This document shows, one piece after another, positions 1 through 64,000 of a stretch of DNA of 64,000 bases. Origin of the DNA: Pristiophorus japonicus (taxonomy: Eukaryota); contig NC_091999.1 of the NCBI RefSeq assembly GCF_044704955.1, positions 57,102,001 to 57,166,000 of the forward strand, read 5' to 3'. The notes beneath the pieces were generated by a model. That model did not search any database, was not told the origin of the DNA, and was given only the letters and a program-made list of their open reading frames with translations. A program made the translations under genes and the position numbers. The stretch's first letter is position 1. Each line of letters opens with the position of its first letter.

Positions 1-649
1 ATATTCAGTACTTACAGAAATTAAAAAAACTACTTCACACCATTACAAATGATGCCCCACCATAAAGATTCCTTGGAACTCCATTCTCCCGACCTTGCAC
101 TTCTCCTCAGACGGGGGCTGTGACTGGTTACTGCACATTTTCACCGCAACAAAAAACGCAGCAAGATACCAGAAACTTAACATTGTTTCCTGTTGTCCCA
201 TAAATCTTGAAATTAATTTGACACTGGTTTTGAACCAGTATAATGCTGGTGTCGACCTCTTGAACCTCGGGCTATTCGGGCTTCAGCTATTATAACCAGC
301 AGAGATGAATTTGGGTGCAAGTATCTATAGACGGGTGTAAAGGAGCAAGGGATTTCAGGAAGAGCGCTATTCAATGCCTAACATAATTGCGCCCTAAAGA
401 ATTCCCATTTTACTCCGGGTATTTGCTTCACAGCCCGTTACAGGTGTCTCTGGCTGCAAATACACAGGAAATGTTACAGTTCTCCTGGAATCGTTGCCAA
501 TTAATTGTCCTTCCAATAACGGTGTTAAAGCAACAGCGGGAGGTTGATACCTCAAATGTGATATATTCCCCTTGAAAGAGTTAAGGCTAAATATTGGTGT
601 CCTGATTCTGAAGCTGCAGCTTTTCCTGACTTTCATTCCTGTTTCGCAG

Positions 650-958
650 TGGATGTCCCATGCAGTGATTCAAAAATCACTCTTCGCCCACCGTCACTGG
701 AACAGGTCTTACTGGAGGCGACGGTGACCTTAACCTGCGTCGTGTCTGACGCTCCTTATGGGCTCACCGTGTCCTGGACCCGAGAAAAGGAGGCTTTGAA
801 ATCAGAGATTGCCGTCCAACCGGGAGAGGATCCCAACAGCGTGATCAGCAACTTAAACATCTCGACACAAGACTGGCTGAGTGGGGATAAGTTCTACTGC
901 GTTGTGAGCCATCAGGATATGCCGACTCCGATCAGAGATTCCATCCACAAGGAAAAGG
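650..958 (+). CDS. IgNAR: Ig heavy-chain constant exon, penultimate C1-set domain (IgNAR C4-like)
   Basis: Acceptor tttcgcag ends at 649 and donor gtgagc starts at 959 (phase 1/1). Translation (V)[42 protein letters not shown]...[22 protein letters not shown] has the C1-set Cys/Trp/YxCxVxH pattern. The APYG...[11 protein letters not shown] segment resembles shark IgNAR more than IgW (from recall). Confidence 0.9.
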
Positions 959-1084
959 GTGAGCGGGGCGATTGTTGCAATAAGTGAGATACTGTGACTA
1001 AGGCATGTGCAAGAGCCAATCATTATATAAAATGTTTAATGGGCTACTTTGATCATTCAGTTTGGTAATTCCACGAACTCTGCA

Positions 1085-1270
1085 CTCTGTGACCTGACAT
1101 TATGTATTTTAGGGGAAAGTGGATAAGTCCATGAGTGAGAAAGGAATAGAAGGGTATGTTATTAGGATTAAATTAAGTGAGCTAGGAGGTGGCTTGTGTG
1201 GAACATACACACCGGCATAGACCAGTTGGCCAAATCTCCTCATTCTGTGCAGTAAATTCTATGTAATTTT
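1085..1270 (+). mobile_element. Old CR1-type LINE 3' end in the C-C intron
   Basis: ggaatagaagggtatg...ggcatagaccagttgg...ttctatgtaa tail resembles a degraded CR1 3' UTR. Confidence 0.5.
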
Positions 1271-1871
1271 CCAGACCAATCCTTCAAGATTTCAGAGAGA
1301 AAGATTGTGTTCCCTCTGCTGCGGGATGAAAAACCAGAAAGGCCCCAGAGGGGAAAAGGAAAAGCGTTAAAATTCAACGCAGTGTCCATTTCTCTCACAT
1401 CTAACCACCTGAAATTGGCTAAATTTAAATAAGGAAGGCGAGTTGTGGGCGGTGGTCTCACAGGCCACCCGGGAGAACGGGAGGATTGGAAGCCGAGTGA
1501 GGAGGTCTCGGATCGCGGGTGGTGGGTTAGGCAGGGACCCTGGATCCAGGGGTAGGTGTAAGGGCAATTACCACCTGGGTGCAGCAGTCCCCGCCTCGCT
1601 GTAACTGCAGGGATTTACACAGTGTGTCAATCTGGACCAGCGACTGTTAAACACCAAATGGTGGTTAAAATTGAAGATTCCATTCTCATTTAAATATTTT
1701 ACTCAACTATAATATTACAACCGGGAGTGGGCGCGTTGAGGTCGGGATATCGATTTTTACCAATTTAGCCACCTCCACGACCACAATCCGCCCGCTCCGT
1801 TAGGTTAAAGTTCACCCCCATTGTCTCTGGAACTGTCCAGTTCATTGACCTTTATTCTAACTGTTCTACAG

Positions 1872-2263
1872 CAAAAGATCGGCGGGAACCGGCCGTGTCT
1901 GTCCTCCTGCCCTCGGTAGAAGAAGTCTCCGCTCCGAGGTTGGTCAGCCTCACCTGCTTAGTGAGAGGTTTCTCCCCCCGAGAGATCTTTGTCAAATGGA
2001 CCGTCAATGACAAGCCGGTGGATTCCGGCAACTACAAGAACACCGAGGTGATGGCGGAGAACGGCAGCAGCTCCTTCTTCATGTACAGCCTGCTATCCAT
2101 TGCAGCCGAGGAGTGGGCCAGCGGCGCTTCTTACTCCTGTGTGGTGGGACATGAAGCGATCCCCTTGAAGATCACCAACAGAATCGTCAATAAATCCAGC
2201 GGTAAACCCAGTTTTGTGAACATTTCCCTTGTTCTGATGGACACCGTCAATTCTTGTCAATGA
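1872..2263 (+). CDS. IgNAR: Ig heavy-chain last constant exon plus secretory tail (IgNAR C5 + Sec)
   Basis: Acceptor ttctacag ends at 1871. Translation (A)[13 protein letters not shown]...[17 protein letters not shown]...[43 protein letters not shown]. The internal donor G|GTAAAC at 2201/2202 would be used by the membrane form. The tail has the NIS sequon and penultimate Cys typical of IgNAR/IgW. Confidence 0.93.
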
Positions 2264-2301
2264 CAATCTCTCGATTGCCTTTCAGTTCTTAAATAGAAAC
2301 C

Positions 2302-2307
2302 AATAAA
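2302..2307 (+). terminator. Polyadenylation signal of the secreted-form mRNA
   Basis: AATAAA about 40 nt after the secretory stop, followed by GT/T-rich sequence. Confidence 0.8.
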
Positions 2308-2619
2308 GTGTTCTCCTTCCAACAGTGAGCTAAACACACTGCCGCTCAATTAATTGTGTTTCCTATTTTGGCCAATGTGAGGGCGAAGTAGGGGGTTTGC
2401 TGTTCTCTGGTCCAAGGCTTGTACAGCCAGAGCTCCCAGTGCAGAAACACCATGGGCTAGAGACAGCGTGAAGCTCTATCTTTACAGGATTCATGAAAGT
2501 AACTTCACAAACTTCCTACCTTTCCTATTTCCGATAAATAAAGGCAGCACATTTATATCTCGGTGTCCCTATTTCTCGGTTGTCTACCGCAAATTCAGAA
2601 TTGAAGTCAGTTTCATATT

Positions 2620-3060
2620 GCAGCCACGGGGAACTGAAGTGAGTGCCACACACGAACACGAACTGTACCTCCACTCCCCACCTGAGAGAGGGGAAAGGGT
2701 AATTGTTAACCAACTTTAGAACCACTTCCCTAACTAGAGAGAGGGGGGGGGGGGAACGGTAATTGTTGGGCCACTTTAATACCATTCCCCCAACAGCGAG
2801 TGAGAGGAACAGCAATTGTTAACCCACTGTACACTCCCTCCTCCACCAGAGATAGGGAAATGGGCAATAGTTAACCCACTGTATCAGGCACTCCCCCAGC
2901 AGAGATTGTGATGGGTAATTGGTAATCTACTGTCGCTCCCCACTCCCCCAGCTGTGAGAGAGTAAAGGGTAATTATTAGCTTACTGGACCTATCACATCC
3001 ACCAGCGAGAGGGGAAAGGGCAATGTGTAATTCATGTAATCACCACTGCGCCCCCTGCAG
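2620..3060 (+). repeat. Degenerate ~55-60 bp tandem repeat
   Basis: Recurrent actcccc...gagagggg(a)aagggtaattgttaacccact units. Confidence 0.55.
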
Positions 3061-3109
3061 GGACATGGGAAGTGAACCAACCTATTTTATATGGACTAAG
3101 TTGGCATCA

Positions 3110-5200
3110 GTACAATGTGAGATTCTAAACCATGGTCTAAATATTTTAAATTTGCCACATGAGTATTATATTCTGAAATAACTATTTATTCCACGTAATA
3201 TTTTTAAATAGGGTTGGGGGTGCAGCAGTCCCTGTTAATTGTAAACAAACATGTTGAATTCTAATGGGCCATATCTAAACTGGTGATTGAATCCACTGCG
3301 GGTTTCTCACAGTTGTGTCCCTGATGTTTCTGAGGCCCATCGGTTGAATCGTTGCATTCTTTCAGCTGACGTCACATAATTCCTCAAACAGAACACATTT
3401 ACACAGAGCCAGGGAGAATAAATGTGAAAGTGAGTTTGTGTGTGTTCACATGGAAGTATGTTGATGACTTTGTGTAAGTGTGTGTGTTTTTGTGTAAGTG
3501 CACAATTACACATAAACACACATAGACTTACATATAAAGACATACATTAACACTCTGACACATAATATTATACATAACTAGAATATAATGAAAACCATCT
3601 TTGTAAAATCCAGTTATTGATACTCTCTGAAACTTCGAACAGTAGCAATAATAGATATCAATCCAAACACACACTACACAAAACACAGTTACACACACTT
3701 ACACACATAAAAACACACGTCAATCCACACACACACTTACACAAAGCACACTTACACAAAACACACTTACACACGCATAAACACACACACCAATCCAAAC
3801 ACACACTTACAAAATGCACACTTGCACACACTTACACACACATAAATACACACATCAATCCATACACGCACTTACATAAAACATACTTTCACACACATAA
3901 ACACACACATCAATCCACACACACACTTACACCAAACACACTTACACACACATAAACACACAGACACCAATCCAAACACACACTTACAAAAACCACACTT
4001 GCATATACTTACACACACATAAATACACACATCAATCCATACACGCACTTACATAAAACATACTTTCACACACATAAACACACACATCAAGCCACACACA
4101 CACTTACACCAAACACACTTACACACACATAAACACACACACACCAATCCAAACACACACTTACAAAAAACACACTTGCATATACTTACACACACATAAA
4201 TACACACATCAATCCATACACGCACTTACAAAAAAGATACTTTCACACACATAAACACACACATCAATCCACACACGTACTTACACCAAACACACTTACA
4301 CACACATAAATACTCACATCAATCCACAGACACACTTACACAAAACACACTTACGCACACATAAATACACATATCAATCCACACACGCACTTACACAAAA
4401 CACACTTACACACACAAACATACACATCAATCCACACACGCACACACACATAAACACACACGTCAATCCACACACACACTTACACAAAACACAGGTGCAA
4501 ACACTTACACACACTTACAAACACTTATACACATTTACAAAAATCACATTTACACACACATAAACACACTGTGTACAATGTGAGATTCTAACCCATGGTG
4601 TAAAGATTTTAAACTTGCCACATGAGTATTCTATTCTGAAATAACTATTTATTCCACGTAATATTTTTAAATAGTGTTGGGGTGAAATTGTACCTGTTAA
4701 TTGTAAACGAACATGTTGAATTCTAACGGGCCATATCTAAACTGGTGAATTAATCCTCTGCGGGTTTCTCACAGTGTCCCTGATGTTTCTGAGGCCCATC
4801 GGTTGAATTGTTGCATTCTTTCGGCTGACGTCACATTATTCCTCAAACAGAACACATTTACAGAGTCGGGAGAATAAATATGAAAGTGAGGTTGTGTGTG
4901 TTCACATGGAAGTGTGTTGATGATTTTGTGTAAGTGTTTGTGTTTTTGTGTAAGTGCACAATTACACATAAACACACATAGACTTATATATAATGACATA
5001 CGTTAACACTCTGACACACAATATTACACATAACTAGAATATAATGAAAACCATCATTGTAAAATCCAGTTATTGATACTCTCTGAAACTTCGAACATTA
5101 GCAATAATAGACAATAATCCAAACACACACTACACAAAACACAGTTACACACACATAAAGACACACTTCAATCCACACACACATTTCACAAAACATACTG
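3110..5200 (+). repeat. Direct duplication of a ~0.55 kb unique block plus CA-rich tail (copies start at 3110 and 4573)
   Basis: gtacaatgtgagattctaa at 3110 and 4573. The two minus-strand ORFs 3307-3543 and 4769-4999 are near-identical. Confidence 0.9.
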
Positions 5201-6660
5201 ACACGCACTTACACACCCATAATTACTTCACATCAATCCACACATACACTTACACAAAATACACTTACACACACTTACACACACACATCAATCCAAACAC
5301 ACAATTACACAAAGCACACTTACACACACTTACACGGAACACACTTACACACACATAAGTACACACATACCAATCCAAACACACTTACAAAAAGCACACT
5401 TGCACACACATAAATAGACACATCAATCCATACACGCACTTACACAAAACACGCTTTCACACACATACACACACACATCAATCCACACATACACTTACAC
5501 AAAACACAGGTACACACACTTACACACACATTAACACACACATCAATCCACACACACACTTACACAAAACACACTTACTCACACATAAACATACACATCA
5601 ATCCACACACGCACTTACGCAAAGCACACTTACACACACATAAACATACACATCAATCCACACACGCACTTACCCAAAACACACACACACACACACTACA
5701 CACACATAAACACACACGTCAATCCACACACACACTTACACAAAACACACGTGCAAACACTTATACACACTTACACAAAACACATTTACAAACACATAAA
5801 CGCACACATGAATCCACACATGCACTTACACAAAACACACGTACACACACTTAAACACACATAAACACAAAAATCAATCCAAACACACTTACAAAAAGCA
5901 CACTTATACACACTTACACACACACATTTTCACACACGTCAATCCAAACACCCACTTACAAACACACACTTCCACATACATCAATCCAAACACTCACTTA
6001 CAAAAACACACTTACACACACTTACACACACATAAACACACACATCAATCCACACACACACTAACATAAAACACACACACACAAACACACACAAACTTAC
6101 CTGCAAACCCACTGTTACATGTAAACACGCACACGCTTACACCTAAACATAAACGAACACTCAGACATAATCACACACTTACACTTACAGACAAACACAC
6201 ACATGAACTTACATACATATACACAAGGATACACATACACTTACACAAATGCACACACGTGAACACACTTGCACACAAACATACACACACAAACATCAAT
6301 ACACAAACCCTTAGACATGGACGTGCTTATACATAAACTTACCTGCACCCAACTACACCAAATCGCACACTCATAATTACAGATAAGCACACGCTTCCAT
6401 ATAGACACAGGCCCACTTACACAAAATAACACAAAGATTTACACAGGCATACTCAATCTTACAACTGCACACGTGCACAAACTTACACATCAACAAACAC
6501 AGTTACACATAAACACACACACACACACACTTTTACACATAAACGTACACACACAGAGAAAAGCACGCACACAATTACATAAACACACACAGTAACACCC
6601 TCACAGAGACACGGAAACATGAACTAATCCAGAACAAGAGATAGTCATGCACTCACATAA
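3660..6660 (+). repeat. CA-rich compound minisatellite (3660-4570 and 5120-6660)
   Basis: Repeated acacacttacacacacataaacacacacatcaatcc-like units with extreme A/C strand bias. Confidence 0.95.
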
Positions 6661-7308
6661 ACAGTAAAGAGCACAAACAAAAACGTCCGGCTATAGACGA
6701 ATGTCAATTAAAATGCAGTTTTTGGCCGGACAAAGTACCAATGCTTGGCCAGAATAAATAATACCTGATACCATAATATCTCACATTTCACTATTCTATC
6801 CTTACACATACACTGGATCAATATAGTTCTTGCAAACCGATATGTTAATTATGGACAGAGCATTGTCTTAACAAATAAATAAACAAGGTAAAAACTCACA
6901 ACTGATCTCTTAAATAGCCCCTTTGGCAGGCTCCAAATAATTAACTACCTTAACCTACCGGTAAAGCGATAGAGATCCAGCTGTAATCCTCACTCGATAT
7001 TTCATCATATTATTCTGGAATGATCAAGCGTAACGAAGTCATCCAAAATCAATTAGCCTCTGAGATTGAAGAAAAACTATCATATTTTCCAAAACGGACG
7101 AAAAGAGGATCATAAAGAAAGAACGACTGTGGAGTGAGGCACAGAGAGAGGTTGCTGAGAGTGATTAACTTAACACAAGGTATACATTCAAAGTTAAATT
7201 AGAGTATAAACTAATACCTTACGGGAAAGAAAAGAGGAAATAAATTAATAGTATGACATCCCGCATTAAAAACGATCTGAATATATTTCCTCCCCTACAT
7301 CCCCGTAG

Positions 7309-7436
7309 ATTCCTCAGACCACATCTGGAGTGAAGAGTACGAGGACGAGAGCGACAAAATCTGGACAACCGCTTCCACATTCATCATCCTGTTCTTCCTG
7401 AGCATTTCCTACAGCACTGCCATCACTCTGGTGAAG
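7309..7436 (+). CDS. IgNAR: Ig heavy-chain transmembrane exon TM1
   Basis: Acceptor ccccgtag ends at 7308. In frame with the 2201 donor it reads DSSDHIWSEEYEDESDKIWTTASTFIILFFLSISYSTAITLVK, with the CART-like TF..LF.LS..YS motif. Donor gtggga at 7437. Confidence 0.92.
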
Positions 7437-7551
7437 GTGGGAAGATTCAATCCGCTCACACTTCCATCTGACGGAAGCCGTTTGACAAATCCTGAGATAA
7501 ATGCCCTAGAGCACTAAACCTCAGCTTCATTCTTTTATCTCTCTATTACAG

Positions 7552-7559
7552 TCAAGTGA
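7552..7559 (+). CDS. IgNAR: TM2 exon (canonical VK-stop), apparently lacking one G at the acceptor junction
   Basis: Polypyrimidine tract followed by ttacagtcaagtga; the canonical form would be ttacag|GTC AAG TGA. AATAAA at 7621, 8436 and 8454. Confidence 0.7.
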
Positions 7560-7913
7560 TGGTCTGACTTTCGGCCGCCGTGGATTTTCTTCATCTGTTT
7601 ATCATCTCTGTGTCACTAAAAATAAACTATGTCCTCTTGGTGATTCTCAGAGTAAAATGCCTCAAGTTACTAGATCCGAATCAGTAGCTGAGAAATATAT
7701 AACTGGGATTTCCGGCTTTGAGTTTGAAATATGTACGATAATTGTGGCTGTAATGTAACTGTATCTCGGGATTTCACCGTGCCTTGAATATTTCGTTTGC
7801 AAATAAGTAACTTTACTCATTTTATTCACAATTTTTCCCTTCCCTTTATGCTGAACCCCTGTTTTCTCTCCCTCTGGTGTCTGTCACAACAGTACAGATA
7901 GCTGGCAGCTCCG

Positions 7914-8342
7914 ACATAAGAACATAAGAAATAGGAGCAGGAGTAGACCTAATGGCCCCTCGAGTTTTCTGCGCAATTCAATACATTCAGGGCTGATAAT
8001 CGACCTCAACTCCACTTTCCCGCCCGATAGCCATATCCCTAGTTCTTCTTGAGCCAAAAATCTATCTATTTGGGTCTTGAATATATTTAGAGACTCAGCA
8101 TCCACAGCCCTCTGGGGCAGAGAATTCCAAAGGTTCAGAACCCTCTGAGTGGAGGAATTCCTCCTCGTCTCTGTCTTAACTGGCCGATCCTTTATCTTTA
8201 GACAGTGCCTCCCTAGTTCTGGACTCTCCAGCCAGGGAGAAACAACGCTTCAGCATTTATCCTGTCAATCGCTCTCAGAATCTTATGTTTCAATCCGATC
8301 ACCTCTCATTATTCTAAACTCCAGAGAGTACAGGCCCAATCC
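7914..8342 (-). mobile_element. CR1 LINE 3' fragment in the membrane-form 3' UTR region
   Basis: Reverse-strand tail repeat acataagaacataagaa and ORF2 C-terminal remnants (FKTQIDRFL). Confidence 0.85.
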
Positions 8343-8789
8343 ATCTGAGTTCGGTTCTCAATGTTCTGCTCAGTTGTATTCACTTTGTGTTCACTTTTTT
8401 AAACTTCCCTGTAAATTGTTTTCTATGACATTGTTAATAAATCTGGAATCACAAATAAACTAACTTGGAAATTGCTCTGTTTATTTCTCCATGGCTCCAT
8501 TTTCCCTGTCACACTGTGTTTTATTTACCTGAATGGTATGTTTCACCCGTCCTGTCTGGGTTGTGATTGAAACCAAGTCTCATTGGTGAAAGACCCACTG
8601 CGCCACCCAGTGTCCCTGGAGTAAAGACACCTCTACCGCTGCCTTGTTGTATCCGGTCCCAGAGGCGCAATTACTGCACAGCGACCAGATGCACCATGCA
8701 GCCTCCTCGAATATTATGGTCTGTCGCAGTCACATGGCAGGTTCTATCAAAGAGCAGGACTCTGCTCCATCACAGCTTGTCACATTTCA

Positions 8790-9395
8790 GTACACGACAG
8801 AGTAAGTTTCCCTCTACAGTATCCCATACAAATCTCCTAGGGCAGGTACAGCATGGGATTGATATAAGGTAAATGCCCCTATACACTGTCCAATCAAATA
8901 CTCACAGGGCAGGTAAAGCACGCATTAGATACAGAGTACAGCTCCCTCTACACCGACCCATCAAACATTCCAAGTGCAGGGAGAGCACGGTTAGATATAG
9001 AGTAATGCTCCCTCTACACTGACCCATCAAACTCTCCCAGGGCAGGGAAAGCATGGGTTAGATACAGAGTAAAGCTCCCTCTACACTGATCCATCAAACT
9101 CTCCCAGGGCAGGGACAGCACGGGTTGGATACAGTGTAAATCTCCCTCTACACTGACCCATCAAACTCTCCCAGTGCAGGGACAGCATGGGTTAGATACA
9201 GAGTAAAGCTCCCTCTACACTGACCCATCAAACTCTCCCAGGGCAGGGACAGCACGGGTTAGATACAGTGTAAAGCTCCCTCTACCCTGACGAATCAAAC
9301 TCTCCCAGGGCAGGTACAGCACGGGTTAGATATAGAGTAAAACTCCCTCTACAGTGTCCCAGCAAAAGTCGCAGGGCAGGGATAGCACTGGTTCG
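8790..9395 (+). repeat. 67-bp satellite (gggttagatacagagtaaagctccctctacactgacccatcaaactctcccagggcaggtacagcac)
   Basis: Period of 67 nt (gagtaa at ~9000, 9067, 9201, 9335). The same family recurs at 34-45 kb and 57.6-59.65 kb. Confidence 0.9.
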
Positions 9396-9869
9396 AAATC
9401 TGACACAAACACCGTGCACAACCTTGGGGAATCATTCCCAGAGCTCGGTGGTTTTCAGACATACACACGCTCTCTCGACCTTTTTCTGTTATACACCGCG
9501 ACTCTCTCAATTTTCCAGCTGAACAGCTTTTAGACAGTATTTCAGGCAGATAAGATCCGGCACGGCACGGTGCCCATGGGTATTATGGAGCCCTCTCCGC
9601 CGGTGTGCTAGGTGGGGGCAGAGTGTGTGATCGCCGGGGAAAATCCAATTCTGATCTAATACCATTTTAGTTTTGACCAGGCTAAGTATGCGAGTGGAGC
9701 CCTCCTCTCGGGGAGAGCATTTGTACAATGAATTTTGGTTTTGGACTGTCCTCTTTAAATGACTCCCGAGTCCAAACGTTTTAAACAGAACGAGGAGCAA
9801 AATAACCACCTGCAATCCTGCTCTAATCTCAGCAACGCCCATTAACACTGGCACTCTGTCTCCTGTTTC

Positions 9870-11657
9870 CAGAATGCAGTTAGCCCTACTGGAATTAGTA
9901 ATGGGGAACATGGAGATGGCAGAAACTCTGAACAATATTTCGTATTAGTCTTTACAGTCGAGGACGCTAGCAATATTCCGACAGTGGATAGTAAAGGGCC
10001 AATAGGACGGGTGGAACTTAACACAATCACAATCACTAAGGCGATGGTACTCAGTAAGATAATGGGAATAAAGGCGGATAAATCCCCTAGACATGAGGGA
10101 TTGCATCCTCGGGTCTTAAAAGATGTAGTGATAGGGATTGTGGATGTATTGGTTTTAATTTACCAAAATTCTCTGGATTCTGGGGAGATCCCAGGAGATT
10201 TGGAAATTGCAAATGTAATGTGCCTATTTAAAAAAGGAAGTAGACAAAAAGCAGAAAACTATAGATCAGTTAGACTAAAATCTGTGGTTGGGAAAATGTT
10301 GGAGTACATTATTAAAGAAGCTGTAGCAGGACATTTTGAAAAGCAAAATTCGGTCTGGCAGAATCAGCATGGACTTATGAAGTGGAAGTCAGGTTTGACA
10401 AATTTGATGGAGTTCTTTGAGGATGTAACGAACAGGGTGGATAAACCAGAAACAGTGGAAGTGGTGTATTTGGACTTATGGAGGCATTTGACAAGGTGCG
10501 ACATAAACGGTTAATGCACAAGATAAACGTTCACGGGGTTGGGGGTAATATAGTAGCATGGATAGAAAAGTGGCTAACGAACATAAACAGAGAGTAGGGA
10601 TAAATGGGTAATTCTCTCATTGGCAACCAGTAACTAGTGGGGCGCCGCAGGGATCAGTGCTGTGACCCCAACTATTTACTATCTATATTAACGACTTGGA
10701 AGAAGGGACTGAGTGAAACATATTCAAGTTTGATGACGTTACAAAGATGGGAGGAAAAGCAATGTGTGAGGAGGACACACAAAATCTGCAAAAGGACGTA
10801 GACAGGCTAAGTGAGTGGGTCAAAATTTGTCAGATGGAGTATAATGTTAGAAAGTGTGAGGTCATGCACTTTTGCAGAAAAAAATCGAAGAGCACGTTAT
10901 TATTTAAATGGAGAAAAATTGTAAAATGCCGCAGCACAGCAGGACCTGGGGTATTTGTGCATGAAACACAAAAGGAGAGTATGCAGGTAGAGCAAGTGAT
11001 CAGGAAGGCCAATGGTATCTTGACTTTTATTGCAAAGGGGATGGACTATAAAAGCAGGGATGTCTTGCTAATGCTATATAAGATATTGGTGAGGCCAAAC
11101 CTGGAATACGACGTGACGTTTTGATTTCCATATTTACGAAAGGATATACTTGCTTTGGAAGCAGTTCAGAGAAGATTCACTAGGTTGATTCCGGGAATGA
11201 GGAGGGTGAGTTATGAGGAACGGTCGAGTAGGTTGGGCCTCCACTCATTGGAATTCAGAAGAATGAGAGGTGATCTTATCGAAGAGTATAATCTTAGGGG
11301 GCTTGTCAGGATGGATTTAACGAGCATGTTTCCACTGAACTAGAGGGCATGATCTTAGAATCAGGGGCCGCCCATTTAAAACAGAGATGAGCAGAAATCT
11401 CTTCTCTCAGAGGGTTGTAAATCTGTGGAAATCGCTGCCTCAGAGAGTTCTGGAAGCTGGGACATTGAATAAATTTAAGGCAGAAATAGACGGTTTCTTA
11501 AACGATAAGGGGATAAGGGGTTATGGGCAGCGGGCAGGAAAGTGGAGCTGAATCCATGAACAGATCAGCACTGATCCTATTGAAAGATGGAGCAGGCTCG
11601 AGGGACCGTTGTGTCTACTCCTGTTCCTATTTCTTATGTTCTTATGTTCTTATGTTC
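9870..11657 (+). mobile_element. CR1 LINE, 5'-truncated, decayed ORF2 (RT)
   Basis: KSP...GLHPRVLK, NYRSV.L.SVVGKMLE, QHG...SGLTNLMEFF, EAVQRRFTRLIPG, and an (ttcttatg)n tail at ~11630-11657; several stops and frameshifts. Confidence 0.92.
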
Positions 11658-11659
11658 TA

Positions 11660-11990
11660 CTCTGCTCCATTCCCTCTGATACCATCACCCCAAACTCAGT
11701 GATCATCACCCCAGGGATCCTGTCTCGCTGCCCTGCTCCATTCCCTCTGATACCATCTCCCTGAACTCACTAATAATCAACTGGGGATCCTGTCTGCCTT
11801 CTCTGCTCCTTTCCCCCTGATACCATCTCCACGAACTCACTGATCATCACCCCGGGGATCCTGCCTCGCTGCTCAACTGCATTCGCTCTGTTACCATCTC
11901 CCTTAACTCATTGGTCATCATCCCAGGGATTCTGTCTCCCTGCTCTAGTCCATTCCCTCTGATACCATCTCCCTGAACTCACTGATGATT
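11660..11990 (+). repeat. ~70-bp tandem repeat, 5 copies
   Basis: taccatc recurs at ~11680, 11751, 11821, 11892 and 11963. Confidence 0.85.
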
Positions 11991-12384
11991 ACGCAGAGTT
12001 CTACCAGTGATATTCGCTCCCTGTTTCGCTGAACTTTGTGTACACTGTCCTTTACCGTCTGAACTTTCATTCGGAGCCCCCCGACCAAAAAACACCTCCC
12101 ACGGTTTGTGGTCACACCAGAGTATCTTCCCCCGTGTTCCTTCTGTTGCCGCGCTGCTCTTTCTCTAAACCCATGCGGTCTAGGCCTGAAGCCTCCTGCA
12201 GTAGAATGACACTTAGCGTTGGCGGGAGAGAAGATTCATCGGCGCTACTGAAGGGGCTTGGAAGTTAGTTTGGGAATGGATGGAGTTGCTGCCTAATCTA
12301 ATATACCTCCTATTGACAGATGTTCGAAGTTAGAATTAAGAAGCTTATTTTACACGTCTTTAATTAATGAATAATTTTTATGTT

Positions 12385-13135
12385 TGTAATTTCCAGTAAA
12401 AGTCTGGAAAATTAGTTTATAAATGATAGAAAATGGCCGTATAGCTTAAAACGCGTTTTAAAGTGACCAAAGGCTGAGAAGCAAAGCATCATGCTAAACT
12501 GAGCCATTATTATGTTATCCATTTTTGTAACTGCTGATAGAACTTAATTTAGAACTAGAAGGATGGAGGCCAAAATTATTAATCAATCAGATAAAGGTAT
12601 GCAGCATGTACCAGTTCTTATCATAATTTTTTAAAGCCAAGCTCTGTAATGCATTCTGTGTGACATGGTCCGTATAACTGTTCTCAGAGAAGTGATTCCT
12701 GCCGCAGAGATGGAGGGGAGATAGAGATAACATTAAAGGTCAAAGGCAGTAGACAATATGATCTATTGTAAGGGTGAAACAGCAGCAGATTTTCATAGCA
12801 TTTGAATGGGACAAAAATGGTATAAATTAACAGCTATTCTACTCAGAATGCAGTGCGAATCAAGAGAACAGGAGATAAGGAGACGGCACCACAGTCATCT
12901 CGAGAGGTCACTATCGAGAAGTAGGCTGTGACTATAATTTGTTAAGTATTACTTTTTGTAACAGAACATAATTAACTTTATAAAGCTCTGTTTTTTTATC
13001 CATTATACCTGTAGTAAAAGCATTTGTTATGATTTGAACAAAGTCTCCCAGTTTGAATTAAAGATAAACCCTGAGAATAGTTGAATTGCTATAGTTAGCA
13101 AGCGGCAAAAAGCTGGTCAGTATTTAAAAACTACA
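12385..13135 (+). mobile_element. Putative 5' LTR of an ERV-like element
   Basis: Begins TGTAATTT and ends AAACTACA (imperfect inverted termini). TATAAA near 12820, ATTAAA near 13057, and a PBS follows 2 nt after the end. Confidence 0.65.
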
Positions 13136-13137
13136 TC

Positions 13138-13155
13138 TGGCAACCACGAAGGGAC
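13138..13155 (+). promoter_or_regulatory. Primer-binding site, tRNA-Arg(TCG)-type
   Basis: TGGCAACCACGAAGGGAC, complementary to the 3' end (…GTCCCTTCGTGGTYG-CCA) of vertebrate tRNA-Arg(TCG). Confidence 0.8.
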
Positions 13156-13329
13156 AAAACAAAGAGATATTTAAAACAAAATACAATATATTCTTTTCCA
13201 ATTTCATTGGGGACTCTTGTAATTTTTTCTCTCCATTTAAAATCAGGTTGTTGTGTATAAACAGCAGACGCAAGGCAGATAGTTTGATCACCGATCAAAC
13301 CTTATGGTGGGTTAATTTACATCAACCGA

Positions 13330-13990
13330 TAATGACTATTATTTTCGATAAGGAAGCTTAATTAAAATAATTAATTTTAAATTGCCAGAGGAGTGTCTTT
13401 GGGAAGTGCATCAGAAAAAGTTAGAAAAAAGATGTGACGATACGCAAGTGCAGACACTGTTGGTAGATTGCCTAGGGGAAAACCCGAATGTGTCGCTTAA
13501 GGATACGGTCACTTTTACTGATGAACAGATTAAAGCTAAGAAAAAGAAGCTTGGTAAGGCGCTGAGTCTAGTTACCTATGCACCTTCATACTTCGCAGAA
13601 CATGAATCAAAGGTCAAGAAAGAATTAGAGGATAAAATATCGGATTGGAAAAACAAAATTCGGCTAAGAATGAAGATTTGCAAAAAATAGATTCAGACAG
13701 TAAACAGAAAACTGAGATTTTGCAGAGTCAATTTGCATTAGCTACTGAGTAATGCAACAGCTGAGTATCAATGCAATTCACGTAGGCACTGCAATGGAAA
13801 AATTAGGAAATCTTCAGATTTAAAACGAAGATCTAAGCAGAGTGGATAACCGTCTCACCAAACAATTAGAGGACTCATAGAGAGCACTGAGGGAGGCTTT
13901 GCATCGACCCCTGTAAAGGATAAATTATAAAGTTGCACATAGGGGCTCAGAATTATGATGAAGGTAGTGAATTGCTTATGTATGTAATAC
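13330..13990 (+). pseudogene. Gag-like N-terminal coiled-coil remnant, truncated by CR1
   Basis: Starts ~180 nt after the PBS. K/E/L heptad-rich translation (ESKVKKELEDKISDWK...; NEDLSRVDNRLTKQLED) with frameshifts and stops. Confidence 0.5.
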
Positions 13991-15230
13991 TTGCTGATGT
14001 AGGTATAACGCAAATGTACAGACCTCCAAACAGTAGTAGTGATGTTGGGGAGGGCATCAAACAGGAATCCCACGCAAGAGATTATATGTGCAAAGTTAAA
14101 GCACATGGGATTGGGGGTACTATGCTGACATGGATTGAGAACTGGTTGTCAGTCAGGAAGCAACGAGTAGGAGTAAATGGGGACTTTTCAGAATGGCATG
14201 CAGTGACTAGTGGGGTACCGCAAGATTCTTTGCTGGGGCCCCAGCTGTTTACATTGTACATTAATGATTTGGATGAGAGGATTAAATGTAGTATCTCCAA
14301 ATTTGCGGATTACACGAAGTTGGGTAGCAGTGTGAGCTGCGAGGAGGATGCTATGAGGCTGCAGAGCGACTTGGATAGCTTGGATGAATGGGCAAATGCA
14401 TGGCAGATGACGTATAATGTGGATAAATGTGAGGTTATCCACATTGGTGGTAAAAACAGAGATACAGACTACAATCTGAATGGAGACAGATTAGGAAAAG
14501 GGGAGGTGCAACGATACCTGGGTATCATGGTACATCAGTCATTGAAGATTGGCATGCAGGTACAGCAGGCAGTTAAGAAAGCAAAGGGCATGTTGTCCTT
14601 CATAGCGAGGGGATTTCAGTACAGGGGCAGGGAGGTGTTGATACAGTTGTACAGGGTCTTGGTGAGGCCACACCACGAGTATTGTGTACAGTTTTGTTCT
14701 ACTAACCTGAGGAAGGACATTCTTGCTATTGAGGGAGTGCAGCGAAGGTTCACCAGATTAATTCCCGGGATGGCGGGACTGACCTATCAAGAAAAACTGG
14801 GTCAACTGGGCTTGTATTCACTGGAGTTCAGAAGAATGAGAGGGGACCTCATAGAAACGTTTGAAATTCTGACGGAGTTAGACAGGTTAGATGCAGGAAG
14901 AATGCTCCCAATGTTGGGAAAGTCCAGAACCAGGTGACACAGTCTCAGGATAAGGGGCAAGCCATTTAGTACCGAGATGAGGAGGAACTTCTTCACCCAG
15001 AGAGTGGTGAACCTGTGGAATTATCTACCACAGAAAGTATTTGAGGCCAATTCACTAAATATATTCAAAAAGGAGTTAGATGAAGTCCTTGCTACTAGGT
15101 GGATCAAGGGGTATGGCGAGAAAGCAGGAATGGGGTACTGAAGTTGCATGTTCAGTCATGAACTCATTGAATGGCGGTGCAGGCTGGAAGGGCCGAATGG
15201 CCTACTCCTGCACCTATTTTCTATGTCTAT
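13990..15230 (+). mobile_element. CR1 LINE with internal deletion (EN fragment fused to RT C-terminal half)
   Basis: YRPPNSSSDVGEGIKQE joined directly to KVKAHGIGG...SGVPQDSLLGPQLF...KFADYTK...RRFTRLIPG; 3' tail ttctatgtctatgt at ~15220. Confidence 0.9.
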
Positions 15231-15754
15231 GTCCCGTCAGAGATTGGATTCTGTCTCTGTATTAATCTGTGCTTGAACTCCACCCCCACAGACACACACA
15301 GACACATAGGTTTTCAGGGAGCATTTTCGAACATTTTTCCTAATATTGACACGGGCACAACTCTCCTATTCTTTTTCGAGTAAGGCTCTGGGACCTTTCA
15401 CATCCACCCGAGGATGGAGATGAAGCTTCAATTTAACATTTCATCCGAAAGTCAACTGCTTCAACAATCCAAAATTCCCCAGGTACTGCATTTGAGTGTC
15501 AGCCAAGATGACGTTACCAAGTCTCAGAGTGCGACTTAAACACACAACCTCCTGATTCAGTCGAGAATGGAGCCACTGAAAGAAAGCCGATACCAAAGAT
15601 CACAACCGTATTATTTTCCCCAAGCTTTTTAAAATTTCCAGGACGCACCAAATTCATGGTGATGATTTCCATAGACAACTGCACATACACAGAGACATAC
15701 ATACAGGTAGACATACACAGACACACACACAATAACCAAAAATATACACGCATC

Positions 15755-16290
15755 AACATAGAAACAAAAAGAATATTTGCAGGAGTAGGCCATTCGGTGC
15801 TTCGAGCCTGCAGCATCATTCAATAAGATCATGGCTGAACATTCAACCTCAGTACCCCTTTCCTGCTTTCTCTCCATACCCCTTGATCCCTTTAGCCGTA
15901 AGGGCCATATCTAACTCCCTTTTGAATATAACTAACGAACTGGCCTCAAGAACTTTCTGTGGTAGAGAATGCCACAGGTTAACCTCTCTCTGAGTGAAGA
16001 AGTTTCTCCTCATCTCGGTCCTAAATGCCTTACAACTTATTCTTAGACTGTGACCCATGGTTCTCGAACTCACCAGCAATGGGAACATTCTACCCGCCTC
16101 TAACCTGTCCAATCTCTTCAGAATTTTATATATTTCTATGGGAGCGCCTCTCATTCTTCTAAACTCCAGTGGATACCAGCTAAGTTGATCCAGTCTCTCC
16201 TCATATCTCAGTCCTGCCATCCCGGGAATCAAGCTGGTGAACCTTCACTGTACTCCCTCAATAGCAAGGACGTCCTTCCTCAGATTAGGG
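15755..16290 (-). mobile_element. CR1 3' fragment
   Basis: ORF 15849-16232 IPGMAGLRYEERL...RRMRG...FFTQREVNLW; tail catagaaaca. Confidence 0.88.
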
Positions 16291-16886
16291 GAAGTCGACA
16301 GGCACATTGAGAGACAGAGACAAACCGACAAACAGGGAGAGACAGAGAGCGAGATAGAGACAACGAGAGACATAAAGTGTGAGACTGAGAGGGGGGTTCA
16401 GACTGAATGAGACATACACAGAGATGTGTTTGCGTGCTCCAGAAAGAGAGGGAGGCAAATGGTGATGGAATGACAGAGAAAAACACAGGGACAAAGATAG
16501 AGACAAAGACGGAGACAGATAGAGAGAAAGACAGATAGAGAGAGAGGCATAGAGACAAAAACAGAAAATGATGAAAATACTCATCAGGTTGGAGACAGGG
16601 AATAACAGCGACATGGACAGGCAGATCATGGCAAAGAGAGAGCCAGTCAGACAGAGAGACTGAGAGAATCCCATTGGAACAGAACTGGACAGAGTGAGAA
16701 AGAGACAGAGACAAACAGAGTGAGTCAGAGACTCAAACACACAAACAGTTCTCTGAAGAGAGAAAGAGGCAGAGACTGAGCGACGCAGATACATTTCACA
16801 ATCGGCTCAGAGTGTCATAGAAAAATGCTGATTCAACAGGTGAAAATCGGGTACCACTGAACAGGATGGGAGGAAATCTGTGTTAA

Positions 16887-16969
16887 ATTAAGGAGTTGAG
16901 TTCGAACCCACGCGGGTTTAAATCAATTACATTTTAAATCCAATGCCTTAACCACTCGGCAATCCTGGT
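16887..16969 (-). pseudogene. tRNA-Leu(TAA) pseudogene, copy 1
   Basis: Reverse complement ACCAGGATTGCCGAGTGGTTAAGGCATTGGATTTAAAATG...CGCGTGGGTTCGAAC; 83 nt with stem mismatches. Confidence 0.82.
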
Positions 16970-17059
16970 CCTGTCAGCATTCGGATTCTGTCTCTGTGAG
17001 AATCTGGGGTGGAACCCCACCCTCACGGACACAAAGGGTTTCAGTGCGCATTTACGAAC

Positions 17060-17320
17060 ATTTTTAGTAATAGTGACACGGGGGCAGCTCTCCTATTCTT
17101 TTACGAGTAATGCTCTGGGAACGTTCACATCCACCCGAGGTTGCAGACGGAGCTTCAATTTAACATTTCATCCGAAAGTCAACAGCTTCGAGAATGCAAA
17201 ATTCCCCAAGTACTGCAATTGAAAATCAGCAAAGATTATATGCTCAAGTCTCAGGAGTGCGACTTGAACACACAAACTCCAGATGCAGTCGAGAATGCTG
17301 CCACTGAACCAAAGCCGATA
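17060..17320 (-). mobile_element. tRNA-headed DeuSINE-like SINE in the array unit (also ~15330-15590, 19485-19750, 24890-25130)
   Basis: Reverse strand gives a tRNA-like head (GGTTCAGTGGCAGCA...GTTCAAGTCGCACTCC) followed by a Deu-like core (…TTTCGGATGAAATGTTAAATTGAAGCTCCGTCTGC…GGATGTGAACGTTCCC). Confidence 0.65.
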
Positions 17321-17724
17321 CCAAAGTTCACAACCCTATTATTTTCCGCAAGTTTTTTAAAAATGTTCAAGCACATACCAAATTCATGGTGATGATTTCC
17401 ACAGACAGTTGCACATACGCAGAGACATACATACAGATAGACAGACAGAGAGAGACACACACACACAACCAAAAATATACACGCACCAACGGACATGCAC
17501 AGAGAGCCTTCGACATTTCGAGGGAAAGACAGGCTGAAGCAATGTCGCAAATTTGGCTGACTTTTGCGTTTTTCTATCCGTATGTATCGTGAATATTGCA
17601 GATTAATAACAATGAGTAAAAATGTGTCAGTGTTGAAAGGTGTGGCACATTATTCCATCTATCACAGGATCAGTTTTGCAAAGACCTGGTTAAATTGTGA
17701 AATGTAATGAAAAATGCTTAGAAC

Positions 17725-17807
17725 CATAGTCGGCAAGGTTCGATCTTTCGTGATGAAAACCCAATGGATTATCTCGTCTATTGCCTTAAAATCTCGGCCA
17801 CGGCTAC
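17725..17807 (-). pseudogene. tRNA-Ser pseudogene, copy 1
   Basis: Reverse complement GTAGCCGTGGCCGAG...CCATTGGG...CCTTGCCGACTATG aligns with the vertebrate tRNA-Ser (GTAGTCGTGG...) body; heavily mutated. Confidence 0.75.
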
Positions 17808-18012
17808 TGGCTAACTGGCTTGTTAAATGTTACTCAGATAAAACTCTGTGCAACTGATGGCCACAGAATCCTGAAACAGTCTCCGTTTGTGAAAGATCTG
17901 GAAGAGACAATCCCCTCTTGCTGTATTTTTCGTGTTCGAAATTGCTCTTCAACTTTTTAACATTAATCTATACCAGGAAACAGAAGTAAGATTCAACATT
18001 TTGAAAAAGTTT

Positions 18013-18085
18013 CATCCTATCGGGGCATTGAACCCCACATCTCACGCTTGACAAGCAGGGATACTGACCACGAAATTAACAAATA
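18013..18085 (-). pseudogene. tRNA-Asp(GTC) pseudogene, copy 1
   Basis: Reverse strand GTGGTCAGTATCCCTGCTTGTCA...GGGGTTCAATGCCCCGA; degenerate. Confidence 0.7.
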
Positions 18086-19309
18086 TGAATTCTATCAGAG
18101 CAGGAATCGAGCTGTGAACAGAAATGGACACCATGAGAAGTCGACAGGCACATTGAAGGACAGAGACAAACCGACAAACAAGGAGAGACAGGCAACGAGA
18201 TAGAGACAACAAGAGACGGAAAGTGTGAGACTGAGAATGAGAGGCAGACAGCTTGAGAAAAAGACTCAAACGCAGACATATACAGAGATGTGTGTGTGTG
18301 TGTGTGTGATCCATAAAGAGAGAGAGGGAAAGATTGAGAGAAAGACAGTGATAAAGACAGTAACAAGGAGAGAGACAGATAGAGAGAGAGCGGCAGGTAG
18401 AGAGATAGAGAGACAAAGATATAAACAGAAAATTATGGAAATACTCAGCAGGTTAGAGACAGGAACTACCAGCGACAGGCAAAGAGAGACAGACAGGCAG
18501 AGACATAGACAGACAGAGATGATGGGAAAGAGTGAGTCAGTCAGACAGAGAGACTAAGAGAATCCCATTGGAACAGAACTGGACACCGTGAGAAAGAAAC
18601 AGACACATTGAGAAACAGAGACAAACATGGAAACAGGGAGTGACAGACAGCGAGATAGAGACAAAGAGAGACAGAAAGTTTGAGACTGAGAGGGAGGGTC
18701 AGACTGAATGAGACAAAGACTCAAATACATACATACACAGAAATGTGTTTGCGTGCTACATAAAGAGAGGGAGGGAAATAGTGATGGAATGACAAGAAAA
18801 AGCCAGGGACAAAGAGAGAGAAAAAGAGGGAGACAAACAGAGAGAAAGACAGATAGAGAGAGAAACAAGTAGACAAAAACAGAAAATTATGGAAATACTC
18901 ATCAGGTTAGAGACAAGGACGAACAGAGACAGGCAAAGACATGGGCAGACAGAGATGATGGGAAAGAGAGAGACAGTCAGACAGAGAGTCTGAGAGAATC
19001 CCTTTCGAACAGAACTGGACACCGTGAGAAGAATACAGATTGAGAGACAGAGACAAACAGAAAAATAGGGATAGACAGAGTGAATCAGAGAGAGGCGGAC
19101 TGAGAGAGACAAAGACTCAAACACAGAAATACATACACATCTCTCTAAAGAGAGAGAGAGAGGCATAGACAGATACAAATACAGCGAAACAGATACATTT
19201 CACAATTCATTTCAATATCTGCTCAGAGTTTCACAGAGTTACAGAAAAATGCAACTGCAACACATGAAAATCGGGTGTCACTGAGCAGGATGGGAAAAAT
19301 CTCTGTTTT

Positions 19310-19391
19310 AGTAAGGAATGGTATACGAACCCACGCGGGAAAAAGCCACGGAATTTTAAGGCCAACGCTTTAACCACTCGGCCATCCGGGT
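19310..19391 (-). pseudogene. tRNA-Leu(TAA) pseudogene, copy 2
   Basis: Reverse complement ACCCGGATGGCCGAGTGGTTAAAGCGTTGGCCTTAAAA...CGCGTGGGTTCGTA. Confidence 0.8.
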
Positions 19392-20155
19392 CCTGTCATC
19401 AGTTCGACTCTGTCTCTCCGAGAATCTGGGCTTCAACTCCACCCCCATAGACAAACACACACACGTGGGTTTCAGGGAGCATTTCCGAACATTTTTAGTA
19501 ATAATGACAAGGTGGCAACTCTCCTTTTCTTTTTCGTGTAATGCTCTGGGAACTTTTCCATCAAGCCGAGGGTGCAGACGGAGCTTCAATTTAACATTTC
19601 ATCCGAAAGTCAACAGCTTCAAAATGCAAAATTCCCCAAGTGCTGCAGTTGGGTGTTAGCCAAAATGTATATGCTCCAGTCTCAGGAATGCGACTTGAAC
19701 ACACAAACTCCTGATTCAGTCGAGAATGCTGCCACTGAACCAAAGCCGATACCAAAGTTCACAATCGTATTATTTTTCCCTAAGTCTTTTTAATAAGTTC
19801 CAGGACATACCAAATTCATGGTGATGATTTCCACAGACAGTTGCACATACACAGAGACATATATAGAGATAGACAGACACAGAGACACAGACAAACACAT
19901 AACCAAAAATATATACGCACCAACGGACATGCACCGATGCCTCAGACATATAGAGGGAGAAGCAGGCTGTATCACTGTCGCTACTTTGGCTGATTTTTGC
20001 GTTTTTCTATCCTTATGTATCGTCAATATTGCAGATTAATAGAAATGAAAAATAAATGTCAGTCTTTACAGCTGTGGGATATTATTCCACCTATTTCGGT
20101 ATGTGTTTTGCAAGACCTGGTTAAATTGTGAAATGGAATGAAAAATGCCAAGAAT

Positions 20156-20238
20156 TGCAATCAGTAGGTTTCGAACCTGTGCGGGGAAACCCCAATAGAT
20201 TATCGAGCTCATCACCTTAACCAGTCGGCTACGACTGC
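20156..20238 (-). pseudogene. tRNA-Ser(CGA-like) pseudogene, copy 2
   Basis: Reverse complement ...TGGTTAAGGTGATGAGCTCGATAATCTATTGGGGTTTCCCCGCACAGGTTCGAAACC. Confidence 0.8.
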
Positions 20239-20455
20239 TGGTTTGCTGTATTTTAAATTTTACTCAGATAAAACTCAGTCATCTATTTCTGTGCAGCAGC
20301 CGGCCACAGAATCCTGAATAAGTTTCCGTTTGCTAAAAAATCTGGAAGGCAATCTCCTTTTTCAGTATTTTTACTCTTCTATATTGCTCTCGAACTTTTT
20401 AACATGAATCTATACCAAGAAACAAAAGTAAAATTCTACATTTTGAAAAAGCCTT

Positions 20456-20527
20456 CTCCCCATCGGGAAATTCAACTCTGGTCTCCCGCGTGTCAGGCGG
20501 TGATATTCACCATTGTACTAAAGAGGT
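20456..20527 (-). pseudogene. tRNA-Asp pseudogene, copy 2 (anticodon mutated GTC>GAC)
   Basis: 72 nt; reverse strand ...GGTGAATATCACCGCCTGACACGCGGGAGACCAGAGTTGAATTTCCCGATGGGGAG; B box damaged. Confidence 0.8.
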
Positions 20528-21215
20528 ACTGACAGGTGCAGCTTTTTAGACAGCAGGAATCGAGCTGTGAAAAGAACTGGGCACCATGAAAAAGAGACAG
20601 ACACAATGAGAGACAGACAAACAGAGGAACTGACGGGTATGTGCTCTCTCAGAGCAGGAATCGAGCTGTGAACAGAACTGGACACCATGAGAAGTCGACA
20701 GAAACACTGAGAGACAGAGACAAACAGAGAAACAGGGAGAGACAGACAGCGAGATAGAGACAAAGAGACAGATAAAGTGTGAGACTGAGAGGGAGAGACA
20801 GACACAGTGAGAAAATAACTCAAGCACACACATACACAGAGATATGTGCATGCTCTATAAAGAGAGAGAGGGAAAGAGTGATAGCAATACAGAGATGAAG
20901 ACAGGGACAGAGAGAGACACAGAGATAGCCAGATAGAGAGAGAGACAGATAGAAAGAGAGATAGAGATAAAAAGAGAAAATTATGGAAATACTCAGCAGG
21001 TTAGAGACAGGTACGAACAGAGACAGGAAAAGAAAGGCAGACAGGCACAGACATAGACAAATAGAAAGAGACGATGGGAAAGAGAGAGACAGTCAGACAG
21101 AGAGGGATGATGGGAAAGAGAGAGCCAAATAGACAAAGAGACTGAGAGAATCCCATTGGACCAGAACTTTGACACCGAAAGAAAGAAAAAGAATGAGAGA
21201 CAGAGACAAACAGAG

Positions 21216-24200
21216 AAACATAGAAAATAGGTGCAGGTGTAGGCCATTCGGGCTTTCGAGTCTGCACCACCATTCAATAAGATCATGGCTGATCATTCAC
21301 CTCAGTAACACTTTCCTGCTTTCTCTCCATACCTCTTGATGCTTTTGGCCATATCGGCAATATCTAACTCCCTCTTCAACATATCCAATGAACTGGCATC
21401 AACAACTCTCTGCGGTAGGTAATTCTAGAGGTTAACAACTCTCTGGGTGAAGAAGTTTCTCCTCATCTCGGTCCTAAATGACCTGCCCCTTATCATTAGA
21501 CTGTGTCCCCTAATTCTGGACTTCCCCAACATCGGGAATTTTCTTGCTGCATCTAACCTGTTAAGTCCCGTCAGAATTGTTCATGATTCTATGAGATCCC
21601 CTCTCATGCTTCTAAACTCCAGTGACTACAAGCCACTGTAGATCCAGTCTCTCCTCATATGTCAGTCCTGTCATCCCGGGAATCAGTCTGGTGAACCTTC
21701 GCTGCACTCCCTCAATAGCATGAAAGTCCTTCCTCAGATTACGAGACCAAAACTGAACACAATATTCCAGGTGAGGTCTCACAAAGGCCCTGTACAACTG
21801 CAGTATGGCCTCCCTGCTCCGATACTCAAATCCCCTAGCTATGAAGGTCAACATTCCTTTTGCCTTCTTCACTGCCTGCTGTAACTGCATGTCAGCTTTC
21901 AATGACTGATGTACCATGACGCCCAGGTCTCGTTGCACCTCCCCTTTTCCTAATCTGTTGCCATACAGACAATATTCTGCCTTCGTGTTTTTGCCACTAA
22001 AGTGGATAACCTCACATTTATCCACATTATTCTGCATCTTCCATGCATTTGCCAACTCACCTAACCGGTCCAAGTCAGTCTGCAGCCTCTTAGCGTCCTC
22101 CTCACAGCTCACATCGCCACCCTGTTGGCATCATCTGCAAACTTGAAGATATTACACTCAATTCCTTCATCTAAATCATTAATGTATATTGTAAATTGCT
22201 GGGATACCAGCACTGAGCCCTGTGGCACCCCACTAGTCACTGCCTGCTTTTCTGAAAAGGACCCGTTTATTCCGACTCTCTGCTTCCTGTCTGCCAACCA
22301 GTTCTCTATCCACGTCAGTACATTATACCCAATACCATGTGCTTTAACTTTGCACACCAATACGTCTGTGCGACCTTGTTGAAAGCCTTTTGAAAGTCCA
22401 AATACACCACATCCACTGGTTCCCCTTGTACACTATACTAGCTACATCCTCAAATAATTTCAGAAGATTTGTCGAGCTTGATTTTCCTTTCATAAATTCA
22501 TGCAGCTTTGACCAATCCTGTCACTGCTTTCCAAATGCGCTGCAAATTCATCTTTAATAATTGATTCCTACATTTTCCCCACTACTGATGTCAGGCTAAC
22601 CGGTCTATAATTATCCGTTTTCAATCTCCCTCCTTTTTCAAAAATGTGGTTTTACATTATTTACCCTTCAGTTCATACGAACTGATCTAGAGTCGATAGA
22701 CTGTTCGAAAATGATCACCAATGCATCCGCTATTTCTAGGGCCACTTCCTTAAGTACTTTCCAATGCAGACTATCAGGCCCCGGGGATTAATCGGCCTTC
22801 AATCCCATCAATTTCCCGAACACAATTACCTGACTAATAAGGATTTCCTTCAGTTCCTCCTTCTCGCTAGATCCTCGGTGCCCTAGTATTTCTGGAAGGT
22901 TATGCGTTCCTTCCTTCGTGAAGACACAACCAAAGTTATTGTTCAACTGCTCTACAATTTCCTTCTTCCCCATTATAAATTCACCTGAATCTGATTGCAA
23001 GGGACCTACGTTTGTCTTCTCTAATCTTTTTGTCTTCACATATCTATAGAACTTTATTAGGTCCCCAGCAAGCTTCCTCTCATAATCTATTTCCCCCCTG
23101 CTAATTAAACCCTTTGTCCTCCTCAGCTGAATTGTAAATTTCTTCCTGTCCTCAGGTTGCGGCTTTTTCTGGACAATTTATATGCCTCTTCCCTGGATTT
23201 AACACTATCCTTAATTTCCTTTGTTAGCCACGGTTGAGCCACATTCACCGTTTTATTTTTACTCCAGACAGGGAAATATAATTGTTGAAGTTCATCCATG
23301 TGATCTTTAAATGTTTGCCATTGCCAATCCAAATTCAAACCCTTTAAATATCATTCACCAGTCTATTCTAGCAAATTCACGTCACATACCATCGAAGTTA
23401 CCTTTCCTTAAGTTCAAGACCCTAGTCTCTGAATTAACTGTGTCACTCGCCACCTTAATAAAGAATTCTACCTTATTATGGTCACTCTTCCCCAAGGGGC
23501 CTCGCACAACAAGATTGCTAATTAGTCCTTTCTCATTACACATCACCCAGTCTAGGATGGCCAGCCCTCTAGATGGTCCCTCGCTATATTGAGTGAGAAA
23601 ACCATCCCTAATACGCTCGAGGAAGTCCTCCTGCACCGTATTGCTAACTTTTTGGTTAGCCCAATTTACATGTAAAGTAAAGTCGCCCTTGATAACTGCT
23701 GTATCTTTATGGCACGCATCCCTAATTTCTTGTTTGATGCTGTCCCCAACCTCACTACTACTCTCTGCGGATCTGTACACAACTCCTCTTGCGTTTTCTT
23801 CCCTTTGGTATTCCGCAGCTCCACCTATTCATATTCCACATCATTCAAGCTAATGTCGTTCCTTACTATTGCCTTAATTTCCTCTTTAACCAGCAACACT
23901 ACCCGATCACCTTTTCATTTCTGTCTATGCTTCCTGAATGTTGAATTCCCAGCCTTGGTCACCCTGGAGCCATGTCTCCGTGATGCCAATTATTTCATAT
24001 TCAGTAATTGCTGCTTGTGCAGTTAATTCGTCCACCTTATTACGAATACTCCTCGCAATGAGGCACAGAGCCTCCAGGCTTGTTATTTTAACACACTTGG
24101 ACCCTTTAGAATTTTGCTGTAAAGTGGCCCTATTTGATATTTGCCGTGGGTTTCTCTGCCCACCAACTTTACTTTTATTCTTTCACTTCTGCGCCCATTC

Positions 24201-24525
24201 TACTTCCCTCTGTCTCCCGTCGCCCTGCCATATTACTGTAAACCCTCCCCAGAAACTCGAGCAAACACTCCCCCTTGAAATTTGGTTCTGGTCCTGCCCA
24301 GGTGCAGACCGTCCGGTTTCGTTCTGGTCCCACCTCCCACAGAACCGGCTCCAAAGTCCCAGGAACTTGAATCCCTCCCATCTGCACCACACATTCATCT
24401 GAGCTCTCCTGTGATTCCTGCTCCGACTAGCAGGTGGCACTGGCAGCAATGCTGAGTTTGTGACCTATGAAGTCCTACTTTTTAATTTAACTCCAAGCTC
24501 CCTGAATTCAGCTTGTTGATCCTCA
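21216..24525 (-). mobile_element. CR1 LINE, near-complete decayed ORF2 (EN+RT), inserted in the tRNA array
   Basis: ARSIRNKVDEL endonuclease start (~24050), ILDWVMCN/SDH motif, SGVPQGSVL, KFADD, RRFTRLIPG, and tail catagaaaatagg at 21219. Confidence 0.92.
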
Positions 24526-24709
24526 GACACAGTGAGTCAGAGACTCAAACACGTAAAGATATATAGAGCGCTCTAAAGACAGAGAGTGAGAGGCACTTCA
24601 CAATTACATTTCTTGGTCAGTTGAGAGTGTGACAGAGTTACAGTTTCAACAGAAGGCATTCGGGTATCACTGAGCAGGATGGGAGAAAATCGGTGTTAAA
24701 TTCAACAGT

Positions 24710-24792
24710 TACTAGAAGTGGGGTTCGAATCTACGTGGGTATAAAACCATTTGATCTTAAATGCAACGACTTATACACTCGGCCATTCTGCA
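24710..24792 (-). pseudogene. tRNA-Leu(TAA) pseudogene, copy 3
   Basis: Reverse complement ...GAATGGCCGAGTG...TTTAAGATC...GATTCGAACCCCACTTCTAGTA. Confidence 0.78.
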
Positions 24793-25527
24793 TTTGTGAA
24801 CCATCACATTCTGTCTCTGTGAGAATCTGGGCTTGAGCTCCACCCTCACAGACACACGCATACACACAGGTTTTCAGTGAGCATTTCAGAATATTCATAT
24901 AAAAGTGACACGGGGACAACTCATTACTCTTTTTCGAATAATGCTGTGGGAACTTTCACATTCACCCGAGAGAGCAGACGGAGCTTCAATTTAACATTCA
25001 TCCAAAAGTCAACAGCTTCAACAATGCAAAATTCCCAAGTACTGCACTTGAGTGTCAACCAAGATTACAAGCTCAAGTCTCAGGAGTGGGACTTGAAGTC
25101 GAAAATGCTGTCGCTGTAGCAAAGCCGATATCAAATGTCACAACCGTATTATTTTCCCCAAATCTTTTTTAAAACTTCCAGGACATACCAAATTCATGGT
25201 GATGATATCCACAGACAGTTGCGCATACACAGTGACATATACACAGATAGACAGACACAGAGACAGAGACGCATACATAACCAAAAATATAGATGCACCA
25301 ATGGGCATACACAGAGTGCCTTAGACATATAGAGGGATAGACAGGCTGAATCACTGTCGCTAATTTAGCTGATATTTGCGTTTTTCTATCCGTATGTATC
25401 GTGAATATTGCAGATTAATCAAAATGAGAAAAAAGTTTCAGTGTGGAAAGGTGTGGGACGTTATTCCACCCAACCGTTTTGCAGGGAACTGGTTAAAGTT
25501 TGAAATGGAATGAAAAATTTTGAGATT

Positions 25528-25609
25528 CGTAGTTGGCAGGATTCGAACCTGCGCTGGTAAACGCCAATGGATATCGAGTCAATCTCCTTAACCACTCGGC
25601 CACGACTAC
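25528..25609 (-). tRNA. tRNA-Ser(CGA), best-preserved copy (probably a pseudogene)
   Basis: GTAGTCGTGGCCGAGTGGTTAAGGAGATTGACTCGATATCCATTGGCGTTTACCAGCGCAGGTTCGAATCCTGCCAACTACG: 82 nt, intact A and B boxes, T-run terminator downstream; mismatches in acceptor, anticodon and variable stems. Confidence 0.8.
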
Positions 25610-25827
25610 TGCGTTGGCACGTTTTTAAATGTTACTCAGACAAAACTCAATCATTCATTTCTCTGCATCAGAACATCACAGAGTCCTGAAAAAGTCTCCG
25701 ATTCCTAAAAATCTGGAAGAGCCAATATCCTCTTGCTGTATTTTTACTCTTCCATGTTGCATTTGAACTTTTAATATGAATCTATACCGAATAACATAAG
25801 TACAATTCTACATTTCGAAAATGCTTC

Positions 25828-25872
25828 CTCCCACCTGACAGGTGGGGATACTCACGACTATATTAACGAGGT
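25828..25872 (-). pseudogene. tRNA-Asp pseudogene, copy 3, with internal deletion
   Basis: The 5' half (CCTCGTTAATATAGTCGTGAGTATCCCCACCTGTCA) is retained; the T-arm is missing. Confidence 0.72.
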
Positions 25873-26631
25873 ACTGACGGGTGTGGATTTTGAGTCAGCA
25901 GGAATTGAGCTGTGAAAAGAACTTGACACCATGAGAAAGAGACAGACACATTGAGAGACAGACACAAAAACAGAAACAGGGAGAGACAGACAGCGAGCTA
26001 GAGATATAGAGAGCAAGTGTGAGACCAAGAGAGATAGGCAGACTGAGTGAGACAAAGACTCAAACAGACACATACACAGAGATGTGTGTGTGTGTGCTCC
26101 ATAAAGAGAGGGAGGCAAATAGTAATGGAAAGCCAGAGACAAAGACAAAGCTATGGACAAAGAGAGCGACAAAGAGAGAGAGAGAGAAATAATGAGACAT
26201 AAGATAGAGAGAGAGAGAGAGATAAAAACAGAAAATGATGGAAATACTCAACAGGTTAGAGACAGGGTCGAACAGAGACAGGCAAAGAGAGACAGACAGG
26301 CAGAGACATAGACAGACAGTGATGATGGGAAAGATAGAGACAGTCAGACAGAGAGACTGAGAGAATCCCATTGGAACAGAACTGGACACTGTGAGAAAGA
26401 CACAGGCAGATTGAGAGACCGAGACAAACAGAAAAACAGGGAGAGACAGAGTGAGTCAGAGAGAGGCAGAGTGAGGGAGACAAAGACTCAAACACGCAAA
26501 CACATGCACAGATCTCTAAAGAGACAGAGATAGAGAGTGAGGCAGAGACTGAAAGACACAGATACATTTCACGATTCCATTTCTTTATCGGTTCAGAATG
26601 TCACAGAGTTACAGTAAAATGCAGATTCAAC

Positions 26632-27120
26632 AGATTCTTCCTGTAGTTGTACAGTGCCTTGGTGAGGCCTCACTTGGAATATTGTGTTCTGTTTTGATCT
26701 CCTAATGTGAGGAACGACGTTCTTGCTATTGAGGGAGTGCAGCGAAGGTTCACCAGACTGGTTCCCGGGATGGCTGGAATGTCATGTGAGGAGAGACTGG
26801 ATCAACTGGATTTTTATACATTGGAGCTTAGAAGGATGAGAGGGGATTTCATAGAAACATAAAGATTCTGACGGGACGGGACAGGTTAGATGCAGGTAGC
26901 TTGTCCCGATGTTGGGGAAGTCCAGAACCAGGGGACAGAGCCTTAGGACAGCCATGTCAACGTGGTGCAAATTATATCATATTCATTAATTGCTGCCTGT
27001 GCAGTTAATTCGTCCACCTTATTACGAATACTCCTCGCATTGAGGCACAGAGACTTCAGGCTTGTCTTTTTAACAACTTTGTCCCTTGAGACTTTTGCTG
27101 TAATGTGGCCCTTTTTGAAA
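26632..27120. mobile_element. CR1 fragments: RT end on + (26632-26945) abutting EN start on - (26945-27120)
   Basis: RPHLEYCV/RRFTRLVPG on +; CLNARSIRNKVDELTAQAAINEYDII on -. Confidence 0.82.
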
Positions 27121-28270
27121 GGAATGACAAGGGTGTATGCTGTTACAGGAGGATGTGAGGGGAAACAAACATAATACAAGGGGAAGAGTACATCCGCGAT
27201 GGACCAGTACGAGATCAAAAAGAATGGAAATATAAGGGGAATATCTTTATCCGTGTGCTGGAGAGAAGGAAACCTAACTATAGGCCCTCACCCAGTGGGA
27301 GACGGTAGCAAGGATAGCTGCGGGTTTGACAATACTACGAAAGGATGTGTCATTGGAATAAACCCTGCCCGAACCAAACCCACACATTACACCTCTGAAG
27401 TGCGAGGAGAATATTGTGTGATAACTAGCCTGGGATCTTATGTTACTCCAGGAATGTCGGTGGCAGTGAGAAGAGCAAACATGACATGCCAGGAAGAAAA
27501 TGACATGAAATATAAGCGATGAGATTGAGCAAGATATTGATGTTTACATGGAAGAGCAATTCCCCTGTTATTTGAAGATTTAACTGAGCTCAAGAAATAA
27601 CATTAAAAGATATCAAGAGCTGAAGGATAAAGCAAAAGATCTGGACAGTGAAATAAAGTAAAACTTGAAAAACCCGCCTTGGTACAAGAGATTATACATC
27701 CCTGGATAAGGCTCCTTTCCCTTACCCTAGTGTCAGTAAAGATAGTAATAGCCTTGAGTTGGTTGGTGATGTTATGTAACAAGTGCAAAGATAGGCAAGG
27801 CTTACCCGAGCAAAGTTACAAGATAGGGATTAGAATTATATCCCATGTGTTAGTCCTAGTGCTGCTGATAGTGGTGTTGATGCTCCTGGGAGATTGTGCA
27901 GGCAGATACAAGAGATACAGGAAGAAGAGTTTGGCCAAGGCCCGTAACCAAGAATGCAGAAAGCCTTTGCTTAAACCAAAGAGGGTTAATCAAACAAAAA
28001 GACGGCATGAACACATGAACTGAGTCGTGAGTGTCCCAATCCTATCGCCTGATAAACGAAACCGAGGCGGAAGACATAGGAATCAGGACAGGATAAGGCA
28101 AGGAAAGGAAGATTATTGTTCATGGTGGGATATTTTTAAGGTCTGGTCACCTGAAGCCTACGCAGTCCTCAAATCGATGTGGCATTTAATTGAGGTAGTA
28201 ATGGTCGTGGAAGGGATATGTATCGTGATCCAACTATATGAAAAGCAAACAGCTTTGTTAATTATGTAAT
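27120..28270 (+). pseudogene. ERV env-like remnant (Cys-rich ectodomain, heptad, TM) plus extra TM modules
   Basis: GISLSVCWREGNLTIGPHP..SCGFDNTTKGC...GEYCVITSLGSY; heptad ELKDKAKDLDSEIK; NPPWY; TM HPWIRLLSLTLVSVKIVIALSWLVMLC; later hydrophobic segments; lies upstream of a PPT and LTR. Confidence 0.55.
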
Positions 28271-28543
28271 GTAGGCATGATAGGGAGGCGAGTGACTTTG
28301 GAACGCGTTAGGGAAACAACCTAGACCCCAGAGCTTATGCACTGTCTGTACAAAAAGAAAGATGAGTGGCGTGCCAATATCCCAGGGAAATGGTCTGGGG
28401 CAGTATGTAAAGACTCCGCAAAAGATGGAACGACAATTGATCCCAGGGATATGGACTTGATATCATCATTTCGAGCAGATGGCTCAGAACATATATATGG
28501 TCAGCAGATTATTTAGAAATAATCAGGGATCAACAGGAGGGAC

Positions 28544-29070
28544 TAAAAGGGCAGATTACAAATTGTAATTTCAATTAATAATAATAATTGCGATATTTTA
28601 AAATGGAATTAACAGGTTTTTAAATTGGAAACCACAGCCTGTTTTTCAGACTGTGGGAAGCATGTGTGGGATGCCTTCCACAGAGGAGCAGATGTTCCAA
28701 TTCATAGACCAAAGGCCTTGGGAGCTGGGCACGGACACAAATAACATAGAATTTCAATTGTATAACAAAATAAGAGTTAAATAAAAAGAATCATCACAAC
28801 ATGTATTTGGAATTGCCAATTAAGGCATATAGAAGCCAGATTGGAGGAGGCGCTGTACCAATCAATCATGTATTAATCAATCAGCATGTATTAAATGTAA
28901 CTTTCGTAATTACTGAATGCTATCATCTGAAACTGTATAAAGTAAGATGTCTCTGGCTCTAGTTCGAGCGTTCCTTCAAGAATAGCTTCCCTGCCGGCTT
29001 GTATTAATAAAATTTGCATTTACTTTAAGGCTAACAGAATCCTTGTGGTGGGTTGAAGTTAACCCTAACA
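28544..29070 (+). mobile_element. Putative 3' LTR preceded by a polypurine tract
   Basis: AGGAGGGAC at 28535-28543; CCAAT near 28858, TATAAA near 28936, AATAAA near 29007; ends CCCTAACA. Confidence 0.65.
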
Positions 29071-29074
29071 ATGT

Positions 29075-29460
29075 TAGAGAGAAAGGGAGAGGTGGAGGGG
29101 CTCGACGAGGTTAGAGAGATAGGGAGGGGTGTCGGGCTGGAGGAGGGTACAGAGATAGGGAAGGGTGTAGGGCTGGAGGAGGTTACAAAGATATGGAGAG
29201 GTGTAGTGGCTCAAGGAGGTTAGAGAGATAGGGAGGGGTGTAGGGCTGGAGGAGTTTACAGAGATAGGGAGGGCTGTAGGGCTGGAGGAGGTGACAGAGA
29301 TAGGGAGGGCTGTACGGCTGGAGGAGGTCACAGTGATAGGGAGGGGTGTAGGGGCTGGAGGAGGTAACAGAGATAGGGAGGGGTGTAGGGTCTGGAGGTG
29401 GTTACAGAGATAGGGAGGGTGTAGGGGCTGGAGGAGGTTACAGAGATAGGGAGGGGCGGG
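29075..29460 (+). repeat. ~36-bp purine-rich minisatellite (gagatagggaggggtgtaggggctggaggaggttaca)
   Basis: About 10 units; the reverse strand matches the L2-like ORF2 end motif PPYLCNLLQP. Confidence 0.88.
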
Positions 29461-29894
29461 GCCATCGAGGGATGTGAACAGGAAGCTGAGAATTTTAAAA
29501 TCAGCGCCTCACTGGGGCCGAGGAGGGGGGAGATGTGCAGGAACACAACCCCCTCACTACCTACCCTGCACTAATACCCATCACCTGTTATATCACCTGG
29601 AGTTCCAGCGACACTCCTCACCCTCTCTCTTGGTATTTATCCACTCACTGCCTCACTCAAAACTTATCTCCCATTGACAGTCCATGTGAGTGCCCTCGTT
29701 GTCCCAGAATTGCTCCCCGTGGACACCGACTGACCTTCCCCGTACCTCCGCCGCCCTCCTCCTGTTCTATGATGGCTGACAAATTCAGGTTGTGTTTCAG
29801 TCAGCAAGTGAAAGATCGGGGCGGGGGTGGGGGGTCGGTGGGGAGGAGTCATATAAATTAAAACATGTGGCGGCCGGAGGAAGGGGCTTGCGGG

Positions 29895-29933
29895 ACCATG
29901 TCCGGCCCGCGGGCCGTATGTTTGACACCCCTG
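29895..29933. mobile_element. hAT-type DNA transposon terminus
   Basis: ccggcccgcgggccgtatgtttgacacccctg: a CAGGGGTGTCAAAC-type TIR with a GC palindrome. Confidence 0.5.
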
Positions 29934-29939
29934 ATCTAC

Positions 29940-31455
29940 ACTGTCAAGCCCTGTAAGAATTGTGTATGTTTTAAATAGAGATCACCTCTCATTCTTCTAA
30001 CCTGTACAGAATATAGGCCTCGTCTACTCAATCTCTCCTCACAGGACAATCCCTCCATCCCAGGAATCAGTCTGGCGAACCTTCGTTGCCATCCTCAATG
30101 GTAAGTACATCCTTCCTTACGTAAGCAATCAAAACTGTACACAATACTCCAGGTGTAGTCTGACGAGGGCCCTATATAATTGCAGTAAGATGTCGAGGAG
30201 CAAGTTATTATTTAAATGGAGAAATATTGCAATGTGCCGCAATAGAGCAGGCCCTGGGGTTACTTGTGCATGAAACACTAATGGATAGTATGCAGGTATA
30301 GCAAGTGATCAGGAGGGCCAATGGTATTTTGACCTTTTTTGCAAAGGAGATGGAGTATAAAAGCGGGGAAGTCTTGCTGCAGCTATATAAGGTTTTGGTG
30401 AGGCCACACCTGGAATACTGCATGCAGTTTTGGTTTCCATATTTACGAAAGGATATAATTGCTTTGGAAGCAGTTCAGAGAAGGTTCACTAGGTTGATAC
30501 AAGGGATCAGCAGGTTGACTTATGAGGAAAGGTTGAGTACTTTGGGCCTCTACTCATTGGAATTCCGAAGAATGAGAAGTGATCTTATCGAAACGTATAT
30601 GATTATGAGGGGCCTTGACAAGTTGGATGCAGAGCTGATGTTTCCACTGATGGGGGATGACTCGAACAAGAGGGCATGATCTTAGAAGAAGGGGCCGCCC
30701 ATTTAAAACAGAAGAGGATCAATTTCTTCTCTCGGAGGATTGTAAATCTGTCGAACTCGCTGCCTGAGAGAGCTGTGGAAGCTGGGACATTAAATAAATT
30801 TGAGACAGAAATAATTTCTTTCAATGATAAGGGGATAAGGGGTTATGGAGAGCGGGCGGTTGAGTGGAGCTGAGTCTATGATCAGATCAGCCATGATCTC
30901 ATTGAATGGCGGAGCAGGCTCGAGGGGCCGTATGGCCTTCTCCAGTTCCTATTTCTTATTTTCCTGTTCTTATGTTTACTATTATCCTCAACTACTCTTG
31001 TACTAAAGGCCGACATACCATTTCTTTTCTTAATTGCTTTCTGTGCCTGCATGTTAACTTTCATTGATTCGTGTACAAGGACACCAAGGTCCCTCTGAAC
31101 AGCAACATTTCCCAATATCTCACCATTTCAAGTAGCTGTTACCAGTCTATTTTCCTGGTCTATCATTGTCCTTTTCCATAACTACGCTAAATCTAAGAGA
31201 ATTACGATCAATAGCACCAATGCTCTCCCACTGATACCCCTTACACCTGCCCAGCTTAAGTCCCTAATACTAAGTACAGAACTTCCCCCTCTCTTGCTGG
31301 GCTTGCTACATACTGACTAAAAGGTTCAGCTGGTTGCTGACCCCTCTGCGAATGGAAATAGGTCCTTCCTATCCATTCCATCTAGGCCCCTCATTATTTT
31401 ATATACCTCATTAACGTCTGAGCTCAGCCTCCTCTGTTCCAAAGAAAACAAACTA
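29940..31455. mobile_element. Nested CR1 fragments (- 29940-30195, + 30195-30975, - 30975-31130, - 31320-31455)
   Basis: ORF 30305-30679 VLLQLYKVLVRPHLEYC..RRFTRLI; 3' tail at ~30950; flanking opposite-strand CR1 pieces. Confidence 0.82.
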
Positions 31456-31484
31456 TTAAGAGGATTGGTGTGCTGGAGAAGGTT

Positions 31485-32780
31485 ACAGAGATAGGGAAGG
31501 GTGAGACCCTGGAGAGATTTGAACACGAGAATGTGTATTTTAAAGGTTGATGCCACCAGCCATCTCGCCCAGCACAGAATTTAAACCACTACCAACAGGA
31601 AGGATGTTATATTTACTACTACAAATGCATAATGAGAGGAAATCAATCTCTGTCCATTAACTAACAGCGACATGGAAAGAGGGAATGAATGATCTTTAAA
31701 TACCTGGTCCACTTGGCACTGAAGTGTCTGTTGACAGATACTCACGCGATAGGCCGACTCAGGATCCACCCCTCAAGCACCGTGATTGGTTGCAGAATAC
31801 GTTGCTCCCTGGACCCTCCGGACTCTGGCCTCTCTTCCTGTTGGTTCCCAGGGCAATCAATCACCACTCGCCAACATGACACTGCCACATTAATTTGAGG
31901 GGCTCGGAGGAAGAAATAAAATGAGGCCGTGAATCTGAGTTGAGAAATAAAATTAGAAAAGCATGATTAAATGAACAAGGAGAGACAATATAAACTAAAG
32001 GATACAATCCTAAAGAGTATGCATGAACAGGGTGATCTGCGGGTATATGTGGACAAATCGCTGAAGATGGCAGAACAGGTTGGGAAAGCAGTTAAAAAAG
32101 CTTGCAGGATCCTGGGCATCACAGAGTACAAAAGCAAGGATGTTATGATGAACCTTTGTAAAACACTGGTTGGGTCTCAACTGGAGCATTATTTCCAATT
32201 CTGGGCACCGCAGATTAGGATGTGATGGCCTGAGAGAGGGTGCAGAAAAGATTGACAAGAATGATTCACGAGATGAGGGACTTCAGTTACGTGGATTGAC
32301 TGGAGAAGCTTGGGTTGTTCTCGTTGGAGCAGAGAAGTTTGCGAGGAGAGTTGATCGAGGTGTTCAAAATCATGAGGGGTACGGACAGAGTAGATAGAGA
32401 GATACTGTTCGCATTGGTGGAGGGGTCGAGAACCAGAGGAGACGGATTTAAAGTGGATGAGCAGAAGAACCAAAGACAATGAAAGAAAATCTATTTTATG
32501 CAGTGAGTCTTTAGGATCTGGAAAGCACGGCCTGGTTGGTGGAGGCAAACTCAATCACAGCTTTCAAAAGCCAATTGGATAAGTATCTGAAAGAAAACAT
32601 TTGCCGACCGGGGGTAAAGGGCGGGCAATGGGACTAGCTAGGAGCCGGCAAAAGCTCGACGAGCCGAATGGCCTTCCGTGCTGTAACCATTCTCTGATTG
32701 TGTGAGCAGAACCATTCTGTTCGCTGACTCAATCTAACGCCTTCCTAAGTTTGAGCACCTCTGTTAAACCTGTCTACCTC
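31485..32780. repeat. Inverted duplicate of 46555-47956 (contains an old CR1 3' part)
   Basis: ORFs 32010-32258(-) and 47077-47367(+) both begin SIFSAPSLRPSHPNLRCPEL; flanking unique sequence is also reverse-complementary. Confidence 0.88.
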
Positions 32781-33499
32781 AGCCTTAATTAAATTCAATG
32801 ACCCAGCCTCCACAGCTCGCTGGGGCAGAGAATGCCATAGATTACAACCCTCTGAGAGAAGAAATTCCTTCTCATCTTTGTTTTAAATGGTCTGAGGAGA
32901 AAAACTGCATTTGTAAACAGAACTGGATTTACTGGGATTGCTTTGGGAACTGAACCATGTTCATTCTGGCAGCTCTTGTTTGTTTCTGATTATCTTAATA
33001 ACGCCTATATATGAGATGGAGATTAATATCTTGTATAAATGTTGAACAAATTCTCTTCGTTTCAAACACAGTGTGTCGAATATTTGATTGCTCCATGATC
33101 AGAGGAGACTAATTGATGTTCTGTTACCGACTGTTCCATTTTAGTGCTTTTTCTTAATCTCACTTACATCACTCCTCAGCTAGTTCACCTTCTATTATAT
33201 CAAACTCCAAACTTGTTCCGTTTGAGTACACGAGTTGTAGTTGTAGTAGACTTAATTGCAGAGTCTTACTTTAAACTCAGCTGAAATCCTTTGAACCGCC
33301 CCTTTATTGAACTGCCTTGCATAAGATTTGAAATCCGTTGCTTTCTGTAACCTGGTTTTGGAACCAATTGAATTTTAAAATGCATCCACACATTTTGCAC
33401 GTGATAGCCTGTTAAATATTCTGATATTTGTAATTGTCATTTCCACAAACGCAGCTCCCTAGCCACTGACTCAATCCCTCTCCCCAACTTGTGTCTGTG

Positions 33500-34040
33500 C
33501 CTGAACCGGACTGTTTGCAAACTTGGTGCCATACTTAACTCTGAAGTATGTGTTTGACCACATATCCACAGCATAATTAAGAATGCATATTTCCACCTCT
33601 GTAACATCGCCGTTGCCTCAGCTCATCCGCTGCTGACCCGTCATCCCTGCCTTTGTTTCTTCTGGACTTGACTATTCCAACGCATTCCTGCCACATTCTC
33701 ACCTGCATAAATTAGTGTTGATCCAAAATTCGGTTGCCCATGTCCGAACTCTCACCAAGTCCAACTCACACATCAGCCCTCTGCTCGCTGAACTACATTC
33801 GATTCTGGTTCAGCAACGCCTTGATTTCAACATTCTAATGCATTTTCAAAACTCTCCATAGCCTCGCCCCTCCCGAGCTCTGTAAACTCCTCCAGCCCCA
33901 ACCAGCACCACACCGCCCACCCATGAGATATCTGTCTTCCTGAGCATCCCTGATTATAATTGTTCAACCATTGATGGCTTTGGTGGCTGTGCCTTGTGTT
34001 GCCAAGGCCCCAAGTTCTGGAAAACCCAGCCTATACCTTT
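33500..34040 (+). mobile_element. Old L2-type LINE 3' fragment
   Basis: Degenerate AYFHL.NI, FV.S.LDYSN, HI.P.L..LH, LAPP.L..LLQP motifs. Confidence 0.65.
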
Positions 34041-34586
34041 CTGTCTAACCCGTACTGTACCTGCCCTAGCAGTTATTGATTGGATAGTGGAGAGCAAGTT
34101 TTTCTCTCTATCTACTCCGTGCTGCATCTTTCCACGGAGTGTTTAACAGGAGAATGCAGGGTGAGCTTTACTCAGTATCTAACCCGTGTTGTTTCTCCCC
34201 TGGGTGTGTTTGATGGATAGTGTCAGGGAGCTTTACATTGTATGTAACCCGTGCTATACCTGCGCTGGGAGTATTTGATGGGTCAGTGTTGCAGGAGTTG
34301 TACTCTATATTTAACCCATGCCGTAACTGCGATGGGAGTGTTTGATGGATCAGTCTATGGGGAGCTTTACTGTCTGACTAACCCCTGCTGCGCCTATTGT
34401 GCGAGTGTTTGATGGGACAGTGCAGCGGGAGTTGAATTCTGTATCTAACCAATGTTGTACCTACCCTGGGAGTGTTTGGGACAGGCGAGAGGGAGATTTA
34501 ACCTTCAATAACCAAAGCTGCATCTGCCTGGGAATGTCTGGTGAGACATTGTAGAGGGAGCTTTACTCTGCATCTAACCTGTGAAA

Positions 34587-35250
34587 TCATCATCATCATC
34601 ATCATAGGCAGTCCCTTTGAATCGAGGAAGACTTGCTTCCACACCTGAAGTGATTAATTTGGTGACTGAACAGTCTAATACGAGAGCCACAGACTCTGCC
34701 ACAGGTGGGACAGATAGTCGTTGAAGGAAGGGGTGAGTGGGACTGGTTTGCAGCACGCTCTTTCCACTGCCTACACATGTTTTCTGCATGCGCTTGGCGA
34801 TGAGACTCCCGGATGTACTTCCTCCACTAAGGGTGGTCTTTGGCCAGGGACTCCCAGATGTCAGTGGGGATCTCGCATTTTATCAGGGAGGCTTTGAGGG
34901 TGTTCTTGTAACGTTTCCGCTGCCCACCTTTGGCTCATTTTCCGTGAAGAAGTTCCGCATAGAGGACTTGCTTTGGGAGTCTCGTGTCTGGCATGCGAAC
35001 TATGTGGTCTGCGCAGCGGAGCTAATCGAGTGTGGTCAGTGCTTCAATGCTGGGGCTGTTAGCCTGGTCTAGGAAGCTAATGTTGGTGTGCCTGTACTGC
35101 CAGGTGATTTGTAGGATTTTGCGGAGACATTGTTGGTGATATATCTCCAATGAGAAAAAGTGTCTACTGTACATTGTCCATGCCTCTGAGACATACAGGA
35201 GGGCGGGTATTACTACAGCCCTGTAGACCATGAGCTTGGTCGTACCTGCC
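34587..35250 (-). mobile_element. RTE-clade LINE 3' fragment
   Basis: (tca)n tail at 34587; TKLMVYRAVVIPALLY.SE.W, LRKILQI.W, IEALTTLD. Confidence 0.85.
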
Positions 35251-35331
35251 CAGTGAATGGTTAATGAGACAGTGAAGAGGAAACTTATCTCTGTCTCCAA
35301 CCCACGCTGTATCTGTCCTGGGAGTGTTTGA

Positions 35332-38300
35332 TAAGAACATAAGAACATAAGAATTAGGAACAGGAGTAGGCCATCGAGCCCCTCGAGCATGCTCCGCCAT
35401 TTAACAAGATCACGGCTGATCTGGCCGTGTACTCAGCTCCACTTACCCGCCAGCTCCCCATAATCCTTAATTACCTTATTAGTTAAATATCTATCTATCT
35501 GTGATTTGAATATATTCAATGAGCTTGCCTCAACTGTTTCCTTGGGCAGAGAATTCCACAGATTCACAATTCTCTGGGAGAAGAAATTCTTTCTCAACTC
35601 GGTTTTAAATTGGCTCCCTCGTATTTTGAGGCTGTGCCCCCTAGGTCTCGTCTCCCCGACCAGTGGAAACAACCTCACTGCTTCTATCTTGTCTATCCCT
35701 TTCATTATTTTAAATTTTTCTATAAGATCAACCCTCATCCTTCTGGTCCCCAACGAGAAAAGACCCAGTCTGCTCAATCTATCATCATAAGATAACACCC
35801 TCATCTCCGGAATCAGCCGAGTGAATCGTTTCGGTACTCCCTCCAAAGCTAGTGTATCCTTCCTTAAGTAAGGTGACCAAAACTGCACGCAGTACTCCAG
35901 GTGCGGCCTCACCAATACCCTGTACTGCTGCAGCAGGACCTCCCTGCTTTTGTACTCCATCCCTCTCGCAATGAAGGCCAACATTCCATTCGCCTTCCTG
36001 ATTACTTGCTGCACCTGCAAACTAACTTTATGGGATTCATGCACAAGGACCCCCAGGTTCCTCTGCACCGTAGCATGTTGTAATTTCTTCCCATTCAAAT
36101 AATATTCCCTTTTCCTGTTTTTTTTCCAAGAAGAATGACCTCACATTTTCCGACATTGTATTCCATCTTCAAAACCTTAGCCCATTCGCTTAACCTATAT
36201 AAATCTCTTTGCAGCCTCTCTTTGTCGTCTACACAACCCGCTTTTCCACTAATCTTTGTGTCATCTGCAAATGTTGTTGCACTACACTCTGTCCCCTCTT
36301 CCAGGTCATGTATGTATATTGTAAACAGTTGTGGTCCCAGCACCGATCCATGTGGCACATCGCTAACCACCGATTTCCAACCAGAAAAGGACCCATTTAT
36401 CCCAACTCTCTGCTTTCTGCTCGCCGGCCAATTCTTGATCCATGCTAATACATTTTCTCTGACTCCGTGTACCTCTATCTTCTGCAGTAACCTTTTGTGT
36501 GGCACCTTATCGAATGCCTTTTGGAAATCTAAATACACCACATCCATCGGTACACCTCTATCCACCATGCTCGTTATATCCTCAATGAATTCCAGTAGAT
36601 TAGTTAAACATGATTTCCCCTTCATGAATCCATGTTGCGTCTGCTTGATTGCACTATTTCTATCTAGATGTCCCGCTATTTCTTCCTTAATGATAGCTTC
36701 AAGCATTTTCCCCACTACAGATGTTAAACTAACCGGCCTTTCGTTAACTGCCTTTTGTCTGCCCCCTTTCTTAAACAGAGGCGTTATATTAGCTGCTTTC
36801 CAATCGGCTGGTACCTCTCCAGAGTCCAGAGAATTTTGGTAGATTATAACAAATGCATCTGCTATAACTTCCGCCATCTCTTTTAATACCCTGGGATGCA
36901 TTTTATCAGGACCAGGGGACTTGTCTACCTTGAGTTCCATTACCCTGTCCAGCACTACCCTCTTAGTGATAGAGATTATCTCAAAGGCCTCCCTTCCCAC
37001 ATTCCCGTGACCAGCAATTTTTGGCATTGTTTTTCTGTCTTCCACTGTGAAAACCGAAGCAAAATAATTGTTGAAGGTCTCAGCCATTTCCACATTTCCC
37101 TCCATTAAATCCCCCTTCTCATCTTCTAAGGGAGGAACATTTAGTTTAGTCACTCTTTTCCGTTTTATATATCGGTAAAACCTTTTATTTTCCGTTTTTA
37201 TGTTTTGTGCAAGTTTACTGTCGTAATCTATCTTTCCGTTCTTTATTGCTTTCTTTGTCATTCTTTGCTGTCGTTTAAACTTTTCCCAATCTTCTGGTTT
37301 ACCACTAACCTTGGCCAACTTATAGGCATTGGATTTTAATTTGATACTCTCCTTTATTTCCTTGGTTATCCACCGCTGGTTATCCCTTCTCTTTCCACCC
37401 TTCTTTTTCACTGGAATATACCTTTGCTGAGCACTATGAAAGAGCTCTTTAAATGTCCTCTACTGTTTCTCAATTGTGCAACCGTTTAGCTGTGTTTCCA
37501 GTCGACTTTAGCCATCTCTGCCCTCATCTCACTGTGGTCCCCTTTGTTTAAGCATTGTACGCTTGTTTGAGACACTACTTCCTCACCCTCAATCTGTATT
37601 ACAAATTCAACCATACTGTGCTCACTCATTCCGAGAGGATCTTTTACGAGGAGATCGTTTATTATTCCTGTCTCATTACACAGGGCCAGATCTAAGATAG
37701 CTTTCTCCCTTGCAGGTTTTGTAACATACTGTACTAAGAAGCAATCCCGTATGCATGCTAATAATTCCTCCTGAAGGCTACCCTGTCCGATTTGATTTGA
37801 CCAATCGAAATGTAGGTTAAAATCTCCATGATTACTCCCGTTCCTTTTTCACATGCCTCCATTGTTCCCTTGATTATTGTCCGCCCCACCGTGAAGTTAT
37901 TATTTGGGGGCCTATAAACTACGCACACCAGTGACTTTTTCCCCTTATTATCTCTAATCTCTCAAAACTGCCCTGATATCATCCTTTATTAATAGAGCTA
38001 CCCCACCTCCTTTCCCTTCTTGTCTATCTTTCCGAATTGTCAGATACCCCTGTATGTTTAATTCCCAGTCTTGCAGACCCCTGCAACCACGTTTCTGTAA
38101 TGGCCACCAAATCATACCCATTTGTAATGATTTGTGCCGTCAACTCATTTACTTTATTTCGAATGCTGCGTGCGTTTAGGTAGAGTGCTTTAATGCTAGT
38201 TTTTGAACCATTATTTTTAGTTTTGACCCATCCTGCAGCCCCTTTATATTTATACATATTGTCCCTTCCTATCACCTTGTGGTTTACACTGACCCGCGTG

Positions 38301-38450
38301 CTGCTCTGCTCTGTTGCCTCCTGCCTTTTGCATTATTTATTGGGGTCCTGTTCATCTGAGCTCTCCCCCAATCTAACTAGCTCAGAGCCCTCTTTTGGGT
38401 TCCGAATACTCCTCGCATTGAGGCACCGAGCTTTCATGCTTGCCTTTTTA
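35332..38450 (-). mobile_element. CR1 LINE, near full-length ORF2, comparatively young
   Basis: ALYLNARSIRNK...AITETWL endonuclease start, 438-aa RT ORF 36095-37411 (YLDFQKAFDKVPH, FADD), 221-aa C-terminal ORF, (aagaacat)n tail. Confidence 0.95.
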
Positions 38451-38690
38451 TTATAGTGGTACAGTGTAGAGGGAGCTTTACTCTGTATCTCACCCGTGCT
38501 GCACCTGTACTGCGAATATCCGCTGGAACAGTATAGAGGGAGATTTTCTCGACATCTAACAGATCTGTATCTGCCCTGGAATGGCTGGGACAAGTTAGAG
38601 GCAGATGTAGTCTGTGTCTACCCTGTGCTGTACTTGCACTGGAAACGTTTGGTGTCACAGTATAGAGGGAGCTTTATTCTATATTTAACC

Positions 38691-41600
38691 TGTTAAGTCC
38701 AGAAAAAGTAATATGATTGAGTACTGTCGATGTGAGTAAGTGTGACCTGTCTCTTTATTCTAACTTCAGAGTGCACGTACAACATGGAAGGTCTGCTTAT
38801 ATACAGTGCTCCCAAGGGACGCTGGGATCTCTTGGGACTCCAACAGATACGCCCTGTGGTGGTGGTAGAATTCTGGTTACATAGGGTTGCATACATAATA
38901 TCACTCCCTCCAAAAGTCAACAGGACACTTATTTGCAAGTTGAGACGATCTGGGGCTTTTTGCTCCTGAGCCGATCATCTCAGTACAAATGCAGATGCAG
39001 GTGAGTTGGTTGATTCTTCGTTGGGCTGCTGCGCAGCTGACCTTGCTGGGCTGCTGGGGATGATGAGTTCAGCTTCGTGGTCTGCAATGATGTTGGTTGC
39101 AACTTGTGTGTGCTTCGGAGGGCCGAAGTTGGTTGCTTGTGGCTGTCTGTGAATCGCAGTTTTGTTTTGTCCAAATGCTTTCTGCAAGTTATTCCATTTG
39201 CGAGTTTGACCTGAAACACCCTCCTCCCTTCTTTGGTTATGACAGTGCCAGCAAGCTATTTGGGACCATGTCCATAGTTGAGTACAAATACAGGGTCATT
39301 GACATCAATATTGCGTTACAAATTTGTGAGACCACAGAACATGCTTTGTTGATGCCTCCTGCCCTCGACTTGATCATGGAGATCAGGGTGAACGAGAGAA
39401 AGCCTTGTTTTGAGCACCCTTTTCAGGAGCAGCTCAGCTGGGGAACCCCGGTGAGAGCATGGTGTCTGATGCAGTGGCTGAGCAGGACTCGGACAGGTGG
39501 GTCTGCAGGCAGCCTTTTGACATGTGTTTCAAGCTTTGCTTGATGGTTTGGACTGCACGTTCTGTCTGACCATTGGATGCGGGCTTGAACGGGGCAGATG
39601 TGATGTGCTTGATCCCATTGCGTGTCATGAATTCCTTGAATTCAGCGCTGGTGAAGCATGGCCCATTGTCGCTGACAAGGACATCAGGCAGGCCGTGCGT
39701 GGCTGGTAGGTTTTCGAGGATGGCAGTGGACGTGCTTACAGACATTATTACACACTCAATCCAGTTAGAATAAACATCCACAAGAACGAAGAACATTTTG
39801 CCTAGAAATGGGCCAGCAAAGTTAACGTGAATCCTAGACCACGGTTTGGAGGGCCATGACCACAAACTTGGGTGCCCTGGGTGCACTGCTCAGTTGCGAG
39901 CAAGTGGTGCATTGGCGCACACAAGACTCCAAATCTGAGTCTATATTGGGCCACCACACATAGTGTCTGGCTATAGCTTTCATCATTACTATGCCTTGGT
40001 GGGCACAGTATAGGTCGCGTTTGAACATTTCCCTGCCTTTCTTGGGCAAAACCACGTGATTACCCCACAAAAGACAGTCCGTCTGTCTGGACATTTCGTC
40101 TTTACTCTGCTGGAACAGCTTGATCTCTTCATGCATCTCCGCTGGGACGCTGGACCAGCTCCCATGGAGGATACACTTTTTACAAGGGACAGTAAAGGAT
40201 CCTGGCTGGTCCTGGACCTGATCTGGCGGCTGTAACGGGTGACTTTTCATTTTCAATTGCATCCATCATCAAGAGCAAGTCTGCAGGCTGCGCCATTTCC
40301 AGCCCGGTGGTGGGAAAAGTAGCCGACTGAGGGCATCAGCGCTGTTCTCTGTGCCTGACCAGTGGTTAATTACATACTTATATGCATACAGCGTGAGCGC
40401 CCATCTTTGAATGCGAGCAGAAGCATTGGTTTTAATACCTTTGCTCTCTGTGAATAGCGATATGAGCGGCTTATGGTGAGTTTCTAACTCGAACTAAAGC
40501 CCAAACAGATACTGGTGCATTTTTTCACCTCGTAAACGCATGCCATAGCTACTTTTTCAATCATGCTGTAGGTCCTTTCGGCCTTGGACAAACTCCTGGT
40601 CGCATAGGCGACCGGTTGCAATGTTCCCAAATCGTTTGCTAATTGTAACACCCGCCCGGCCCTGTACAAAGATGCATCGCAAGCTAGCACTAAACGTTTA
40701 CATGGATCATACAGGACAACCAGTTTGTTGGAATATAACAGATTTCGGGCTTTCTCAAAAGCAGTATCTTTTGATTTCCCCCGTGCCTAATAATCTCCTT
40801 TGCGCAGCCACATGTGTAGAGGTTCTAGCAAGGTGCTTAACCCGGGTAGGAAATTACCAAAATAATTGAGGAGCCCCAGGAACGACCACAGCTCCGTCAC
40901 ATTCTGTGGTCTCGGCGCGTTCTTCATGGCCTCCATCTTGGCGTCAGTGAGTCTGATGCCATCTGCCACAATTCTTCTCCCTAAGAACTCGACCTTTGGC
41001 GCCAGGAAAACACACTGCGAGCGTTTCAACCTGAGTCCCACATGATCTCGCTGACTTAGAACCTCTTCCACGTTCTGCAAGTGCTCGATGTTGTCCCAAC
41101 CTGTGATCAGTATATCATCCTGAAAACCACGATGTGCAGAACCGAATGTAGCAGATTCTCCATGTCCCTTTGAATAATAGCCGCGGTCGATCGAATTCCA
41201 AATGGGCATCTAATGTCGATGAACACACCTTTGTGCGTGTTGATGCAGGTGAGGTCTTTTTTTTAAGATTCCGCCAGCTCCTGTGTCATGTAGGCCGAGG
41301 TCAGATCCAATTTGGTAAATATCTTTCCTCCTGCCAGTGTCGCAAATAGTTTGTTTGCCTTGGGTTGCTGGTACTGGTCCTGCAGCAAAAAATGGTTAAT
41401 CGTTAATTTATAGTCCCCGCCTATTCTGACCGTGACATTGCCCTTGAAAACCAGAGCAATCTGACTGGCCCATTCGTTGAACTCCACCAGTGCGATGATG
41501 TCCTCCCATTGCAGTCTGTCTCACTCGATCTCCACTTTCTCTCGCATCATATATGTCACTCCCCGTGCCTTGTGATGGATGGGTCATGTACCGGGAATCA

Positions 41601-43159
41601 AGTGGATCTGCACCTTTCCCCTCAAGCAACTTCCGATCCCTGGCTCAAACAATGATGGAATCTTGCTCAGAACCTGGGCACATGAGGCGTCATCGATGGA
41701 TGAAAGCGCTCGGATGTCATCCCAGTTCCAGCGTATTTTTCGCAGCCAGCTTCTGCCGAACAATGTGGGGGCATCTCCTGACACTATCCTTAGTGGTAGT
41801 TCATGTACTGTTCCATCATAACAGACTTTTAATACGGTGCTGTTAATTACAGGGATCAGCTCTTTCATGTAAGTTTTCAGCTTGGTGTGATGGGGCTCAG
41901 CTTGGGCCTGTCGAAGGCTCTTTTCTCATGATGGACTGACTCGTACCCATGTCCAATTCTATGGATACTGGAATTCCGTTCAGTTCAACATTTAACATGA
42001 TCGGTGGACATTTCGTGGTGAAGGTGTGTTCCCCGTACACTTCTGCCTCCTCGGTTTGAGTCTCTAGTTCTGTTTGATCTACCATGGATCGGTCTTCCAC
42101 TGCAATGTGGTGCTGTGCAGTGTTTGCAGCTTATCTGCACATTCGCTGGAGGTGTCCCATTGTTTCACAGCTTTTGCACGCATAGTGTTTGAAGCTGCAT
42201 TGATGGGCTCGATGATCAGCTCCGCAGTGCCAACAAGCTGTTAACTGCCTCGCATTAACGCTTGATGGCAGATTCTGAGTCATCTGAGATCATGCAGCTG
42301 CAGGCGTGTACATTCTGCCATATGCATTCCTGCCTGAAAACGATGTTACTTTGTGTACAATACTTGCCGAAACATCTGATTGTTGCGAAATTTGTTTGGT
42401 GTTATCGCTGGTGGAATAAATGCCTAGGTTATCATTATGCCTTTGCTCAGGTGCAGTGTTTCAACAGTCAATAGTTTGCGAAGGATATCCTAATGCCCAA
42501 TGCTAAGCACAAAAAATCTCTTAGCATTTACTCCAGGCATCCATCAAATTCGCAATGTCCTGCAAGGTGCGTTATTTCGCCGACGTAGCTCACCACTTCC
42601 TGGCCTTGAGACCGTTGACATGTGTAAAACCGATACCTTGCCATCAGAATGCTCTCCTTCGGATTTCGGTGCTCCTGGACCAGCCGACACAGTTCTTCAT
42701 ACCATTTGGTTGTTGGTTTCACCGGAGCAAGAAAATTCTTCATGAGCCATAGGTTGTTGCCCCGCAGAGAGTGAGGAGGATCGCCCTTTGTTTGGCAGCG
42801 TTCACATTCCCTGCCAGCTCGATGGCCATGAAGTATTAGTCGAGTCGCTGCATGAAGACCTCCCAATCGTCCCCTTCTGAGAATTTTTCCAGGATATCAA
42901 CAGTTCTCTGCATTTTCACATGATGGTTCATTATCTCGTCGCCAATTGTTATGTCCAGAATAAATTAATGTGAATGAGTACTGTAGACATGAGTAAATGT
43001 GATCTTGGTCTCTTTTTTCTAACTCCAGAGTGCACGTACAGCATGGGAGGCCTGCTAATATACAGTGTTCCCAATGGATGCTGGGATCCCTTGGGACTCC
43101 AACAGATATGCCCTCTGATCGCAGTAGATTGCTGGTTACATTGGGTTGCATACATAACA
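38691..43159 (-). mobile_element. Complete but decayed Ty3/Gypsy (Mag-like) LTR retrotransposon
   Basis: LTRs 38691-38900 and 42947-43159; TSD TAACC at 38686-38690 and 43160-43164; PBS TGGCGACGAG at 42935-42944; PPT near 38901-38916; gag CCHC knuckles, protease (LDMG), RT (KLDLTSAY, DDILI), RNase H (ACDAS) and integrase (SDNGPCF...NGQTERAVQ). Confidence 0.95.
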
Positions 43160-43358
43160 TAACCCATGTTGTACTTGCCCTGGGAATGTCTGATGGGACA
43201 GTGTAGAGGGAGCTTTGATCTATATCTACTCCATGTCCGTTGTACTCCGTAGAGGACGAAATCCACATTGTGACGTCAGGAGGAGCTCCTCAGCCACAGG
43301 GGAATTGGTTGAGGAGGATTCTAGTGATGACTTTCCCAGTGACTGGTAACAGGGAGAC

Positions 43359-44835
43359 TCATCTGTAATTGCCACAGTCGGACTTGTCTCCATTCTTAAA
43401 GATGGTCACGATTACTGCATCTCTGAGATCTCCAGGCCTGCTCTCCTCCTTCCAGATGAGAGAGATGAGGTCATGCATGCATGCCAATATTGCCTCTCCA
43501 CCATACTTTAGTGCCTCAGCGAGGATTCCATCCGCTCCCATTGCCTTGGTGTTCTTGAGCTGGCGGATGGCCTTTTCTATCTCGTGCAGGGCTGAGGTTT
43601 TGCTGAGATGTTGGCGGGTAGCATGCTGCTGGATGGAGTCGAGGACACTCGAGTCAAAGGCAGAGTCTCGGTTATGGACATCTTCGAAGTGCTCCTTCCA
43701 GCGGGTCCTGACTGCCACAGTGTCCTTGATGAGTGTTTCCCCATTCTTGGCCAGCAGTGGGGCGGTGCCTTGGGTGCTTGGGCCATAGGTGGCCTTGACT
43801 GCGATGAAGAATCCTCGCACATCGTGACTGTCAGCCAGCTGCTGAAACTCCTGTGATTTCTCCAGCCACCATCTATGCTTTCGCTCACAGTTTTTTTCTT
43901 GGACCTCCGCCTTAAGCTGTCTGTAATGCTGCTTTACTGCTCCCGAGTTGGGTTGTTGTTTTAGGTTCAGAAATACCTTGTGCTTGCGATTAATTAGCTC
44001 TTGCATCTCCTGGTCATTCTCATCAAACCAGTCCTGGTGTTTCCTCGATCAGGCCAACATCCCCAGCATCGAAGCACTGACCACACTCGACCAGCTTCAT
44101 TGGGTGGGCCACATTGTTCACAACTATTTTAAGTAGAACAATAATCAAGTTCCCCATGATTAAAGGGTGGAGGGGGTTCACACTCCAGAAACTTTCATTA
44201 AAGTGCCCCCTTGTTTTTTTTTAGGGAACCAAAAATACAAATTAACAATTCAACATAAAGGTAACTTTTGTCAAATCAAATCAAATGAATTAAAATTACA
44301 ATTCTGTTCCCTCTGGAATGATGCACTCCAGTCTATCTGGTGCTCACCTCTCATGGAAGGCCACGAGTCTACCGGTGGACACTGCATGCTCAATCTCCAG
44401 GGATACCCTGGCTCGACACATTGTTCACATGCCTGACACAAGACTCCCAAAGCAAGGCTCTTCTCGGAACTCCTACACGGCAAGCGAGCCTACAATGGGC
44501 AGAGGAAACCTTTCAACAACACCCTCAAGCCCCCTTGATAAAATTCAGCAACCCCCCGATACCTGGGAGTCCCTGACAAACGTTCACCCTAAGTTGAGTA
44601 AGTGCATCCGGGAGGGCTCTGAGCACCTCGAGTCTCATTGCCGAGAGCATGCAGAAACCAAGCGGAGGAGCATGCGGCAAACCACTCCCACCCAACCTTT
44701 CGTTCAACGACTTCTGTCCCACCTGTGACAGAGGATGTAATTCCCGTACTGGACTGTTTAGTCACGTAAGAACTCACCTTTCGAGTATAAGCAAGTTTTC
44801 CTCGATTTTGACGGACTGCCTGTGATGATGATGAT
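43359..44835. mobile_element. RTE-clade LINE with 5' inversion (- 43359-44040, + 44041-44835)
   Basis: Minus part: VKATYGP...WKEHF...DAVIVTIFKNGDKSDCGNYR. Plus part: IEALTTLDQLHWVGHIV...MPDTRLPKQ, ending in (gat)n at ~44823-44835. Confidence 0.85.
44123..44416 (-). mobile_element. Tx1-like LINE 3' end inserted in the RTE, with 13-bp TSD
   Basis: CACATTGTTCACA at 44110-44122 and 44417-44429; the insert resembles 61220-61520 (gatgcactccag...ggtgc.cacctctc..ggaagg). Confidence 0.75.
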
Positions 44836-45125
44836 GTGTTCCTAATCTGTGTTGTGCCTGTCCTGTGCATTTTTGGATTGGCTGTTAAGAGAGACGTTTA
44901 CCCTGCATCTAAATGATACTGTACATGCCCTGGCAGTGTTTGATGGGACAGTGTAGACGGAGCTTCACTCTGTATGTAATCCATGCTGTACCTGCACTGG
45001 GAGTGTTTAATGGGACAGTGTCGAGGGAGCTTTACTCCGTATCTAACCGGTGCAGTACATATCCTGGCAGTGTTAGATGGGACAGTGTAGAGGTAGCTTT
45101 ACACTGTATATTACCGTGCAGTTTC

Positions 45126-45575
45126 TGGCCCACTCCTGCTCCTATTTATCATGCTCCTATGTACCCAGCATGCCCGGCGGGGGAGAATGTGCCGCACCCA
45201 GACTACAGGAGCTCAGTGCGCAGGCGTGGGCCCAGGCAGTGTTTGGTGCATGCGCAGTGTTTTTAATGGCGGAGGAGACATGTTTTTGAGAGGTTCATGG
45301 GAAGTGTCCATATCGGCGGGGCGGAGGGGAGTAATCGACCAGCAGGGAGTCGTGGAGGCTTGATAAACAACCGGTGCTCGCCGCAAGCCCGGAATAATAA
45401 CCGGAATATCGGCGGTTGCAGCTTCGGGGCTTTCTACTGGTCACAGGCCCAGGCTGACGGCGGCCATCTTCGTGCAGGAAGGCAGGTTCAGCGCCCCAAA
45501 ATCTTGATTCAGTGAGTAGCACAGCGCATGCGCGGCCATCTCGGTGCAGGAACAACGTGAATGATGTCAATGTCT
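45126..45575 (+). promoter_or_regulatory. CpG-rich promoter cassette, copy 1 (likely ZNF gene promoter/first exon)
   Basis: GACTACA at 45201, GCGCATGCGC at 45524-45533, CCGGAA twice, GCCATCTT/AATGGCGG motifs; duplicated at 59691-60190. Confidence 0.6.
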
Positions 45576-45975
45576 GGAACTGAACCCAGCTGGAGTCAGT
45601 AACTTCAGGGGAGGAGAACCAGTGAATGTCGAGCTAAACCCAGCCAGAGTCAGTACCTTCAGGGGAGGGAAACCAGTGAGTGTAGAACTGAACGCAGCCA
45701 AAGTCAGTACGTTCAGTGGAGGGGACCCTGTGAGTGTAGAACTGAACCCAGCCACAGTCAGTACCTTCAGGGGAGGGGAACCAGTGAGTGTAGAACTGAA
45801 CCCAGCCAGAGTCAGTACCTTCAGGGGAAGGGAACCAGTGAGTGTAGATCTAAACCCAGCCAGAGTCAGCACCTTCAGGGGAGGGGAACCAGTGAGTGTC
45901 GAGCTGAACCCAGCCAGAGTCAATACCTTCAGGGGAGAGGAACCAGTGAGTGTAGAAATGAACCCAGCCAGAGCT
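45576..45975 (+). repeat. 54-bp tandem repeat, about 7 copies
   Basis: gaactgaacccagccagagtcagtaccttcaggggaggggaaccagtgagtgta; 18-aa periodicity in the ORF track. Confidence 0.92.
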
Positions 45976-45979
45976 GAGT

Positions 45980-46430
45980 GTTGCGGGCGGGCGGTTGCGG
46001 GGTTTGTGGGTGGGCTCTCCTCGCAGCCTTTGAGCTCGGGGTTCGGGTGAGGTGAGGCGGAGTTCTGCACAGGCTCGGGGCCAGTCAACTGTGGGAGATT
46101 AGCTGTGGACGGACGACGTTTTGCCCCCCCCCCCGCCCCGCGGAGGATGGATGAGCAGCCCAGGCAGTGCGCCCAGCCTCGCTGAGGACTCACATACTCA
46201 CGGACATGCACGGGCGGTGAGATTTGGCCGCCGAGTCGGCGGGAGCGGCACCTTCGGGCGGGGACGGGCCTTGGTTACTGTCGGGGGTTGCCGGGAGTTC
46301 GACCGCCATCTTTGGGCAGCACGGGTCCGCCCGCCACGGGGAGCAGGGAGCAGCAGGGGCGGGGCTTCCTCGACGTCACAATACTTTCCATTGTCCCGCT
46401 GCAGGGCAGATGCAGGATGTTGACCAGTGA
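45980..46430. promoter_or_regulatory. CpG island
   Basis: Very GC/CpG-rich; GGGGCGGGG and CRE-like GACGTCA near 46357-46378. Confidence 0.55.
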
Positions 46431-48659
46431 CATGAATACATGAGAACATCAGAAATAGGAGATGATTCGGCTCTTTGGCCCCTCGAGCCTGCCGCCATTC
46501 AATAAGTTGATGGCTGCAGCACCTGGGGTGGTTTTCCTTGCAGCAGTGAAGGTGTAGGGTAGGCTTAACAGAGGCGCTCACAATCAGGACGGCTTTCGAC
46601 TGAGTCAGGCATCAGAGTGGTCATGCTCACACAATCACAGAATGGTTACAGCACGGAAGGCCATTCAGCCCGTCACCCCTGCCGGGTCCCAGTTAATCCA
46701 ACTGCCCACCCTCTCCCCCGGCCCTGCAAATGATTTTTTTCAGATACTTATCCAGATTTATTTTTTGAAAGATGTGATTGAGAGTGTCTTCACCACCCTT
46801 TCAGGCCATGCATTCCGGATCCTAACCACTCGCTGTGTAAAATAGATTTTGTGATGTCACCATTGGTTCTTTTGCCATTCACCTTAAATCCATCTCCTCT
46901 GATTCTCTACCCTTCTGCCAGTGGGAACAGTATCTCTCTATCTACTATATCCGGACCCATCATGATTTTGAACACTTCTATCAATTCTCCTCTCAACCTT
47001 CTCTGCTCCAAGGAGAACATCCCCAGCTTCTCCAGTCAATCCACGTAACCAAAGTCCCTCATCTCGTGAATCATTCTTGTCAATCTTTTCTGCACCCTCT
47101 CTAAGGCCATCACATCCAAATCTGCGGTGCCCAGAATTGGACACAATGCTCCAGTTGAGACCGAACCAGTGTTTTACAAAGGTTCATCATAATCTCCTTG
47201 CTTTTGTACTCTGTGGTGCCCAGGATACTGTAAGCTTTTTTAATTGCTTTCTCAACCTGTCCTGCCACCTTCAGCGATTTGTGCACATATACCCGCAGGT
47301 CTCAATCTTCATGCACCCCTTTCGGATTGTACCCTTCAGTTTATATTGTCTCTCCTTGTTTATTTAATCATGCTTTTCTAATTGTATTTCTTAACTCAGG
47401 TTCACAGCCTTGTTTTATTTCTTTCTCCGAGCCTCTCAACTTAATGTGGCAGCATAATGTTGTCGAGTGGTGATTGATTGCCCTGGGAACCAACAGGAAG
47501 AGAGGTCAGGGGTCGGTGGGCCCAGAGAGCAGCGTGTTCTACAAACAATCGTGGTGCTTGAGGGGTGGATCCTGAGTCAGCCTGTCAGGTGAGTCCATAT
47601 GAATCCCTGTTAAAGAATTTATCTTTTAAAATTTAAATCGAGATTTCTTTTGTTAACAAAACAATTTAACATTTGTCAGTATTTTGTTTTCCTGGAGTTC
47701 CTATTATGAGTTTCAGACACTTCAGTGCCAAGTTAATCAGGTGTTTCAAGGTCATTCATTTCCCTCTTTCCATGTCGCTGTTAGTTAAAGGGATAGATAT
47801 TGATTTCCCCGCATTATGCATTCGTAGGTGAAGTAACATCCTTCCTCTTGGTAGTGAGTTACATTCTGTGCTGGCCGAGATGGCTGGTGGCATCAGCCTT
47901 TAAAATACGCATTCTCTTGTTCAAATCTCTCCAGGGTCTCGTCCTTCCCTATCTCTTCGGCGGCCCCACGCGTCCATCTCCCTGGTGGAGCGCCCCTCCC
48001 GAACTCTTCCCTGGCAGCGGGCCCTGCCCGAACTCTTCCACGGCGGGGCCCCGCCCGAACTCTTCAACCTTGAAAATGTAATCGGACAGGCAGGGCTGTG
48101 TTTGCTGCTGGAGGGCTCGAAGTGTTCCGGAACGGTTAGGTGCTGCAGTAGGTGAGGTGGCAACGTTTAATTTTTTATTTATTGATTGATTTTTAATTTA
48201 TATTTAAATTTTATTTATTGATTGAGTTATTGACCATTTATTATTGATAATGCTTCTGGATTTTCACAAGTGAAGTGCTTACTGTTTTGGAAAATCCTCC
48301 AACTTCCCATCCCTCCACAACCCCTCCGCCGCCCACTATTTCTGGCTACCGGCGCCTGATTTCTAAAGTGTTCGCAAGGTTTTTCTGAGCGTACAAAAGG
48401 GAGCACTGACTCAGGCCTAAGTTAGTTTGGAGTAACTGTTCGCTGTCTAAACTTGCTTAACTGGCCAAAATGGGCGTAAGTGGCTGGAAAAAGAAACTGA
48501 CCTAACTGACTGAAAGTGGAACAAACTAAACGTGGACAATTGTGATTTATTCGATACTCCAAAACAATAGGAGTAACTCCTGTCGAAACTTGGACTCTAG
48601 ATGTGTCTATCCTGAATTTGTGTCTTGTACTGACAGTGATGAGTTATGTTATCTCCTTT

Positions 48660-49783
48660 TACTGCGTATTAAAAGGGGAGATTTTCAGACAGGAAATACA
48701 AACCAAACATCGTGTCAAGATCTGACGGAGTCAATCATTCATCAGGACATAATATCATCAGCCTTTGAAAGTGGAAGGAGAAATGTTTGTCTGTCCTGCC
48801 TGAGAGAAAATATTGCAATTATCAGTGTGACTGGAAAGGCACCGAGACTAACACACCCGAGTGAGTGTTCCAGTGCACTGCCTGTGGAAAGAGCTTTAAT
48901 CAGTTACACAGCCTGAAGAAACATTGCTCCATTCACAGAGCGGAGAAACTGTAAATGTGTTGTGTGTGTGGGTTAGGCTTCAACTGATCGTCCAACCATG
49001 GAGAGTCACAAGGACAGCCGCACCATGGAGAAACCATGGAAATGTGGCGGCTGTGGGAAGGGATTCAGATCGGCATCAGATCTTGAAATTAATCGACGCA
49101 GTCACAGTGGGGAGTGGCCAGTTACCTGCCCCATGTGTGGGAAGGGATTCACTGGTTCATCCGACCTTGTAGTTCAACAGCGAGTTCACACGGGGGAGAG
49201 GCCGTTCAACTGCTCCGTGTGTGGGAAGGGATTCACTCAGTCATCCCACCTGCTGACACACCAGGGAGTTCACACTGGGGAGAGGTCGTTTTCCTGCTCA
49301 GAGTGTGGGAAGAGATTCATTACTTCATTCACCCTGCTGACACAGGAGCGAGTTCCCACTGGGGAGAGGCCGTTCACCTGCTCTACGTGTGGGAAGGGAT
49401 TCACTCAGTCATCCCACCTGCAGTCACACCAGCGAGTTCAAACTGGCGAGAGGCCGTTCACCTGCTCTGGGTGTGGGAAGGGATTCTTTCTGTCATCTGA
49501 CCTGCTGGCACACCAGCGAGTTCACACTGGGGAGAGGCCGTTCACCTGCTCGGAGTGTGGGAAGGGATTCACTCGGTCATCCGCCCTGACGACACACCAG
49601 CGAGTTCACACTGGTGAGTGGCCATTCACCTGCTCTGAGTGTGGGAAGGCATTATTTCGATCATCCCAGCTGCTGGGCCACCAGCGAGTTCACACGGCGG
49701 AGAGGCCGTTCCCCTGCTCTGTGTGTAGTAAGGGATTAACTCAGTATTCCACACTGCTGAGACACCAGCGAGTTCCCAACTGA
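48660..49783 (+). CDS. KRAB-less C2H2 zinc-finger gene, partly degenerate (ORF 48998-49783, 261 aa, 9 finger repeats)
   Basis: CxxC...HxxxH repeats with TGERPF linkers; only 4 of 9 keep both His. Upstream fingers are frameshifted, and the acceptor is altered relative to the paralog at 53570. Confidence 0.8.
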
Positions 49784-50394
49784 CTGCAGGTGCTGGAATC
49801 TGCTTTTAATCACATCCTGACTGAACCATGTTCATTCTGACAATTGAGGTTTGTTTCTGATGATAACTCCAGTAACTGGACTGGAGTTTAATATTTGGGA
49901 TATATAAAAATGAATAAATAAATAAATGGAGGGATGCAGGAGGTAGGGGGTTGTTGCCCAGTCTCCTGGTCGGATGCACACCTACTCGCCAAGCGTTGTC
50001 GTGAGTAACCCGGTTTCAAATGACTGAAAATGATGCTAATAAAACACACCAAACTATTTTCTAGTTAGATTGGGGTACAGTAGTCAATTCCTCAATAAAT
50101 AAAAAATTAAAAGAAATTTATTCTTGAATGCTCTTCCACGTTGGTTAAACGTTTTTTCAGAAGTTTTACAAGTTTTTTGTGGAGTTTTTAAAAAGTTTTT
50201 GCAAGTTATTTATAAGTTTCCCAAGTTGATTTAAAGTTTAAAATGAAAGTCAGTACTAAGCTACCTCCTTTGATACTATTCCATGGGCGCTGCCAGCCCT
50301 CTGCAGCTGCACAAAGCCCTGGCTAGACCACATCTGGAGTACTGCGGGGAAGTAGAGGCCTGGTCGTCTCCGAAGGGGGCCCGAATGCCTGGAC

Positions 50395-50880
50395 ACCATA
50401 TACAGTTCCATGGTTAGAATCTCCGTGTACAGTGCAAGGTTGAGTATCCCCATGTGCTCTCCCAGGTTTAGAATCCCCGTGTATAGTGCCAGGTTTATAA
50501 TCTCCATGTACAATTCCAGGGTTCGAATTCCCGTGTGCATTGCCAGGTTTAGAATCCCCATTTACTCCCCCAGGTTTAGAATCCCCATGTACTCTCCCAG
50601 GTTTAGAAACCCCATGTACTGTCCCAGGGTTAGAATGCCCATGTGCTCTCCCAGGGTTAGAATCTCCATGTACAGTCCCTGGGTTAGAATCCCCATGTAC
50701 AGTCACAGGGTTGGAATCCCCAGGTACAGTCCCAGGATTAGAATCCCCATGTACAGTGCCAGGGTTAGAATCCCCATGTACAGTGCCAGGGTTAGAATCC
50801 CCATGTATAGTGCCAGGGTTAGAATCACCATGTACTCTCCCAGGGTTGGAATCGCAATGTACAGTTTCAGAGTTGGAATG
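50395..50880 (+). repeat. 27-bp minisatellite (ccagggttagaatccccatgtacagtg), about 17 copies
   Basis: 9-aa periodicity (GDSNPGTVH / PGLESPCTV). Confidence 0.93.
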
Positions 50881-51219
50881 CTGTGACTGTACACAGTCGA
50901 AGAGAAAATATTGAGGCCTTAAATCTGAGATGGGAAAAAATATCATAGAAACATAATTCAATTTCTATACTAAACAATTTGAAATCAAATCAAATGAATT
51001 GTTGCAACTAACACGTTCCTTTCATGCCAAATGGGAAACAAGTGATGTGTGGTGAGCGCAGGAGAGTTTGCGCCCAGTTACACAGCATGTCCATGGCTCT
51101 CCACTCCAAATGCACTTCCTTAGGTTCGCATTCTCATTGACACATCCAACTGACTGGATGGACCTCGCCCTTTAAACCGCCTCACAGAAATATCAGCATT
51201 TGATGTTTAGTTTTCCAAA

Positions 51220-51790
51220 CCTTTATATAAAACTGGTTAGGCTTCAGCTGGAGAATTGTGTTCAAGTTTGGGCTCCAAACTTTCGGAATGATGCTCAGCT
51301 TTTAGAGAAGGTGCAGAAGGGACAGTGCCAGGGATGTGGGACTTTCTAGATGAGGAGAACCTGGTGAAGTTTTCTCCAGAGTGTAGGAAAGAGTAAAAGG
51401 AGTTTTGACGGAGATGTACAAAATTATGAATGATTTAGAAGATTGAGTAAATATGGAAATTCTTTCCAGTGGCATTAGGTTAGGTAACCAGAGGAGTCAG
51501 ACTTCCGATGATTGGCAAAATGACGAGAGATGAGATGCAGGATCATTTATTACCCAGCGAATTGTGACGATCCGGAATGCACTCTCTGAAAGGGTGGTGG
51601 AAGCAGATTCAATTGTAACTTTTAAAAGGGAATTGGATAAATACTTGCCGGGAAAAATATACCGAGCTATGGGTAAAGAGCAGAGCAGTGAGACTGAATG
51701 AACAGCTCCACCAAAGAACTGGCACAGACACGATTGGCTGCATGGCCTTCTGTGCTGTACCACTCCCTGACAATGGCGAATGATTGTTTC
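51220..51790 (+). mobile_element. Old CR1 3' fragment
   Basis: Degenerate LYKTLVR.QLE.CVQ.WAP and F.QR.V..WNAL motifs. Confidence 0.65.
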
Positions 51791-51919
51791 CCAGAGTGAA
51801 CCACCCGGGGAATATGCCCTATCTCCATCAGCAGCGAGGCAACACGCGGGAAGGGCTGGTTCCCAGAGAGCACCTCCCTGTGCGAAGAGGCTCCCCGCCA
51901 ATGAGCGGAGCGAGCACGG

Positions 51920-52345
51920 CGCCGGACAATGCCGAGTGAAGCTCTCAGGACCCGTGCAACACCCAGTGCGGCCCTCAGGCCCCAGGCAACACCGAGTGTG
52001 GCTCTCAGGCCCCGGACAACACCGAGTGCAGCTCTCAGGCCCCTGGCATCACCGAGTGCGGCCCTCAGGCCCCCGACAACACCGAGTGCGGCTCTCAGGC
52101 CCCGGACAACACCGAGTGCGGTCCTCAGGCCCCGGGCAACACCAAGTGCGGCCCTCAGGCCCCGGGCAACACCGAGTGCGGCCCTCAGGCCCCGGACAAC
52201 ACCGAGTGCGGCCCTCAGGCCTCGGGCAACACCGAGTGCGGCTCTCAGGCCCCAGACAACACCGAATGCGGCTCTCAGGCCCCGGACAACACCGAGTGCG
52301 GCCCTCAGGCCGCGGGCAACACCGACTGTGGCTCTCAGGCCCCGA
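51920..52345 (+). repeat. 30-bp GC-rich minisatellite (caacaccgagtgcggccctcaggccccgg.), about 14 copies
   Basis: 10-aa periodicity (TPSAALRPRA). Confidence 0.93.
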
Positions 52346-52514
52346 GTCGGAGAGCCGGGCCTTGCAGCAGCAAACCCCGGGGGCAGTGCCTCCCCCAAAC
52401 CACGAAAACAACTACTTGCATTTATACAGCAGACCCAGCAATTCCCAGCCGCTCTGTATCAGGGTGGGTGCTGGATGCGAAGTCAATCCCAGTCCTCCTG
52501 TACAGTATTGTATT

Positions 52515-53120
52515 AGGCAGTCCCTTGAATCGAGGATGACCCACTTCCACACCAAAAAGGGATGATTTCACAGATGTCTCAATATAAGACCTGATATTCC
52601 GGTCCCGAACTACATATTGAAGGGTGGGAGAAGCCCGTGCGTGGATTATTTTAATGTATGTGTCCATTGCACACCAACAACCACACGGGCTGGACAGAGC
52701 GAGGTCTTGGTCCAGTGGCAAGTGTTAATCAAGACGACTGGAGACCAATCTCTGTTGCACATGCTCCGACTGCCCATAGATCGAAGTGTGGTCTGGCCGA
52801 TTCTGTCCCTGGGCCCTTGCCTCTTCCAGGCGCCGAACTCTCGCCTCTCATGGGCCCCAATCTCTCCGCCCCGAACTCTCGCCTCTTGTGGCCCCAATCT
52901 CTCCGCTCCAAACTCTCGCCTCTCCTTGGCCCCAATCTCTCTGCTCCGAACTATCGCTTCCCCTTGGCCCCAATCTCTCTGCCCCGAATTCGCTCCACTT
53001 GAGGGCCCCAATCTCTCAGCGGTACTACACCCCGACCTCACCAATCTTCTGCTGCTTGCAGCATCGCCTGCTGTACCTGGGCCGTTCCGATGGTCCTGCC
53101 CATGCTCCAATCGGTGACCT
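52515..53120 (-). mobile_element. RTE-tailed SINE-like element with an internal ~38-bp tandem repeat (52830-53020)
   Basis: taggcagtcccttgaatcgagga end shared with the RTE at ~34605; repeated ggccccaatctctccgccccgaactctcgcctct. Confidence 0.55.
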
Positions 53121-53570
53121 GGATTCCGGTACAAAGCAAACTCTAGATTCTCAAATCTCCAAATCTCGGGCAATTTAGAGTAGATCGACTCTCAACTATG
53201 CTGCAAATTTTAGAAAGATGCTTTGGATACCTGGCCTCCTGTGTGGGTCTGTTTGTTGCATCAGTTTGAGCTGGAGCGGAGATGGAGGAGAAGCTGCTGG
53301 GTTTCACCCCCAGTAAATCTGCGCACAGTGGGACCAACAATTCCCCATGTGGGGCTATCAATGGAGGTGGGTTCCCTTCCCTGATGACAACCCCAGGACA
53401 TTAATGAACCAGTTGGGTTTTACCACAAACTGGCAGCTTTCTTGGTTACTACTTCTAGTGCTGGCCCCACAAATGACCAAGTTCATTAAATTCAATTTCT
53501 CAACCTGCCTTTGTGTTTTTGTGGATTCTCTCTCACCCACCCTTTTTCCTGTCTGAAATTCACTTTACAG

Positions 53571-54033
<463 letters not shown>

Positions 54034-56609
54034 CTGTAGGGGTTGGGATCTGCTCTTATTGCTGCTGTTAATCACATCCTGATTGTACCATGTTCATTCT
54101 GACAGTTGGGGTTTGTTTCCGCTGATGTTAATAACTCCTGTAACTGGACTGGAGTTTAATATTTGGAATATAGAGAAATAAATTCGTGTTGCTTTCAACA
54201 CATTGCTGTAGATTTTTGTCTTTCCCGAGTGTTTAGCATCACCTGGTTGGAGCTCAGTGAGGACAATCTGGGGGAGGATCGAATGGGGGGAGAACTTCAG
54301 CCTGGACACAGTCCTTCAGGGTCACACTGAGAGGGGCAAATGGCACTTTGGTCTTTACCATCTCTCTTCACTGTCAGCAAAGTCACCGTGCGGGTTAATC
54401 TTGACGTGTAAAGTGTGGATGATATCCACTCAAGGGTCTTTAAAGACATGGGACGGGTGCTCTGCCAGCCCCTTGCCTAGATCTCCAACAGCTCAGTAGA
54501 GTCATGGGTTGTTCCCTGAGATTGGAAGGTAGCACATGTAGTTCCCATTTTTCAACTTGGGCACCAGTCAGAGCTCGGTAACAGAAGGCCCATCAACGTG
54601 ACCTCGATCACCGGGAAGGTGCTTGAAGGGATCCTGAGAGATTCTGTTTTCAATCATGGGGAAAGGGAAGGGGCCATTACAGATACTGAACATGGATTCC
54701 GGTAAACATGGTCACGTCTTAGAAACTAGATTGAGTTTGTAAAGAAGTTGTTAGATTGGTGGATGGGGGAATCCAGTTGACATTGTCAAACTCATTTTCT
54801 ATGGTGGGCCTGATCCAATATTCTGGCACTTGGCATGGGCCACATTCAGCAAAAACTATTATAATAGGAATAAATGAAGATAAATTACATCGGAAATTAC
54901 ATTTAGATTTTATTTACTGCATCTGCTCCCGATCCCTGGTACCTCTTAGCTGAGCATTCATGAGCTGACCCTGTTCAAACCATAACCACAAGGATATCGG
55001 TGCATGGTTCTGCCTGTGACCACAAGACTGTGTCACTGCCACACATAGATACCGTTTTCTTGTTTCACATCTCCATACAAACATCATCACTTCACACATC
55101 CTCTTTCTACACAATTGCAGCAGACATGAGCAAGGACATGAGGCTTATTAAAAGACACATTTCAATAGAGCAAAGGTTACACTGGGAGAAATGTTCAGTT
55201 ATTTTCCATTACAGGCAAAATGCCGGACAAATCAGCAGCACACTGGCCCCTGAACAGTGTCTCATTGGCCTACAGGCTTTTCTTAAATAGATTTGCTGCA
55301 TCGATACAAACTTAAACCAGCTTTGCAGGCGTGATGCTCTATTCACACATTGAAGGTGAGAGAGATGCTACGGGGCACACGCTAAGTCCAGTAGCTGAAA
55401 GTGATTAACAGACTGGGTTTTCTGTTTAGTGATCCCGGGCGTGTTACCAATACCAGCAAAGATGAAGCCCCTGGAATAAAAGGGACAGTGTATACTGTCT
55501 CACTGTGAGCTACTCAGAATGAGAAGCTTTAACAACAGCCGATGTTTCATAAACGGAGACCTCACCAGACTAAAGGACATTGGTGGCGTTTAGTTGGCTG
55601 TTTGTGTCACTGGGCTACAGGAGGCTATTTGTGACAGAAGGAAAGCTGGTCACAGCAAACAAACAGTTTACCGGCCTGTCCAGGGCCCACTCTGACCCCC
55701 ACCTTCTCTCTCTCACTATTGATGGACACTGCTGCAGTAATTGCTCCTCTGACCTTTCCTGTCTCGTTCCTCCTATACCCCTAATACACGACCCGACAAA
55801 ATCTCCCACCCACTACATCCTCACTGTGCTGGAACCCACACCAGACTCTCCATCTTCTCCTTGTTCTCTCCTTGGATCCTGAAGCTACAGAACTCACTGG
55901 TCCCTCCTGAAATCTACAGGCTCTAAAACTGAAGCTTGGTGGCCCTCAGTCCCCACTCCTTGATTTACCTCCCCTTCTCTCCTCCTCTTTCCCCCTTGAT
56001 TGTGTTCCACACTCTGGGCCTTGGGCCTTCCCCGGGGATTCTCGGTATGAACAGGGGGATGTGTGTTGAGACAGGATGTCCCAGCTCTCCATCTTTAAAG
56101 GGACAAGGAGAGGACCAGCTGGGATGAATGGCCCTGCTTTATGACATCACTGCAGCGCCTCGCAACCACCCTCCCTGAGCCCTGCTCATTATTGGCTGGG
56201 TTGAGCTCAGTGCTGTTACAGGAAGGGAAACAGGAGCAGGATTCGAGCCGTATGGAACCCAGGATTAATGGGGAGAGGTACAGGATCAATGTATACCTTA
56301 TCGAGTGAGAAATGTCAGTGTCCCGGAAACTGCCTGTCCCTCAGTATCTGTGTCGGAGAGCGACCGATGGGTTCACTCTGTATCTGACCTGTGCTGTGCC
56401 CGACTGGAGAGTGTTTGATGCTGACATGGGCTGCTCAGCTCGAGGAGCACAACATTTAACCCAAAGATGATTAAATAAACCCATCAGCTTCTCCCCTGAA
56501 TACATGTCCTTTAGGGCAGGGAGTTTCTCTAATAATTTGGCTGGCGTCCTTCATCAAATTTAAACATCTCATATCTTTTTAAAAATGTGTTCATGGAATA
56601 TGTGTGTCG

Positions 56610-57580
56610 CCTCTCACCTCTCATTCTTCTAAACGCTGGAGAATATAGGCCTGGTCTATTCAATCTCTCATAGGACAATCCCCCCATCCCAGGAATCAGT
56701 CTGGTGAACCTTCATTGCTGTCCCTCTATAGCAAGTTTATCTTTCCTTAGCTAAGGAGACCAAAAGAGTACACAATACTCCTGGTGTGGTCTCACCAGGG
56801 CCCTGTATAATTGCATTAAGACGTAAATACTCAAATCTTTTTGTAATAAAGACCAATATACCATTTGATTTCTTAATTGCTTGCTGCACCTGCATATTAA
56901 CTTTTGGCGATTTGTGTACAAGAACATCCAGGTCCCTCTGAACACAATGTTTCCCAATCTCTCACCATTTAAAATAAATACTCTGCCTTTCTATTTTTAC
57001 TATGAGTGCCTAACTTAACATTTCTTCACATTATATTCCATTTGCCATGTTCTTGCCCACTCACTGAGACTGTATATATCCCTTTGAAAACTCTTTTTAT
57101 CCTCCTCACAACTTACATTCCCAACTAGCTTTGTATACTCAGCAAACTTCGACATATTACATTTGGTCCAAATTATTGATATAGATTGTGAATAGCTGGG
57201 GCCCAAGCACCGATCCTTGCAGCACCCCACCAGTTACATCCTGCGAACCCGAAAATCACCCGTTTATTCCTACTCTCTGTTTTCTGTCCATTAACCAATC
57301 CTTAATCCTTGCTCGTATATTACCTTCAATCCCATGAGCCCTAATTTTGTTTTATAACCTCTTGTGTGGCACCTCATCGAATGCCTTCTGTAAATCTAAA
57401 TACACCATATCCAGTGGTTCGCCGTTATCTATCCTGCTAGTTACAACCTCAAAAAATGCTCACAGATTTGTCATGTACAATTTACCTTAATAAATCCATG
57501 CTGATTCTGCCCAATCCTGTTAGTACTTACAACATGCTTAATAGTAGATTTTAGCATTTTTGCTACAACTGATGTCAGGA
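56610..57580 (-). mobile_element. CR1 RT fragment
   Basis: LYRALVRPHQEYC, SKFAEYTKL, WQMEYNVKKC. Confidence 0.85.
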
Positions 57581-57589
57581 CGACCATTA

Positions 57590-59650
57590 ATGCACGGGTT
57601 AGATACAGAGTAAATCTCACTCCATCTTGTCCCAAAAGTACTGGGGTTGATTCAGATTAAATTACAGTCTACAATATCCCAAACACTCCCAGGGGAGGTA
57701 CAACATGGGTCCGATACACAGTAAAGCTCCCTCAACACGGTGCCATCAAACAGCACCAGGGCAGGTACAGCACTAGGTTGATACAGAGTAAAGCTCCCTC
57801 TACACTGTTCCATCAAACACTCCCAGGGCAGTTACAGCATGGGTTAGACACGTGGTACATCTCCCACTACCCTGTCCCAACCATTCCAGGGCAAGTACAG
57901 CATGGATTAGATATAGACTAAATCTCCGTCTATACTGTTCCACTGGACATTCCCAGAGCAGCTACTGCATTGGTTCGATACTAAGTAAAGCTCCCTTTGC
58001 ACTGTCCAAATACACATTCCAAGGGCAGGTACAGCATAATTTAGATACAGTGTAATTCTCTCTCTAATCTCTCCCTACAATTGTACAGGGCCTTCATGAG
58101 ACCAAACTTGGAGTACTGTGCACAGTTTTCGTCTCCTTATCGAAGGAATGATATACCTTGCCTTGCTTAGATACCGAGTAAAGCTCCCTCGACACTGTCC
58201 CACCAGACATTCCAAGGGCAGGTACAACACGGGGTTAGATATAGAGTAAAGATCCGTCTACATTTTCCCATCAAACACTCCCAGGACAGATACAGCACGG
58301 CATAAATAGAGAGTAATCACTCCCTCTACAATACCCCAACAAAAATTCTGAGGCAGGTACAGCACGGGTTAGATACAGAGTAAAGCTCCATCTACATTCT
58401 CCCATCAAACACTCCCGGCGAAGGATAGAACAGGGTAGTCTATAATATAAGAAATAGGAGCAGGAGTAGGCCACTTGCCCCTCAAGACTGCTCCGCCATT
58501 TAATAAGATTATGGCTGATTGATCTTGGGCTCAGCTCCACTTTCCTGCCTGCTCCCCATACACCTTATTCGCTTATCGCTCAAAAATCTGTCTATCTCCG
58601 CCTTTAATATATTCAATGACCCAGCCTCTACTGCTCTCTGGGGCAGAAATTCCATAGATTTACAACCCTTGGGAGAAGAAATTTCTCCTCATTTCAGTTT
58701 TAAATGAGCGATCTCTTATTCTGAGACTAGGTCCCCGAGTTTTAGTTTCCCCAATGAGTGCAAATATCTTCGCTGCATTCACCTTTTCGAGCCCTCTCAT
58801 TATCTTATCTGTTTTCCAATCCATCTTTGGATCATCAGCAATCTTTGCTACATTACACGCAGTCCCTTCATCCAAGTCATTAATATAGATTGTAAATAGT
58901 TGAGGACCGAGCACCGACACTGTAGTACCCCACTAGTCACTGTTTGCCAACTGGAAAATGGCCCATTTATCCCGACTCAGATTCAAAGTAAAGCTTCGTC
59001 TACATTAACCCATCAAACACAACTAGGGCAGGTCGATCACGGGTTCGAAACAGAGTAAAGCTCCCTCTACACTGTCCCATCAAACACTCTGAGGTGAAGT
59101 ACAGCACGGTTTAAACACAGAGTAAATCTCTCTCTACACAGTCCAACGGCAGATACAGCACGGGTTACATACAGAGTAAAGCTCCTCCTGCACTGTCCTA
59201 AAGAATCCCACGTCAGGTACAGCAAGGGTTAGTCACAATTTAAAGCCCCCTTCAAGCTGACCTATCAAACACTCCCATGGCAGGACAGCACAGGTTAAAT
59301 ACACAATTAATTACACATTGTCCATTCAACTATTCCAGGGCACTTGCAACGCAGGTTAGATGCAGAGTAAAGGTCCCTCTACATGGTCTCACCAGACATT
59401 CAAAGGCAGATACAGCACGGGTTACATAAAGATTAAATCTCCCTCTAGCCTGTCCCTAATTCTCCCAGGTTAGGTACTGCATTGGTTAGATAGAATTAAT
59501 CTCCCTGTACGCTGTCCCATCAAACACTGCAGAACATGTACAGCATCGGTTAGATACAGAGTTAATCTCCATGCAGCTGTCCCAAAAATACTCTGAGGGC
59601 AGGTACAGCACGGGTGAGATACTGAGTGACGCTCCCCCTCGACTGTCCAG
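57590..59650 (+). repeat. 67-bp satellite array with CR1 inserts (58070-58160 +, 58445-58980 -)
   Basis: gggttagatacagagtaaagctccctctacactgtcccatcaaacactcc units. Confidence 0.88.
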
Positions 59651-59690
59651 TCAAATGTTATTGAAAGAGGAGCAGGCTCAGGGGTCCGGG

Positions 59691-60190
59691 TGGCCCACTC
59701 CTGCTCCTATTTCTCATGGACTTATGTATCCAGCACGCCCAGCGGGGGAGAATGTGCCGCACCCAGACTACAGGAGCTCAGTGCGCAGGCGCGGGCCCTG
59801 GCTCTGTTTGGAGCATGCGCGACGCGTGTAATGGCGGAGAAGACGTGTTTTGGACAGTCTCTCAGAAGTGTCCTTTTCAGCCGGACGGAGGGAAGTAATG
59901 GACCTGCGGGAGTTGGGGAGGCTTCATAAACAACCGGTGCCCGCCGCAAGCCTGGAATAATAACCGGAATATCGGCGGTTGCAGCTTGTGGCTTTCTCCC
60001 GGTCACAGCCCCAGGCTAACGCCGGCCATGTTTGTGCAGGAAGGCAGGTTCAGCGCTCCACCATCTTAATTCAGTGAGTAGCACAGCGCATGCGCGGCCA
60101 TCTTGGTGCAGGAACAAAATAAATGATGTCACTGGTATTGAACCTCGCCAGAGTCAGTACCTTCAGGGGAGGGGAACCAGTGAGTGTTGA
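59691..60190 (+). promoter_or_regulatory. CpG-rich promoter cassette, copy 2, with a single 54-bp unit, truncated by CR1
   Basis: Colinear with 45126-45620; GCGCATGCGC at 60086-60095, GCCATCTT at 60097. Confidence 0.6.
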
Positions 60191-61220
60191 ATAATTTTAT
60201 TTTGCTTCGGTCTTCACAGTGGAAAACAAAAAAACCATGCCAAAAATTGCTGGTGACGGGAATGTGGGAAGGGATGACCTTGAGAAAATCACTATCACTT
60301 TGGGGGTAATGCTGGACAGGCTAATGCGACTCAAGGTGGACAAGTCCCCTGGTCCTGATGAAATGCATTCCAGCGTATTAAAAGAGATGGCGGAAGTGAA
60401 AGCAGATACATTCGTTATAATCTACCAAAACTCTCTGGACTCTGGGGAGGTGCCATCGGATTGGAAAACATCTAATGTAATGCCTCTGTTTAAAAAAGGG
60501 GGCAGACAAAAGGCAGGTAACTCTCGGCCGGTTAGTTTAACATCTGTAGTGGGGGAAATGCTTGAAGCTATCGTTAAGGAAGAAATAGCGGGACATCTGG
60601 ATAGGAATAGTGAAATCAAGCAGACGCAACATGGATTCATGAAGGGGAAATCATGTTTAACTAATTTACTGGAATTCCTTGAGGAGATAATGAGCATGGT
60701 GGACAGAGGTGTACCGATGGATGTGGTGTATTTAGATTTCCAAAAGTCATTCGATAAGGTGCCACACAAAAGGTTACTGCAGAAGATAAAGGTACGTGGA
60801 GTCAGAGGAAATGTATTAGCATGGATAGAGAATTGGCTGGCTAACAGAAAGCAGAGAGTCAGAATAAATGGGTACTTTTCGGGTTGGAAATAGGTGGTTA
60901 GTGGTGTGCCACAGGGATCGGTGTTGCAACCACAAATGCTTACAATATACATAGATGATCTGGAAGAGGGGACAGAGTGCAGTGTAACAAAATTTGCAGA
61001 TGACACAAAGATTAGTGGGAAAGCGGGTTGTGTAGAGGACACAGAGAGGCTGCAAAGAGATTTAGATAGGTTAAGCAAATGGGCAAAGGTTTGGCAGATG
61101 TCGAAAAATATGAGGTCATCCACCCTGGGGGAAAAAAACCAGTAAAAGGGAATATTATTTGAAGGGGGGGAAATTACAAAATGCAGCAGTGCAGAGGGAC
61201 CTGGGGATCCTTGTGCATTA
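60190..61220 (+). mobile_element. CR1 RT fragment, same subfamily as 35332-38450
   Basis: ORF 60219-60893 closely parallels 36095-37411 (KSPGPD.MH...YLDFQK.FDKVPH). Confidence 0.9.
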
Positions 61221-64000
61221 AACTCTTTTAGGAGTAAACAAATAACATTAAACCGTGCCCCCCGATCTGGAGGAAACACCAACATTTACAATGCCCTTTT
61301 TTTTATTTTATTGTTGTTTTTTTGGGGTAGTTTTCTGGGCACAAAAAACATATTTTTTTCTTCAAGTGCACCCTATAAAAGGGGAGGGGGACACTAAAAG
61401 CACCGGCAATTAAAACAAATTAACTTAAAAACATAAAATGAATTTAAAATTTGGTTGCCAGGCGTGATGATGCACTCCAGACCCTCCGGTGCCCACCTCT
61501 CGCGGAAGGCACCCTGAACCAGATGTATGCGCGGAAGAGAGGCAGGCAGTCTGGCTGAACGATCCCCTCGACCGCCCGATGCCTGGACCGTCTGATGGCA
61601 CCCTTGGCCATGCCCAGGAGCAGTCCTACGAGGAGGCCCTCGGACCTACCGGCTCCCCTCCGCACAGGGTGCCCGAAGATCAGGAGGGTGGGACTGAAGT
61701 GCAGTTGAATTTCAGGAGCAGCCCCTTTAGATAACAAAACAGGGGCTTCAACCTCGTGCACTCAATAAAAACATGGAACACGGACTCTTCCAGACCGCAG
61801 AAATTGCAGGCGGTCTGGGAGCCCGCGAACAGACTTAAAAATTTATTGCACTGCACTGCTCCGTGCACCACCCTCCAGGCCAAGTCCCCAACGAATATTG
61901 GGAGGACCCCTGCATAGAGTGCCCTCCATCGGGGACCCCCGCCTCCTCCGGACGGCAAGATGGTATGCCATGGCGTGTCCGGATGGAAGACAAGGATGGC
62001 AAAGTTGAGAGTGTGCAGGAGCAGCCCGTACAGGAAACCCCTCCGCGCAGAACAGAAAGGCACGGAGGGCATTTCCCAGAGGCGGATCAAGTTGTGAGGC
62101 GCCGGCCCCCGAGGGAGGTTCCGGGGTTTGGCGCCGATGAGGAATTCTGTCCGGACGGGGGTCAGTTCGGACGGGATCTCCCCAGGTGCTTGAGCCTCCT
62201 CGATGCACATAACGGAGTCAGGGCCCAGAGCTCTTTTTAGCGACTCGATGGCATCGGCCGCGTGGCGGACGTTGGCAGAATTTAGGCGCCGCGCCAGCGT
62301 GTCTGGCACCATCCAGCCCGCTCCTCCGCCATCGAGCAGGTCCCTGACCCCTGTCACCTCACCAGCCACAGCCCTCTCGTCCGACCGCCACAAAAAACCT
62401 CGGTCGTGGAGGTACGGATTCCCGAGCAGTGGCTCCTGCAGGACAGCCGCCACTCCAGCCGGTGGAGAGCTGCGCTTTGTGGAGACTTTGTTACAGACCC
62501 TGATGAGTTGCTTGCAAAAGACAAGCAGCTCACTGAGAACGGTCCTGACGCCCCCACACTCACAAACAGGAGCTGCGTGTTGTAGTTGAGACCGTGCTGC
62601 TGGTGGAAGAAATACATCGTCAGAGCACGCCACCTAGGAGGGGGCTCAACATAAAGGTATCTCTGCAGTGTCAGAAGATGGAAAGTCGCGAGCTGGGCAC
62701 TGACGCACACCAACGACTGACCGCCCTCCCCAAGCGGGAGACTCAAGACTGCGGCAGAGACCCAGTGCTTCCTGTTGTTCCAGAAGAAGTCCACCAGCTT
62801 CTTCTGTATCTTGGCGACAAACGCAGGGGGAGGGGTCAAATTGACCAGTCGGTACCACAACATGGCGGCCAACAGCTGGTTTATGACTAGCGCTCGACCC
62901 CTGTAGGACAGCACTCGGAGCAGTCCTGTCCAGCGCCCTAGGCGAGCAGCGAACTTGTCCTCCAGCTCCTGCCAGTTCGCTGGCCATGCTTCTTCATCGG
63001 GGCTAAGGTAGACTCCCAGATAGAGGAGATGGGTCGTGCTCCAGGCAAAAGGCCTGAGCTCCTCTGGCAGGGAGTCCACCCGCCACTGACCCATCAAAAG
63101 TCCGGAACATTTCTCCCAGTTGATTCTGACGGAGGATGCGGCGGAGTAAATCTCCTTGCACTCACGCATCCTCCGCAGGTCAGCGGGATCCTCTACCGTG
63201 AGGAGCACGTCATCGGCGTAAGCCGAGAAGACGACCTCCACGCCTGGCCCTTGCAGAGCCAGTCCCGTCAACCTCGTCCACCGGAAAGGCTCCACGCAGA
63301 CGGCGTATAACTGGTCGGACATGGGGCATCCCTGGCGCACCCCTCTCCAAAAGCGAAGGGGCGTCGTTAAGGACCCATTAACCTTAATCAGACACTCCAC
63401 GGCGGCGTAAAAAAGTCGGATCCGGGCAACGAAGTGCGTCCCGAACCCGAAAGCGCGCAGAGTTCCGAGCAGCTGGTCGTGATCCACCCTGTCGAACGCC
63501 TTCTCTTGGTCGAGGGATAGGTAGGCGACCGACAGACCAGCCTCCTGGGAGTAATGGATGACGTCCCGGAACAGATGGATGTTATCGTGGATTGTCCGGC
63601 CCGGGACCATGTATGACTGGTCGGGGTGGATCATGTTGTCCAGCACGGCGCCAAGGCGAGCTGACATCGCCCTGGCGAAGATTTTGTAGTCCGTGCTGAG
63701 GAGGGAGACCGGGCGACAGTTCTTAGGAGGCGGAGATCGCCCTTCTTAGGCAGCAGGACGATGACTGCCCTGCGCCAAGAGAGGGGCATCTCGCCGGTCG
63801 CCAGACTTTCCCCCAGGACCCGCGCATAGTCGCCCACCAGGACATCCCAGAACGCGCTGTGGAATTCCACGGTCAGCCCGTCCAGCCCCGGGGCTTCTCC
63901 CCTCGAGAGCCGGTCGAGAGCGCCGGTCAGCTCCGCCAGGCTTAGAGGAGCTTCCAGATTTTCGGCGCCCTCCGGGCTGACCTTCGTCAGGTCCTCCCAC
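61220..64000 (-). mobile_element. Tx1/L1-clade LINE ORF2 (RT and C-terminal zinc motif), frameshifted, runs off the window
   Basis: DQEKAFDRVDH, GVRQGCPMS, SAYADD, YLGV, CNFCGLEESVFHVFIEC; 3' UTR at 61220-61450. Confidence 0.92.

What the first reader, a model, noticed from the sequence alone, without database searches (positions are those of the whole stretch)
12385..29070. 16.7-kb provirus-like frame with matching 5-bp flanks enclosing a tRNA gene array
Seen: LTR-PBS(Arg)-gag start on the left and env-PPT-LTR on the right, in the same orientation. ATGTT lies immediately outside both ends (12380-12384 and 29071-29075). No pol remnant is recognisable; the interior is CR1 / tRNA array / CR1. 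The two LTRs do not align overall, but share exact words in the same order (GACCAAAGGC at 12465 and 28707; TATTAATCAATCAG at 12577 and 28871; CAGCATGTA). Inference: either one old provirus whose core was replaced by a tRNA cluster through CR1-CR1 recombination, or two related ERVs joined by rearrangement. The 5-bp match could be coincidental in AT-rich DNA.
Basis: partly seen in the sequence, partly recalled or inferred. Interest (0 to 1): 0.7.

Follow-up and report, generated by a model that had tools for sequence, protein, structure and literature searches.

The report
Provirus-wrapped tRNA array, hybrid copy
This stretch is a hybrid of two unrelated dead retroviruses around decayed tRNA genes, likely made by deletion from a unit copied well over a hundred times on one chromosome, in which a block of tRNA genes sits inside the envelope gene of what was likely one provirus; the copies examined share their flanking DNA, so they were duplicated passively rather than jumping.

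Summary
The frame is real but is not one provirus. The left LTR belongs to an Arg-primed family (4-bp target duplications), the right LTR to a Ser-primed family (5-bp duplications); each has self-paired proviruses elsewhere. The left ATGTT lies inside the left LTR, which starts at 12297; the right ATGTT is a variant first word of a satellite. Ten such hybrids were found, with shared flanks (about 60 kb at 98.6-99.5% in three), so they are segmental duplicates. The better finding is the parent unit: on the same chromosome the Ser-primed element is cut at one env position, without loss, by an 18-34 kb insert of CR1 pieces and Leu/Ser/Asp tRNA repeats; the two junctions occur 190 and 145 times. 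The left CR1 joins ends of two different insertions, so CR1-CR1 recombination likely brought the array in. This window's lineage then likely lost the true 5' half by deletion. The parent's outer target duplication does not match. One of nine tRNA copies here passes ARAGORN. Not found before by this scan. A new variant of a known kind (LTR-flanked tRNA repeats); modest interest.

The parts
12297..13135 (+).
   Evidence: Alignment to dispersed solo and paired LTRs with 4-bp target duplications
12380..12384 (+). ATGTT, internal to the left LTR; not a target-site duplication
   Evidence: Present at this place in 19 of 21 dispersed family LTR starts
13138..13155 (+). Primer binding site, tRNA-Arg type
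   Evidence: Sequence; Arg assignment recalled from known tRNA-Arg 3' ends, not from a call; 12 genome matches of LTR end plus PBS
13156..13911 (+). Leader and broken gag-like start of family L; ends at a rearrangement junction
   Evidence: 82-86% to dispersed L proviruses L177, L181 up to 13911; no Pfam hit, gag by position
13912..14014 (+). 103-bp piece of the 3' region of a third ERV family (P)
   Evidence: 74-80% to P loci L081, L126, L129, L131, L133, L135, L259
14015..15232 (+). CR1 LINE with an internal deletion at 14067/14068; 3' tail abuts a tRNA repeat
   Evidence: RVT_1 E 4.7e-11; map on a full-length CR1 copy
15233..21207 (-). Decayed tRNA repeats (2.3-2.5 kb unit, GA-rich spacer) with a CR1 3' piece at 15755-16292
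   Evidence: Self-comparison, units 75-83% alike
16891..16969 (-). tRNA-Leu(TAA)-derived copy, decayed
   Evidence: fails ARAGORN default
17725..17807 (-). tRNA-Ser(AGA)-derived copy, decayed
18012..18085 (-). tRNA-Asp(GTC)-derived copy, decayed
19314..19391 (-). tRNA-Leu(TAA)-derived copy, decayed
20156..20238 (-). tRNA-Ser(AGA)-derived copy, decayed
20455..20528 (-). tRNA-Asp(GTC)-derived copy, decayed
21208..24525 (-). CR1 'B', 5'-truncated, both ends in a tRNA repeat; same 5' breakpoint as the left CR1 of the parent unit
24524..26635 (-). Third tRNA repeat: Leu copy 24710-24790, Ser copy 25528-25609, truncated Asp copy 25836-25871
25528..25609 (-). Only copy passing ARAGORN and Rfam; Ser(AGA)-type body, anticodon reads CGA, stem mismatches; likely a pseudogene
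   Evidence: cloverleaf not recovered, z -1.25
26636..26948 (+). CR1 piece lacking its 3' end
26954..27115 (-). 5' end of the CR1 insertion that interrupts env; junction shared by 145 genome places
27116..28543 (+). 3' part of env and 3' region of the Ser-primed family (R), broken; purine tract at 28535-28543
   Evidence: 80-81% to self-paired R proviruses L136, L142
28544..29070 (+). 3' LTR of family R
29071..29460 (+).

Best explanation
The frame is a hybrid of an Arg-primed ERV's 5' end and a Ser-primed ERV's 3' end around decayed tRNA repeats, likely formed by two deletions from a parent unit in which a CR1/tRNA block interrupts the Ser-primed element's env at one position, and it was copied with its flanks by segmental duplication. 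Steps: (1) shown: a CR1 end lies on each side of one env position of family R, with a 3-base overlap and no loss. (2) inferred: this CR1 recombined with a CR1 sitting in a Leu/Ser/Asp tRNA array, which placed the array inside the provirus. (3) inferred: an exchange with another R LTR lying in a satellite replaced one outer flank. (4) shown: the unit is amplified on one chromosome (190 left and 145 right junctions). (5) shown as junctions, inferred as deletions: family L gag was joined to family P 3' sequence, which normally lies about 9 kb upstream of the R 5' LTR, and P was then joined to a CR1 at the array, removing the R 5' half. (6) shown: ten such hybrids exist, with shared flanks. No function is needed; the window's tRNA copies are decaying.
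For: Separate families: Ser-type PBS after R 5' LTRs on many contigs, self-paired R proviruses with 5-bp duplications (L136, LTRs 97.3%; L142, 95-96%); L family self-paired provirus L177/L178 (LTRs 91.8%, 4-bp duplication) and 4 solo LTRs with exact 4-bp duplications; no DNA or tblastx match between L-family 3' regions and the window's env. Parent unit: 10 of 10 picked pairs end the 5' half at internal position 4395 and resume at 4393; walking upstream from 10 right-LTR loci not chosen for this, 7 reach an R 5' half; 21 of 87 listed right junctions have a listed left junction 18-34 kb upstream on the same strand, 0 for opposite strand, 0 for reversed order; interiors are tRNA repeats and CR1. 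Chimeric CR1: the left CR1 has its tail at env but its 5' end at the same CR1 position and tRNA-repeat position as window CR1 B, whose two ends both lie in the repeat. Passive copying: 30 of 30 left and 30 of 30 right LTR loci share flanks; copies B, C, D match the window over about 60 kb at 98.6-99.5%, G at 92.5-97.8%. Intermediate L-gag/P junction without an array exists (L063). Short-read contigs bridge the gag/P junction.
Against: The parent's outer flanks are not a target duplication (5' flank in an old CR1, 3' flank in the satellite), its two LTRs are only 86-89% alike, share one private column, and one clade is neither shown nor rejected (p-AU 0.31); both reciprocal flank junctions are missing. 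No crossover point is visible along the left CR1 (78-89% to B throughout), and the right junction needs an extra deletion. 3 of 10 upstream walks did not reach an R 5' half within the 10-40 kb read, and only 21 of 87 junctions paired in the partial lists. One L-L pair (L156/L240) is 82% alike without a duplication, and two solo L LTRs have mismatched duplications. The P/CR1 junction is crossed by contigs with under 31 letters on one side.
Confidence: 0.8

Rival explanations
1. The window's two LTRs are the ends of one old provirus whose core was replaced, and ATGTT is its target duplication.
For: Same orientation, PBS and purine tract in place, a faint U3 resemblance.
Against: ATGTT is inside the left LTR; different primers, LTR lengths and duplication lengths; each family self-pairs.
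Confidence: 0.01
2. The bracket is a mobile composite element that carries tRNA genes.
For: Ten hybrids and well over a hundred parent junctions, both orientations.
Against: All copies read share both flanks, over about 60 kb in three; every listed junction is on C23 or small contigs; the one C30 copy has the same 5' flank. Mismatched LTRs could not be copied by reverse transcription as a unit (established retroviral mechanism).
Confidence: 0.02
3. In the parent, the array entered env in one step, as a long read-through RNA ending in a CR1 tail that was reverse-transcribed at the target (5' transduction), and expanded later.
For: One insert with a CR1 tail at one end, a 3-base overlap, and tRNA genes on the CR1 sense strand; no visible crossover.
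Against: Repeats inside are 75-83% alike, as old as or older than the LTR divergence, so several repeats (likely over 10 kb) had to arrive together; the 5' end falls in another CR1 piece of the same orientation.
Confidence: 0.15
4. The parent bracket is two R proviruses, each carrying the same CR1 insertion, that landed on either side of the array and lost their inner halves.
For: Explains the mismatched outer flanks and the lack of shared private LTR columns.
Against: Needs dispersed R copies with this CR1 insertion; the 100 of 190 and 100 of 145 junction places listed include none on C1-C22.
Confidence: 0.12
5. The near-identical copies are assembly or haplotype artefacts.
For: Some copies are over 99% alike; read depth was not measurable.
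Against: Copies span 86-99.5% identity with nested, tree-like variants and differing internal deletions; a junction is bridged by short-read contigs.
Confidence: 0.03

Closest known systems
Human 1q23.3 tRNA tandem repeat (PMC4041453; passages read)
   Same: Tandem tRNA-gene repeat (includes Leu and Asp) with microsatellites and a LINE piece in the unit, flanked by ERV LTRs of different families.
   Different: There the flanking LTRs are unrelated elements, units are 98% alike and there is one locus. Here the parent's two flanks are consecutive halves of one env, units are 75-83% alike and decaying, and the bracket is amplified over a hundredfold.
tRNA amplification with transposons in the icefish LA region (PMC12527291; abstract and section 7 read)
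   Same: Local tRNA hotspot, rapid copy-number change, transposon-linked deletion of neighbouring DNA.
   Different: No proviral bracket in the parts read; that case deletes host genes.
Clustered, abundant tRNA loci of sharks and rays (bioRxiv 10.1101/2025.06.08.657570; passages read)
   Same: tRNA loci concentrated on single chromosomes, likened there to zebrafish chromosome 4.
   Different: No amplification unit or ERV link in the passages read. The source organism here is unnamed; its likeness to cartilaginous fish is my impression.
Lokiretroviruses (PMC7947760; passages read)
   Same: LTR-gag-pol-env plan; env relatives show a basic cleavage motif, a hydrophobic stretch, long predicted helices and a membrane anchor; family L has an RNase H after the RT region.
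   Different: No match to the fusion-protein family PF00523 was obtained; no RT tree was made; that paper lists no cartilaginous fish.
LINE-mediated non-allelic homologous recombination and segmental duplication (recalled, no call)
   Same: Chimeric LINE joining ends of two insertions; copies sharing long flanks.
   Different: The cargo is a tRNA array and the landing site a provirus.

Membership tests
Single provirus (window's L-R frame) | Two LTRs of one family, alike over their length | tested here: not met
   Score at shuffle level; lengths 839 and 527 bp
Single provirus (window's L-R frame) | Target-site duplication outside both LTRs | tested here: not met
   Left ATGTT inside the LTR; right one a satellite variant
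Single provirus (window's L-R frame) | PBS/gag and env/LTR from the same family | tested here: not met
   Arg-primed L versus Ser-primed R, each self-paired
Single provirus (parent R-R unit) | 5' and 3' internal halves continuous across the insert | tested here: met
   10 of 10 picked pairs, 3-base overlap
Single provirus (parent R-R unit) | Matching outer target duplication | tested here: not met
   Different flanks; reciprocal junctions absent
Single provirus (parent R-R unit) | 5' and 3' LTRs are each other's closest kin | tested here: inconclusive
   86-89% alike, star-like tree, p-AU 0.31, one shared private column
Mobile composite element | Copies at unrelated sites with their own target duplications | tested here: not met
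   Shared flanks in all copies read
Segmental duplication | Copies share over 1 kb at 90% or more, beyond the element's ends | tested here: met
   About 60 kb at 98.6-99.5% in copies B, C, D
Functional tRNA gene array | Intact cloverleaf genes | tested here: not met
   1 of 9 in the window passes; 68 passes against 177 tRNA-like copies in 21 related stretches
Functional tRNA gene array | Pol III transcription and processing | not testable with these tools
   No RNA holder listed
Lokiretrovirus | Env similar to paramyxo/pneumovirus F (PF00523) | tested here: inconclusive
   No Pfam or PDB hit from fragments or six relatives; model pLDDT 40
Lokiretrovirus | Tether plus second RNase H | tested here: inconclusive
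   L: RNase_H E 5e-10; R: tether-type domain E 1e-10, then integrase. Shared with all retroviruses, so not diagnostic
Lokiretrovirus | RT groups with Loki in a tree | not tested
   Nearest solved RTs: foamy virus for an L piece, MLV-type for an R piece
CR1 LINE | Endonuclease-RT frame and short tandem 3' tail | tested here: met
   RVT_1 hit, tail repeat, full-length copies; the clade name CR1 is recalled, not from a library call

The most novel reading that the evidence does not exclude
A retrovirus primed by tRNA-Ser captured an array holding its own primer gene, and the host kept and multiplied the unit 150-190 times because it yields tRNA-Ser 3' fragments or LTR-driven small RNAs that silence this ERV family and CR1: a chromosome-scale, primer-matched defence cluster holding a few thousand tRNA-derived genes.
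Probability: 0.07. Interest if true: 0.75.

Novelty: new variant of a known kind. Interest (0 to 1): 0.36.

Why it matters
It corrects a tempting misreading (a perfect-looking provirus frame made of two families) and shows, at base resolution, one route by which a vertebrate gains thousands of tRNA-like loci: an array lands in a provirus and the whole unit is multiplied along one chromosome. At 18-19 tRNA-like copies per bracket (three interiors read) and 145-190 junctions, a rough extrapolation is 2,600-3,600 copies, about 4 in 10 passing a standard finder, so tRNA gene counts for such genomes may be largely inflated by decaying duplicates. The junctions give markers for ordering the duplications. 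No function is shown.

Tried and rejected
Empty-site search: no relatives are held and the flanks are co-amplified, so it was replaced by searches for the reciprocal junctions, which found 0 exact and 4 one-mismatch places against 3 in the control and none. I first read the env boundary as a deletion junction; two searches showed it to be a CR1 insertion end. I first took the pol in L063 for family L; two searches showed a third family. CR1-CR1 recombination as the cause of the left hybrid junction: the breaks at 13911 and 14014 are not CR1-to-CR1, so rejected there. Orthology of the window's first CR1 with a copy inside a parent unit: not shown, dispersed copies are as close (92-93%). Env classification: Pfam, PDB and homologue searches gave no named hit; the atlas gave no answer; the fold was too poor to search. 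Expression: no RNA holder listed. Earlier notes of this scan: none near, none by sequence; genome-wide notes concern other elements. No absolute dates given: no rate for this lineage is on hand.
Full report
Setting. The window is G000:C23:57102001-57166000 in a 5.9-Gb genome; C23 is 68 Mb. The repeats look vertebrate, and CR1-rich in the manner of cartilaginous fish; that is my impression, not a test.

The observation. The interior is a 2.3-2.5 kb repeat whose copies are 75-83% alike, interleaved with CR1 pieces. It holds nine tRNA-derived copies, three each of Leu(TAA), Ser(AGA) and Asp(GTC) type. One passes ARAGORN and Rfam; it has stem mismatches and does not fold into a cloverleaf.

The 5-bp match is not a target duplication. 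A motif search gave 141 places for the left LTR. In 20 stretches fetched from other chromosomes the similarity begins at window position 12296-12312, mostly 12299, which puts the LTR start at 12297. ATGTT sits at the same inner place in 19 of 21 LTR starts. On the right, the pentamer is the first word of a 36-bp satellite: ATGTT 14, AGGTT 11, ACGTT 4, AGGTG 1 of 30 copies. One older hybrid reads ACGTT.

Two families. Left (L): 839-bp LTR, Arg-type PBS, a self-paired provirus on C7 with LTRs 91.8% alike and a 4-bp duplication, four solo LTRs with exact 4-bp duplications, two with mismatches; another L-L pair is only 82% alike and lacks a duplication. Right (R): 527-bp LTR, PBS complementary to tRNA-Ser(AGA), 109 matches of an LTR-end pattern, two self-paired proviruses with 5-bp duplications whose env is 80-81% like the window's. 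LTR-to-LTR scores in 9 comparisons were reached by 1 to 60 of 100 shuffles; two of the three shared words are absent from 20 of 20 dispersed L loci, the third is in 10 of 20. The families are distant kin at most: one short internal stretch matches at 81%.

The hybrid is a passenger. Both LTRs pair at eight places on C23, 13.7-16.7 kb apart, and at two older places of about 24-25 kb. All 30 left and 30 right loci share flanks. Copies B, C and D match the window over about 60 kb at 98.6-99.5% (D sampled in three stretches), G at 92.5-97.8% over the 50 kb read. The hybrid-specific junction occurs 8 times, all on C23; copy G has lost it by deletion; the interior of the tenth copy was not read.

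The parent unit. The CR1/env junction at 27115/27116 occurs 145 times, far more often than the hybrid. Many of these have an R 5' LTR with Ser PBS upstream. In 10 of 10 pairs picked from the position lists, the 5' half ends at internal position 4395 against a CR1 tail and the 3' half resumes at 4393; uninterrupted copies read straight through. The three shared bases may be a duplication or microhomology. The left junction occurs 190 times. The 100 places listed for each are on C23 or small contigs. From 10 right-LTR loci chosen before this was known, 7 reached an R 5' half, one lying on C30 with the same flank; 3 did not. In the partial lists (97 left, 87 right, C23 rows only), 21 right junctions have a left one 18-34 kb upstream; both controls gave 0. 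Three interiors, two with small unread gaps, are tRNA repeats and CR1, with 19, 19 and 18 tRNA-like copies and 7, 7 and 6 ARAGORN passes. Over 21 such stretches there were 68 passes against 177 copies, 18 of the 68 with anticodons other than TAA, AGA or GTC.

How the array got in. The left CR1 has its tail at env, but runs past the position where the right-hand piece ends and stops at the same CR1 position, and the same place in the tRNA repeat, as the window's CR1 at 21208-24525, whose two ends both lie in the repeat. Its two ends therefore come from two insertions, which is the mark of CR1-CR1 recombination (inferred; about 0.6 for this step). No crossover point is visible and the right side needs a further deletion, so one-step RNA transduction remains possible. 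Against a simple single provirus: the outer flanks differ, the LTRs are 86-89% alike against 88-93% to dispersed copies, they share one private column, and one clade is not rejected (p-AU 0.31). Both reciprocal flank junctions are missing, as expected if an LTR-LTR exchange deleted them (inferred).

How the window's hybrid arose. Other C23 copies of the L block continue further into gag and pol. The window's gag stops at 13911 and runs into 103 bp of a third family, P; L063 has the same junction without an array. P's 3' region normally lies about 9 kb upstream of the R 5' LTR. A second junction at 14014/14015 joins P to a CR1 whose tail abuts the tRNA repeat. Two deletions thus explain the loss of both L's body and R's 5' half (inferred). 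Short-read contigs of one sample bridge the first junction; the second is crossed with under 31 letters on one side.

Classification. L, R and P pieces hit RT, RNase H and integrase families; nearest solved structures were foamy-virus RT and MLV-type RT. The env has six unnamed relatives with a basic cleavage motif and long predicted helices, as described for lokiretroviruses (PMC7947760 passages; PMC8922424 passages), but no fusion-protein match was obtained and the model was poor. Membership is open.

What is known. An LTR-flanked tRNA tandem repeat is described at human 1q23.3 (PMC4041453, passages); tRNA hotspots with transposons in icefish (PMC12527291, abstract and section 7); clustered tRNA loci in sharks and rays (10.1101/2025.06.08.657570, passages; its supplements were not seen). 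Searches listed no paper on a tRNA array inside one split provirus; I saw listings only for those not read, and the library lacks most subscription journals.

Verdict. The parent unit is a real, unusual and highly amplified arrangement made by ordinary processes. New variant of a known kind; interest 0.36.

Noticed in passing
window 48977-49783 (+): C2H2 zinc-finger array frame of 268 aa, about nine fingers, several degenerate; it is part of the duplicated segment. Another lies in L125, so C23 mixes zinc-finger genes and tRNA arrays.
   Followed up: partly
G000:C23, L063/L081, L125-L135: A third ERV family (P) with RT, RNase H and integrase pieces is amplified on C23 (1596 first-look candidates) and sits a fixed distance upstream of the R 5' LTR.
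   Followed up: partly
L065 and L068, 1733-4001 (-): A fourth element with a related env, inverted, next to a Gypsy-type element, follows the same left LTR in other C23 copies.
   Followed up: partly
L137/L138; C23 26.68, 26.82, 26.96, 28.79 Mb: Tandem R 5' halves 16.9 kb apart, recurring at about 140-kb spacing, a hint at the size of one duplication period.
   Followed up: no
L136, L139, L142, L144: The dispersed R proviruses read are short (about 7 kb) and no RT catalytic motif was found in their frames; the family may have spread as a non-autonomous form.
   Followed up: no
window 25528-25609 and related stretches: The array's Ser(AGA) gene is the isotype that primes family R. May be chance.
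   Followed up: partly
window 39434-42896 (-), 43359-44728 (-), 61680-63745 (-): Broken Gypsy-type, RTE-type and Tx1/L1-type retroelements, judged from translations (names recalled).
   Followed up: no
window 3686-5861, 8761-9428, 34057-35332, 45518-46027, 50342-50935, 51828-52427, 57680-59681: Minisatellites of 55, 67, 54, 27 and 30 bp.
   Followed up: no
G000:C30:17.42-17.47 Mb: One parent bracket lies on another contig with the same 5' flank, so the duplication also moved between contigs.
   Followed up: partly
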